Source: Laetmonice hystrix
Taxonomy: Eukaryota
DNA: 64,000 nucleotides
Reading direction: 5' to 3'
Assembly: GCA_965235115.1 (NCBI GenBank)
Contig: OZ249436.1
Span: forward strand, 24,058,001-24,122,000
Shown here: one piece after another, positions 1-64,000 of the stretch
How positions within the stretch are numbered: position 1 is the stretch's first letter
Layout of the letters: each line of letters opens with the position of its first letter
Translations under genes and position numbers: made by a program
The notes under the pieces: model-generated
Databases searched by the model: none
Told to the model about the DNA's origin: nothing
What the model saw: only the letters and a program-made list of their open reading frames with translations

Positions 1-594
1 GGAAATATCTGAGACTTTTAGAAATTATTTGCGTCTTAACTCGCTTATGGGCATGACAAGAAGACAAATGCATTATTACATAAAGAACACACTTTATTTA
101 GGTCAATGCTTTATTTAACAATCTCTGTACGCAACCTCTTGGTCTTCATCGATATCCTTATTATATACAGAGCGAATGACCGTACATTTCGCCATCTAGC
201 TATCGAAGCTCCCAATCTATAAGGGAAAACGTTGTTTACAAACAAAGCTGCGCGTCACGTGCATGCACGACTCTCGCAGGGCAAGACAGCTTCCGGTACA
301 CAACATCAACAAACCAAACGTCGAAGAGACTGCTCACGGACCCGTCTGCTTAAATGTTGCTGGTTAGATTACACACGGTCACCTATGCTGTCTGTCAGCA
401 GGCATGTAGCAGGTCTAAAGATTAGCTAACACTTATTGTAGCTACCGCAACTCATATAATAGACGGACGTGAAGTTTAATACTGATGGGTTTATTTTGAA
501 GCGCAACACGAGTACATCATGGATGTAGAAACTTCTTGATAAAGACCACAGTAAACCTGTAAGGACAAGACAACTGTCTTAGTTATCAGTTTAC

Positions 595-822
595 TACTAC
601 GTCATCCCGCGGGCACACGAACGCGCACCGCTGGATGCTAGGTGGGACACCCCCCGGGAGGTCACGTGCATTAGGGGAGCTGTGGTGTGGTGCCGGCCAA
701 AGGACGGAGGACCGGTGCGGTCCTACAACTGGCAGCACCCACGACGAGTTGAGCGGGAGCTACCGTGGGATACCATTCAACCACGGGTCAGTAGGGCATC
801 GAGGGCGCCAGTGCTCCTCTGA
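595..822 (+). pseudogene. C-terminal fragment of Gypsy integrase (GPY/F-like region), 5' truncated
   Basis: Manual translation gives YYVIPRAHERAPLDARWDTPREVTCIRGAVVWCRPKDGGPVRSYNWQHPRRV, resembling the KLxxxWxGPYxV integrase tail. It lies just upstream of env, PPT and LTR; GC content rises abruptly near 600. Confidence 0.55.
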
Positions 823-994
823 CCGCCCAGTCAACCCGGATGCCCTGCATTCCCCCCGCCCCAGCAACCACTCAGTTGGTTCCGGCTGACGACAGCCAAA
901 TGGACACGGCTGACCCGGAGGTCGGCCGTGGTATTAAGAGACCCACGGGAGAGGGACCTGTCACTCGACTACAGGCTAAGCGCGCACAACAATC

Positions 995-2613
995 ATGCAG
1001 CTACCTCTCTACGTTCTGGTGGCCTGCGCCATAGCCAATGGCGCATCGGTCAACCGCACGGCTATTCCTAACGGGGTAACCGTGGAAAAGCTGGCGGACG
1101 TCTGGCCCCTGTCTGCGAAGTGGAATGTGTTTATTATGATCGACGCACCGGAGGCTCCTCCAATGCGCAGGTGGGTGGCCGCGGCAAGGATGGCCATGGC
1201 GAAGCGGGCGTCGATGCTGCGGGCCGTGGACCGGATCGGCTTGGAGGCGCGAGTGGCCGCATTGGACCTGGGCGGGGGCGGCCGGCCCCGCACTGGTCCA
1301 GGGCGGACCAGGCAGCGTCGCGGGCTGGTCAACGTCATCGGTGACCTGGCATCGGCCCTGTTCGGGACAGCCACCCAAGCGGAGGTGGACCAACTCCGGC
1401 TACGGAGGCAGTGCAGCAGGTATTGTACCACAATCAGGAGGTGATGGCGAGTGTCATCAACGCCACAAGGCAGTACCTGCAGCAAAACCAGCAGGACATG
1501 CTTCTCCTACAGAACCAGACGGACCAGCTAGAAGCGACGTTAGTGGGCTTGACGGGCAGAGTTCGAGCACTTGCAGGCCGAGTGAACACTCTGTACCTAA
1601 CACGCGACTTGAATCGGTGGGTCGACCAGCTGGAAGCAATATCGTCCGGCTACACTCGACAGTATGACCACTTCAGGGTGGTGCGGCTGCACCTACAAGG
1701 GGGCCGGCTGTCAGAGTACATCGTACCCCGGGCACACCTGCTTGGGATCGTCCAGGCGTTACAGCGTCACGCGCACGTAATGCACCTGGACTGGTACTAC
1801 GCGTTCACGCCAGTGAAGGTGTTGTGGGACCGGGAAGATCGCCTGGTGGCGGCCGCAGAAATCTGGGCCGGCCAGGCAGAGGAATTTCAACTGTGGCGAT
1901 TGACGGCGTACCCAGTGGCTATGGCGGGAGCATTGATCAAGCTCCAGGTGCGCCCCCTGGTGGCCGTCAATGTGAGGCGAACGGAGGCGTTCGAGGCGCG
2001 CTCCTGTCGAGGAGGCGCTACCTGTCTGTGCGACGGGCGTGTGAGGACCAGCCGGTCCTGCGAACTGGACCTAGTGAGTGGGGTTACTCCCCGGTGCGAT
2101 ATGGAGGCCGCTGCGCCTTCCGCATCACTGGGAGTTTGGTGGCTTCATAAGGGCAGGTGGCTGCTCTCCGCCAGTAACCTCACCAAAGTAACAGTTAATT
2201 GTATGGGGACGATCCCCGAGAAACTTTGGGTAGACAGCGTTGAAATGTGGCAGCTAGCGGAAGGATGCCAGCTGGAATGGGGAGGATCACGCACCTCCAC
2301 GGTAGCATCACGCTACTCCAGGCTGGCCTACCACTACGACATCTTTGTGGCGCCCAACGTGACATTAGTGCTCCCCGAGCACATCGTTGAACAATTGCCC
2401 GAACGCATTAGGCTGAGTGGTGGGGTCAGGATCCCAGCGGGGGACCTGACCCTCAGACCGCTACCGTCCCGTGGCGTCCTGGGGCCCCCTCAGCATTGGC
2501 ACGTGGGCCTGGTCGTGGGCGTGGTCCTGTTGGGCGCCCTGGCCGGGCTAGGGTGGCGGAGAAGAAGGACGTGGACAAGCCGATGTCATTACACGCGATG
2601 GCTTCTACCATAG
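995..2613 (+). pseudogene. env: Envelope (F-type, class I fusion-like) gene of an LTR retroelement, one frameshift near 1400-1411
   Basis: Signal peptide MQLPLYVLVACAIANG; furin-type site RTRQRR followed by fusion-peptide-like GLVNVIGDLASALFGTAT; heptad region; Cys-rich domain; C-terminal TM VGLVVGVVLLGALAGLGW then RRRR. Split over ORFs 995..1444 and 1411..2613. Confidence 0.85.
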
Positions 2614-2676
2614 AATAGATCGAAAATGGACATACAATAGATTGAGAATGGACTTCAATCTTTACGGGGGGAGGTA

Positions 2677-3508
2677 TGTTGCGGCTAGGCTTCGCTGCCG
2701 CTGGACATTTAATATAGTTGGCCTCCCCCGTATATATGTGTATATCTATATGTTATTACTGTAAACCTTATTATCTCTGGATGTTAGTATAGCTGAATCC
2801 TTGTTCCCGTTTATATTCCCTTAAGGATGGGCGGCTTGGATGTTATGTATATATTTAATCATGTAGTTGCTGGAGTATTGGGTTCCCTTAAGTCGGATGT
2901 GGGTACGGGCTGGATCCGGGGATGCTCGGGCCGTCACCTCCCAAGTTGTATAACGGTTGTATCGATACCGTTGTCATGGTGAGATGACACCGGCACGTAC
3001 CCAGCATCTTCCGTCCATGTTGGCCTCCATGGCGGACCCCCAGCTGGGCGGGCGGTGTCACTAGGAGCCGCGGGATCCGGACACTGACCGACCGGTGACA
3101 CGATGTCATCTTGTGGGTCCGTGTCGGTGACCGCAGCCTCCGGGTCCACTGCTGGCAGAGCGGAGGGGGTGGAGTTCCTGGCCGGAACGCTGACACGGAC
3201 GGCGTTTCGTATATATAGGGGCACCGAATATTCACTACTTCACTCATCTGGACTTATTGACGACTTCACTTATTGGCTTAGTCACTTAGTAATCAGCCGG
3301 TTTCTCAGTCTTGTCAGTTAGCATGAGGTTCAGCCTCTAGGCTAGTAGAGTATCCCGCGATACTCTATATCATGTATCATGTCTGACAATACAATTATCA
3401 TCACTGCCAGCCGTCGTTGACTTATCTTCACTGGGGTACATTGTACGGTAAGTCCCCCCGTCTCCCTCCTACCTACGACCGCCGCCTCTCCAGGGTGGGT
3501 CCACAACA
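2677..3508 (+). mobile_element. 3' LTR of the env-bearing Gypsy element
   Basis: TGTTG...CAACA termini; preceded by polypurine tract GGGGGGAGG (2666-2674); near-identical copy at 32517-33237. Confidence 0.9.
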
Positions 3509-4399
3509 ATGTGTTACGTAATAAATGATAGTACTTATTGGTAAGATGACTTAGAATTTTGCTAAGATACTTATTCTGTAATACTGGCTTAGATTTATTT
3601 AGTTCTCACAACACCTGAGCATCAACTAGGCTAATCTGCAGGCAACACGACAAAGCAGGTAGTAGAGGTACCAAATTCGCAATTATTACAAGGGGTGACA
3701 GTTAACTGAGTGATCATTTGTTCACATACCTCTATAGTCCTCCATGAGCCACAGAGCTGATACATCTTGTTCACAAACCTTGCTTGCCTTAACTGTACCA
3801 TTCAACACAGGCCACTAACTCCTCAGATTCGCAACTCATGTAGCCTGAGTCTCCTCTTCACTGTCGTAACTCACAAGCATTCCTTAGTCAGTAACCAGCA
3901 TAGATCTCCTGACATGTCACCTTTGTACAGGTTAAAAACTCATCCTTTTACCAGATCTTGCTTCACACGTGGCTTCATGTTGGCTTCTTTTGGCTCTTCT
4001 CCCCAGAATGAGACCTTGCAGTTTCCTTCTACAGGGTTTAAAATATATGCTACTTCTAGTGATTCAAAGCTAAATTAAGAAATACAAATTAGGCTCATAC
4101 TCAGAGTGAAAACATTGATTCAAGACAGGGGAAAGATCCCCTTGACCCCTACCCCTAACCTTGACCTTACATATAAACATCAGAATGACTAGACTCGACA
4201 GAAAGTTAGTTAAGGCTAACATTATCGGCTGATACACTTAAATACAGGGAATACACTCAAATAGTGTTGCAGTGCTATTAAAATGTTCCTTATAGTGTTG
4301 TGGAGAGCTCCCAGGTATGTTTGTAGCATGAAACTTGCTGAAATGTGCTAACTCGCTCTATTATCACCCATGGTGACAAGGCTGCTGGTGCAAGCCGGC

Positions 4400-4681
4400 A
4401 CGGTCCCAGGATGTTTCGAGCGTGGACCGGTTCGAGGGCGAACCAGTTGAGCAGGGCGCCACCGGCGGAGCCGCCCATGTGCTACGCCCGCCCGTCCATA
4501 GGTTATTATGGGCTTGTCGCAATATGAATAACAGCCTAGTATCATCGTACAAAAGATAGGATACAATTCTTGGCAACTTCTCTGAGAACCGAAGTTGTGA
4601 AATACAGGGCGAGTTGTGAAATAGTCGCGCTCGAAGTGGTCGGCGCTCGAACTGGTCCGCGCTCGAAATGTCCAGACACCG
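4400..4681. mobile_element. Small MITE-like element with imperfect inverted ends
   Basis: CGGTCCCAGGATGTTTCGAGCGTGGACCGGTTCGAG pairs imperfectly with CTCGAACTGGTCCGCGCTCGAAATGTCCAGACACCG; no clear TSD. Confidence 0.45.
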
Positions 4682-6929
4682 CTGGCACACTTATATAGGC
4701 CTAGTAGTTGTAGCGTGTGAAATTGTAACTTTTAATTACTTAGTCGTCAAATAATCGGAGCCTAGGCCTAACGTAGGCCTAACGTTAGCCATAACGTCGT
4801 TAGGCATAATAATGATACTGAGTGATAGACGTCTATATCTATGTCCAGCCGAGCTCGGCCTAACGTTCAGTCTGGGTTAGATAATGGCAATTTGGCTAGA
4901 CTCTATCTTTCGGGTTTAATCTTGCGTCATTCGCCACTAGGTCACAATGTGGCCTAACTTAACAGACTCAGGGGGTAAACGCCCAGATACACAGATACGG
5001 CTGATTTTCCTCCTCGACCATCCTAATCCAGAGTCTGCTAGCCTGGAGTAGATGGTAGGAACTACATCGTAGATCCTCTACAACTAGTGAGTAGTGCTAG
5101 GCCCAGTAGATCTACTTGTAAATTTAGCCCAAACTAGGCTAAACCGTAGCTGAGGTGTACTTCTAGTTCTGCAGCCAAGCCTGGCCTAGGCTAGGCTACT
5201 ATCTACACATCCTTGTTGTAGGCCTACCGGTACTAGAGTGAATGCTACGAGTAGACAATAAGCCAGCAGGAAGGGTAACCTGATGTAGTGACCAGTTGTG
5301 TGACAAAGTCAACAGCACTAAGGTCAGCCTAAGCAGCATTCAGTGATTGCAAATAGTAGGTTCAGAGAAAGAGATGCAGTATTCATCATGCAGTATAGAC
5401 GTCATATAGTTAAATGAGTAAAACTGTAAAATGGTTTCAACTTCAAAAGCTAATAGGGCTAGTAAAGGATACTTATAGTACTAGTACTGAGGTTAATGCT
5501 ATAAATTAGGTGTATTGTATACAAATTGTCAAAGTTCATATCAAAAAAGCAGATGTTTACTTTCTTTTATTTCTCTAATTCCAACATGTATTCAGTAGGA
5601 ATCGGAAGTGAACAGGTATGCCCCTCTCAATATGTCAAGTCCTTGGAGGAGGCTGATTAGCAGCGATGCAACTTGATAAGCTGTGTGTATACTAAATGTT
5701 GCTGGATCCAAACAACTAAGTAGGCCTATTCCTGATCCTTACACATTAACATCAGGTTGGCTGGAAGATCCCCAGAGCATTCCTCCTCCTATCCAGCTAT
5801 TTATCTAATATTAGTAATAATACACCTGGGCCATTCACTGGTGAGTCTCTTCAAGCATATAATTACAAGTCTTTAGTTTAGATTCATACAATTATTTTAT
5901 TGGTCCTATTTTATTTCTGGTCACGTCAAGGATGTCAAGAATAGGCCTACATAAAATATCTGAGTGTTCCCCTGTTAAAGGCTCGGTCAAGCCTAGGCAG
6001 CGAATGTCAGATGGTGCTTTTTAACAAGTTCTTGAGAAGAAACGGGGCTATATTTGCAGTGCACATTGTACCTGCATGGCAGGACTGGGTGAGGTGTGCA
6101 GCCTGCAGGTGCTATTCTTTTTGCTGTGGAAGCTATCACAAGCCTGAGATTAACAGGCCAACGGTCGTTTCGTTTCGTTCGCCTATTGGTTACCTAAAAT
6201 AACAAATAGGCAAACGAAAAATGGGTTAAACAAATTTGCCTTAATCTCAGGCCTTGAATTCTAAGGGGTGGGGGTGAATGGTATGGAAGCCGAGAATGCT
6301 ACCCTCAAAAAAAAAAAAAAACTCATGAGAAAAGAATTTGCAAAAAAAAAAAATCAGGGGAAAAAATTTGTTCATTCTGTTTCTACAGATCGCGCGAGAA
6401 GAGAAATCGCGAGAAATCACGAGAGTTGGCCGTATGGGCGCCGCCATCTTTCTCACGGTCGCCCGAACAAGTGGCCAGGTCTGTCAGCGGCCATGAACGA
6501 GGAGGACCGGTCCGCCCCGCTGGGTCTGTTGCCGGGCCTCGGTGGAACAGCCGCCCGGCGCCCGAGGGCAAGCTACGCCGGGCGTGAGTAGTCCGTTCGA
6601 TCCTGTCTGACTCTGATAGATATAGAGTCCAAAACTGCGTTGATAAGGCAGGCCTAAATTATAAAATATGATCAAATATAACATCTCTTTTAGATGCATA
6701 TAGGCCCCTAGATAATGATATCTGGATTCAGTCCTTATTATATGGTAGGCCTAATAGATCTATTCTAGGCCTACAAAATTCATTTCTGCTCATAGCACAT
6801 GTGACTCGATCACTGACAGTCCAGTTCTATGGACAGTCACTGTCAGAGATAGGCCTAGGCCTAGCTATGTGCGACAGTAGCATAATTTTAAAATCTAATG
6901 CTTCTGTTGATGAGTACAAACTAGATTCT

Positions 6930-8718
6930 AGACTCAATACCAAATCGCAGGTTGAAGACCTGTTACGAGAGGACGGCTCCCGCGCCACAACTGATAGGGA
7001 AAAAGTAACAACGCTTAATGAATTTTTTAGCAGCGTATTCACAGCAGAGGACAAATCCGCAGTACCCGACCTGGCCAAAAACTTCACAGGAGCACACCTC
7101 AACGACATAGCGATCAACGAAGACACAGTTCGAAGAAAGATCCGTAACCTAAACCCGTGTAAGTCCCCCGGCCCAGATGGACTGCACCCTAGGATTCTAG
7201 GGGAAGTAGCTGATCAGCTTGCTCACCCCCTGACCATCCTCTACCAGAAATCAATTGACGAAGGCTTCTTGCCTGCAAGTTGGAAGGAGGGACACGTCAT
7301 CCCTATCCATAAAAAAGGTAGTAGATCACGGGCCAGTAACTACAGACCTATTAGCCTCACATCCATAATGGCAAAAGTGCTAGAGTCAGTCATCCGGGAC
7401 GAAATAGTTAACCACATGACCAGAAACTACCTATTTGCGGACGAGCAACACGGCTTTGTTCCAAAACGTTCCTGTATGACCCAGCTCTTAACAGTGTTAG
7501 AGGAATGGTCCTTGTCCATCCAGTACGACCCTGTGGATGTTATCTACCTGGATTTCAGCAAGGCGTTCGACTCTGTGCCCCACAAGCGGCTAATGAAAAA
7601 GCTTGGATCCTACGGAATCCATGGCAAATTAAACCATTGGATTGAGGAGTTTATCTTTGGACGGAGGCAGCGTGTCGCTCTTGGCAAAGTAAAATCTGAC
7701 TGGGCCCCTGTATTAAGTGGGATACCGCAAGGATCAGTCTTAGGACCGACGTTGTTCGTCATCTACATTAACGATCTTCCGGAGGTGGTGGAAAGCAGGT
7801 GTAAGCTTTTTGCTGATGACACGAAACTATACCGACAAGTCAGCAACCCAGCTGACAGAGAAGTACTACAAAAAGACTTAGAAAGACTGGAGGCCTGGTC
7901 CGACAAATGGCTGATGCCCTTCAATGCAAACAAATGCAAAAGCTTACATCTTGGGAAGTCAAATAACAAGGCACAATACTCAATGAGAGGGTCTCCTATC
8001 AGCCAGATGGACCAGGAAAAAGATTTAGGTGTCATCATTGACAGTCAACTCAAATTTCACACTCACACGTCAGCTGCCATCAACAAAGCATCAAGTATAC
8101 TGGCACTGATAAAAAAATCCTTTATTCTCCTGGACAGCACTACACTTCCATTATTGTACAAATCTCTGGTCTGCCCCCATCTGGAGTATGGAAATGTCAT
8201 CTGGGGCCCCCACTCCTGTTTGGATCAGCAAGCCGTTGAAAAAATCCAAAGACGAGCGACAAAATTAGTGCCCACTATCCAACACCTGCCTTACGTACAG
8301 AGACTAGAATTCCTAGAACTACCATCCCTGTACTACAGGAGGAGAAGGGGTGACATGATCACCGTATTTAAGATCTTATCGGATAGAAGCCGCGTCGACA
8401 AAAACAAACTCTTCCCTCAAGCGTCAGGACCAACTAGGGGACATAAATGGAAGATTTTTAAAAGTCACGCTGTGTCAGAACTGAGGCAGAGATCCCTAAG
8501 CTTTCGTGCCATCAATGACTGGAACAGCCTGCCTGCTTGTGTAATCGACGCCGACACACTCAACACCTTCAAAAACAGACTGGACAAACACTGGGAGAAC
8601 CATCAGTTCATGTTGCCATAGCTACCACTCGAGCACGCGTATAGTCAAATATAATCATGATCGGGACCAACAGGCTACGCCTTGCTTCCCCGAATACTAC
8701 TACTACTACTACTACTAC
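6930..8718 (+). mobile_element. 5'-truncated CR1-type LINE with uninterrupted RT frame and (TAC)n tail
   Basis: ORF 6801..8621 has SPGPDGLHPRIL, NYRPISLTS, QHGF, LDFSKAFDSVPH, GIPQGSVLGP and LFADD; no endonuclease domain; ends in (TAC)8 at 8695-8718. 5' boundary approximate. Confidence 0.9.
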
Positions 8719-10799
8719 AAACCAGTTCATGTTAAGGTTCACTATTTTCGGGTCGTATTGACCAATTTTATTGATGTAGATCCAGTGGCGGCTCCAGGAG
8801 GGTGCAGGGGGTGCGCACCCTCCATCTCGCCTCAAGTGCCCCTTTCTCTCCCCCCCCCCCCCCCGCCAGTGCCCTTTTTTACTTTTACGAAAGATTTGTA
8901 AAATTTAAATTTCCAATTGTTTAGGCCTATTTTAGCCCTAAAGGCTGTCTATATATCGCGTATTTGGCACTGTAGGCCTAATTGTAATTTTTTTCTGGGA
9001 GAGAGCCCCAGACCCCCCCCCCCCCCAGCTTTCGGCGCCTGCATCATGGAGGACACCCCCTTTACCAAATTCCTGGGGCGGGTTGCACTAACAGTCCTAC
9101 GAGTTAGGACTGAATATAGGCCTTGGCCTAGGACCAGTCGTACTGAGTGTCATGCCCCCCAGGCACTTCATATCTAGACTCTATCCGAGTTTCAATAGCC
9201 TTTGAGATATAGCCTAAAGTTGATGAATTACATTTTAAATTATGGATATTGACCTCTGTTGAATGTAGGACTGGTCCTAAATTCAGTCCTAACCCGTAGG
9301 ATAACTAGGCTAGGCCTACGGCCCTTAGCTGTTATGTGCATAGGCCATATTCAGCGTGTGCTAAGTTGTAAGTTGTATCCATTGACTTATTTACAGAGTG
9401 GCTCTTTAGTGTTTATACAGTGTGAAGAATACACCATTATAGCTGGCTATGCTATTGATAATAAAACACAATATTTCTCATGGAAATCTGGATATTCATC
9501 ATTTTCATGGAAATGACCAAATGAAACTTCATATGTGACGTCATATCCGTCAATAATACTAGTAACTATGGGTTATTGTTCCCCATTATCAAGATATGAG
9601 CCAAAACAGTGACATTGTGGGGTCAAAATACAAATATGGCTGCCACGTCGCCATTTTGAATGTGAATTGAAAATACTCTGCAATGCATATTGGACATCAT
9701 TATGCCTCCTCTCTGGGCCAGTTTTGAAAGAAATAATTTTGAATGATATCAAAACTCTGTTTGACTTGCATGGTCCTCAGAGATGCCAAGTTATTGGTCC
9801 CTGAAAGAGTGAGATTCCAAGTACTCTTGGCGTGTCACACCTGCCTTCGGCCACCATCATAATTTACAAATTTTTGAAAATCAGTCACTAAATAGTGCAT
9901 TTTGGGGATATTTCCTGCTCAAAATGGTGCCTGGGTTTTAGGCCTACTCACAAAAAATGCCCCTTTAACCTTCTTTAAGTGACTTGAAACAAAATTCCTT
10001 TCTGCTCTGGACAAAGGTGACGTTGGTAACGTGCATGGCTAGGGATAAGGCAGAATGCGTGAGATTTATGGCCCTTGGAGTGAGAGCGGGAGTAAAGGGC
10101 CAAATGTGTGAGTCTCACGCTTAATGCGTGAGACTTGGCATGTCTGGGTCCTCTGATGATCCCTGATCATTGTGTAATGTTTAAAAGAAATTGACATTCT
10201 GAAAAAGGGCTGTCTATGGACGACGGAGGGTGACTTAATAGCCCACGCCCCTTCAGGTCGGGGCTAAAAATTCATGCCTCCTCAGGTTGGGGTCTTGGCA
10301 TGTGTATACTATACTGAAGCATACTCAAGAACAAGGACAGTAGCAGCTCAATAAAGTGTCATACTTAAAGTGCAACTGACATCACATAGGTAACTTTACT
10401 GATCTAGATAGATCACTTTGAGTTGTAGCCGTATCCCTGATAGGTTTTCTGAGAAGTCCTCTCAATTTAGAAAAATATTGAAAATTCGAATGTCGCGCCT
10501 CATCACAGTCTCACTCCTGCCTATTCTTTACCATTGCCCCTGATGACGTCACTAGGGGAATTGGTCTTTAAAACGGCTTACACACAGTTCATATTCTTGT
10601 ACAATAACCGCTCCTTTAAGTTAAACAACAACAAATTACATGTATCATCAGGATCTGGCACTAAATTTTATGTAAATTTTGATGTCTGTTGGACTTTAAC
10701 ATAGGCCTATAGGAACACTCTTACAGATTTAATTTGCAGAGGCTTTAAGGAAAAGAACATTCTAAATGCTCCAAGTATAACATTTCAGTACCAACTTAC

Positions 10800-10941
10800 A
10801 ATGTAAAGACCTTTCCCCATTCTGGCGACAGGGTTTTGTATTCTGTCTGTGTCTGTAGACGGGCATTGACAAGTTCAAGGACACAGAAGGGGTCACTTTT
10901 TCCTCCTATATCAGCTGCAGCCAGACCTTGACCTTTAATCA
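10800..10941 (-). CDS. MCTP: MCTP exon, third C2 domain (C2C) N-terminal part
   Basis: tttcag/gtaagt boundaries; encodes (V)[47 protein letters not shown]; phase matches exon 31541-31595. Confidence 0.9.
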
Positions 10942-11649
10942 CTGAAATGAGACAATCTGTCCATTAATAACAACAGCAACCGAAATTATAATCACTGTGA
11001 CATGGGGTCAAGCTTGATGTAGCCTATAGTATCAGAGCCTGAACCAAGAAAGTAACGAATTCAACATCTTATTCAGTGCTTCACTGAGCTCACCCAGTGC
11101 TCTGCGATTGGTTATGCAGTTAGAAAACTCTTTCAAGGTGGTGGTATAAAGCATAGAACTCGAGAAGACTGGAATGCCAACTTCAAATCTCGCTGGTTAA
11201 GGTTGTGACGCGCATGCGCTGCAGGAGTTGAGGAGGTGTTCTTCCGGTGTTGTTAATGCTTGGGATGCTTGCTGGCGCGAATGTCGAAGTTGCCGCGTGA
11301 AAACTATTGATTGTGTGTTTCTACACACATCTGCTGAATTGTCGCACTGCTCTTGTGATGATATTTATTAGATTTACTTATAATATCGCTCAGCTCGGCC
11401 GGGTCCTGTCAGTGTCAAAACAACTGCACATAAAATATTTAATATTATAGCCTAACTCAACTGTAAGCAGGGGCGGGATTTTGCAACTAGTTATGTTACA
11501 AAACACGTCAGCTTTGTGTTTGGCAGAATTCTGCCGGCAGGTGGACGTAGCCGGTAGAATAGCTGTTCTAACTTCTAGGCTTCTTGCCATCTGCAGTCAG
11601 AATATAACTTGCCGTTTTTTTAAAACTTCATCAAATAGCTTTACGTCTC

Positions 11650-13268
11650 CCCAGCGGGCACACCACGTGGAAACCACGAGGATAACTGGTGAAAAAACAG
11701 TGGATTGGTGGATCCACCAGAAATCCACTAGTTTTCACGTCGTTTCCGCGCGGATTTATAACGGGGAATTTGGTTTCAGTATCACGTTGAAAACACGTGG
11801 CTTTCTGGTAGAAAAGGTGATGTCCATCATTTTTGCCAGTTGGGGAAATTTGGTTTCAGTATCACGTTGAAAAGACGTGGCTTTCTGGTGGAAAAGGTGA
11901 TGTCCATCATTTTTGCCAGTTGGGGAAATTTGGTTTCAGTATCACGTTGAAAACACGTGGCTTTCTGGTGGAAAAGGTGATGTCCATCATTTTTGCCAGC
12001 TTGGGGAAATTTGGTTTCAGAATCACGTTGAAAACACGTGGATATGTACACGTGGAAATGATTGGTGTATGTTCTCGTGGAATACACCTGGATATCTGTG
12101 TCCCATAGAAAGACAAAGTTATATTAAAATATGTAAATGTCTACAAAAGAAAAACTGGCTAGCTCTGTACGACGATTCACTTTGAGAAAGAGCCTTTGTA
12201 CTGGCAACTGGCTCAATCGTAGCCAACTCGTCAGCTCTGTGCGTATACAGAGCTGACGCTACGATGGCGGAAAAATCTAATGAATTTGTTATATTGCAAT
12301 CTTTAAAGCAAAAAATATATCAAAAAGTTAGGAACTTTGCTTAGCGTTGCGGTGGTGTAAATCTAGAGGTTTTCTGGACGATTTCTTTTTTCTAGCGAAA
12401 TGCCCCCATTACCTTATGGGTGCTATCACTGAAAACCCCGAGCGTTAGCGAAGGAAATGGTAAATGTTCTGAATTTACAAATTGATAAAAAATACGAGAC
12501 AAAGTAGAGCATTTATTGAGAGAGAAAAATAATCAACCGAGGGGTGCTATCAATAAACCCCCTCGGTAACGCGCGGTAACACGAGGAAAAACAGGATTCC
12601 AACCGTGCAAGATACAAGCTACAAGCGTAGCCGAATTGGCAGAGACGCGACCCGGTGATCAGCAGGTCCACGGTTCGAGTCCCACCAGTGTCCGGCAGCT
12701 GCGCGAAAAAGCCATAGCTGCATATGAAACCCCACGCACAACACGAACGAAGATTGCTGAAGATGGTGTGTATCATGTGGACACCTGGAGAAATGGAAAA
12801 CTGGGTGATATGACATGGAAAATGACACTTGTCTTTCAAATTACATACAGTTTCCCACCTGCATTCCATGTGTATTCCACAGGAAATCCACGAGTTTTGC
12901 CTGCTGGGTGGTGGGAAACTGGTGGTGAATTCAAGTGATTTTGCCACGTGTATTCAACGTGAAGAAATCACGTGAATTTAGTTTATACATACCACCAGTT
13001 TGCCACGTGATTCCCACGTGGCAAATCCATGTGCATTACACGTGATATCCACGTGCTGTGCCCTGGTGAATTCACATGATTTTTCCACGTGTATTCCACG
13101 TGAAGAAATCACGTGAATTTAGTTTATACATACCACCAGTTTGCCACGTCATTCCCATGTGGCAAATCCACGTGCATTACACATGATTTCCACGTGCTGC
13201 GCCCTGGTGAATTCACATGATTTTTCCACGTGTATTCCACGTGATTTCCACGTGCTGTGCCTGCTGGG
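11650..13268. mobile_element. Non-autonomous TIR element with CCCAG...CTGGG ends and 2-bp TSD (EnSpm/CMC-like)
   Basis: Ends CCCAGCGGGCACA / TGTGCCTGCTGGG. TC duplication is supported by the empty-site copy of the flank near 13470-13680. Internal 80-bp x3.5 and about 141-bp x2 repeats rich in CACGTG. Confidence 0.75.
12624..12692 (+). other. tRNA-derived (SINE-head-like) segment with Pol III A and B boxes
   Basis: A-box-like TAGCCGAATTGG and B-box GGTTCGAGTCC at tRNA-like spacing; no convincing acceptor stem. Confidence 0.5.
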
Positions 13269-15699
13269 TCAGAGTCAGACATTCAGGCCTTGCCTTTGGT
13301 TTTGTCACAGCATAGCCAAACCAGACTCACTGGGACTCTTGACTGAGGAACTGAGGCGATGTCTGCCATCACTTTGACACATCAGGGATAGGAGACTAGG
13401 TAATTACATAGAACGAGTCAATCATTTTAATATTTAATATCAGTTTGTGTTGCCTCCATGTAGGGTGGCTTTTTTAAAAACTTCATCAAATAGCTTCAGT
13501 CTCAGAGTCAGACATTCAGGCCTTGCCTTTGGTTTTGTGGCAGCATAGCCAAACCTGACTCACTGTGACTCTCGACTGAGGAACTGAGGCGAGGTCTGCC
13601 ATCACTTTGACACATCAGGGATAGGAGATCAGGTAATTACATAAGCAGATGAACAAGTCAATCATTTTAATATTTAAGGGGCTCACTGGGGTAAAATCAG
13701 TTTATTTAAACATATTTTTTTATTCTTTTATATTAACAATCACTTCAAGCCAACCACATTTTAATGTTAAAATATATAGGTCACCGACCTACTTTTTGAG
13801 CTATCACCCTTTGAAATTTCCATAGCAACATACCCCAAAGTACCATCTTTACTATGGGGCCCTATGGGGAAAATGGTACCCCATCATAAAAGATCTTAGG
13901 TAAAGTAATGAAAAAATATCTAAACTTTTTTTATTGTTTTATCAAGAAGTATACTAAATTTTGATGAAAATAATATAATGAAATCATGGGGTAACCGATC
14001 TACTTTTTTAGGTATACAGCATTTTACTCCCCATGTATATGTGTACTGGACTCATAACAAACCACGGTTTGGCTCGAGAACAGGTATGATTCACCTGCCC
14101 CACAGGTTATTGAACAATTAAACACAGAATAAAAGTAAAATTTTATACTCAAACTGACAACGATCGAATGCGAGCGCGACATATATATTGGGTGGATAAA
14201 AAAAACGCCCCGAACTTTAAACTTCAATATTTCAAAAAGTAATAATTGTAATTCAATGAAATGTTTCTTCATATCACTTCATGATGTTGTCTCTTAGTTG
14301 TTAATGTTACAACTCAATAGCTTGGATAATATTTCCGTGGCGCTAAAAACAAAAATCATTGTACAAAAGCACAATGCCATACTAAAGCGAGGTGTAGTCG
14401 CACCCAGAGTGCCTCGCCTCACACTCGAGTAGGTGGTCAATCGGTCCCCCGTTTTCACTTCATACTGCTCTCAGTCTCTTTTTTCATGAGCCAATGCACT
14501 TCCTGATCTCTGATAGGGAAACATCTTCCCAACATTGGGAAATATGCAACGTTCTGAATGTGTTGCTAAACGTGATAATGATACGATTTCCCTTGAGCTT
14601 CTGGTTACAGTCATATCATCCTAATGTTGCAGTTTCTGTGTAGGGTTTGGCACATTAAACATCTGTTTTTCTCTAGAAGTACTAGGAATAGCACATAATT
14701 TATTATATCTATAGTCCTGCACCGTAAGTTGGGAACTTGGGAGGTCATCCAGTTCAACCCCCACTTGAAACCCCAGAACATGTTATTATATCGTTCTAGG
14801 TGATAATAGTGTGGGCAGTTAGTCTTAATATTTATGCAAACCCGAATGTTATAAAAATAAATCATTATTTTATAGTTATTTGGTATGGAGAAAACCATCT
14901 TTCCTGCAGCGTATATTTTTAACTTGGGAGGCTGAGCTGTCAAAGTGACCAGTTATAAATAACCACCAGCCCAGCTTAGCTGGCCGTGTAACCTCGGTCA
15001 ACCCCATGTAATTAGGTCACTCATTACCATAATCCGTTGATGCTCTCTTTTTAAACTGAGGTTTCGTATCTTTTGTATCATTTAAATGATAAGATTGGTG
15101 TTAGTATGTTTTGTAGGCATTTCTATATTGGAAATATTCTGGTTTAATTTTTCAGATATGACTTTATAGAAAAAGGTGTTGTTATAAAAGGTTTTCCATA
15201 AGTAGTTAATTAGGTCACACCACATGGTGACCAGTATTTTTACATTTGAATTATTTTTAGTGGTCAACATCTTTATTTCATTTTAGCCACATGGTTTAAT
15301 GTCTAACCAATAGGGAAGACTCTATCATGTCTTTACTAGAAAAACTATTTGTAATTTAATTTGTTCAGGGCGATAATTTTCCCAAACTCACGTTGCTTCC
15401 TGCTCTCTCAGGAGAAGCTATAAATACCACCCACATCTGGAGTTTCTCTCTCTCACGTTTTAGTCAGCCTGGAGTCCACATCCTGTGCGGCTCAGGCCAC
15501 CTTAACTGGACATTCTATTGTGCTTTTCAAACCGGATTCTTACTGTGCCTCAATGGACATCACTTGGACATTCAAATGGATTTGGTGCAAACGGAATTTT
15601 ATGTGAACATTTGAGGAGTAGCCCTCCTTACCACCAGACTCTCCATTTGTGTGCTAGAACAGTTTGTGAACACGTGGTCAACCGATAACCATGTGCCGG

Positions 15700-16032
15700 T
15701 GTCGCGGTCTCAGATCTCCGTGGTCTCAGATCTCCGGGAGGTTAGCTGCATTGCCGTGTGTTCTAGTCTAACTATCCGAAATATCAGCTCTCAGTTGAGT
15801 CACACGTAATAACTCTCATCTCCTCTACGATACTTGGTTTACAGTTTACCTATCCAGACTGTCCTTTAGTCTTGTTTGGAAGAAAACTCCACCGCCCATC
15901 AGCTAGCAGACGACCGGAGGTGTGAGCCCAAACAGCGACTCGCGCGTGCTCACTTAGTCAGATTCAGCATCTAAACAATAGGAAACCATGCCCCCGGAGT
16001 TCTGAGACCAACGGAGATCTGAGACCGCGACA
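15700..16032. mobile_element. Ginger-like MITE (TGT...ACA ends, CCGG target)
   Basis: TGTCGCGGTCTCAGATCTCC / GGAGATCTGAGACCGCGACA flanked by CCGG on both sides; homologous to 42790-43133. Confidence 0.8.
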
Positions 16033-17295
16033 CCGGGTGAGTTCTCTATTTGTTCAGCCAGTGAGTGCAGGTCTACTTATTTCTTAATCCTATCACTTCT
16101 TTCAAATACTCGGCCATGGTTAATCATGCAGTGTTGGTCAGCCCCAAAAAGGTTATAACTAATATTATTTTTTTGTACACCCACGTGTACCTCCAGGGTG
16201 ACGCCATGTTGGATTTGGAGTTAGAACGGTGTCACCCATTTATTATGTATCTGTAACTGTATAACTCATGTAAATAAAGATTAAAGTACGGATGTTCCTT
16301 TAAATGCTCTACCTTGTGTAATTTTTGCTAGCTCTCCTCTTCATCCATACTCCCCACAATCAAACCACACACCATAAACAAAAGTGTTACTCAAAACTAA
16401 ACTCAAAACATAAGGACGAAAGTGGTGGACAACCCTAAGTACAGGACGAAAGTTAGAAAGTGTTATTTTAGAGCGCTGCTGCTCAAAAACCAGTGTACTG
16501 GCCGGGTGTCTTGGGCTGGTAGAGCCGTCAACACGTTTGTTGTCATCGCTTGGGCCAGAGACTGGCCGGCGATAACATCCTCATAATCTGCATTGGCTAC
16601 AATTTTATAGCCTGGGTTCGATCTGTTTGTACTTTCATTGTCACTTGTGACATCATAGTATAGTTAACTACGTATTTTGATACATAATATGTTTCACTGA
16701 CAAAAAGACAGTGCGTGCCTCGTTAAGTCAACTGTGGCTGTGACGTCATAGAGAGGACATGCAGCACAGTCGTGACGATTAACGTAGACTGCACTATTTT
16801 GCAGTCTAGCTCTCGTTTTATTAAAAGATGGATTAAAATACTACAGAAGCAGAGACTTCGAAGGTCAGTAGATAGTCTCAGAAAATTATAGCATTATAAT
16901 ACCTCTGTAAACATCACTGTAGGGCCCCTGATCCTACACAGCTTAGATTGAAGCCTGGCTGTCTAATGATTGTGATATTTAACGTCATAATCAAAGTTTT
17001 GGGAACTTTTAAATTTCCAAACAAAGCTCGCTGTATTCCAAACTATAAGGAATCTCGCTAAAAGAAAGATATCTATGGAGACCTTACGATGTGGGGAATA
17101 ATTCTGGGTACTTTTTTGTATAGGTCGTCGCGACAGATTTTGCATGGCAAGACCGGCTAGGTAGAAAAGTTTTCAGATTTTTTATACTTTTTTCGTGGGT
17201 TTTAAATGGCCATACCAAAAAGAATCCTTAAATCTATTTATTACGTCTCCCCCCAGCTGGGGGAGACGTTTTGTTTTGCACGCTGTTTCTGACCG

Positions 17296-17327
<32 letters not shown>

Positions 17328-18307
17328 GTTTCTTTTATTTTCTTCTTTTTGGAATAACTCGGCCACTGTTAGAGAGGGAGTTATCAAATTTGAAATGGCC
17401 CGACAGAACCTTCTGAAAAATCTTTGTTTCTACTTATAGTGCCATTTGACCTTTGACCTCTTCTGTGGCACGAATGTGCCAACTTGTGCTGTGATCACGA
17501 TAACGCGAGAAAAATAGCCTGAATCGATCCAAAATTGGTATGTCGGCCTTCTTTCATCCGGGGCTTGGACAAGTTCGAAAACCAGTTTGGTTGACCCAGA
17601 ACTTTCAAGATGGCGGCTGATCTAAAAAAAATGGCACGTGCCATTTTTTTGCCAAAGCCATAACTCGGAAAATACTGGCTGGAATAACATCAAATTTGGT
17701 CAGCAGGGTCATATATGTGCCAAATTTAGATTTCCCGGAGGACACGTTCCTGTGACCCCAGATGACCTCTGTGTGACCTTCAACATTTTCGAAGTGGTTG
17801 GGCGCTTACTTGACTTCAGCTCAAAAACTACCGGGGCTAGAAAGTCCTAATTTGGGGAAAAGACAACTGTGGATATTTTCTCGGGATTTTGCTATTTTTA
17901 GCACTTCATGACCTTTGACCTCAGTACCGTGCCAACCTTAGAGAAGCCTTTTATATATCCCAAGCCCCTGACCGTATCTTTATGAAACTTGGTGGAGAAG
18001 AATCTCCAGGTCTTTGCCTACAACCGCTACATTAAGTGTTTTTCTCTACAGTTAATAGTTTCCGACTTATGCGGCTTACACAGCGCGTAAACAACTTGTT
18101 TCTGATTGGCTGTATGCTAACGAGTATCCAGAACTAGCGTGGGAAAAAAAATTCGCCAGCGGGCCCGCTCCCAGTCACTGGCATGTGCGCCTGTTCTCAG
18201 CCGTTGTCCCTGGCAACTCCCGCCAATCCCCAGTCAGGCGTCCTTCTCAGCCGTGGTAACTCCCCCCCCCAAACCCCTATACACGGGCCGGCCGCCCGTC
18301 CCCCACC

Positions 18308-18545
18308 TATGGAATACCGGCGACGACATGCGAGATGCGAGACAGTGTGTTTGGGTTAGGGTAAAGGTTAGGCCTACTGTTAGTGTTAGTTTTCACTTTA
18401 GCCCCAAAATTATTGTTAAATAGGCACTAATTGAGCAGTGGATCGTGATGTCGGTGTCAATAAGAAACATTCTATGTGCTAAATTGACACTGTTCGGTTC
18501 CATGTCGCTTCTCGCATCTCGCATGTCGTCGCCGGTATTTCCATA
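18308..18545. mobile_element. MITE with about 35-bp TIRs and an internal GGGTTA-like motif
   Basis: TATGGAATACCGGCGACGACATGCGAGATGCGAGA and its inverse at 18510-18545. Confidence 0.7.
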
Positions 18546-18679
18546 CCCCACCACCGCAGATCCCACAACTGAGTTACATAACACTTCCACACTCCACCAA
18601 CAACCACCAACTCCTTTACCACAGCCAGCACATCGCACACACACACCCACACCCCTACCCACATACATACATACCTTAT

Positions 18680-19400
18680 CGTCATCGGTATTTTCAGCTA
18701 GCAGTAACTTGGCAATACAGCCAGATAGGCCCATAGTTACTATTGAAGACAGATAGGAGTCATATATGGCCTTTAAAATGACACCATTTTTATTTAGGTC
18801 ACGTGACCCTACGTGACTCTATGACGTCATCAGTATTTTCAATTAGCAGTAACTTGGAAATAGAGCCAGATAGGCCCATAGTTACTATTGAAGACAGATA
18901 GGAAGTCATTATGGCCTTAAAAATGACACAATTTTTAATTAGGTCACGTGACCCTACGTGACTCTATGACATCATCGGTATTTTCAATTAGCAATAACTT
19001 GGAAACAGAGCCACATAGGCCCATAGTTACTATTGTAGACAGATAGGAAGTCATATATGGCCTTTAAAATGACACCATTTTTAATTAGGTCACGTGACCC
19101 TACGTGACTCTATGACATCATCGGTATTTTCAATTAGCAATAACTTGGAAACAGAGCCAGATAGGCCCATAGTTACTATTGTAGACAGATAGGAAGTCAT
19201 ATATGGCCTTTCAAATGACACCATTTTTAGTTAGGTCACGTGACCCTACGTTGCCCTATGACGTCATTGGTATTTTAAGATGGCTGTAACTTAGAAACAG
19301 AGCCAGATGGGTCCATGGTTCCTATTAAACTCATATGAAAAATCATATATGAGTTTTCAATTTACGTCAATTTAAATGCTGTCACGTGACCCCATCTGGC
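18680..19400. repeat. Tandem array, about 145-bp unit x5
   Basis: CCAGATAGGCCCATAGTT recurs near 18721, 18866, 19011, 19157 and 19303. Confidence 0.9.
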
Positions 19401-19409
19401 TTAATGACC

Positions 19410-20355
19410 CTTTTTAGGTAATTTTCAACCAAAGATCAGTGATATCTCGAAAACGGTTAAAGATATCAATGTCTGGGTTTCACCTTTGGGTTTAGCATAA
19501 AAAACTTGACCCATCCTCAGCGAATTTGAAAAATCCAAGATGGCGGCCAAGTTGACCTAATTTCCAATTTCAGCACCATTGGATTGGGTAATAGGTCCAC
19601 TATCTCTGACACCGAGATGGCTCCCCTAAATTCGATAGTTTCCATCTTATGGCCCCTCAAAGTTGGCCCTTTTATGTTATTTTCAACCAAACATCAGTGA
19701 TACCTCGAAAACGGTTAAAGATATCAATGTCTGGTTTTGACCATTGGGTTTGGGATGAAAACCTTGAACCATTTTCCCTGAATTTGAAAAATCCAAGATG
19801 GCGGCCAAGTTGACCTAATTTCCGATGTTAACACCATTGGATTAGGTAATAGGTCAGCTGTCTCTGACACCGAGATGGCTCCCCTAAAATCAATAGTTTC
19901 CAAGTTATGGCTCTTCAAAGTTGGCCCTTTTAGGCCATTTTCAACCCAAAATCAGTGATATCTCTAAAACGGTTAAAGATATCAACGTCTGGTTTTCACC
20001 ATTGGGGTTAGGATGGAAAACTTGACCCATTTAAACTGAATTTGAAAAATCCAAGATGGCGGCCAAGTTGACCTAATTTCCGATTTTAAAACCATTGGAT
20101 TGGGTAATGGGTCAGCTGTCTCTGACACCGAGATGGCTCCCCTAGAATCAATAGTTTCCAAATTATGGCTCTTCAAAGTTGGCCCTTTTAGGTCATTTTC
20201 AACCCAAAATCAGTGATATCTCTAAAACGGTTAAAGATATCAACGTCTAGTTTTCACCATTGGGGTTAGGATGGAAAACTTGACCCATTTGAACAGAATT
20301 TGAAAAATCCAAGATGGCGGCCAAGTTGACCTAATTTCCGATTTTAACACCATTG
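19410..20355. repeat. Tandem array, 258-bp unit x about 3.7
   Basis: AAACGGTTAAAGATATCAA recurs near 19451, 19709, 19967 and 20225. Confidence 0.9.
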
Positions 20356-22383
20356 ACTGGTGAATGGGATACCTGTGCCCTGGGCACCTCGCAACTAGTT
20401 ATTCTTTTCTTTCGCATAGAAAATCTGCCATAGCTATATCATTGCTTTTGCAACACACTACTTTCATACTAATTAGTCCTCTCTCAAAAATTATATGATG
20501 TCATTACTTTAAAAAAGGGGAGACGTCCTGTTCGGACTGAACAATTTCTAGTTAAATTTCATACTGGACAAAAGCCGAATATCTCTAGTTTTTTTGCAAC
20601 AATTTCCATGCGAATTGATTCATTATTACTACCGCGAGCATGTTTTGAAGCACCCAAGGTCAGAAAAACTAAGCTTTTAGTCCCCAAATTATGGTGCAGG
20701 ACTATAGTGGTCCACAATGATATACTGTAAAACATGCAAAAACTAAATATTGAAAATGTTTTTACCCAAGGTACAATGCGGTGCATCAAACAGGTATCAA
20801 ATTGGATACCTGCCAGCTGCATGATATCTAATTCCGGCACTGCGTTTTTAAACACTGATTTTTGTTTTTAGTGCCACGGGATTAATATCAAAACTATTGA
20901 GCTGAAACTTTAACATACCAGAGATAATATCATGAAGTGATATTAAGAGAAATTTTATTGAATTATAATGCATAGTTTTTGAAATATTAAGTTTGGGGCG
21001 TTTTTTTTATCCACCCGATACAAGGTCCTATATCCCTCTCAAATACCATTACCTTACGGGTGCTATCACTGAAAGCCCCGAGCGTTAGCGAAGGGGTTTA
21101 TGAAATGTTCTGAATTTAAAATGGAGAAAAAATACGAGACAAAGTAGAGCATTTTATTGAGAGAGAAAAATAATCAACCGAGTGGTGCTATCAATAAACC
21201 CCCTCGGTAACGCGGTAAGACTGGTATTACTGTCATGTGAAGGTTCTGTTCATGCTAAAAGTCAAAACCATACTGGATATGTGAGAACACACATGAGAGT
21301 CAGAGCTAAGTAACTACAGTTGTTTCATCACAGTGAACAACACGTGTGTCAGCAAGTGGTTTTTAATGCGTGGTGCAGTCCCAACTTTGGACATCTGTCG
21401 CACCCTCAAATGTAAAAATTCCGCTAAATGTAAAAACGCTGTCATATGTAACAAATATTTACGACAAATGTGAAAACGTCCGTCAAATATGAAAATTACC
21501 GCATATGTAAAAACTACCTTCCGTCAAATGTAAAAAGAAATTACGCTAAATGTGAAAAAAATATTTTACTACATATGTGAAAAACTTTTACGTCAAATGT
21601 GAAAATCCGACTCTCTGTTTAAGACTTTGCTTCCAGTGGCGGATCCAGCGGGGGGGGGGGGGGCCCAGCTGACTTCAGGGTTATCATTTTTCAGTGTGTC
21701 TACGGCGTACCTAAGAGGTTTTATACATACATTAAGTTGCCCGTTGCAAAATCCTGGATGTCGCCCCCCCTCCCCCCAGTTGCAAAATCCTAGACATAGC
21801 CCCCCCCCCCCCCCAGTTGCAAAATCCTGGATCGATCCCTGGCTTCCCCCTCAGTTTTCTTACACTGATCACCGTTGATATGTCGTATGACCCACTGTTG
21901 CATATTATTGGCAATGACCCCCAGCAAACTCGTCCGGTAGAGTTTTTTGGGGCTGATAGTAACAGCGCAGTGTGATCGGTTAGTTTTGCAGTATTGCATG
22001 CCAGGAAGCAGGAAGCAGGACTAAAGGCTCAGGACTGAAACTTTGAAAGTATTCCTCTTGAAGGTGTTCGCTTAGGATTTATTTTTAAACTGTAGCTTAA
22101 AGGAAATATGTCATGGGGGGGGGGGTATCGACCGAAATCTTCAGTTTTCTGCTTACCTGCTCACCACTGACGTACTTTATGGCACTGATTGTTGTTTTTC
22201 ATATTGATTCTGTTAACACATTTTTTTTTTTTTTTTTTTTTTTTTATACATTTTTTTTTTTTTTCTACATTGATATACAATATGTACAATATACAATACA
22301 CATACACAAGTACACATACATGACATGCAGAGACAACAGAGTTATAAAACAAAAGGTATTATACGGCAGCTGGTGTACAAAAA

Positions 22384-25300
22384 TTAAATATTAATATTAA
22401 TATGTTCTAGTGCAGTCCAAAGGGTTCCCCATTTGTCTATAAACCTATGTATTTTGTTCATGTTAATCGTTATTTCCATTTCAACTTCTAATTCGTACCT
22501 CAGTTTCTTTAAAAAAGCTGGAAGTGTCGGCGCCTGTTCCCTTAACTTTGATTGGTAAATATAATATTTTCCTAATAGCACTACTCCATTCCACGCTGTC
22601 ACATGTGGACTGTAGAGCAGGTTTCCGAAAATGACATGCATTTCCGAAATTTCCATTTTGTCATCTATAATATTATTGAACCAGTGTTTCACCTGTTCCC
22701 AAAAAGCGTTAACTCTCTCACATCTATATAGCATATGGGCAATTGTCTCTTTCTCCCCGTCACAAAAGGTGCACAAGTCACTGTCCTTCAGACCCATTTT
22801 AAATAGAACTGGATTTAATACTACCGCATTGTGGAGTACTTTGTATTGAAATTCTGTTATCTTTTTGTTTTTCCATAAAGTGCCGTATAAGGTATAAATC
22901 TTCTTCCAAGTTTCGTCCTTTATATGATACTCTACATTGTATTTCTTCTTTCCCGCTGATTCCCGACATAACTTCTTTTGTATTAACATTCTGTATATTA
23001 TTTTTGTTGACGTAGTCTCCAAAACATACGATACTTTCTTATCCCCAATTTTCCCGCTTAACACCAAACCATTTAATGCACTGTCTACAGGTGTTTCGGG
23101 GCTTGCAGGTGTTGCCTTCTGTTTTAAAACTGCGCTTACTAAGCCTCTCCATAACATATAGTATTTTTTTTCAACACCTCTATTACGCCACACTTCAAAG
23201 GGGATAGTCTTACCATCTTTAAACAAATCTTCAGGGTACCAGATGCCACCTTGAAACATGCTTCTATTAAAAACTGGGTTTTTGTTTATTGGTATGGCGT
23301 TGTTATTCCATATAAATTTTCTGTTAAACTGGGACACTTTAAACCAGTTTCTCATTATTTCTTGGTGAAAGGGTGGTAGATGTTTTAGACTTCTCATGTC
23401 AAGGTTGCTATGTACTAAGATTTGTATACCCCCATGCGCAGTGAAAAAATGATTGAATACTACTTTCCAATGATGCTCCATACCGAAGAAATACCGTTGC
23501 AAACATCTGATTCTGGTGGTTTCAATGCGGGTTTCTAGATCTAACATCTTTTGACCTCCTTCTTCATATTCACCAAACAGAACCTCTCTTCTAATTTTTC
23601 CCCTTTTTTTCCCTTTCCATATAAAATTCCAGATAATATCATTTACTGACTCAATTATATGTTTCGGCACAGTCAGAACAGACATTATATATTCGAATTT
23701 AGACAGTCCTAGACTTTTGCTTACTAGTATTCTGCCATTTAATGTTAAATCTCTCATTTTCCACATATTCAGGGTACTTTTCAAAGAAAGCACCTTTGAT
23801 TCATAATTCGCCTTCGCCATATACTGTCTATCGTGACTAACATGAACTCCTAAAATTTTGATGGATGCACTCCACTTCACTCCCAAGGGCTTGTCTATGT
23901 TGTTTTGTGCACTTCCAAGCCACATTGCTTCCGTCTTGTCCATATTGATTTTTAAGCCAGAACACTTTTGAAACTCTTTCACTAGTTGTAAGAATACCTT
24001 GGCTGATAATATATCTCCAAAAAGACCACTAGTATCATCCGCATATAGCGCTAACTTCATTTCGGTATCCCCTAGAATTATTCCTCTAATTTCCTTTTCT
24101 TCCCTGACCACATGTGCTAGCACTTCTATAGCTAAAATGAATAGGTATGGGGACAGAGGGTCCCCTTGTCGTACGCCCCTTTGTAGCTTAAAGTACCCTG
24201 AGGTGTAACCATTATTGATAGTGCATGCTGAAATCTCAGTGTAAAAGGTCTTGACCCATTTTATGACACCTAGGCCAAAATTGAAATTTTCCATCGTTTT
24301 TAACATAAAATTCCAATTTAATGAATCAAAAGCCTTTTCGAAATCGATACCGAGCAATACTCCAGGAGTTTCTTCTGTGTCCATATATTCCATTACATCT
24401 AAAATTTGGCGTATATTGTCTCCAATATATCGTCCGTCTACATAGCCCGTTTGATTATGGTGTATAATTTTGGGTAAAACCTTTTTTATTCTGTATGCTA
24501 TGACTTTTGTCATTATCTTATAGTCTGTATTTAAAAGGGAGATGGGGCGCCAGTTTTTCAGCATAAGCCTATCCTTTCCTTTGTCAATCAGGGTAATAAC
24601 TGCTTGTCTTTGTGATACCGTCAAAAGTTGCTTCTCATAACCGTTGTTATAACATGGTATTAATATTTGTTTAATGTCATCCCAAAAGTATTTATAAAAT
24701 TCTATTGTAAGACCATCATTGCCTGGTGATTTGTTATTTTTAAAAGTTCTCATGACGGTTTTGCATTCTTCTTCTGTTATCTTTCCTTCACAGCTGTCTT
24801 TTTGTTTTTCCGAGAGCTTTGGCAAGAATTTGGGGTTGAAGAATTTGTCATTTGTAATTTCTAAATGACTGTTGTCATTCTCGCTGTACAGTTTCTCGTA
24901 AAAGCGTTTTTCTTCTGATAAAATCTGTTTTGGATCTGTTGTTAATTCACCTGTTGCCATCTTCAATTTTCTTATATGTTTTTTAATGAAATTTCTTTTT
25001 TCTAAGCTCATGAAATACTTCGTGCTTTTTTCTCCATGCTCATGCCATCTTGCTTTAGCTCTCAGAATTGTACCTCTTGCTTTTAACATACTGATATTTT
25101 CTATCTCCTTCTTTGCTTCTTCATATTCTAATAGATTGCCCTCAGCTAAGTTTTCTTCAAGTTCTCTCACTTTTGCCAATAATTCATCCTCTCTATCCTT
25201 TTGTCTCTGCGTGCGTTTTTTTGAGTACAATATCGTTTCTTGTCGTATCTTATATTTAATAAATTCCCATGCCTGAGTAATGTCTTCTACCTCTTTCAAA

Positions 25301-26157
25301 TCCTGTCTCCATAAGCAGAGCTTTTGTTTCATCATGTTTGTATACGCTGGATCGGATATTAAACTGGAATTGAATTTCCAGTATCCTTTTCCTCTGGGTT
25401 GTTCCTCCGTCTGGTCTAAAGTTAAAGTTATCGCTGAGTGATCGGTGTATTTTGCCGGCGTTATATCTACCGAATTAACATTATCATATACATTTCTTGA
25501 CAGTAGAAAGAAATCTAACCTGCACTGTATCAAAGGCGATTTTTGTCTCCAGGTGTACCTTCTTGTATCTGGATTCTTTAATCTCCAGACATCGTCAACT
25601 TCATATTGTTCTTTAATATCATTTATTTCTTTTATAACCCGTTCTTTGAGATTTATGTTACCACCGCTTTTGTCTATTTGTTGTTGTATAATATTAAAGT
25701 CCCCTCCCATTATTATCTTTGACTCCGGTCCAACATCCATTTTTTCCAACAGGTTTCTTATGCTTTGAAAAAATTGGATTTGCTGTGGTTCCTGGTTAGG
25801 AGCATAAATATTCAGGATAGTAAATTCTTCATCGTTTATCTTCACTTTTAAAAGTACATATCTTCCATTAACATCTATATCCTCGCTCTGTATCATAAGA
25901 TCTAAACCTTTTCTGATCAAAATCATAGTGCCTCTACTGTGATTGGTTCCATGACTAGTTTTCATGACACCCTCCCACTCATTTCTCCATATGTGTTCTA
26001 ATTCCTGAGTACTAAAAGTTTCCTGAAGCAATGCAATGTCCGCTTTTTCCTTTTCGAGCCAAGTAAAAACTGCACTTCGAACTTTCTTGTCATTCAAACC
26101 TTTAACGTTAACTGATAGGAACTTAATATTTTTATCCATTTCCCTTTTCGTATACAC
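22384..26157 (-). CDS. L1/Tx1-type ORF2 (APE endonuclease, reverse transcriptase, C-terminal zinc finger), intact 1257 aa
   Basis: Endonuclease motifs NVKGL, LQET, GGDFN, RLDFFL, TDHSAI; RT motifs SPGNDG, NWRPISLLN, DFEKAFD, GVRQGDPLSP, YADD; zinc finger CTFC...HMLYRC. Confidence 0.95.
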   Translation of the reverse strand: MYTKREMDKNIKFLSVNVKGLNDKKVRSAVFTWLEKEKADIALLQETFSTQELEHIWRNEWEGVMKTSHGTNHSRGTMILIRKGLDLMIQSEDIDVNGRYVLLKVKINDEEFTILNIYAPNQEPQQIQFFQSIRNLLEKMDVGPESKIIMGGDFNIIQQQIDKSGGNINLKERVIKEINDIKEQYEVDDVWRLKNPDTRRYTWRQKSPLIQCRLDFFLLSRNVYDNVNSVDITPAKYTDHSAITLTLDQTEEQPRGKGYWKFNSSLISDPAYTNMMKQKLCLWRQDLKEVEDITQAWEFIKYKIRQETILYSKKRTQRQKDREDELLAKVRELEENLAEGNLLEYEEAKKEIENISMLKARGTILRAKARWHEHGEKSTKYFMSLEKRNFIKKHIRKLKMATGELTTDPKQILSEEKRFYEKLYSENDNSHLEITNDKFFNPKFLPKLSEKQKDSCEGKITEEECKTVMRTFKNNKSPGNDGLTIEFYKYFWDDIKQILIPCYNNGYEKQLLTVSQRQAVITLIDKGKDRLMLKNWRPISLLNTDYKIMTKVIAYRIKKVLPKIIHHNQTGYVDGRYIGDNIRQILDVMEYMDTEETPGVLLGIDFEKAFDSLNWNFMLKTMENFNFGLGVIKWVKTFYTEISACTINNGYTSGYFKLQRGVRQGDPLSPYLFILAIEVLAHVVREEKEIRGIILGDTEMKLALYADDTSGLFGDILSAKVFLQLVKEFQKCSGLKINMDKTEAMWLGSAQNNIDKPLGVKWSASIKILGVHVSHDRQYMAKANYESKVLSLKSTLNMWKMRDLTLNGRILVSKSLGLSKFEYIMSVLTVPKHIIESVNDIIWNFIWKGKKRGKIRREVLFGEYEEGGQKMLDLETRIETTRIRCLQRYFFGMEHHWKVVFNHFFTAHGGIQILVHSNLDMRSLKHLPPFHQEIMRNWFKVSQFNRKFIWNNNAIPINKNPVFNRSMFQGGIWYPEDLFKDGKTIPFEVWRNRGVEKKYYMLWRGLVSAVLKQKATPASPETPVDSALNGLVLSGKIGDKKVSYVLETTSTKIIYRMLIQKKLCRESAGKKKYNVEYHIKDETWKKIYTLYGTLWKNKKITEFQYKVLHNAVVLNPVLFKMGLKDSDLCTFCDGEKETIAHMLYRCERVNAFWEQVKHWFNNIIDDKMEISEMHVIFGNLLYSPHVTAWNGVVLLGKYYIYQSKLREQAPTLPAFLKKLRYELEVEMEITINMNKIHRFIDKWGTLWTALEHININI

Positions 26158-26482
26158 TCATTATCAAATTCTTCTCTCCTACTACCGTATTAATAGAGAC
26201 TGGTGTTTCATGCCATTTACATAACAGAGTACAAAACATAAACACACGATTTACACAAACTATCACAAAGCACGTCTGCTGGGCGACCAACAAATACACC
26301 TCCGATAGACACATAAAACACATAGTGGAGGGCTTGCTTTAGCAATTGACAAGGAAGGTATGCCCTCACCGGCCACGTAGGCCTAACATGGAGAAACCCC
26401 TAGTATTGTTATAATACACCTTTTCTGAACTGGCGTCATAAAAGAAGCAAAAGAAAAAGGGGCCGGGAAAAGGATAATCAAT

Positions 26483-27345
26483 GGTAATGCCAGGAGCCGG
26501 GTGGTCAGGCAAGTGTGACCGATGACAGCGGCCTGAGACCGGCCAGGTCAGTGAAACATAAACAACCCGAGATCGGCAGTCAGGTAAAGCTCCATCTACT
26601 GGAACTCTTAAGGATATACACTCGGGTACCTCAGTTAGTATAAAACAATCTAGCACAATATATCAAGCCCATTTCTTCGAAAATATCTGGAATGAGCATA
26701 TTTTTTTCCTACATTTGAGATTTAGATATCGAAAGTTCGAGACGGGCGGATGTCTGCGTAACAGTCATGAACTGCACTCGTATAAAGTGAGAGGGTTGTT
26801 TTATCAAGAGCTTCAGTTGAGGTAATGTCAGAAGCCGCGTGGTCAGGAAGGTGTGACCCACATTTCTCACACTAGTAGACTGCTGCATAACAGCGACCTG
26901 AGACCGGTCAGGTCAATGAAACATAAACAACCCGAGATCGCCAGTCAGGTAAAGCTCCATCTACTGGAACTCTTAAGGGTATACACTCAGGTAACTCAGT
27001 TAGTATAAAACAATCTAGCACAATTAATGTAACAAGCACATTTCCTCAAAAATATCTGGAATGAGCATGCACCACTCCTACATTTGAGATTTAGATATCG
27101 AAAGTTCAAGACGGGCGGATGTCTGCGTAGCAGTCATGAACTGCACTCGTATAAAAGTTAGAGGGTTGTTTTATCAAGAGCTTCAGTTGAGGTAATGTCA
27201 GGAGCCGGGTGGTCAGGAAGGTGTGACCCACATTTCTCACACTAGTAGACTGCTGCATAACAGCGACCTGAGACCGGTCAGGTCAATGAAACATTGACCC
27301 CAGAACTTGTCTATAAACAACCCGAGATCGGCAGTCAGGTAAAGC
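26483..27345. repeat. Tandem 340-370-bp units (x about 2.5) upstream of L1 ORF2
   Basis: GGTAATG(C/T)CAG recurs at 26483, 26821 and 27191 with colinear downstream sequence. Confidence 0.85.
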
Positions 27346-30300
27346 GAGTGTGGCGGTTTCACGATTCTGTTAACACATACTATGAGTAGACAGCTGTGAA
27401 ATTCTCCCTAATGTAGAAAAATGAATAAAACTAGCTGCAGTATCCGCAAAGTGCGATGAATCTGCCGTCTAAGTAAATAACACATAAATAAATAAACAAA
27501 TAAATAAATAAGTAAGTAAGTAACAAATCTATAAAATGATAGTGGGACTATTATGGCCCATCCGCCGATCGTGTGAAAAGGGTGCAAAACACAGCCGGCT
27601 GCGAATCCCGGGGTCTCGGAATCTAAGTGTGTCATTTTCAGTGACCGCATTAAGAATTGGCCATTTCTTTTTACAAAATACCAACCAAAGCTACATAAAC
27701 AGGTAGGGGACCTTTGGGGCAATGTCGGAGAACCGCAATGCAGACATATTTTTGCTGAAACACGACGTATTATTTGAAATTCGTGACATATTACCTTTAA
27801 TCATTGTGTCGAGGCGCACGATTCAATTTTATATAACTTAATGGCCTCAGGTTAGATAACTTGATCTTTATTTTAAAATGCAAGTGTTTACTGGCAAAGG
27901 TAATTTCTTATCCAATTGTTTTTAACACTCTTAGTCATTGTCGAGACTTGCACTGATGTATTATTTGTTGATATTTAAATATATACTGAAAGTTAAAAAT
28001 AAAAGAACGTTTCTTTTCATTTCAGTCTCATATACTGTATACCACAATATACTGCAGCAACACAAACCTCCCACTAAGTCCCTTACTTTAAATTTGGATG
28101 TGGGTGAAGTTCTAATTTTTGCGGGACTGATCTGAAATATGCAGCTTCCATTCATATTTTCCGGGCCGACTATATCGAGGAAGTACATAACATAATAACC
28201 TAGATCTTTGGGAATCGAAGCAAAAAGGCAGGCAGCTACCAAAAGAGGGAGTCCTTTTTTACATTTGTCGTGAAAGTTTTTCACATATGTAGTAAAATAT
28301 TTTTTTCACATTTAGCGTATTTCGTATTAACGGGGGGCTTAATGTATGTATAAAACCTCTTAGGTACGCCGTAGACACACTGAAAAATGATAACCCTGGA
28401 GTCAGCTGGGGGTCTTAAGCCACCTGAAGCAAAGTTTTAGACAGAGAGTCGGATTTTCACATCTGACGTAAAAGTTTTTCACATATGTAGTAAAATATTT
28501 TTTCACATTTAGCGTAATTTATTTTTACATTTGACGGAAGGTAGTTTTTACATATGCGGTAGATTTTTTCACATTTGACGGACGTTTTCACATTTGTCGT
28601 AAATATTTGTTACATATGACGGCGTTTTTACATTTACCAGAATTTTTACATTTGAGGGTGCAACAGATGTCATTTACTCAGAATTGTAACATTTACACGA
28701 TAGGCTGGAAATCGTGTGTGCCGTCACAAATAGTAGTAGTAGTAGCTCAAAATAAATATACATGCACATTCAGTTTAGAATATACACATTACAAATGGTG
28801 ATTGCTTCGAGATAGAATCTACATGAACAAACCTCCAATGATATTCAAATACCTTTCTTTATTCATTACTCAGTGAGTCTCACTCACCATAGTTGAAGAG
28901 TTAGCTGCAGACTGTGAGTCTGATGCCAATGATAGGGATTGTACGTCCTCTGGCCCCATCTGGACTTCCAGCTCTGTGAGAATTGACTCTAACTCACCCT
29001 GCAGATGGAAACAAGATAGTAACAAAACTTTAAACAATGTCTTTTAATCACGTATCGAATGTGTCTACAGTGAGGCACCTCAAATTGGGACCCAAAAACT
29101 TAGTTTTTGATACCTCAGTTGATTAAAAATATGCTCGCGGTGTGCATAGTTGGTCGATCGGGACAGGAATAGTGGCAAATGAAAGTAGAGATTCCAGGCT
29201 GTGAGCTAGTATAGAAATTAGACAGATACATATCGTTTTCATTTCTTTCAAGCTTTGTAAACCATGAAAATGTTTTATGAAGAGTTCCAAAAATTTCTAA
29301 GTATTGCATATGAGCTAAAACGATCGAAAAAATAGATTTAGCCTTGATTTCAGTTGATTTTGGTAAATGGTTTGATTTCGGTATTGTCACACCGGGTGAG
29401 TACTGTACTATATAATTATTGGCTTTGCCGTATTGTGTGGGGGCGCTGACTGGAAACCCTGCTAACCATGTATGATTATGTAGTATTGTATTGACACTAT
29501 TCTATTGTAGATCAAAACTAAATGTAGGCCTATGATGCAGCCAACAAAGAAAGACCTGTGCATCATGTATATTAGTTTTACGTCTCCGACTCGAGCAAAC
29601 ACAGTGACAGAAGCTTTAGTGACAGTTAGGCCAGTAAATTAGACCGTAGGCCTACTCGGTGGCCCAGACACTGATATCTAGACATTCAGACTCTGCCAGT
29701 TTCTTGCCGTCTTGGTCTTGCTTGTCGTAATGACAGTCAGTCAGTAACATGCCGCCCATCAGGCCCAATAACGTATGGATTGAAAACCAGTTTACTGGTA
29801 GTCAACAATGCATTGCTAACGAGAATCAGAGGGAAAATCTATCCTACCTTCCACAAATCCGTCGAACACGCCATGTTTCTGAGCGGTGATGTGTCATAGC
29901 AGTACTGTTGATGCTGCTTGCTGGCAACCGGGACGACATTCAGTCAAGCAGACAGCCGGAAGTAAAGATCGCGACTCACGCCAGGACGGAAGCTTTCAGC
30001 ATTGGGTCAATGACAGTCTCGCATGAGTTGGCATTCCAGTGCTTCTCGAGTTCTATGTATAAAGGCAGGACCGCTCTTCCCGACTGGTACATTTGGCCAG
30101 TGGTACCGTACATTCCAACTATAATTCATTCCATTAATGCTCTTTGACTCAACTCAGTCATGAGCTGTGTGGAAACTGGCTGTCAGCGTGTGGTAATTAC
30201 TTCTCAACACTTCTCTCAATACTGGCCTTACACTACAGTCAAGTTTACAAAGAATGTACCATAACCTACCAGGTCTTGTAATATTATTGTGTGTCTATAC

Positions 30301-30421
30301 TCTTTCTCTGTAAGTCTGTGACTGTGTGTACATGCTGTGTTTCTTGTGTCTGTACTCTTGCGTACTATATGTATATTAAAATGTATCATGTGACTACTTT
30401 AGCCAGCAGATTAGACATCAG

Positions 30422-30574
30422 GGGCCCGTTTTACTAAAGAGTCGAAAATAACGACGTCGAAAATTTAACATAGAAATGAATGGGTTGCTAGGTCGAAAAT
30501 AACGACCTAGCAGCCATTCACTTCTATGTTAAATTTTCGACGTCGTTATTTTCGACCTTTAGTAAAACCGGCCC
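30422..30574. mobile_element. Palindromic Harbinger-like MITE, abutting a second GGCCC-ended element (about 30577-31233)
   Basis: Near-perfect 153-bp palindrome GGGCCCGTTTTACTAAAG...CTTTAGTAAAACCGGCCC flanked by CAG and CTG. Confidence 0.7.
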
Positions 30575-31540
30575 CTGGGCCCGTTTTTGTTGTTGTTTAC
30601 TTCTTACCGTGAGCTGAGATGTGGTGAACTGAGCAGCATTTTACTGCTCACGTGAGCAGTGCTCACCGTGAGCAGCTATTTGGGTTTTTTGTTTAATCTG
30701 AGCAGCTGCTGAAGTGCTCTGATGAGTGCTTGAGCAGCGTAACTAAGGAACTCTTCTGTCTATAAGGTGAGGAAGAGAGTACTTCCATGAATACAGTTGA
30801 TTCCCAAAGCTACCACTACGCTACACTGGCACTGCACTGGCGCTGCACTGCTGCGCTCGCTCCATGGAGCCGGGCTTCCCATGCCACGGTTGCAGGACAG
30901 ACTCGGCAGATATTCCACCTCCCATCTTAACCAATAAAACCTTTTGTACACATCTAGATAGATCTAGAGGTTACTAGAATATAAACTAGACTGAAGTTAA
31001 ACAGACCCCCCCCCCCCCAAAAAAAAAACACAAAAAAAAAACAGGGAAGATCGATTGTGATAACTTTTGCTCACAGGAGCCTGAGCATCCTCCATTAGCT
31101 GTCTTAAGTCTCACGGAAATTTCATGAGCAAATCTCAGCGCTGTGCTCAGCCTGAGTAAGCTCACGAAAATGCTGCTCAGCTGACCAAAAGTGCAGCTTA
31201 GCTCACCAAAAGTGAACAAAAAAAAATTGGCCCAGGACCCACTTCTGATTTAACTGGGCCCTGACGTCTCCAAATGGAACTAAACATGTTACCACGGATG
31301 AGACTGTTACTTAAAGTTGTGCAAGTTGGAGACATTTAGTTCTTCAAATTAAGAGAACAGACAATTTCCAAAATGAATCCCTTGCAACCTACATGTTTAC
31401 CAGTTTTAGTCAGTTCCAATTGAGGTTGGTTTGCATGAGTTTACGAACTAGGTCTGGGTGTATGTGGGGTGTGCATGTGTGTAGGTGAAAGCAAGAGGAT
31501 TAGGGACTATAATAATACCAAATATGCAAGGTTAGCCTAC

Positions 31541-31595
31541 CTTTCACTTGGAGCCAGCCAATGTCTTTAAAGCTCTTAAAAGAGTTCATCAGACC
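31541..31595 (-). CDS. MCTP: MCTP exon, C2B-C2C linker and start of C2C
   Basis: tttcag/gtaggc boundaries; 55 nt encoding GLMNSFKSFKDIGWLQVK plus 1 nt; phases join both neighbouring exons. Confidence 0.85.
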
Positions 31596-32516
31596 CTGAA
31601 ACATGATAGTTCAGAATTTTTCCTGTGTGCGTAGCTTGGTGATGAGAAATGCTTACAATACTGTTCATAGGTACACTCAATCTTTAATTTAGGAGAAAGA
31701 CAATGGAAGTTCATCTTTCACAACCACTTTATTTACATAATGATGAATTTTGCTTGCCTTGAGCAAATAAGACCAGGGCCCGGTTCCTAAAATCAAACCT
31801 GAGCACGTACTTAAAGGGAGGGTAAACACACACTGCAAATAAAGTTTTGTAGACCAAATGGAACACCAGCATTTACCTCAGCTCAGGGCAATAAATACCA
31901 CAATTAGGTTGTCTAAATGAAGTAATTAACGTGTAACTGCCCGATGTGTGACCCTGCTGGTTCTGACCTTGACCTGCTTGTGTGTTCATCAGAGCCGAAT
32001 GCTGCACACCACGGCATATTGCATAACATTACGTGTTACTCTGCTCACAGACCTTGTCTATGCGATGTTTGGAGTCCCAACGTTTGTAAACGTCCGAGGT
32101 GATGAATACACAAGCAGAGCAAGGATAGAACCTTGTATCTGTAACACATCATCAACAAGACCCTGTCGGAGTCACAGCCCCCAACTGAGTAGGGACTAAT
32201 TATCTGTGGGTCCAGGAACTATGCATCCATTTTTAATGATATGTTTAACCTGTGTCCTCCTGAGACTGTCCCTGGTTATTATGTAATGTTTCATGCAAGA
32301 TTAGATGTTGTTATCTTCAACTGGTTTGGAGGTACAGGCCATTAAAAATAAGCATGACCTTGATTGACCTTTCAAGGTCGCTCAAAGTCATGAAAAATGT
32401 CGCCAAATGAAACATCATATATGACTTCTTATCTGTAACTATTGCGTTATCTTGCACCGTTTTCGAGATATGAGCCATTCCTTTGACACCATTATCTTTT
32501 AGGTTAGGTGACCTAT

Positions 32517-33237
32517 TGTTGCGGCTAGGCTTCGCTGCCGCTGGACATTTAATATAGTTGGCCTCCCCCGTATATATGTGTATAATCTATATGTCATTAC
32601 TGTAAACCTTATCATCTCTGTATGTTAGTATAGCTGAATACTTGTTCCCGTTTATATTCCCTTAAGGATGGGCGGCTTGGATGTTATCTATATATTTAAT
32701 CATGTAGTTGCTGGAGTATTGGGTTCCCTTAAGTCGGATGCGGGTACGGGCTGGATCCGGGGATGCTCGGGCCGTCACCTCCCAAGTTGTATAACGGTTG
32801 TATCGATACCGTTGTCATGGGGAGATGACACCGGCACGTACCCAGCATCTTCCGTCCGTGTTGGCCTCCATGGCGGACCCCCAGCTGGGCGGGCGGTGTC
32901 ACTAGTGTTTAGTATATATAGGGGCACCGAATATTCACTACTTCACCTATTCTCTCATCTGGACTTATAGACTTATTCCCTTATGGACGACTTCACTTAT
33001 TGACTTAGTCACTTAGTAATCAGCCGTCTTGTCAGTCTTGTCAGTTAGCATGAGGTTCAGCCTCTAGGCTAGTAGAGTATCCCCGATACTCTATATCATG
33101 TATCATGTCGTCTGAAAATACAGTTATCATCACCGCCAGCCGTCGTTGACTTATCTTCACTGGGGTACATGGTACGGTAAGTCCCCCCGTCTCCCTCCTA
33201 CCTACGACCGCCGCCTCTCCAGGGTGGGTCCACAACA
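32517..33237 (+). mobile_element. Solo LTR of the env-bearing Gypsy family, 4-bp TSD CTAT
   Basis: Colinear with 2677-3508 apart from a missing block of about 140 bp; CTAT at 32513-32516 and 33238-33241. Confidence 0.92.
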
Positions 33238-34315
33238 CTATGATGTCATAACCATGTCATCATAAGTCGTCACGGGTGCAAGATAGTACCATAGTTATCC
33301 CTACTCAGAACATGTTGGAATGGGACACCCCGGGGATGGGATCCATTGTGGTAATCTAGTTAATTAATCAACTTCAATGTGTAGTCTCCTCGACAGGTTT
33401 CAACTTTTGTCCTTTTATAGGGGATCAATGGTTTACAATGTCAATTAAATGTAACCTACAGGCAGTGTTTGCACGGTAGTTACATGTTCGTTATTTACGC
33501 AAATAAGTATATAAATGTTACACCTAACTTTGCCCCCTCCCCGAGTATGTTTACTTCCGTTGCTATGGGGGACACGGTCACCACTTCCAAATTGGCGCGC
33601 CTCGCACACGGAGGTCTTTTCTCTTTGGAATGCTTGGTAAATGCTCCCGCTGTGGTGTTTCACATGGCCAGCCCTTTGGATCCAGGTGCAAACGAGCTAT
33701 GGCAATCATCGAAGGGTATGATCGTTCAAGTCCAGAATATTTAAAATATTTAGAGGACGTGTATGCCAGGGCGGACATTATATCGCAACATTATGCAGAG
33801 GAAATGGCCACTCTTAGGGAACAACTGGCTACCGATCAAACGACCGCAACAACGCCTTTGGGTCCAACTGGCAAGCCAAGTCCGAGTCCTGATTTCGCTC
33901 CTGTCCTACAATCGGTACAGGAACGTCTTGCAAAGTTGCCAGCTTCTAACCAAGCATCATCATGGCAGCAGGCGGTCAGGGTGCCCCTCCACCACAGGTA
34001 GCACCAAGCGTGTCGGACCTGTTGACCGCCCCCTTGACCAAGGCCTTGAGCAAGCTGGCCGTCCTTGACCAAGTAGATGCAAGTAAATATAGACCGGAGT
34101 CTTATGCTCAAAAGTCTCTCCCCTTCAAAAAGCGGGAATATGCCAAAATGGATATGTTGGATTTATTTTACGGTTGGACCTGTGTTGCTGATCACTTGTG
34201 CGAGTCAGGTGAGGATATCCAGTCGTTCCTCAAACATATTAAGTTTACCACCGAGATCCTCCACTCACGGAAATTCTATGATGCGGGAGCAGTGGAGTAC
34301 AATTGTTATGTTGTA

Positions 34316-34527
34316 TAGTCTGTTCGCTCTAAGAAGAGCTCGACCTCGGCCTCATTAAAGCTGTTAGTTCATTTGGGGTAATACAGAACCACGTGAAATT
34401 TGGTCATATTCTTGAATGACAGGCGGTGATGACTTGTGATAGGCCAGCTGTGGGTAGACGGGAGGAGGGGGGCAGGTCAGAGCTTTAATGAGGCCGAGGT
34501 CGAGCTCTTCTTAGAGCGAACAGACTA
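34316..34527. mobile_element. MITE with about 47-bp TIRs and TA TSD, inserted in the DIRS gag
   Basis: TAGTCTGTTCGCTCTAAGAAGAGCTCGACCTCGGCCTCATTAAAGCT and its inverse; excision restores ...YVVDKVIEGG... Confidence 0.88.
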
Positions 34528-35771
34528 TAGACAAAGTGATTGAAGGAGGGTCGTCATCCTTTTCTCCCGATCCTTTGGGAGTTTCGCTACACTTTACACC
34601 CAATGTTATTCCAAGCGACGTGGACGTCAGCCATGGGGCCTCACTGCACCGTGCCTATATGACGTCAGGAACCTCCTCTGGTTCATCCATGCCAAGGAAA
34701 CCCCAATGGGGGAAACCTTTTGTTTCTGGGCCTAGACGTCAAGATGAAACACCGTCTGATTTTCCGCCGGACCTGTGTTTCCAGTACAACTATCGATCCT
34801 GTGCTAGAGAAGATTGTCCTAAACTCCATCTGTGCCGCAAGTGCAGAGGCAAACATCAGGCTGATGGTTGTAAAGAGAAACTGAGGGCATGATATACTTC
34901 CCGACACCATGGGCCACCCCCAGACTTCGCTTTCCACAAGAACAGTTCCCAACATGACGTCGGCTTACCCATGTCCGAGCATGTTGCTGATAGTGACACA
35001 ACTGATGAACATTCCAGAGTCGAGAAGCAATTCTCCAACACCTCACACACTTTGGTTCCGGCAAGCAGTAACCTGCATCCAACTGCATGTGATAACTTCC
35101 CAGTATTTATCGATGGTGACGACCATGTCTATAGATACACATGTACTGAGGATGGTCATGAGTGTGGCTTTACCGAGGTTCGCCTCGCTAACGACATGTT
35201 GGAGTCTGATATCAGTGTTCATACCTTTGACAATTTACTACGTGATTGTGAGTCTAATGTAGGTTGGGTACCCAACTGATAATAACCATGAGTCAATATG
35301 TTCCAATGGTTATGTTGATGTGGACAGTTGTGTCGACTACTCCCTTCCTCATGATATTTGTTATGATTCCATACATGGTTTCCACAGATATTCAAATTAT
35401 GCGACGGTATCCCAGTTCCAAGGTCTCCGATGTTTTAAGAATAGGATCTTTGATCACTATCTTGAAAACCTAAATACTTTGGCCTGTGGTCTGGCAATGA
35501 TTGACAAGCAGGCTATTTCAACGTGGACATTGTGCCTTCGGGAGTGGAGGATCTCAACCCTGCTCATGTGCATTGGTTCAATGTCAACGTGCCTATGGAC
35601 ACTGAACTTGAGCATCACATAACATTAGTACCCTGGAACTAATCCTAGTCTGGCTCGCAACCAAGCATTGGGCTCACACTTGGTCCAACCTACACGTTTT
35701 TGTGCTCAACACCGCCTGCAAATCGTACCAGCTTCTGACCACAATGTTGTTACAGTACATTTGACAATTAT

Positions 35772-37431
35772 TTGTCGGCGATAATTTCACTACATAAATA
35801 CTTTGGTGCAGACCAATCCTTCAGGGCTTCCTATTTGGTGCAATTGGTCATGAAAGGATTGGCAAGGACTCTGGGTAAAGAAGTAACTCAGAAAATGGGA
35901 TTAACCCCTAATCAGCTATTAATGATGTACCATTCCTTGAATCTTTCTGATGTCAATGTGATTACTCAGTGGACAGCACTAATGTTTTCATTCCGCACCT
36001 TACTGCGTAAGTCAAATATTGTACCCGACAACCCAAACAAGTTGGAATCGGTAGTAAAACGATGTGATATAAAATTCACCAACCAGGGTATTATGGTTCT
36101 TGTGCGCCAGTCCAAAACTATCCAAAACAAGGAAAAGACTTTGGAAATTCCAGTGAACTTCATTAAGAGTAACTGTTTCTGTGCTGCATCAATGGTTTTG
36201 ATACATTGCCACAGGTGCCCTCAACCACAAGACAGTTCTCTTTTATACTTAGTGTCAAAGGGATCTTGGAGACCCCTACTTTACAGGGATTTGTTACGTT
36301 TTTTGAAAGAGTCTGTGAAACTAATAGACCTGGGGCCTGTTTCTCGAAGGTGTCGTAAGTTCAACACTTACGCAAGGATTTACGCAAGGCATTACGAATG
36401 GCATAAGTCATGGCGTAAGATGGTTTCTCGAGAGGTACTTACGCAAGACCTAACCTGAGGACTTGGGCATAACAGGGTACTGTAATGACACACTAGATGG
36501 CGTCAAAAAGAGGTCAAATAAGTGCGTTTCCATGGCAATCTATTGTCATTGAAATAGCTTCACCAGTTCGAAGTGGCCAACACATGAGAGGGAGGTCTGA
36601 GGACAGGGGATAGAGGTGTATAAAAATCAGTCACGCGGTGGTGCATATAATCTTTCTGGGGGTAAATCAGAGGTACACATTAGAAATGAATATAAGAAAA
36701 TTGTCTCTGACATAAGATGTTTGTCCATTATTTTGAACAAGAGTAGCCCATAGTGAGACTATAGGGTATGATAGTGCATTCAAATGATACAAATTCATTA
36801 ATATGGTACCAAATGTCGTTATCAGTAAAGCGATAAGTTTATATCTCTCTCATTTTCCTGTTCTATAGTTTATGTTCGATTACGTCAGATTCATGAAAAT
36901 AATGTTCATCGTTTTTCAGTGTAGCAAGCCAAATGATGCTACATTGAGGAAAATCAAAGTAAAATCAAGTTTACTGCTAGCACGTTTCTACCCATAATTT
37001 GGACTTATATTGAGTATACATGTCTTTTAACCTGCCCAATGTTTTCCTGCTTCACTGGTCAATGGTCACTTTCCACAAACCACTCAGAATCGGTTGCGTA
37101 CATCACCTCGCTGGTCGTCGTAACTTTAGACCTGATTTACGCAACGGCGCAAAGTTGCGCAGCCGTCGAGAAACACCAGAGACAGGATACGCATGGCGTA
37201 ACTCATACGACACTTTCGAGAAACAGGCCCCTGGATCCCAAATTTGTGGGCCTACACTCTATGAGGAGAAGCAGAGCAGGTTTTCTCCACGCTTTAGGTA
37301 TGCCCCTTGTGGATATCATGACAGTAGGGGACTGGCAGTCTCTGGCCGCATTGTCATACCTTGTCACTCCTATCAGTCGCAAAAGACAGATTGAATCCTT
37401 GGTAGGATCTGAACTGGACAAACTGCTATAA
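35772..37431 (+). pseudogene. Tyrosine recombinase of the DIRS-like element, split by a MITE
   Basis: Removing 36333-37230 plus one CTG gives ...LKESVKLIDLDPKFVGLHSMRRSRAGFLHALG...GDWQSLAALSYL in one frame. Confidence 0.85.
36333..37230. mobile_element. Harbinger-like non-autonomous element, CTG TSD
   Basis: GGGCCTGTTTCTCGAA / TTCGAGAAACAGGCCC with CTG at 36330-36332 and 37231-37233. Confidence 0.88.
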
Positions 37432-37680
37432 CATAATATATAATGGGCATTGGGCGGGCATTTGCCTGCCACTCTGTGTCGCCAAATGATGATGCTGTTG
37501 TGTTACTAATTAGTGTTATATTTATAGGCAGTGGGAGGTGGAACTTGGATTAGTGGGCCAAGGTGTTTCTGTCCACCTACAGCACCCTTTGGTGTAAAAG
37601 ACGGGGGGGGGGGGGGTAATAGCTGTCAAAATCGCCAAAATACTATCTTATCGACTAGAAAATATGGTATTCACACTCAC

Positions 37681-37867
37681 ATGTTTGCATACAATTGCCT
37701 CCCTCTCCCGAGGGTTAGGTAGGTAATTGCCCAGGTCAGATATAGATTCTCCTCCTGAAGTTCCACTGATGCTAAGAAGGAGGCATATGATTCCTGCACC
37801 ATCCTCGAGGGCAGTCTCCAGGTTGTACGTTTTTTCCCTCTCTAACTGTGACAGGTCGATTGTTGCC
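37681..37867 (-). CDS. MCTP: MCTP exon, end of second C2 domain (C2B) and linker
   Basis: ctccag/gtgagt boundaries; encodes (R)ATIDLSQLEREKTYNLETALEDGAGIICLLLSISGTSGGESISDLGNYLPNPREREAIVCKH, which I recognise as similar to MCTP1/2. Confidence 0.9.
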
Positions 37868-37959
37868 CTGGAGAATAAAGCCATTCATTCAGTTAGCTAC
37901 ACCGTCACTTGTTAGCATAAGACAACAAAATTTGGATGCAATACATATGCTATTTCTAC

Positions 37960-38260
37960 GGGCATCAATACCAGTGAACTGAGCGAACTGAGATCGATTA
38001 GTTGTGCTACAAGCCAGTGACTTCAGATATGACGTCACTGCCTATTTAAACAACAATTTTGGGATTAAACTAACACTAACCCTAGGCCTAACCTTTACCC
38101 TAACCCAAACACACTGTTACGTTTAGGAATTAGTCAAACTAATTTAGGTCGGCTGTTTCCGTGTTGGTGTCAATAGCCAGTCCCTATGGGGAACCCCCCC
38201 AGGCATAACTAGACGATCTCAGTTCCCTCAGTTCGTTCAGTTCGCTGTTTATTGATGCCC
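37960..38260. mobile_element. MITE with 9-bp TSD (Mutator-like)
   Basis: GGGCATCAATA / TATTGATGCCC; TATTTCTAC at 37951-37959 and 38261-38269; internal CCTAACC motifs. Confidence 0.8.
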
Positions 38261-38389
38261 TATTTCTACACCCTGGTCCATGGTGCTACTGAGCTGCAGC
38301 CTGCTACTGGCACTAATGACCCCGTCACACTATTGCATTTGAGAGAAACGTATGAGTTGCGTATAAAAATCCACAAAATAATTTTCATA

Positions 38390-38895
38390 TTGCTCGCGTA
38401 TCCCCTGCCTATGACTGCCGTATGACAGGCGTATGAGTAGCGTATCGCGTGCGTATGACTGGCGTATGACCAGCGTATGTCAGGCATATGAGTAGCGTAT
38501 CTCGTGCGTATGTCCAGCATATGTCTAGCGTATGAGTACCGTATGAGTAGCATATATCCTGCATATGGCCAGCGCATGACCAGCGTATGTCCAGCCTATG
38601 AGTAGGGTATGAGTAGCGCATCTCCTGTGTATACGGTAATTGTACATTAGATACGTTACTCAATCGTCAGGCATACACCAAGACACGTTACTCAATCATC
38701 AGGCATATGCCAAGATGTCTAGATACGTTACGGATACGTCAGATATCCGTGAAATTACGTTACTCGTGCGCTATCAATACGCTGGCTGCATGGTACACCT
38801 TCATGCCAGCGTATATCACCGTATGATCAGCATACTTGACCTATGAATAACGTACCTCTAGCGTACCTCTCGCGTATACCTAGCGTATATTTTGT
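38390..38895. repeat. Degenerate short-period (GCGTATG-like) repeat region
   Basis: Repeated GCGTATGA/GCGTATGT/GCATATG motifs at roughly 11-13 bp spacing; probably transposon subterminal sequence. Confidence 0.55.
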
Positions 38896-39546
38896 CATAA
38901 TGGGGGCGTGTGGTACAAATTTACGATAAATAGGTCAAAATGTCTAAAAATAGGGCCATTTTAAAAACTGCATGTCAAAAATTACAATGCTGGACCAGGC
39001 GTCCTCGGCAGAGTTGGTTCCGCTGTGTCTGGAACACTCTTTACTTGACTTAGAGCTTCTACAATTTGCATAGTTTTTCACTGATATTTAGGGCATCATG
39101 ATATGGTTAATAGCATTTTGTGGTGAAAATTTCAGGCAGATAGGCTAAAAACTCTTTATGTGGAAACAAATGAAACATCACATGTTGAAAAATGCAATGC
39201 CAGAGAGCCATGTAAGTGTCACCTACCTATTTCAGTTGAAAAGGTGATCGATGTGACCCCCATCTTGTTTACTGTTCACACACAGCCCTTAACTTCTCTT
39301 TTTGAATATCCTGATTGATTTCATGACGTCTTCTAGAGTAATTCCCTCCCACTTTTCCCTGAATTTTCTCCTTTAGTTCATTCTCGGTGAATTTTTGTTT
39401 GGGACCTTTTTCAGAGAGGGAATCCCAAATGGTGTAATCCATGGGGTTTTAGTCGGGACCGGCCACCAGTTTTTGGCAGGGGGCATTTCGTACATTTGAC
39501 GTCACGTCATTCAGACACTTTTTAAAAAATGGCCCTATTTCTAGAC

Positions 39547-41451
39547 CAGGGATGCCAGTTAGGTGTGTCTCAAAAATCGGAAAAATGATTTGCTTTGGGA
39601 GGGTGAACACATGGACGGCGAAGCCGTCTATTGCAAGCGCCGTAGGCGCGCAGCCCCTGGCGGGGGGTTTGGGGGCCCCCCCCCCCCCAGAAAAATTTGA
39701 GAATTTGAAGCCTAAAATAAGCGATCCTGGTGCTTTCCCACTGAAAACTAGACGGTCAAATATCGGGTGGATAAAAAAAAACGCCCCGAAATTTAAACTC
39801 CAATATTTCAAAAAGTATTGATTGTAATTCAATGAAATTTTTCTTACTATCACTTCATGATGTTGTCGCTTAGTTGTTAATGTTACAACTCAATAACTTG
39901 GATAGTATTTCCGTAGCGCTAATAACAAAAATCATTGTACAAAAGCGCAATGCCGGGCTAAAGCGAGTGGTAGTCGCACCAGAGTCCCTGGCCTCACACT
40001 AGAGTAGGTGGTCAATAGGTCCCCCGTGTTCACTTCATACTGCTCTCAGTCTCTTTTTACATGCGCCAATGCACTTCCTGATCTCTGATCTAATTATCTT
40101 CCCATTATTGGGAAATAAGCAGAGTTCTGAACGTGTTGCTAAACGTGATAATGATACGATTTCCCTTAAACTTCTGGTTACAGTCATATATCGTCCTAAT
40201 GTTGCAGTTTCTCTGTAGGGTTTGGCAAATTAAACATCTGGGTTTCTCTAGAAGTACTAGGAATAGCACATAATTTATTATATCTAGTGGTTCACAACAT
40301 TATACATATTGTAAACCATGCAAAAACTAAATATTGAAAACTTCTTTACCCAAGGTACAATGCGGTGCATCAAATAGGTGTCAAATTGGACACCTGGCAG
40401 CTGCATGATATTTGACCTAATTCCGGCATTGTGTTTTTAGACACTGATTTTTGTTTTTAGCGCCACGGGATTAATATCAAAGCTATTGAGCTGAAACCTT
40501 AACATACAAGAGATAATATCAAGAAGTTATATTCAGATAAATTTTATTGAATTATAATGGATAGCTTTTGAGATATTAAAGTTTAAAGTTCGGGGCGTTT
40601 TTTTTTATCCACCCGATATATGTCATAATCAAGGAAAACATTTCAGAATTTCTCACACTGGGTGGTCATTTTCACGTTGAGACCAGTGCTGCCTGTCTAG
40701 CAGTAAACCCACAGAAAGGGGGATTCCTGCCCCATTGACCCTAATGACCAATGCTAGTAGTTCCGTAGTGGGTGATCTGATGCCGTACCATGGCGGGAAA
40801 CCAAGCCGAGCCGGCGAGACAGCATGCAGCTGGTGTGGGGAGCACTATAAATTTGAATACAGACTGACGGCTTTTACATGAACCGCCAGTCCTCCCTATT
40901 GTTACTATGCACAACTTGCTGTGTGGAAGGGGTGGGTGTTTACCTATTTCAACAGCCACCCCACGCTCGGAGCCGCGGAAAACAGTTTATTTCCTGGTCT
41001 TGCCAGAAGTTACGCTTTACTCCTCGTTTCATAATTGGTTTAGATATCTATTTGAAAGTACAAGAGGTTTGTTTCTATGACTGTGACATAATTTCACAAT
41101 GTTCAGTTTATGGAGATTGATAGTGCTATTTGGAGCACGGTAAAAACCCCACGGCGTCTCATGCAAATATTTTACTTCTAGCTTGACATGGGCCAAGGGT
41201 CCCTACTGATTATCAACCAATGAGAGAGCAGATCTTTATTTGGTGCCCAACAAAGGTTCCGATATCGGAAATGTCGGAAGAAATGTAGGAACTCAAGCTG
41301 CATCATGCAGACGGTGAATACAACATCTCATCGGAACGGAATAAACGGGATATGACAGGAAATAAGAGAAATCAAAGGAAACATTAGGAATTCCCCACTA
41401 GCCCCTGAAAAAAACGGATTTCCGATTATTCCAGGAAGACTGGCATCCCTG
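39547..41451. mobile_element. hAT-like non-autonomous element (CAGGGATGCCAGT TIR) with nested insertions
   Basis: CAGGGATGCCAGT / ACTGGCATCCCTG, with CTAGAC on both flanks (6 bp, shorter than the canonical 8-bp hAT TSD). Confidence 0.6.
39763..40616. mobile_element. Tc1/mariner-like non-autonomous element A, compact copy, TA TSD
   Basis: TA|TCGGGTGGATAAAAAAAAACGCCCCGAA ... TTCGGGGCGTTTTTTTTTATCCACCCGA|TA. Confidence 0.85.
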
Positions 41452-42157
41452 CTAGACGTTTTGACCTATGTATCTGAAATTTGTACCACAGGCCCCAAAT
41501 AACCAGATGATATCATGCGCAAAATAATATTATGACATTGGTGGCATGTATTGCTTGCCCCCGGATGGCTCCGTTCCTTTCTTTACTACTAAATAAAGGG
41601 ACGATAATTACTCTTATAAGATGGGGCATTTCTGAATACCTTACAAATAAATAAATAATAAGGCTTACAAAACGTGAAAAACCCACACCCGGGTGACTTC
41701 AAGTTGACTACTTCTCTGGACTCAGAGCGGGGTGGGGTGGGGCCGACTGGGCGGTGTTGGGGGGAGAGGGGCTGGCTACCTCCCTGGACTCAAAAGGGGT
41801 GGGGTGGGGCTGACTGGGCAGTGTGAGGGGGAGGGGGTATCCGGGCTGGCTTGGTAGCTGGGAGAGGGGAACTGGCGGTCACTGGCAGCTGACGTCACGG
41901 CAACAAAAGGTCAAACAGTGCAATAATACAGTGATACAAAACATAGTTGAGCGAGGACTCAGGTTCGTCACACTATCTCTACTCAGAACATGGTAGACAG
42001 GACCCCCCGGGGATGGGATCCATTGTGGTTATTACCACAACTGGTCTAGTTATGTTGGGACGATAATTAAATGAGAAAAAAAATATAGGTAATGATAGAA
42101 AGCCGTTGGGGAAATCGAACCTACATGTATTGCTTGGCAATCAGAGTTTCTAGATAT

Positions 42158-43932
42158 TGAAACGGTCCTGGCATCTGTCAGATACGGTCAGTTGCCTTTT
42201 AGAGCCTCCCAGCGAACTTGCCATTAAGTGTCCGGCAAAAGAATTTTACCTGACTATGTTTGAGTTGGTCCTGATCTTTTGACAGTTTTTATTTTCCGTC
42301 CTTGTCCTTTTTACCTGTAACAGAGTATGCTCTTCTAGTCCAAACTCCATCCAGTGCCCGACGGGCGCCATGTTTGTTTACTATCGAGGGGAAGTATGAA
42401 TCGCAAGGCATGCTTGTTTTGTTTGTTTTTTTGTTTTATGCATTATATTGGCTTCCGAGACAGAGTATGCGCCTGTTTATTTATCTTAGACAAGATTACC
42501 AAGTTTAAAGTTAAAAACAGTTAGCTTTAGGAGTTTTAGTTTCTGGATTTGGTGCCAGCCAATGAGATGCTCACCCAACTTGGAGGGCGCGTCATCAACT
42601 TGGCTCGGTGCCAACGCACGTGGCCCAGGCCGCGTGGTCCTGGCGCCTATATAAGGGGGCCACAACAAGCCCCGGGAGGGAGACACTTACAAACCCCTCA
42701 CAACTCAACAACTCACTACCATACTCACTCTACTGCCAACGACCACGTACCCTACCAACAAACCCGACTGAGTGCGGACCCAGCCCCGGTGTCGCGGTCT
42801 GTTTTCTCCGCGGTCTGAAATCTCCGGGAGGTTGGCTGCAGAGTCGCGTATATTTCTATCGTTCTCGGTAAACTATCCGAGATATCAGGCCAGGATGAAG
42901 TCTCAAGTAATAACCCTTTTCTCCTCCGTCAGTTTTGGTCCGCAATTTGCCTATCCAGGCTGTCGTTTATTACTGTTTGGAAGAAAACTCTACCGCCTAT
43001 CAGCTAGCAGACGACCGGAGGTGTGAGCTCAAACTGCGACACGCACGTGCTCACTTGGTTAAGTTTGGCCTCTAAACAATAGGAAACCCTGCACCCGGAG
43101 ATTACAGACCGGCGGAGAAAACAGACCGCGACACCGGCTGAGCGCTCACCCCACAACCGACCTACCAACCCGCGTGCTACAATACCCTGCTACTATAGGC
43201 CTAACACAATTACCAACTAAACAACAGGTACGAGTATATTTTCTTTGCCATGTCTTGCAAACCGCGACCTTTGGTCGCAAGATTTAGGGAACATTTGGAG
43301 ATGATGGTTCGGACTAGGGCCAGTGACGATTAAGTTATAGGGTAGAATATATGGTATAACCACGTCGGGTATAACATTAGTCTGATTAGACGGCGTCTGG
43401 TATAATTGAACATTTTAAGCTCTGAGTAAGTGATCTCGTTTGATGACTCGTTGGATTTCAACTGATTTTAAGTTTAACGACCGTTTGTACAGGCACCGAG
43501 ATGACGCTGTCTGTGGTCAGTAGACCTAGGTATTAAGTTGTGTGTGAGTGGAAGCTGAGAGCGGACGCTCCCCCGCCCAGCGCCCAGTGCAGGGCCGTAC
43601 GTAACCGGGCCACCTGTTAGGGATTAGTGAGGCCCGCGGTGGGCTCGGTGTGTGTGAGTCGAGGGTGCATGTTTAGGCCTGCATGCGGGTTTGCATTTTA
43701 TTGTCTCGTCATGTTTCTGTTCGATTATTTGTTTGATTGTCAATTAAACTGTTTAAATTGTACCACTGTCTCCAAGGTCTCACCCTTAGTGTTAATGCCA
43801 TCCAGTGATCCGAACCCCGTTGTCCCCCGCTTAATTGGCCTTATTCATTAATAGATAGAGTACTAAAATGAACACAACGAGAAGTACGCCCAATATGCCC
43901 CACACCCCTATTCGAGCACGAAAACCGCTACA
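42158..43932 (+). repeat. 5' LTR (contains a MITE insertion)
   Basis: TGAAACGG...CCGCTACA; matches 55929-57361 except for the MITE, a 6-bp indel and a few substitutions; TATA-like CTATATAAG near 42647. Confidence 0.95.
42790..43133. mobile_element. Ginger-like MITE in the 5' LTR, CCGG TSD
   Basis: TGTCGCGGTCTG / CAGACCGCGACA with CCGG duplicated; the 3' LTR has the empty site with a single CCGG. Confidence 0.9.
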
Positions 43933-43936
43933 TTTT

Positions 43937-43956
43937 TGGTGGCCGTGAACCAGGAT
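43937..43956 (+). promoter_or_regulatory. Primer-binding site, tRNA-His-like
   Basis: TGGTGGCCGTGAACCAGGAT just after the LTR resembles TGGTGCCGTGACCAGGAT, the complement of an animal tRNA-His 3' end as I recall it, with two extra bases. Confidence 0.6.
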
Positions 43957-44517
43957 GGCTAATTACACTGGTGAGATCACAACTAATGCTCATTAATTGA
44001 GACTCTATTCCAGCTGGGATACTTAGTTGTACGTTGAAACAGACTCTGACTCAGACTTACTTAGTCTTAGATAACTAGGGAACTGATAACGACCAACTGA
44101 TACAGGAACTAACTGAGTATAGTGAAAACAATAGACAGAAGTAGGCCTAAAGAACAGACGACTATACCATGTATGAGGCTGACATGCATTTGACGACAGT
44201 GCCACTAACTAACTAGCACATTATACACCCAGTCATCAGACATGCACTTAACGACAGTGCCAATAACTAACTATAATATAGCACATTATACGCCCAGTCA
44301 TAACCGTACAGGTTTTCTACTGTTTAACGAGTAACATAGATTATACTTAGAATTAGACGGAGAACAGGAAGGTTGGCTATAACAATAACTTAGTATAACT
44401 GAAAGTTAGAATGAGATGGTGGAAAGCAAGGCTGGATGACTGATTAGAGGGCCCTAAGATTGCGTTATAGTTAGGTTACGGAGTACCATATGACATTGGG
44501 CATAGGACAGGTGGTTG

Positions 44518-46791
44518 ATGGCGACCGCCCAATATCTTGGCTCAGCATTAATCTTAGCAAGTGTAGCTTGGTGGTTTGGTGGAAGTGAGGAGACCTTGAA
44601 GCTAGGGATAGGTTTTGAAAGGCCGAGGAGCAGTGAGGATACAGGAGTTTTTGGGAGTTGGGTTGACAAAGTTGGACTTATTCTTGATGGTCTCATTTTG
44701 CTGGTACTTTGGATAGCTTTTGGCCCAGGTTTGAACTCCTTCAGACAGTGCTGCAGGACCCTTGTTAGAAAGTTTGGTAGAGTGGTAAAATTCATTGTTC
44801 TCTGGGTAATCATGGATGGTCTGAAGTGGGGAATATCTTATGTGCGGAGTTTGTGGTCGGGCTCCGAGACGGACACATCTGACAGTACGGCGGCTAGCAC
44901 TGACGATTCAGGCGGCCAGCCTGGGCTAACCCCCGAGGAAGTGCTGCCACCTGGTGGCTTACACCCACACTATACAGCCAACCTTCCCAGGCGTGCAATT
45001 CATGACTACCGACAGGGGCCGCCCGATTATATTGCTACATGTACTCAGTATGGTGAAAACATTACCAGACCTGTCAATAACGCCCCTAGTGATTTGAGGG
45101 TCCACTGGGCTCCCCATGGCCAGAGGGAGGAGAGGCAGGAATTGTTTGATTCTTCCCGGGGAACACCTCCTAGAGGTATTTTTGGGTCTGCCAACGGTGA
45201 CAATGACAAAGACCACCGATCAGTATGGAACCATTTCCCAGAAGTAAGGGTCAGTGAAGGAAATACCCCTTCTGTAGGTGACAGGTATGAGTTGGGTGTA
45301 AACAGGCCACTACTCCGAGCCCAGAGTTACCCCACCCAGCGACAGCAACCAGATCATTATACCGACAGTCAGGCATACTCTCACAGGGCAGATAGATCTC
45401 CCTACGTTGGCTACCATTCACATGCCACACCCACACGGAATAAATACAATGGGGAAGGGAATCACCCTGCCAACAGCTGTGAATCCTACCACAGCCACGT
45501 GACTAACACTTATACCAGGCCCATGACAGAAAGGTATGCTGGGGATAACCTACACATTGCAGCTGATTTAAGTCGATACCCAGGGACTGGCAACCCTACA
45601 CCATTGGTTGATAGCCATTACCGTAGTCCGGCCTCCCACTGGAACGCTGACAATGACAGGTCAGCATATGACTATGACAGGAGTGTGAATGAGGCTAACA
45701 GGTGGGTCTATGACACTGTCCCAAACGGGCAGGCTGACATTTACAGTAAGTACCCTGACCACAGACCAAACTCACATGTACCTCCCAGCCCACAGGCCCA
45801 GAGATACGCCAGTTATTGTACACCCACACAGGAGTTGTTTGAGACAAGTCCCTACATGAGCTTATCAGGTGCAGGGAATGCCCAAAAACACTGGGGCGAG
45901 CCCCCACCTGCTACAGCCACTAACCAGTTGAGTCCAATACCCCCACAGCCACCATCCCCTGACCTGAGCAGACGGAAGCAGAAGGAGCCCATGAAATACA
46001 ATGGGAAGACTGATTTCGGGGATTATTTAGGGCATTTTTCAGCTATTGCCCACTGGAACCTGTGGACCTATCATGAACAAGGAATGCAGCTGGCATGTAG
46101 CTTAATTGAGGGAGCACGTGAGGTACTGAGTACTGTGCCTAACCATCTTCAATATGATTATGACTGTCTCATAAGTGCGCTGCAAAGGAAGTACAGCCCT
46201 CCTGGCCGTGAGTCACAATTCGCAGTGGAGTTTATGAACCGTATATGTAAACCTGCCGAATCTGTAGCTGAATATGGACATGCCCTTCAGCTGTTGGCAA
46301 AACGAGCGTACCGGGGCACCACCATTGCCGAGCCAGTCATGATAGACATGTACATCAAAGGGCTACCAGAGCTCGCTATGCGGCGCCATGTCCACTCTAC
46401 TAAGCCAGTGACTTTGGCTGAGGCAATTACCAATGCGGTCTCTTACCAGGCTTTTGACAGAAGCCAGGTCACTGTACCGCCACCGAAACCCCAACCTGTG
46501 AGGCACGTGGCTCCCGTGCCAGACGCCGGCCCAACTGAACAACAGGGCAGTTTTCAAAGAACTACCCAGGCAGCCCAACGGGGATACAGCCCACAGTACA
46601 GTGACCCGGGCCCCCGCCAGTTTCAGTCCAGACGCGATCGGTCCACTGTTAAGTGCTACCGTTGCCACCAGTTTGGACATTACTCCAGAGAATGTCCAGA
46701 AAATGTTTATGTAGGCAAACAGAGGTCTGTCCCAACCCAAGCACCCCAGAATGCCCAAGATAGGGGACGGCAAAACCATTTAAACGAATAA
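44518..46791 (+). CDS. gag: Gag with hydrophobic N-terminal extension, capsid domain and CCHC zinc knuckle
   Basis: Capsid-like KEPMKYNGKTDFGDYLGHF...; knuckle CYRCHQFGHYSREC; first ATG at 44518. Confidence 0.9.
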   Translation: MATAQYLGSALILASVAWWFGGSEETLKLGIGFERPRSSEDTGVFGSWVDKVGLILDGLILLVLWIAFGPGLNSFRQCCRTLVRKFGRVVKFIVLWVIMDGLKWGISYVRSLWSGSETDTSDSTAASTDDSGGQPGLTPEEVLPPGGLHPHYTANLPRRAIHDYRQGPPDYIATCTQYGENITRPVNNAPSDLRVHWAPHGQREERQELFDSSRGTPPRGIFGSANGDNDKDHRSVWNHFPEVRVSEGNTPSVGDRYELGVNRPLLRAQSYPTQRQQPDHYTDSQAYSHRADRSPYVGYHSHATPTRNKYNGEGNHPANSCESYHSHVTNTYTRPMTERYAGDNLHIAADLSRYPGTGNPTPLVDSHYRSPASHWNADNDRSAYDYDRSVNEANRWVYDTVPNGQADIYSKYPDHRPNSHVPPSPQAQRYASYCTPTQELFETSPYMSLSGAGNAQKHWGEPPPATATNQLSPIPPQPPSPDLSRRKQKEPMKYNGKTDFGDYLGHFSAIAHWNLWTYHEQGMQLACSLIEGAREVLSTVPNHLQYDYDCLISALQRKYSPPGRESQFAVEFMNRICKPAESVAEYGHALQLLAKRAYRGTTIAEPVMIDMYIKGLPELAMRRHVHSTKPVTLAEAITNAVSYQAFDRSQVTVPPPKPQPVRHVAPVPDAGPTEQQGSFQRTTQAAQRGYSPQYSDPGPRQFQSRRDRSTVKCYRCHQFGHYSRECPENVYVGKQRSVPTQAPQNAQDRGRQNHLNE

Positions 46792-46819
46792 AAGCTGGAT
46801 TCCGGCCCAGGAGTCCAGC
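46779..46819 (+). promoter_or_regulatory. Putative -1 ribosomal frameshift signal between gag and pol
   Basis: Slippery heptamer T TTA AAC (46779-46785) in the gag frame, followed 8 nt later by stem-loop GCTGGATTCC-GGCCCA-GGAGTCCAGC; the -1 frame joins pol once the piggyBac-like insert is removed. Confidence 0.8.
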
Positions 46820-46864
46820 ACAGACTGATTACAGTATAGGGCAAACTAACAACTGTCAGGTTAA

Positions 46865-47975
46865 CCATAGAAATGTACTGGGAGGGAAGACCAACTCTCT
46901 CTTTTTTCGCTTGGGACGCTAGTAGTCTTATGCGTTTGCAGCGCCCTCCAGTGGTTATGAGACCCGTAACGTCATCTGCCTTGGCCCAAGTGTAAACATG
47001 GGAAGGACCGATCGTCTATTGTGTCCCTGGATGCACAAATTATCAAAATAGAGCAGGACGAAAGGCAGGGAGGGTTAATTAATTACTGCAGTAGACTTAT
47101 CTAGCCCGCACAGACAAACATATGCATTTCAAACGACTGACACCGAATTATGCACTCGCGCCAGTTCAAGCGGGCTTGGCCGCAGCCAGGCGCAGGCTTG
47201 GGTCAACCCCCAATAAGAACGGCCCATTAGAAATACTAAATCACAACAATAATTTAAGAATCTATCCAGGCCGGATTTTAGAGTAATCCTCGATCTATAA
47301 ATGTATATGACATTCACATCTGTTACTTAATCTTTTCAAAATTTACCCAAAAAAACTGTCAGATTACGAGGGTACGAAATTGTAACGTCACAAACTTTGC
47401 CGATCTCCGGCTATGACAGTGCTTGGATTGAGAAAGGAGGGACCTTGCCAAACCATTCTAAGTCTATGACATTGTTTGGTTCAATATTCTATCCCTTTAT
47501 ATCACGTTTCGACGTCCTTCCTTGTGTATTTTAGTAGTTAGGTGCGTTTCAACTGCCGAAGCGAAGCGCCGTCCGCCATTTTATTTAGGGCCCGTTATGA
47601 TCACATTCCATTGTGACCCATTGTGACGTAGCCCTATTGTGCATTGTTCCTGACGTCGCTGATTGGGTCTCTCAATCACGGAGTGGACAGGGCCCGATAA
47701 AATCGATTTTTAAAATATCTAAGAGTTTGCTAGGGCACCTAGATTTTTTCCAAGCCTTTGCTGCATTCTGCTCCACTGCCTATACACTTTATCCATAATC
47801 AAGTTGATGTTTAAATCCAAGAGAGTCTAGGCCTAATGTCGCCGTCCTATGCCGAGCGTTGCACCCGAGCACCGGTCTCATAACCACATGGGGGCGCTGC
47901 GAACGACCTAACATATTTGAGCGATAATTGGGGCAGGAAAGAGAGTTAGCCTTCCCTCCAGTACAGTTCTATGGG
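46865..47975. mobile_element. piggyBac-like non-autonomous element, TTAA TSD, interrupting the start of pol
   Basis: CCATAGAAATGTACTGGGAGGGAAG / CTTCCCTCCAGTACAGTTCTATGGG; TTAA at 46861-46864 and 47976-47979; excision restores ...CQVNPIIRNRTNVRSDNRF... Confidence 0.85.
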
Positions 47976-47979
47976 TTAA

Positions 47980-50900
47980 CCCAATAATACGGAACAGGAC
48001 TAATGTGCGTAGCGATAACCGTTTTGTGTGTCAGAATGATGTGATGAGTGGGCGCCAGAATCATCCTGTTAAGTCTCCAACTCCAACTGGTGATAACCAT
48101 CTTGTGGACATTGTGAATCATGTGCCTCGTAGTAGGTGCCGTAATACTAATAGCCCTACCGAGGATAGATATCCCAAAACTAGTGGTGACAGGTGCGTTG
48201 TTGATGCTGTAGAGTCTCAGACTCCAGCTGGTGATACCCATTTAGTGGACAAAGTAAATCAGACTCATAGTGGTAGATGCTGGGATAGCCCTACTGAGGA
48301 CAAATATTTCAAGACTAGTGGTGACAGGTGTTTCAAAACTAGTGGTGACAGGTGCGTTGTTGTTGATGCTGTAGATTCTCAGACTCCAGCTGGTGATACC
48401 CATTTAGTGGACAAAGTAAATCAGACTCATAGTGGTAGGTGCTGGGATAGCCCTACTGAGGACAAATATTTCAAGACTAGTGGTGACAGGTGTTCCAAAA
48501 CTAGTGGTGACAGGTGCGTTGTTGATGCTGTAGAGTCTCAGATTCCAGCTGGTGATACCCATTTAGTGGACAAAGTAAATCAGACTCATAGTGGTAGGTG
48601 CTGGGATAGCCCTACTGAGGACAAATATTTCAAGACTAGTGGTGACAGGTGTTCCAAAACTAGTGGTGACAGGTGCGTTGTTGTTGATGCTGTAGAGTCT
48701 CAAACTCCAGCTGGCGATACCCATTTAGTGGACAGAGTAACTCAGACTCATAGTGGTAGGTGCTGGGATAGCCCTACTGAGGACAAATATTTCAAGACTA
48801 GTGGTGACAGGTATTCCAAAACTAGTGGTGACAGGTGCGTTGTTGATGCTGTAGAGTCTCAGATTCCAGCTGGTGATACCCATTTAGTGGACAAAGTAAA
48901 TCAGACTCATAGTGGTAGATGCTGGGATAGCCCTACTGAGGACAAATATTTCAAGACTAGTGGTGACAGGTGTTTCAAAACTAGTGGTGACAGGTGCGTT
49001 GTTGTTGATGCTGTAGATTCTCAGACTCCAGCTGGTGATACCCATTTAGTGGACAAAGTAAATCAGACTCATAGTGGTAGGTGCTGGGATAGCCCTACTG
49101 AGGACAAATATTTCAAGACTAGTGGTGACAGGTGTTCCAAAACTAGTGGTGACAGGTGCGTTGTTGATGCTGTAGAGTCTCAGATTCCAGCTGGTGATAC
49201 CCATTTAGTGGACAGAGTAACTCAGACTCATAGTGGTAGGTGCTGGGATAGCCCTACTGAGGACAAATATTTCAAGACTAGTGGTGACAGGTGTTCCAAA
49301 ACTAGTGGTGACAGGTGCGTTGTTGATGCTGTAGAGTCTCAGATTCCAGCTGGTGATACCCATTTAGTGGACAAAGTAAATCAGACTCATAGTGGTAGGT
49401 GCTGGGATAGCCCTACTGAGGACAAATATTTCAAGACTACTGGTGACAGGTGTTCCAAAACTAGTGGTGACAGGTGCGTTGTTGATGCTGTAGAGTCTCA
49501 GATTCCAGCTGGTGATACCCATTTAGTGGACAAAGTAAATCAGGCTCATAGTGGTAGGTGCTGGGATAGCCCTACTGAGGACAAATATTTCAAGACTAGT
49601 GGTGACAGGTGTTCCAAAACTAGTGGTGACAGGTGCGTTGTTGTTGATGCTGTAGATTCTCAGACTCCAGCTGGTGATACCCATTTAGTGGACAGAGTGG
49701 GTCATGGTAATAGTGATAGGTGCCGTGATAGCCCCACTCAGGACAGATATCTCAGAAATCGTGGTGACAGGTGTTTCACAACTAGTGAAGGCACATGTTT
49801 GAAAACTGGTAGTGACTGGAGCAGTGGTGAAATTGTTGAGTGTCAGCCTGCAGTCGACTGTGAATCTTATGTTGAACCACCATGTTGGGAGGAGGCTAAC
49901 TGGGACCCAACAGATGGAACCCATGACAATTCTACTAATGACAGATGTTGTCACACAAACCATGACACGGCTGTCGATAACTGTGGTAGGCTGAACGATG
50001 ATGGGCAAGCCACTGCTGGTTTGACAGTCCAGGATGAGGACAAGGAGCTCTATGATATTGATGGTTCAGTAGACGATAGAGAACAGGAAAGACTAGATGA
50101 TGGGGAGAGTTATGTCAGGACGCTGAGTGATGACAGCTGGTATGTGCATGGAACAGTAGGTGACAAAACCATTGAATGGTTAATAGATTCAGGCGCAGGG
50201 CCGAACCTACTTGATATTGGGGTGTATAATACTTTGGACTCACGAACCCGCCCACCTTTGATGGAATGTGCGACAAATTTACTGGCTGCTAATGGGACCA
50301 GGCTTAAGGTTTATGGACAGATTGGTGTAGAAGTGAAGTTCGGCACAATGTACTTTGACATCCCAGTGGTGATAGTTAACTTAGGAGGATTACAAGGTAT
50401 CTTGGGTAATCGATTTATCCGCTCTGCTGAGGAGGTGACATTCGACCTTCGAAGGGGAACAATGACTATAGGTGACCATATAGAGAATTTACATGAGAGA
50501 GCAGGTGATCACAGCTGCTACATTAGGTTAGAACAGTCAGTGGAAGTGCCAGGCAATCACGAGATCCAGGTGGTGGGAAGAGTCGGTCAAAACTGGCCGC
50601 TTGCCACCCACAACAGAGGGTTGATAGAGGCTACGAGTGATTTCAAACACAGGACTGGCCTGATAATTCCAAAATCGTTGGTGAGAGTGAGACATGGGAT
50701 GGTCATGGTTACTTTGTCTAACTTTCATGACACTAGTGTTCATGTAAAGGAGGGCATGGTTGTGGGCACACTGTCACAAGTTGAATGTGTGAGACGCATT
50801 TCCTCTGAAAAGGTCAATATCAAAACAACTAGGTCGGTTGGTGATCTACCTGAACATCTGCAGCACTTGATAGATGTAAACAAATTGACAGCAGAACAGA

Positions 50901-53900
50901 CAGGTCTGCTCTGTGGCGTGGTACATGACAATAAAGACTTGTTTGCTACACCGGAGGGGCCTGTTGGCCGCACTGGTCTAGTAAAACACACCATCAACAC
51001 CGGAGATTCTAGGCCAATCAAAAGACCCCCACGTAGATTCCCTGCCACACAGCAGCAGCAAGTTCAGGAAGAAATTGACAAAATGATGGGGCAAGGTATT
51101 ATTCAAGAAAGTGACAGCCCATGGGCCTCTCAGGTAGTATTAGTCAGGAAGAAAGATGGAAGTACCAGGTTTTGTGTCGATTATAGATACTTAAATGCAG
51201 TGACTAAGAAGGATGCCTATCCTCTTCCAAACATTACTGACTGTATGGATGCACTAGGGGGCGCCACCTGGTTTTGTACACTGGATTTGGCCAGTGGATA
51301 TTGGCAGGTAGAAATGGATGCACGTGATAGGGAAAAAACTGCATTTTCCACCAGGAAGGGTCTGTACGAGTTCCGCGTTATGCCATTCGGTTTAACCAAT
51401 GCCCCGGCCACATTCGAGCGTTTGATGGAGCGCGTACTGAGGAGCCTCCAATGGGAATTATGCCTGGTGTATCTGGACGATATAATTTTATTCTCCGCTA
51501 CATTCGAAGGGGCTGTCCAAAATTTGCAGATGGTACTCGGGCGCCTACGGCAAGCTGGCTTAAAATTGAAGGCCACAAAATGTGCTCTGATGAAACGGCA
51601 GGTGGCCTTCCTGGGCCACATCGTTGATGGTAATGGGAGTACACTGTGATCCCTCAAAAGTGGAAGCCGTGCGCGAGTGGGAAACCCCAACTACGGTGAC
51701 TGACATCAGAAGTTTCTTAGGGTTGGCCTCGTATTATAGGAGGTTTGTTCATAAGTTTTCTACCATAGCAGCCCCACTAACTGAGATGACTAAGAAGGGT
51801 CAGCCCTTCGAGTGGACTGAGGCTTGTGAATCTGCTTTCCAGGAGTTGAAACAGAAACTGACCGAGGCTCCTGTATTAAGCTATCCCTCACAACTTGATG
51901 GTGACACGTTCATACTAGATACAGACGCGAGTGACAGCGGCATCGGCGCGGTACTTTCTCAAGTTCAAGATGGCCGGGAGAGGGTAATTTCTTATGCTAG
52001 TAGGATGTTGTCTGACTCACAAAGGCGGTATTGCGTGACCTACAGGGAACTGCTGGCTGTGGTGGTCTTTGTTAAACAGTTCAGGCACTATTTGTTGGGC
52101 CGCAAATTCCGAATTAGAACCGACCACGCATCTTTAAAGTGGCTGTCAAAGTTTAAAGACGCAGAAGGGATGGTGGGACGGTGGATAACTTACTTAAGCA
52201 CCTTCAACTTTGATTTGGAACACAGGGGAGGAGCACTACACAGCAATGCAGATGCACTGTCCCGCAAGACGCCGAAAAAATGGTTGCTGGCCTGCAAGCA
52301 GCAAACGTGTGCAGACTGCCCTGTGATGCCAGAAGGCAAGTCAGAAGCCTTAAGGCCAGAGGCCTCGTACAGCTCAGAGACTGCGGAGGTGATAGTTGCC
52401 CCTAACAATACTGTCAGCCAACTTGCTGATGACGTGTCTGATGTTGAGACAGCACCCAAACTCCATGCAAACGACTGCAACTTTGGTACCCCTGTAACCC
52501 GGGTGGCCATGCTTAGCATGCAGGACAGTGGTATCCAGCCAGGTGACAGGCAGCACCCTGTGATGACCCAACAGGTCCGCTTGATTCCTGTCACTGACAA
52601 CCTGTCAGAACAGTCCCCCACTGATCTCAGACCAAGGGTGATGGCCATAACTGACCAAAATGGTGGCCAGCCACCTGACACTCCCACATGTAATTGGGTG
52701 GATGCTTTATTGAGGGCAGATCTAGCAAAAGTACAAACTGATGATGCTGTGATCAGCAAGGTACGGCAGTGGAAGATAGCAGGTGAAAGGCCAGACCGCC
52801 CAAGGTTGCAGGCAGAAGGTGACCTTGTGAGAGCTCTGTGTGAGCAGTGGGCTAGTTTGGAGATGAAGGAGGGTGTACTCTATAGAAGAAAACGTGCTCG
52901 GGCCAGGGGTAGCACTACTGAGACTTTGCAACTTGTTGTACCCCAGAAATTAAGGCGACAAATTTTTCAGGAGGTGCACTCTTCGAGAGTTGGGGGTCAC
53001 CTAGGGATCAATCGCACTGTTGACAGTGTTCGCCGCCGGTTTTACTGGCCAGGATGCAAAACTGACCTTAAGTTGTGGTGTCAACGATGTACCGCCTGTG
53101 CACAGATCAAGCCTGGGCCCAGATTCAAAGCTGCCATGCACCACGTGCCCACTGGCTCCAGGTTTGATCGGGTATTTATGGACATTTTGGGAGAGTTGCC
53201 AGAGACAGAGAGAGGGAATAAGTATGTACTAGTGGTGACCGATGGGTTCACCAAATGGACACAGGCCCTTCCATTGAGAGACCAGACGGCCCAAACGATA
53301 GCCGATGCGCTCATGGTCAATGTGTTCAGCCTTTTTGGAGTGCCAAGACAGATCCATACGGATCAAGGGAGAAACTTCGAGTCGAACCTGTTTAAAGAGC
53401 TGTGTGCCTTACTAGGGATAGAAAAGAGCCGGACTACCCCATACCATCCACAATCAGATGGTCAAACTGAACGGTTCAACCGGACACTCCAGCAGATGCT
53501 GAAAGCTTATGTAAGGGAATGCCGCGATGACTGGGATGATCACTTGCCATATGTTATGATGGCCTATCGCTCCACCGTCCATGATAGCACTCGTACAACA
53601 CCAAATTTAATGTTTCTGGGCACTGAGAATATACTCCCCATCGATTTAACAATGGGCCCACCCCCGCAAGAACAGTCCCCACAGTGCCCCATAGAGTACG
53701 TAGAATGGGTAAGACAAGTGATTCTTACAGCACATGAGGCAGCCAGGAAAAATCTAGGGAAGAGTACGGCCCGTCAAAAACGAACTTATGACTTGCGTGC
53801 AAAACCAACCATCTACGGTATTGGAGATTTTGTTTGGAGGTGGTATCCACCCTCTGCCAACTGTAAATTAGGAAAAGGCTGGACGGGGCCATATAAGATA

Positions 53901-54185
53901 GTTGGTTGCCCAAATAACTTAAATTATATGATTCAGATAGAGAGAGGCAGTAGGATAGTTAGGGTTCATGTAGACGACCTGAAACCCTACAATGGGGATC
54001 CACCCTCAGGCTGGTCTGAGCCTGACACTGACAATGACAGTACTGACGCCCAGCCTGAATCCCCTGCTGACGAGTCCACAGATGTTCCTAATAGCCAACA
54101 TGACCCTGAGGGCAACACAGAACCCCCAACACAGAATCGTCACAGCCAACGCAGGAGGAAGCCAACACAGCGCCTTGACCTATAA
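47980..54185 (+). pseudogene. pol: Gypsy pol (tandem repeat, protease, RT, RNase H, integrase), one frameshift near 51635
   Basis: Protease LIDSGA; RT RFCVDYR, LDLASGYWQ, YLDD; RNase H DTDAS, TDH; integrase HHCC, TDQGRNF, GPY. An extra G in AATGGGAGTACAC splits ORFs 48005..51649 and 51624..54185. Confidence 0.93.
48070..49815 (+). repeat. In-frame coding tandem array, 159/162-bp unit (53/54 aa), about 9 near-perfect plus 2 degenerate copies
   Basis: Unit HSGRCWDSPTEDKYFKTSGDRCSKTSGDRCVV(V)DAVESQIPAGDTHLVDKVNQT; TGGGATAGCC recurs at 48281, 48443, 48602 and onward. Confidence 0.97.
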
Positions 54186-54263
54186 CAATCCTATCTTGAC
54201 CTAACCAACTACACACAATAACTCAATTATCACATCCTAAACTGACTTTGTTATATTTACAGG

Positions 54264-55337
54264 ATGCCGAGGTCACGACATGAGTGCCGTGACTGTCTGC
54301 TACCATTTAACAGCAGACAAGACCTGTGGGCCCATCGACAACAGCATCATGGTGACCCAGCTTACCAGTGCCCCCTATGCAGATATATCAATAGCTCCAG
54401 GAGTCACATGCTACTAGTTCACCTTCCCGACCGGCACAACGTCCACAGCATGACTGCCAATGACATCGCTCTGGTGGACCAAGGCGAGCCAGCTCAACAG
54501 TGCCCCACCCAGCTGCCCTCTCCACACCGACACCGACATCGCCGTAACTCCCTTGGCAGACACAGGGAATACAACCCCAGCCGACCCACATCAAGAGAGA
54601 TGGCGACATCCCGCCCACGACAGCCTACACCATCAGCTTCCTCGAACCCACTACCACCACGGCCCAGCCCCCGGCCAAGCCAAACAACAGAAGGGAGTGA
54701 GGACCCCAACCTGCAGCGGACCGACCCATCTCCAGGCTTAGGCAGCCCACCTGACATCACGTTGGGCAGCCCACCAACAAGCAGAGCCCCCGCACAGGAG
54801 CGTCACCGGGACGTGCCCATCCCAACAGTAACGAGCCAACGAGAAGTAGAGGTCCAGACAGAGGACCCAAAGCCAGACACGTCAACCTGCCCCACCCCAG
54901 TCACTGCCAGGCTCGACATGGGCGAGTGGCAACCAATGGCCGCCGTCCTGTTGGTCAGGACGAGGACGACCATCACCACCCACCCCAACGGGGGTACCAC
55001 CACAGAAATCCTGAGGGACTTCTTACTCCCAGAATCATCCCTGCAGGGCCCGACCCACCCCACCGCCACAGCTCGCCCACAAACTCCGGATTCAGCAAAC
55101 CAGTACGAGGGGAATAGCACCTGTTCGTCGATCCTGCCCCCAAGGAGGCACGCCAGGAGTCGGCCCATCGCCCCAACGCCAGAGACCCCCGCCACCCCAG
55201 CCTCTGCCAGACATCCACCTGCCCAGCTGTCCGCCTCATCTTCATGCAGTTCGCCCTGCAGTGGCTGCAGGACCCCAGCACTGTCACCTCGTAACCCGCC
55301 AGCCACCTCTGGTTGGACAACTGAAGAGGAGGACTAG
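54264..55337 (+). CDS. ORF3 of the Gypsy element: two N-terminal C2H2-like zinc fingers and a Pro/Ser/Thr-rich tail
   Basis: CRDC-x12-HRQQHH and CPLC-x13-HLPDRH; open 357 aa between integrase and PPT; preceded by CTGAC...TTTACAG acceptor-like sequence. Confidence 0.75.
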   Translation: MPRSRHECRDCLLPFNSRQDLWAHRQQHHGDPAYQCPLCRYINSSRSHMLLVHLPDRHNVHSMTANDIALVDQGEPAQQCPTQLPSPHRHRHRRNSLGRHREYNPSRPTSREMATSRPRQPTPSASSNPLPPRPSPRPSQTTEGSEDPNLQRTDPSPGLGSPPDITLGSPPTSRAPAQERHRDVPIPTVTSQREVEVQTEDPKPDTSTCPTPVTARLDMGEWQPMAAVLLVRTRTTITTHPNGGTTTEILRDFLLPESSLQGPTHPTATARPQTPDSANQYEGNSTCSSILPPRRHARSRPIAPTPETPATPASARHPPAQLSASSSCSSPCSGCRTPALSPRNPPATSGWTTEEED

Positions 55338-55409
55338 CCCACTTTTGAAGATAATAGTTTTAAGAAAGGTTTAAATTGTCACTATGGTCATCATGATCAT
55401 TGGTAAGCG

Positions 55410-55870
55410 TATTGTAAGTGTTACCAGGATGTTTTATCATGTTGTGAAGCAATGCTCGGTAAGTGCATTTATGTTTAGAAGCATCACTTCTTGCGGGAGT
55501 GTTTGTTTTCAAGAGGTGGATGACATTACTGAGTGTATAGTATAGTTAAGACAGTTTATTTGTAAGTGTTACCAGGAGGTTTCATCATGTTGTGAAGCAA
55601 TGCTCGGTAAGTGCATTTATGTTTAGAAGCATCACTTCTTGCGGGAGTGTTTGTTTTCAAGAGGTGGTTCACATTGCTGAGTGTATAGTATAGTTAAGAC
55701 GGTTTATTTGTAAGGGTTACCAGGAGGTGTCATCGTGTTGTGAAGCAATGCTCGGTAAGTGCATTTATGTTTAGAAGCATCACTTCTTGCGGGAGTGTTT
55801 GTTTTCAAGAGGTGGATGACATTGCTGAGTGTCTAGTATAGTTAAGACGGTTTCTTGTAAGTAGTGACAG
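55410..55870. repeat. 148-bp tandem repeat x3 in the Gypsy 3' UTR
   Basis: TTGTAAG(T/G)GTTACCAGGA recurs near 55412, 55560 and 55708, with a partial fourth start near 55856. Confidence 0.9.
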
Positions 55871-55928
55871 GAAATTTTATCATGTAAGTAAGCAATGCGA
55901 GGACGCATTAGTCCAAGGGGGGGGGTAA

Positions 55929-57361
55929 TGAAACGGTCCTGGCATCTGTCAGATACGGTCAGTTGCCTTTTAGAGCCTCCCAGCGAACTTGCCATTAAGT
56001 GTCCGGCAAAAGAATTTTACCTGACTATGTTTGAGTTGGTCCTGATCTTTTGACAGTTTTTATTTTCCGTCCTTGTCCTTTCTACCTGTAACAGAGTATG
56101 CTCTTCTAGTCCAAACTCCATCCAGTGCCCGACGGGCGCCATGTTTGTTTACTATCGAGGGGAAGTATGAATCGCAAGGCATGCTTGTTTTGTTTGTTTT
56201 TTTGTTTTATGCATTATATTGGCTTCCGAGACAGAGTATGCGCCTGTTTATTTATCTTAGACAAGATTACCAAGTTTAAAGTTAAAAACAGTTAGCTTTA
56301 GGAGTTTTAGTTTCTGGATTTGGTGCCAGCCAATGAGATGCTCACCCAACTTGGAGGGCGCGTCATCAACTTGGCTCGGTGCCAACGCACGTGGCCCAGG
56401 CCGCGTGGTCCTGGCGCCTATATAAGGGGGCCACAACAAGCCCCGGGAGGGAGACACTTACAAACCCCTCACAACTCAACAACTCACTACCATACTCACT
56501 CTACTGCCAACGACCACGTACCCTACCAACAAACCCGACTGAGTGCGGACCCAGCCCCGGCTGAGCGCTCACCCCACAACCGACCTACCAACCCGCGTGC
56601 TACAATACCCTGCTACTATAGGCCTAACACAATTACCAACTAAACAACAGGTACGAGTATATTTTCTTTGCCATGTCTTGCAAACCGCGACCTTTGGTCG
56701 CAAGATTTAGGGAACATTTGGAGATGATGGTTCGGACTAGGGCCAGTGACGATTAAGTTATAGGGTAGAATATATGGTATAACCACGTCGGGTATAACAT
56801 TAGTCTGATTAGACGTCGTCTGGTATAATTGAACATTTTAAGCTCTGAGTAAGTGATCTCGTTTGATGACCTGTTGGATTTCAACTGATTTTAAGTTTAA
56901 CGACCGTTTGTACAGGCACCGAGATGACGCTGTCTGTGGTCAGTAGACCTAGGTATTAAGTTGTGTGTGAGTGGAAGCTGAGAGCGGACGCTCCCCCGCC
57001 CAGCGCCCAGTGCAGGGCCGTACGTAACCGGGCCACCTGTTAGGGATTAGTGAGGCCCGCGGTGGGCTCGGTGTGTGTGAGTCGAGGGTGCATGTTTAGG
57101 CCTGCATGCGGGTTTGCATTTTATTGTCTCGTCATGTTTCTGTTCGATTATTTGTTTGATTGTCAATTAAACTGTTTAAATTGTACCACTGTCTCCAAGT
57201 TGTTGGTCTCACCCTTAGTGTTAATGCCATCCAGTGATCCGAACCCCGTTGTCCCCCGCTTAATTGGCCTTATTCATTAATAGATAGAGTACTAAAATGA
57301 ACACAACGAGAAGTACGCCCAATATGCCCCACACCCCTATTCGAGCACGAAAACCGCTACA
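55929..57361 (+). repeat. 3' LTR (1433 bp) preceded by polypurine tract
   Basis: Purine run AAG9 at 55915-55925, then TGAAACGG...CCGCTACA. Confidence 0.95.
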
Positions 57362-58067
57362 ATATAATTACGATTATAACCTTTCCTTCCACAATGATTA
57401 ATATGTCAAAATAGGTAGGTATACCATGCAGTAGACCTCTGTAATGCCTTTCGACATGTCAGGGGCGGATCTCCACTCTTTCTTTTTGAAGAATTGGCAA
57501 AAATTATTGTTAGGCTAGATCTAAATATACAGCCACTTGTCTAGGACTTCCAGCAGGGTGGTCTCGGATTTTTTTTTAAATTCTAAGCTGTTTTTCCGCC
57601 TTTTATGGACCCTTTTAGTGCATAATAATTTGTGTATTCATCACTCAACCAGTTTATAATAGGTGGAATGTTTTGCACCTGTTCGTTCGATGTTGTTCCC
57701 TTGAATCTAAGGGAAAAGTAATCTATGCTCTGGGGGAGCAGGGGAGGGGGTCCAATCCCCAGACCCCTGCCGACATGCGCCTGAAATTCTTTGAGAAACG
57801 TCACATCTAGCTCCTGTACTACCATAAATCTTGGTGTCATTTGTAAGAGTATATGTATGAGTTCGTATTCATGTTCAATAGACTAGTAAATATCTGTGGG
57901 CGATCTGTGTATACAGAGACCCCAACCATCCTAGTGCTAGTAAATCTAGCACCATTTAGGAGTTACAGGCCTCTGAAAATCCTTAGGAAATGCCAATAAC
58001 ATCATTATGACGTCATATGTTACGATAGGTGAAAAACGTTGGTGTCAAACTGATATGATTCTCTCAC

Positions 58068-58198
58068 CTGCCCATAATGTCGTCCTTCCCAGCATGATCA
58101 TGATCCCAAACAGATATCTCAAGATGGCTGGTCTGGTCATCAAACATGTGAAGATCAAACTGCTCAAGCCATCGGGGGTTTAAAGTCTTAGCCTTGTA
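58068..58198 (-). CDS. MCTP: MCTP exon, second C2 domain (C2B)
   Basis: tttcag/gtgaga boundaries; encodes YKAKTLNPRWLEQFDLHMFDDQTSHLEISVWDHDHAGKDDIMG plus AG, which joins G of exon 37681-37867 to give Arg. Confidence 0.9.
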
Positions 58199-58740
58199 CT
58201 GAAATAGAAAGACAACAAAACTCTAATTGGTTTTGTACAGGTGACCGAAAAAATAATAGTGAAAATATCAATTACATCCTTATGACGTCATAGGTCATAT
58301 GACCTAAGAAATAATGGTGTCAAATGACTTCATATTAGTGTTTAATATTAAGCATTTACAAGTTAGAGCCTTAAAAAATATCACTGACTTTCTTATGATG
58401 TCATAGGTTACATGCGCTAAAAAATAATGGGTCAAACGAAAGATATGACTTGTACTACCATCAACCATGCGACTTATATAATTGGCCCTAGGTCAAACAG
58501 TGCCCTGTAAGGCCTGCCTTGGTCTTCACATAAACCATCCATATCATGCACATTTCATATTTATAATTGCATTTACAGGCCTGAATATTATTGTCCTCGC
58601 CCTCCCAAGGGTACTGTTAATTGTCACAAATCTTAGAGGTGTGAGTGGGAGCCACATGCCGACAGTATTTGAGCATTGCAGTTGTTACAGTTACTGTACA
58701 GTGTAGACCCAAAAACCTGTTACCCCACCCGTTTTTGGAT

Positions 58741-59297
58741 GGGTCATGCCCCATTCGGGATTCCCTCGGGCATATGACGTCACTTCCTGCTGTTCGAATA
58801 TACCCTGGGGTGGATTAGCGGCCATGTTTGGCAACCAGATACATGGCCAAATGGAGGTGTGTAGCGAGGCACTGAGTGAACCGTCATATGACATCGAGCC
58901 AGGAACTAGTGCATTCTTGAAGCCTGTTCCTTGGCATCGTATGTGCAAATATAAATTTCTGGTATGAAGGGGAACGTTTGAAGAAGAAAAATGAATCACC
59001 TAATTTATTACCTAAATGGGCGTCAATATGGTAATTTATCAATTATCAATTTATCAATTTATCAGTTGTATCATGAACATGATACTATCGTAATATTGCC
59101 CACTGACTTTGGGGAAAGCATTGTTAGCCTATTTTAGTTGCTTCCATGCCTGATGCAGACAAAATACTGCAAGCACTACCATGCTGTCGAGAGTCCCGGC
59201 TAAATGTACCCACGATGCAATGCTCAAAATGGCGCCTATTTCACCCGAGGCTACTTTCGAAGATATGGCCGAGGGAATCCCGAATGGGTCATGCCCC
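58741..59297. mobile_element. MITE with about 35-bp TIRs
   Basis: GGGTCATGCCCCATTCGGGATTCCCTCGGGCATAT vs ATATGGCCGAGGGAATCCCGAATGGGTCATGCCCC; TSD unclear. Confidence 0.65.
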
Positions 59298-60834
59298 TGC
59301 ACCCCAGACTTGGGAGCCGGAGCCATCTCTGGAGGCCAGCCATCAGGAATCACATACACAGGCACCATCTGCTGCCAAGCTTTTGTGTTGCCACGTCATA
59401 GAGGAGGGGACAGAAGGCCAGGTTCTACCCTCTGACTCTGTGATTGGTGCAAATCCGTTATTACGCATATGTAGGGGCTGGGGGTAAAACTTGTCCAAAT
59501 TCGTCAAAACTCGCCAGCGAATGGCTGGAAATCATTCCAGTATTAATGTAAGACCTCCAAAATGCATCAGAATTCAGATTGCAACATTTTAAACATGAAA
59601 TTGTCAAATATTTCGCCATGGGAGGAGTCACCCCTCCACAAAAATCCAGGCTTTTCCCCCCTTTGCCTGATGAGCAGATCACACCCCTGTATCGCCTGGA
59701 GATTTAAATCATTGGTCAAGCTAAATGTCTGCTAGTTGCCTGAGATGGACAGAGGAGACAGGAGTCATTGAGAAATTTCTGTCCGGCTTCATTTTGCTTA
59801 TTCAATTGTACAACATCAGCAAAAATATTGGGCTAATACACATAATCTTGGGCTACCACCATGAGTCGGAGTGGTAGCCCAGTGGGCTACCATGCTTTGG
59901 CCAGATTTTTGGAGGTCTGATAAATGTTTTAAAATCAGGTGTAGGGAATTTATCGAATCTACTCTAACTAGTCTGGGTAATCGCTATGGCAGCTCCCATC
60001 CCACACCCCCTCCCCATGCCTTTCACTTCATTTTTTGCATATCTTATCTTATATCTATATTTATATATCTCGTATCTCGCTCATTTTTCATGATAGCAAT
60101 ACGAAACTTGGTAGGCATCTTAAGGACGCTAGGGAGAATCGCCAGTTTGAAGTATGACGTCATATGACGTCATGTCATGACATCATGACGTAAATTGTGT
60201 TTTGTGCAGTGAGGCCCATTTTCTAAGCTCATATTGGGAATTTCAAAAACGCTTCATGTCAATATAATCAGGCAAGGGTGTTGCCTAAATCTGACCCTTG
60301 ATTTGACCTTTGACCTTTACGCTTAGGAAGAACTGGGTCAGAGGTCACAAATCGGTTAAATTGATTCTTCTTCCCCATTTTTTGGTGAAATTTGACAATA
60401 TCTGGTAGAAACATTCTCCAATGAAAGCTCCACAAACTGGTGCATCGATAAGAAATTTGACCGATTTTTCCAGCAGTTTTTTTTAAGTAAACAGAAGAAT
60501 CCATAGTGATGGTCATGTTTGAGATCTAAACATAATTTCCTACAACCTCAAGCTACCTACGCTGGCGGCCATTCCCAATCCTTGTCACCGTAATATAAAA
60601 CAAGAGTTCTAATTGGTCAGATTTGATGGCTGTTCTAAGAAAACTCCGCACCCCTCCCATATTATCATTTGACCTTCCCTCTGGAATCACTGCTTATGGG
60701 GTGGATGAACTTTACCTGGAACAGCCTCAGTTGAGTCGAAGCCTCGCTTCCAGCTAGCAGTGCGGTTATCCAATTCTAAGGTAACGCTAATCGAGGTGAT
60801 AACTCACGCTAACGACGCCCAGCGTGGTATAACA

Positions 60835-62745
60835 TTAGCTAACGTACACTGTCGTCTACCATCTAAGTAAGAACTTAACCATTTAAGAGGAGTACCTGAT
60901 ATTCCTAATAGTTCCATCTTGGATTTAAGATCGAATGATCAACAGTATCAAAAGCTTTACGAAAATCAATAAAGGCGGTTATAGTACATTTCGAATTATT
61001 TATATTCAGAAAAACATCATCAGTAAAATCGGCAATAGTGCCGGTGGTCGAGTGGCCTTTCCTAAAGCCTCCTAGGATTAAGTAAATGGTTCTCCTCAAG
61101 GTAAGCAGAAATACGAGAATGTACTATTCTTTCCAGTATCTTGCCAGGGAGAGGAAGTAGAGAGATGGGCCTGTAATTATTGACATCAGATGAGTCACCA
61201 CCCTTATACAGAGGAATAACCTTAGCTACCTTCCATGTATCCGGAAACATGCCGCTAGTTAAAGATAAGTTAAAAAGTCTCGTGATAATCTCAGGTATTG
61301 CCAAAAATGCATCCTTAAGCACTCTTGATGACAGATTATCAATTGCCGACGATTTATGGCAGGCAATATCATTACATAATTTGATGACTTCTGACACAGT
61401 AGTCGTCATGGTATTAAATACTAAGTTCGATTTGATGGCATTGGTAAACCATGGATTATTGAATTTTGCAGCTAGGGAAGGCCCAATTGAAGCAAAAAAA
61501 TTATTGATGTAATCAGCTACATTGGCCGAGGGAATTGGTTCTTTTGTCTCATGAGAGATTAAGTTAATTAATTTGCCACTGGCTGATTTAGGTACCAATA
61601 AGCTGATATCTTCCCAGAATTTCTTAGCATTATTTTCATGTTTATTAAGACAGTCCTTGATGAAATCAGCCTTGGCTAACCTGACCGCGTGTTTAACCTC
61701 ATTTTTTAATGCTCTAGCGTGCACCCAGTCTTCGTGAAGATTGGTCCGTTTTGCCCGAGCTCTGACATGATCCTTATCTTGAATCAATTCGGCCAGCTCT
61801 TTTGATACCCAAGGATCGCCTTTATCCTTAATCCTAATAACTTTCAAAGGACAGTGTACATACATCAATGACTTGTCTAATATTCGTAATTATAATATCC
61901 CAAAAGTAGTTAACATCAGTTACATCGTCTAGTAAATGCCAATCCAAGCTTCTTAGATCAAGCTGAAGGTTTGCCTTGTCATAATTCACATACGACCGAC
62001 CATATGAGCAAACAATGTTAAAACGCTCTTTACATTTCTTCCTGTTAATGTATACGCTGATATTCCAATGTTTCACTCCGAATTCTTTAATGACATTCGA
62101 GTTAGTAAATATTAGGTCAATAGCACTGTTTTTGGAGCCATATCTTGTTGGCTCATTAATGAGTTGTTTCAATCCTGTAAGTGATTCAAATTCTTTCAAG
62201 TATTTTCTATCCGGAGAACTCAAATTTAAATAATCAATATTAAAGTCACCCAAAATGAAAACTTCTACTTTTTCTTCGGAGTATATCTGATTAACCCTCT
62301 CCTTAAGTAATGCAGTAAATTCATTCAAGTTACCACTAGGTGGGCGATATAGGATGCATAAGGCTAATTTTTTTTTATGTGGATTTGAGACTTTAAGCCA
62401 AAGAAGTTCTCCACAGTTAGAGCTAATATTATGAACCTCATAATCCTTAAGAGAATAATGGACGTTAGTTTTAATATATACAGCGATTCCGCCACCTTTC
62501 TTCGTAGCATTACTGCTATTGCAGGACCAAGACCTGTCTAATCTTATAGGATTATAACCTTCAAAATCAAGAAGCTCATCAGGAAAGTCTTCGGTCAACC
62601 AAGTTTCCGATAAAGTAAATACTTCGTAATCAGAATTCTTAATAGGGTGCTTAAAAATATCTATCTTATTTCTTACACTCTGGCAATTCAAATGGGCAAT
62701 ATAAAACCCCCTGCCTCTTAGTTTAGCATTGTCAGATAAACACAT
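60835..62745 (-). pseudogene. Degenerate CR1/L2-group LINE ORF2 (endonuclease and N-terminal RT), frameshifted and 3' truncated
   Basis: LSETWL, GGGIAVYIK, YRPPSG, LGDFN, AIDLIF; NYRPISLLP, GFRKGHST, DFRKAFDTVDH across three frames; no YADD core follows. Confidence 0.88.
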
Positions 62746-62779
62746 CGGCTGTGTCAGGGTAAGATATATAAGTCACACA

Positions 62780-64000
62780 GGAGGTACGACCTATTGCCGA
62801 CTTCCGACAACCACTGGTCGGTAGTTGGTTGTCAGAGGTTGTATACAGGTTTCTGGCAGTCTGTAAAAGGTTACCAGTGTTTGGTAAGTGGTTGTTGGAG
62901 CATTTTGGTCGGCTGGAGGTTTATGCTGCTGCATCAAAAACCTTCTGCTGACCAAACTGGTCGGGAAAAGGATTTTCTTGTCTTTAATCGTTTGTCCGAT
63001 CCTGGGCGACATTTCTCAGACTGGTCTCAGACTGTCTGCCGGCACTTGCCGAGCAGTTTTTGGTCGGCAAACCCTAGCAACTGACCGGCAATCAGTTGGC
63101 AAAATATACACGAGCAATCGCCGACCATTGGCCAACCAACAACAATACCCGCTGATCTGTCGTCTACCGTTCGTGGACCACTTGACAGGACAGTATAAAT
63201 TGGTGCGCACAGCAGTGGACAATCATTCCCTCTTCACCTTGCATGAAAGACGACCTGTCTGCTCTTTCACATCCAAAATACTAAAACCATGCCCTAGGGA
63301 GTCTCCACGAAGGCGAGGGGCAAGGGTAAGAGAGCTAGACGAGCCCAGACAGACAATAACAGTGATGGCAGCCTGATGCCCATGCCCAAACAAGTGGCAA
63401 GTGAGGACGAGGAAGAGAGGGAAGAGCCCCTGGTGATGGAGACTAAAGGTGGTCCCCATCAAACCACAGAGTCAGAGGAGATCCCAGCCTCTCCAGCAGT
63501 CCCAGGCTCAGAAACCAGCAAGAAAGACGACCTGCCGTTTTTAGTCTGCTCTTTCACATCCAAAATCCATGGCCTCATCCAGAACTGTCGCTGTCTTCTC
63601 TTTCTTCTTCTCTGGTACAACAGAAGAGCCAATGCAGCAGCGTCATTTTCCTCTTCGTGTTGCAGCATCAATCCCAGCATCTGGAGTTGTCTTGGTTGAA
63701 ATGGCAGAACCATGTTGGGATGTTTCGTCTTTAACAGTTTGTAGAATACTAAGCTCCAGGCAGCCCCATATTTATACCCCCTATAGTACTCTTTGAGAGA
63801 CTGCCGAGCGCCGTACGAACATCGGCAGCTAATCTGCAACAAGTTGTTCATTATCGCCGATCAGTTGCCAACAAGTGGTTGCCCATCAGTCTTCAATAAT
63901 TTTCATTGAACGGACAATTTTCGTACGACACTCGGGAACCTGTCGTACTATCGATCGGCAACTACTCGCCCAATTAAATTTATGGCAAGTTTGAGGATTT
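62780..64000. mobile_element. Probable internally deleted Harbinger/PIF element (convergent N-terminal gene remnants)
   Basis: Minus-strand MVLPFQ...LLLYQRRRKRRQRQFWMRPWI resembles Harbinger transposase N-termini; a plus-strand basic/acidic remnant faces it; repeat-rich flanks. Ends not resolved. Confidence 0.45.

Follow-up and report, generated by a model that had tools for sequence, protein, structure and literature searches.

A Conserved, Predicted Membrane Anchor and a Likely Second Start Codon in the Gag of Related env-less Ty3/Gypsy Elements

Introduction

Gag proteins of Ty3/Gypsy elements are usually regarded as having no matrix domain for membrane targeting. A gag frame that opens with a stretch hydrophobic enough to span a membrane, in an element that carries no envelope gene, raises the question of what such a segment does at the front of a capsid protein. 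One such frame lies in the window analyzed here (the whole 64-kb stretch of DNA), and an earlier note described its opening residues as a module of several transmembrane (TM) segments, a Cys-Cys pair, a polybasic stretch, and an amphipathic helix, for which a membrane-anchored Gag or a small fusogen-like module was proposed. The reading preferred in this report, to which a probability of about 0.6 is assigned, is that a 98-codon in-frame extension of gag, kept in six families, is likely a membrane anchor, and that the gene likely yields two Gags, of which the long one starts at Met1 and is inserted into the membrane, and the short one starts at Met99. An open frame, a hydrophobic helix, a charge bias, a conserved methionine, and a depletion of methionine are observed directly in the sequences, and are presented below together with the alternative readings that each of them touches.

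The Host Element and Its Surroundings

The extension is housed in a 15.2-kb Ty3/Gypsy LTR element that runs from LTR to LTR over 42158–57361 (Table 1). Its assignment follows from TG...CA LTR ends, a target-site duplication, a primer-binding site, which we take to be tRNA-His-like, a polypurine tract (PPT), and a gene order of gag followed by pol as PR-RT-RNase H-IN. The two LTRs are 98.9–99.7% identical over the parts that flank the 5' LTR insertion. This copy is defective, because its pol is interrupted by a TTAA-flanked insertion and by a frame break, yet it is young by LTR identity. The element is env-less, as the earlier note had stated: an errantivirus-type env was not found in ORF3, which reaches a maximum Kyte–Doolittle (KD) value of 0.77 and returns solely C2H2-like matches, and no plus-strand internal ORF within the element other than gag bears a TM segment.

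Table 1. Coordinates of the features of the element and of its Gag (positions within the window).
Feature	Position	Strand	Remarks
5' LTR	42158..43932	+	TG...CA; target-site copy ATAT directly upstream
Inverted-repeat insertion in 5' LTR, ~352 bp	42786-43137		
Primer-binding site	43937..43954	+	Begins TGG; read from sequence
Met1, first in-frame ATG	44518..44520	+	T at -3, weak start context
H1, residues 6-20, short hydrophobic stretch	44533..44577	+	Signal-like or weak first TM; in 4/6 families
Trp48 and predicted TM helix 52-70	44659..44727	+	Internal Asp57, then GPG
Cys78-Cys79	44749..44754	+	Pair not conserved
Basic amphipathic helix, residues 72-98	44731..44811	+	Predicted cytosolic side
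Met99 and conserved amphipathic helix 99-117	44812..44868	+	Likely short-Gag start; strong start context
PPG...Y motif, residues 143-152	44944..44973	+	Conserved; 57% mean identity
Low-complexity hypervariable spacer, residues 153-484	44974..45969	+	20% mean identity
Capsid domain, residues ~485-650	45970..46467	+	Ty3_capsid, Retrotrans_gag, and PNMA matches in relatives; 74% identity
CCHC zinc knuckle (nucleocapsid)	46651..46701	+	
TTTAAAC heptamer, gag end	46779..46785	+	Likely -1 gag-pol frameshift site (putative function)
TTAA-flanked high-copy inverted-repeat insertion in start of pol	46861..47979	.	
pol: tandem repeats, PR, RT, RNase H, IN	47921..54185	+	Two frames, break near 51600-51650
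ORF3: C2H2-like fingers and Pro-rich tail	54246..55337	+	Without TM; not env
3' LTR	55929..57361	+	Polypurine tract before, ATAT after

Several further features of the element can be recorded. The insertion in the 5' LTR has 44-bp terminal inverted repeats and a second copy at 15696–16036 (78% identity), and the insertion within pol is an inverted-repeat sequence of ~1.1 kb and very high copy number, with TTAA on both flanks and ends that are presumably piggyBac-like. Upstream of the protease, pol holds about ten in-frame, Cys-bearing tandem repeats of 159/162 bp (53/54 aa; 48150–49773), and the stretch between protease and RT (50480–50800), which has no Pfam match, resembles a dUTPase-like spacer present in certain Gypsy clades. 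ORF3 follows the integrase and encodes a pair of C2H2-like fingers with a Pro/Thr-rich tail, and the 3' untranslated region carries three tandem repeats of 148 bp (55412–55855) ahead of the PPT. Elsewhere in the window, an env-like gene at 980–2613 (+), in two overlapping frames, encodes a signal-like N-terminus, RQRR ahead of a hydrophobic stretch that resembles a fusion peptide, a predicted long helix, a C-terminal TM segment (KD 1.97), and a basic tail; it has no Pfam or PDB sequence match and a low-confidence fold, and hints that this genome also contains an env-bearing element. Two LINE-type ORF2s, along with fragments similar to a tyrosine-recombinase retroelement, all labeled by reading their translations, lie at 6672–8621, 22384–26157, and 33528–37431. 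The repeat content points to an invertebrate animal as the probable host.

The N-Terminal Extension of Gag

The gag ORF encodes 757 aa from 44518, and all four peptides singled out in the earlier note are in frame at 44518–44870, well upstream of the capsid, as claimed; farther along, the zinc knuckle passes the Pfam cut-off, and the Ty3_capsid match is weak. Hydropathy of TM grade occurs solely at residues 52–70 (KD 19-mer, 2.22), with the rest of Gag peaking at 0.81; of the plural TM segments of the earlier note, one is convincing, and the first and the fourth of its segments top out at KD 1.19 and 1.47. The 25 residues that follow the TM segment contain six K/R and carry a net charge of +6, as compared with −1 for the residues before it in the window protein. 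These basic residues are strung along an amphipathic helix (hydrophobic moment 2.36) rather than packed into one run. Because the basic charge follows the TM segment, an N-out/C-in orientation with a cytosolic capsid is predicted, a topology read from hydropathy and charge alone.

The open frame and its hydrophobicity have to be weighed together. When the bases of codons 1–98 were shuffled 20,000 times, a KD of 1.6 was reached in 19% of the shuffles, so that hydrophobicity by itself is unremarkable in the T/G-rich DNA of the extension; a frame both open and equally hydrophobic arose in 0.015%. The other two plus-strand frames of the region hold 10 and 7 stops, and one minus-strand frame is also open. 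An AlphaFold model built from six sequences places helices at residues 3–28, 45–68, and 72–113 with low confidence (pLDDT 59, pTM 0.26). The module was unmatched in Pfam, PDB sequences, and the ESM Atlas, and a Foldseek comparison of this low-confidence model with viral models gave a best E of 1.2; such blank database results do not establish novelty. Farther downstream, a PPxY late-domain-like motif (PPDY, residues 168–171) was considered as evidence of budding and set aside, its position not being conserved.

Conservation across Relatives

Relatives were sought with residues 485–735 (capsid/nucleocapsid) as the query, thereby excluding the extension itself. Ten Gag proteins of 62–67% identity were returned, nine of which open with a stop-free TM extension; the tenth, P0005, starts directly with the conserved Met, and its capsid matches that of the TM-bearing P0006 at every residue. 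Together with the window protein, these relatives form six families, in whose representatives the frame is stop-free for 63–103 codons after a Met in every case. Among 57 cluster members listed, the TM segment is kept in 38 of the 39 that include the region, the remaining 18 being without the helix motif and mostly fragments. On this basis, a membrane-anchored Gag, one of the two proposals of the earlier note, gains support as a prediction.

Sequence conservation within this open frame is uneven. Mean between-family identity amounts to 26% for the extension (16–70%), 62% for helix 99–117, 57% for the PPG...Y motif, 20% for the spacer, and 74% for the capsid. Long-type extensions are homologous to one another (z 3.8–14.6 against block shuffles), and the short-type extensions (P0003, P0006) match most of the long ones weakly (z −0.6 to 3.9). 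A W-x8-[D/E/N] spacing, in which the Trp precedes the intramembrane acidic or amide residue by nine residues, is ungapped in all six family representatives and seen in 35 of 45 sequences, and the short hydrophobic stretch H1 ahead of the TM segment is missing from two families. In the eight clade proteins tested, net charge is +3 to +6 on the C-terminal side of the TM segment and −1 to +4 on the N-terminal side; for P0006, it is +4 on both.

Within families, variants per residue number 0.065 in the extension, 0.078 in the spacer, and 0.030 in the capsid; the extension is about as variable as the spacer and twice as variable as the capsid, which counts against strong constraint. Where full-length members show indels, these comprise whole residues, a pattern that gene calling favors. 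Contigs from three runs of one sample add further variation: a related contig has 5–11 gap letters over 44244–44749/44803, with their placement within that region not given, and contigs over 43940–47900 hold 40 listed differences, none in the extension, and 239 more; the 35 listed differences that fall in gag, a biased subset, comprise 24 nonsynonymous, 10 synonymous, and 1 stop. DNA of the relatives was not found among metagenome contigs or viral contigs, and several of the families may come from few host genomes, with a host breadth that is perhaps narrow. A profile search for longer proteins gave only known clade members, with 8 matches among 8,000 scored candidates.

Comparison with Small Fusogens

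The second proposal of the earlier note, a fusogen, fares less well. On this account, the extension would be a FAST/sORF2-like fusogen or protrusion organizer fused to Gag, which allows capsids to pass from cell to cell without Env. A TM segment followed by a basic stretch is the generic pattern of the positive-inside rule, so that this part of the likeness is not specific to fusogens. In favor of the proposal, a short ectodomain (21–54 residues before the Trp), a single TM segment, a juxtamembrane basic region, and an amphipathic helix, with an N-out/C-in orientation by hydropathy and charge, follow in the order given for sORF2 and FAST proteins in the available text of 10.1101/2025.03.14.642691. 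Moreover, the element has no env, and the short-type families have one TM segment without a signal-like H1. According to the same text, Drosophila elements of the MDG1 group carry sORF2 as an ORF of its own, 63–107 aa long and usually myristoylated; it shares with the window module an env-less Gypsy host and a 5'-terminal place in the coding region. The window module differs in being fused to Gag, in having neither a myristoylation motif (no MGxxxS/T start) nor a cystine noose, and in a dicysteine that is not conserved.

The cysteines bear most directly on the proposed p10 resemblance. The p10 FAST protein carries a cystine noose and a palmitoylated dicysteine, as described in the available text of PMC12945298. 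In the window protein, no Cys precedes the TM segment, and the Cys-Cys pair, although present at residues 78–79 as the earlier note had recorded, occurs in 1 of 45 sequences, namely the window's own. Some Cys lies within the last 30 residues of the extension in 25 of the 45, and a juxtamembrane Cys is absent from the other 20. Size is likewise out of keeping, since FAST proteins have about 100–200 aa and the FAST/sORF2 group about 60–200 aa as stand-alone proteins, whereas the module is joined to about 650 residues in a 757-aa Gag. A search for a stand-alone short form gave three proteins, all of which look like broken copies, and the spacer-like variation of the extension also speaks against a fusogen, although a free module may arise through later proteolytic release. 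The p10-FAST resemblance depends on the unconserved pair, and the fusogen reading is weakly supported and, on balance, improbable.

Two Start Codons and the Glyco-Gag Layout

The case for two Gags is made by the methionines. The residue equivalent to Met99 is Met in 44 of 45 sequences, and the residue preceding it is Thr or Ile in all 45; an A at −3 follows, because the codons of both amino acids start with A. In the window, Met99 has this A together with G at +4, in contrast to the context of Met1 (Table 1). Methionine accounts for 1 of 524 residues in the extensions against 123 of 3,806 downstream (Fisher p 3.7e-6), or 1 of 459 extension residues when two close families are merged. The window extension has one out-of-frame ATG, as compared with 4–9 per equal length in the remaining gag, and its shortage of ATG in any frame is borderline (p 0.05 by dinucleotide shuffle, 0.18 by codon shuffle). 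The Met depletion is ambiguous: it would be expected if ribosomes can bypass Met1 and initiate at Met99, and likewise of an untranslated leader, although such a leader would not be expected to remain stop-free in the gag frame across six families. Between the TATA-like box and Met1 lie 23 ATGs, so plain cap scanning would reach neither start, and the route to them would have to involve internal entry, shunting, or splicing.

With that proviso, the depletion and the start contexts fit a layout of the glyco-Gag type, with an upstream start, a TM leader, and an internal start, both starts being predicted as likely used. MLV glycoGag is CUG-initiated and mainly a type II protein whose Gag part is lumenal and glycosylated; a type I form has been reported as well (PMC12530543, available text). 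As far as that text goes, an in-frame upstream start adds a TM leader before the ordinary Gag start, the TM segment lies at the leader junction, and two forms result, as would be the case for the window gene. A true analogue would have a type II long form with its Gag part in the lumen, acting as an accessory factor rather than as a capsid, and H1 and the TM segment together could give a topology other than the predicted one. However, the basic residues come after, not before, the TM segment in most families, the charge bias predicts C-in, and the 757 residues of the window Gag hold one N-glycosylation sequon, with the sequons common to relatives located solely in the capsid. Initiation is at ATG rather than CUG, the predicted capsid is cytosolic, the element is an env-less Ty3/Gypsy rather than a gammaretrovirus, and no sequence homology of the window Gag to MLV glycoGag was detected. 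A true analogue is quite unlikely; of the parallel drawn in the earlier note, the layout gains some support, and the charge bias predicts the opposite topology.

An equally unlikely alternative is that the long form alone is made, with Met99 as a structural residue and the whole Gag as an obligate membrane protein that assembles at the ER like the Gag of the intracisternal A particle (IAP). Met1 is indeed the first in-frame ATG, and IAP Gag reaches the ER membrane via SRP without translocation (PMC3945221, citing Fehrmann 2003, in the available text); the avoidance of Met in the extension and the A at −3 of Met99 would, however, be left unexplained. Mouse IAP remains instructive as an env-less LTR element with an SRP-targeted, untranslocated Gag and with particles that collect in cisternae, as the available texts of PMC3945221 and PMC9412291 describe. 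It differs from the window element in being betaretrovirus-like with an env-bearing ancestor, and these texts do not describe a full TM helix or a second start for it. For Ty1, the same sources describe entry of Gag into the ER in the absence of a TM segment.

Least probable of all is that the extension is an untranslated leader, AUG-poor and T/G-rich, perhaps with a packaging or entry signal and a hydrophobic open frame that arose by chance: AUG depletion, the 19% of shuffles that reach KD 1.6, and spacer-like variation speak in its favor, but it is the gag frame only that is stop-free and Met-initiated in six of six divergent families, openness and hydrophobicity coincide in 0.015% of shuffles, the W-x8-[D/E/N] spacing is ungapped, and full-length members differ by whole-residue indels, though gene calling favors these.

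The best reading is that two Gag isoforms are likely made, the long one anchored in the membrane with a cytosolic capsid, in a glyco-Gag layout with the opposite predicted topology and IAP-like membrane targeting. No report of a TM-extended Gypsy Gag was found in the literature searched, which excluded Repbase, Dfam, GyDB, most subscription papers, and supplements, so that prior annotation is possible; PMC13524379, in its available portion, mentions TM segments solely for Env.

The Wider Gag Family

When 1.84 billion representatives were scanned with HMMER, 4,190 relatives emerged, of which 150 were listed. Among 131 proteins with at least 40 residues before the capsid, 14 reach KD ≥ 1.5 ahead of it: ten belong to the window's clade, the others being P0105, P0150, P0116, and the borderline P0113. 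In a quick capsid tree of 153 rows, from which 4 of 157 were left out for short capsid matches, the window's clade has an SH-aLRT of 95, and P0105 with P0150, and P0116, fall in two other supported groups. The extensions of these three proteins have little or no similarity to that of the window (z at most 2.7) and are not Met-depleted.

Helix-start Gags of the family (P0015–P0157) share with the window protein the capsid family, a disordered spacer, and, in many, a Trp-bearing amphipathic start, whereas most lack a TM segment before the capsid; the N-terminal Trp-bearing amphipathic helix pattern occurs in 31 of the first 157 Gags. Three sisters of P0105/P0150 (P0100, P0138, and P0149) begin with MG, a myristoylation-like start. 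A recurrent targeting of the Gag N-terminus to membranes by differing means would account for this distribution. A profile of the outgroup helix scored best at the conserved Met in two of six families. Cluster look-ups for ten helix-start outgroup Gags, which constitute a weak test, found mostly singletons without longer forms; the outgroup starts come from automatic gene calling, by which extensions could be missed.

Proposed Mechanism and Significance

If two Gags are made, the hydrophobic segment would direct the long form to the ER, and insertion would be N-out/C-in in accordance with the positive-inside rule, so that spacer, capsid, and nucleocapsid would remain cytosolic. The short form would open with the amphipathic helix and may bind membranes peripherally, and a long Gag-Pol, produced through frameshifting, would like the long Gag be integral to the membrane. 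Anchored Gag, as the minority partner, could then co-assemble with short Gag and so tether or nucleate capsids on the ER or plasma membrane, a role akin to that of a matrix domain; the capsids might afterwards bud into a vesicle or an internal compartment. The buried acidic residue of the TM segment may promote TM–TM association or rapid turnover. A bolder version, offered as speculation with the odds well against it, is that env-less Gypsy elements have repeatedly, in at least three lineages, built a TM module into Gag, whose minority membrane-spanning capsid subunit would oligomerize through its short ectodomain and polar TM segment and let capsids bud or pass between cells, as an envelope substitute inside the capsid protein.

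The feature described here, a conserved Gag with a predicted TM anchor and probably two starts, shared by related env-less Gypsy elements, looks previously unannotated. It bears on how env-less elements exit from cells, a question that sORF2 has reopened. A clade with a predicted TM-anchored Gag, beside sister lineages in which Gag opens with just an amphipathic helix or else has a myristoylation-like start, would provide a natural series for studying how membrane targeting of capsids was acquired.

Follow-up and report, generated by a model that had tools for sequence, protein, structure and literature searches.

We analysed a window of 64,000 nt of Laetmonice hystrix DNA (contig OZ249436.1 of assembly GCA_965235115.1, positions 24,058,001 to 24,122,000 of the forward strand). 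It contains an LTR element whose third open reading frame, ORF3, encodes an accessory zinc-finger protein (Table 1). The Pfam domain order, gag, protease, a weak dUTPase-like stretch, RT, RNase H and integrase, places the element in Ty3/Gypsy (Metaviridae), and the hallmarks of this group are present: TG...CA LTRs, a target duplication, a primer-binding site (PBS) and a polypurine tract (PPT). The LTRs differ by 4 mismatches and 1 gap across 1437 aligned nt and the element is flanked by a 4-nt ATAT duplication, such that the insertion is young. The PBS-like stretch may resemble the 3' end of a tRNA-His.

Table 1. Features of the Gypsy element and its ORF3, as positions in the window
Feature	Position	Strand	Remarks
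5' LTR (TG...CA)	42158..43932	+	TATA-like box 42648-42654
Inverted-repeat insert in 5' LTR, ~345 nt	about 42790-43134		not in 3' LTR
Second candidate splice donor, inside LTR	GT at 43228	+
Primer-binding-site-like stretch	43937..43956	+	common to relative L001
Candidate splice donor directly 3' of PBS	43968..43976	+	GT at 43971
gag, 757 aa	44518..46791	+	N-terminal hydrophobic segment, CCHC knuckle
Insert interrupting pol start	46859..47981	.	113-nt imperfect inverted repeats (74%) at borders; stops in all three frames
pol piece 1	48044..51649	+	53/54-aa tandem repeat (48164-49744), protease, weak dUTPase-like stretch, RT
pol piece 2, different frame	51627..54185	+	RNase H and integrase; frame break near 51636
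Splice acceptor	54242..54263	+	branch-point-like CTGAC (54242-46), T-rich tract, CAG; AG at 54261-62, one G, then ATG
ORF3, accessory zinc-finger protein, 357 aa	54264..55337	+	env slot after integrase; without stop
Two tandem C2H2-type fingers (residues 8-29, 36-58)	54285..54437	+
Conserved LGSP motif pair (residues 157-171)	54732..54776	+	five spaced copies in P0152
LC8-anchor-like motif REVEVQTE (residues 193-200)	54840..54863	+	candidate
Conserved block with predicted beta-hairpin (residues 221-260)	54924..55043	+
Trp-containing acidic C-terminus	55308..55334	+	kept in 4/4 full-length close homologues (window, P0001, P0151, P0152)
148-nt unit, three tandem copies	55412..55855	+	3' untranslated region
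Polypurine tract	55915..55925	+
3' LTR	55929..57361	+

The gag and ORF3 reading frames are both open in the window copy. Pol is interrupted by an insert at its start and its frame is broken a second time further on, so that this copy cannot be autonomous; both breaks had been missed by the first-pass annotation. A slippery-type heptamer, TTTAAAC, lies at 46779, and the gag end of the relatives L001, L002 and L004 has one too. The two candidate splice donors (GT at 43971 and at 43228) hold the 4th and 5th best donor scores within 42660-48100. In L001, the sole relative with an identical PBS examined for a donor, none comparably strong was found after the PBS.

Some smaller features of the element were recorded as well. 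The dUTPase-like match (residues 831-919 of pol piece 1, between protease and RT) is weak, with an E-value of 0.17; the relative P0167 is annotated as dUTPase in its source. Every unit of the pol tandem repeat contains a donor-like CAG/GTGCGT, ten copies in total at 48193-49633. A copy 78% similar to the inverted-repeat insert of the 5' LTR is located at 15760-16046 of the window.

The ORF3 protein

An intact frame of 357 aa after integrase had been claimed from the first reading of this DNA. We confirmed it at 54264-55337 on the plus strand, 78 nt past the integrase stop; the start of 54240 given earlier takes in the splice acceptor. By itself the length of ORF3 is modest evidence for a gene, since C is abundant and T scarce at each of the three codon positions: in simulated DNA (2000 Markov runs per order) a frame of this length appeared in 0.15-1.05% of cases. 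The acceptor taken alone is likewise modest evidence. The case that ORF3 is more than a chance frame rests on its relatives (see below).

Both C2H2-like fingers reported at first pass are borne out by the alignment and by the predicted fold. Finger 1 (C8-x2-C11-x12-H24-x4-H29) has the standard C2H2 spacing, while finger 2 (C36-x2-C39-x13-H53-x4-H58) exceeds the usual spacing by one residue. The ligands C8, C11, H24, C36, C39, H53 and H58 are invariant in 6/6 aligned rows. Pfam C2H2 matches in ORF3 are weak and stay under the curated cut-offs (E 0.015-0.071); among the ORF3s of 14 relatives a single one (L002) passes the cut-off of zf-C2H2_4 and 7 more match below it. In an AlphaFold2 model based on the 6-row alignment both fingers adopt a beta-beta-alpha fold with a pLDDT of 83-91, and disorder is predicted outside the fingers and a hairpin. 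Without an alignment, the fold predicted for residues 1-75 was of low quality (pLDDT 49). The hairpin, residues 230-254 with a pLDDT of about 85, corresponds to what had earlier been seen as a short hydrophobic patch: the patch is present and is predicted to form a beta-hairpin.

ORF3 has neither a TM segment nor a signal-like N-terminus; its highest 19-residue hydropathy is 0.77, and a Pfam scan returned no env family. An Env glycoprotein, which would carry a signal peptide and a TM anchor, was ruled out on these grounds, in agreement with the first-pass annotation.

A structural search with the ORF3 model gave nothing at E <=0.001 or Z >=5 and barely covered the hairpin. The neighbours obtained are tandem C2H2 proteins, mostly DNA-bound, and include an RNA-bound C2H2 structure (1un6). 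Superposition of the finger pair on DNA-bound tandems yielded rmsd values of mostly 7-8 A, Foldseek E-values of 0.04 or worse and a best Z of 4.6. Searching the ESM Atlas with the whole ORF3 returned generic C2H2 clusters alone, at low recognition, and no usable match was found there for the hairpin part. A homodimer prediction for residues 190-265 scored 0.15 against a mark of 0.32.

Between close homologues of about 40% identity four blocks are kept: the finger pair, the LGSP motif, the predicted hairpin and the Trp-containing acidic end, the last of which had been noted previously as an acidic terminus. The linkers between these blocks vary freely, and the recognition-helix residues of finger 1 differ among homologues. 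One linker of the window protein harbours the candidate LC8-anchor-like motif. Anchors of LC8 partners are described, in the available sections of PMC6607443, as TQT-type motifs in disordered regions, with no prolines before them, with D, E or P at position +2 and with a hydrogen-bonding residue at -4; the same sections state that many anchor-bearing peptides fail to bind LC8. Motifs of this type lie within 60 residues before the hairpin in 5/6 homologues, compared to about 5% per shuffled sequence, where the pattern was chosen after inspection of the sequences and the 6 homologues share descent. They sit in otherwise unconserved linkers; position -4 is occupied by D, E or Q, and +2 in most cases by D or E. 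A literal TQT is found in L001 alone, P0152 lacks an LC8-type motif, and none is present in 14/14 ORF3s of other groups. ORF3 also possesses conserved SP motifs of the phosphorylation type. The short motifs of the protein may also resemble SUMO-interaction, phosphodegron and kinesin W-acidic motifs.

Relatives, splice acceptor and selection

A full HMMER scan with ORF3 provided 322 matches to E 0.001, the 150 best of which were examined by matched range. Judged in this way, most of the 150 are generic poly-finger proteins. Nine matches were read as sequence, and 5 of them are true ORF3 relatives (P0001, P0003, P0006, P0014 and P0054, E 4e-29 to 3e-7); P0151 and P0152 were added from the clusters of these relatives. 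Homologues with E-values of 4e-29 to 3e-12 have the fingers, LGSP, the hairpin and the acidic end in common with ORF3. A word-based search with the single ORF3 protein found 0 homologues among 6527 candidates, and with the ORF3 alignment it found P0006 alone (1 of 8000 scored). For metagenome contigs compared to the ORF3 alignment 0 of 42 pattern matches were confirmed, and viral contigs contained no match for the integrase or the pol alignment.

The first-pass annotation had proposed to check whether ORF3 is linked to Gypsy pol, and such a linkage was found in three ways. Of six distinct contigs with ORF3 homologues, 4 (364524, 339431, 46042 and 320522 nt) equal pol-bearing contigs in exact size; on the pol side, the comparison covered the 32 listed members of the two clusters that come nearest to the window, at 74% and 71% identity in integrase. 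Identical contig sizes tie the ORF3 homologues to close pol relatives, which is indirect linkage. The remaining two contigs (419505 and 132735 nt) had no match among the 32 pol members listed. Direct linkage on DNA is provided by L001 (integrase identity 63%, same PBS), where a 532-residue ORF3 homologue follows pol (profile E 3e-9). The third line of evidence, a C2H2-like motif behind integrase in 28/48 relatives, is described below. Named integrase relatives, at 46-48% identity, come from Pinctada, Mytilus and Priapulus. As a separate observation, L001 has between pol and the zinc-finger ORF an extra open frame (6776-7372, +; 184 aa from ATG) with an acceptor-like T-rich tract and CAG just 5' of its ATG, such that this element seems to hold four genes.

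For the breadth of the arrangement the best 80 of 565 confirmed stretches from a pol-alignment scan were taken. Among the 48 loci with at least 700 nt past the integrase stop (32 shorter ones were dropped), a C2H2-like motif within 1.5 kb after integrase was found at 28 in sense but at 1 in antisense direction, and in 2.4% of shuffles. Grouping at 80% integrase identity, window included, leaves 15/27 families with a sense motif versus 1 with an antisense motif. A long ATG-started frame accompanies the motif at 22 of the 28 loci; at the other 6 the frame is short or has no ATG. In L001 and L005 the fingers are slightly farther than 1.5 kb from integrase, and in L042 and L051 the ORF is located between terminal repeats. 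At least 7 loci (L007, L009, L010, L016, L017, L019 and L069) have a 3' repeat 99-669 nt after integrase and no ORF3. ORF3 is thus dispensable in parts of the group, i.e. common and not universal.

In a quick integrase tree the window groups with P0156, P0292 and P0158 (99), followed by P0161, L001 and P0160 (99), beside a group that contains the Pinctada and Mytilus proteins (93). The zinc-finger label is scattered over the whole of this tree, with a clustering not above that of shuffles (74/500 as low). Outside the finger the ORF3s form groups without mutual BLAST similarity: the two-finger/hairpin type of the window, a two-finger type in L002 and L005, a one-finger type in family 17, and others. 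From these sequences, the env slot may have received several unrelated captures with different jobs. Between families ORF3 frames of 457-613 codons stay open at just 29-47% identity.

Family 17 comprises the ORF3s of L049, L059, L062, L067, L068, L071, L072 and L077, in which one finger precedes a conserved stretch that extends to about residue 160; two members were scanned with Pfam and gave no match for this stretch. The ORF3s of L059, L067, L068 and L072 end in similar basic motifs that contain a Trp. L050 has, at +1239 after integrase, a 357-aa frame with no finger at its start; family 27 may have a different or truncated ORF3.

The first-pass annotation had regarded a TM-Gag and a pol repeat, together with ORF3, as signs of a complex Gypsy lineage. 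Of these the TM-Gag had to be given up as part of the package: 0/8 relatives with a readable gag and a zinc-finger ORF3 have a hydrophobic N-terminus (maximum 1.04 versus 2.22 here). For the pol repeat, an N-terminal repeat with a different unit exists in the close relative P0292, and none was seen in P0156. The notion of a complex lineage stands insofar as it rests on ORF3, not on TM-Gag or the pol repeat. The gag of L004 starts with a hydrophobic stretch.

The splice acceptor before the ATG (CTGAC...CAG), claimed at first pass, is present; by a crude score it is the 12th best among the element's 1138 AGs. Of 36 loci with a finger within 3 kb, 27 with a usable ATG-started frame were kept and 9 were dropped. 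Using a rule written after the flanks had been inspected, namely a pyrimidine tract with YAG within 25 nt 5' of the ATG, an acceptor was found at 16/27 loci and in 8/14 families, compared to 5.8% of control positions and 15 of the 198 control ATGs taken from these spacers. When each family was represented by a single drawn locus, the enrichment had a p of about 3e-6 to 4e-4. The AG lies 1 to 19 nt before the ATG, and all three frames occur among these distances, which argues that translation of the exon starts at an ATG of its own after a non-coding leader and that the exon is not fused to Gag. According to the available part of PMC5408684, spliced messages are the usual source of ORF3 proteins in LTR elements. 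Production of ORF3 from a spliced RNA is likely, judging from acceptor position and conservation.

A measurement of dN/dS had also been suggested at first pass. For the ORF3s of L042 and L054 we obtained 0.14 over 120 codons (integrase 0.05), a value from another subfamily than that of the window, as are all unsaturated values. In family 17, pN (0.37-0.52) was below pS (0.73-0.81) in 21/21 pairs, which are mostly saturated and for which the protein-guided alignment favours this direction. Of three near-identical pairs, two gave a dN/dS of 0.73 and 1.24 and the third 0.35, with few changes each. Between the window and L001 the synonymous sites of ORF3 are saturated. Overall, ORF3 is under purifying selection in relatives. 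It changes much faster than integrase, as seen in family 17 where pN is 0.37-0.52 versus 0.04-0.13. As a side observation, synonymous sites of ORF3 are saturated in L059/L077 and L067/L072 (pS 0.77-0.87) where the integrase dS is merely 0.63-0.77, while in L042/L054 the synonymous divergences of ORF3 and integrase agree. The ORF3 cassette or integrase may have been exchanged between families.

Contigs from the same sample, available as three sets, cover all 30 bins, and one of them (422 nt), from a diverged copy, runs from the integrase end through the ORF3 start. Same-sample copies carry frame-breaking indels in ORF3 (7 nt, 4 nt) and in integrase, as expected for decaying insertions. Examination of 40 of 245 same-sample variants gave 12 synonymous and 14 non-synonymous changes for ORF3 and 7 of each for integrase (expected synonymous fractions 0.30 and 0.28), numbers that are few and mixed with decayed copies; the variants were mostly C>T and G>A. 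Disruption in most copies and neutral evolution, named at first pass as outcomes that would speak against the gene, were not what we saw across families, though some same-sample copies have the indels just described.

Possible functions of ORF3 and comparison with known systems

We conclude that a broad group of animal Gypsy elements possesses ORF3 as a genuine accessory gene under selection. That the protein is a maintained accessory protein, as was already proposed when the fingers were first noted, we consider very probable given its homologues, the sense bias of 28 versus 1 and the dN/dS of 0.14. The opposite reading is that of an unneeded passenger, either a zinc-finger exon taken over from the host or an open frame that arose by chance in C-rich DNA. 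It would draw on the low-T composition, which eases long frames (up to about 1% of simulations), on a base composition without three-base periodicity and on the existence of decayed copies. Block-wise protein conservation at about 40% identity, the strand bias, the long frames kept open between families and the low dN/dS have, however, largely refuted it and leave it very improbable.

For the role of the protein our tentative first choice is an LTR transactivator, since two fingers, a disordered P/S/T-rich tail and an aromatic-acidic end make up the layout of a small transcription factor. A spliced LTR transcript would join a non-coding leader to the acceptor at 54262, and ORF3 translated from this transcript would be a nuclear regulator. 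Its fingers would bind the LTR DNA of its own element and, once bound, the protein would raise the transcription of the element. Because two fingers read only few bases, ORF3 is proposed to act perhaps as an LC8-bridged dimer. Several findings count against a transactivator: the finger pair superposes poorly on DNA-bound tandems, finger 2 has an extra residue, the recognition helix of finger 1 is variable, and the ORF3s of other families have no BLAST similarity to this one outside the finger and, in 14/14 cases, no LC8-type motif. DNA binding is a candidate property of the modelled fingers, and the data are equally compatible with RNA binding. ORF3 might be a Rev- or CERV-like regulator that binds the unspliced genomic RNA, with the 148-nt triple repeat of the 3' UTR as candidate site, and enables its escape from splicing or its nuclear exit. 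We rate such a role as rather unlikely, though close behind the transactivator. With an internal acceptor unspliced RNA must be exported, the conserved SP motifs and the RNA-bound neighbour 1un6 are consistent with RNA regulation, and a precedent exists in Cer1, where CERV, the product of a spliced mRNA, carries a phospho-site of the proline-directed type and a Cys-rich part that is possibly a zinc finger (PMC10309623, available part). Against it, a crude regular expression for leucine-rich export signals matched in P0151 and P0152 within the predicted hairpin block and not at all in L001, P0006 or the window protein, and the aromatic-acidic end would appear more like an activation tail.

The much faster evolution of ORF3 compared to integrase would be expected under conflict, and the dominance of C>T and G>A among the 40 of 245 variants fits a host that methylates the copies. 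Both agree with a silencing antagonist whose fingers target the element chromatin while the LC8-type, SP and Trp-acidic motifs bind or divert co-transcriptional silencing factors; LC8 is required for piRNA-guided co-transcriptional silencing in Drosophila, according to the available part of PMC7861614. Yet disordered regions also change fast, the LC8-dependent silencing complex is one described in flies, and the LC8-type motif is confined to one subfamily; we rate this reading as no more and no less likely than RNA regulation. The same motif could link particles to dynein transport, or the fingers could tether the pre-integration complex, and ORF3 adjoins integrase. For such an integration-targeting or particle factor it is unfavourable that ORF3 is a separate gene with its own start, not an integrase fusion, and that elements of the same group exist without it; we hold it to be quite improbable. 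There is also a wider and unlikely scenario: in a large, old branch of animal Gypsy elements a C2H2 finger, a host tool against transposons, would have been turned into a counter-defence in the env slot, with fingers that recognise the own LTR, with a fast tail (here with an LC8 anchor) that displaces or hijacks co-transcriptional silencing, and with an ORF3 cassette exchanged between families like retroviral env.

Foamy-virus Tas and other transactivators of complex retroviruses are small nuclear regulators whose genes lie near the 3' LTR and are expressed through a spliced or internal transcript. Tas and ORF3 belong to different protein families, and the ORF3 element is a Gypsy element without env. 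The env gene of errantiviruses and retroviruses follows integrase and has an acceptor next to its start. ORF3 is alike in position and acceptor but lacks the signal peptide, the TM anchor and fusion-protein features of Env (env features as given in the available part of PMC5408684). CERV of C. elegans Cer1 is, from what is accessible of PMC10309623, an accessory nuclear protein of a Gypsy-type LTR element that is made from a spliced mRNA and has a proline-directed phospho-site as well as a Cys-rich region that may bind zinc. It differs, in a comparison by description only, by three structured domains (among them a G-protein-like and a ring-forming M domain) and a possible C4 finger, whereas ORF3, with its C2H2 fingers, is disordered over most of its length and begins, downstream of integrase, at an ATG of its own that follows an acceptor. 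LTR elements of bdelloid rotifers also have a non-Env third ORF between pol and the 3' LTR; they contain a dUTPase domain, and their ORF3s are described as products of spliced messages. These ORF3s are, in contrast, enzymes or membrane proteins (DEDDy exonuclease, GDSL esterase, small TM proteins; available parts of PMC5408684 and PMC5718144), and a term look-up in the accessible text of PMC5408684 did not return 'finger'. Additional ORFs of plant elements (Athila/Tat/Ogre, Grande) also lie between pol and the 3' LTR, some are nuclear and a regulatory role has been proposed, but they belong to plant lineages and are TM-bearing or antisense (PMC7264820, in the part at hand, where 'zinc' and 'finger' occur 0 times). 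Zinc fingers combined with a disordered region with LC8-anchor motifs are described for the host transcription factor ASCIZ/ATMIN in the available parts of PMC5963919 and PMC10046861. The likeness is one of layout: ASCIZ/ATMIN is encoded by the host and has many motifs, against one to three motifs and two fingers in ORF3.

The word 'zinc' occurs 0 times in the accessible text of three surveys of mollusc and annelid LTR elements (PMC8220671, PMC8556966, PMC6238403; term look-up), and the available parts of PMC2774666, PMC6338049, PMC12477816 and PMC10547256 contain nothing on a zinc-finger ORF3. We found no description of a zinc-finger ORF3 of Gypsy elements in the literature, with Repbase reports, subscription journals and supplements outside the search. 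ORF3 is thus a conserved, widespread accessory gene of a kind that we found undescribed, for which a brief earlier note could exist. Animal Gypsy elements without env are treated as plain gag-pol units. If a spliced zinc-finger regulator is present in over half of the relatives that could be scored, retrovirus-style accessory control would be common in invertebrate retrotransposons. These elements point to an overlooked group of 'complex' retrotransposons that probably control their own expression. How they activate themselves or evade silencing becomes a testable question: for a small protein such as this one, direct assays are possible of the target, the partner and the action on an LTR reporter. 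Among the gene models for 'zinc finger protein' in invertebrate genomes, some would then be transposon ORF3s.

Other mobile elements were noted in the window. At 980-2613 (+) an Env-like glycoprotein in two frames, belonging to another element, has a signal-like start, a basic cleavage-type site followed by a hydrophobic stretch, a coiled-coil-like region and a C-terminal hydrophobic segment. An open LINE ORF2 of 1257 aa is located at 22384-26157 (-), with endonuclease and RT recognised by eye, and a second LINE RT at 6672-8621. The stretch 32585-33242 is a repeat of 2744-3513, and pieces resembling a tyrosine-recombinase (DIRS/Ngaro-type) retroelement lie at 33528-37431 (+).
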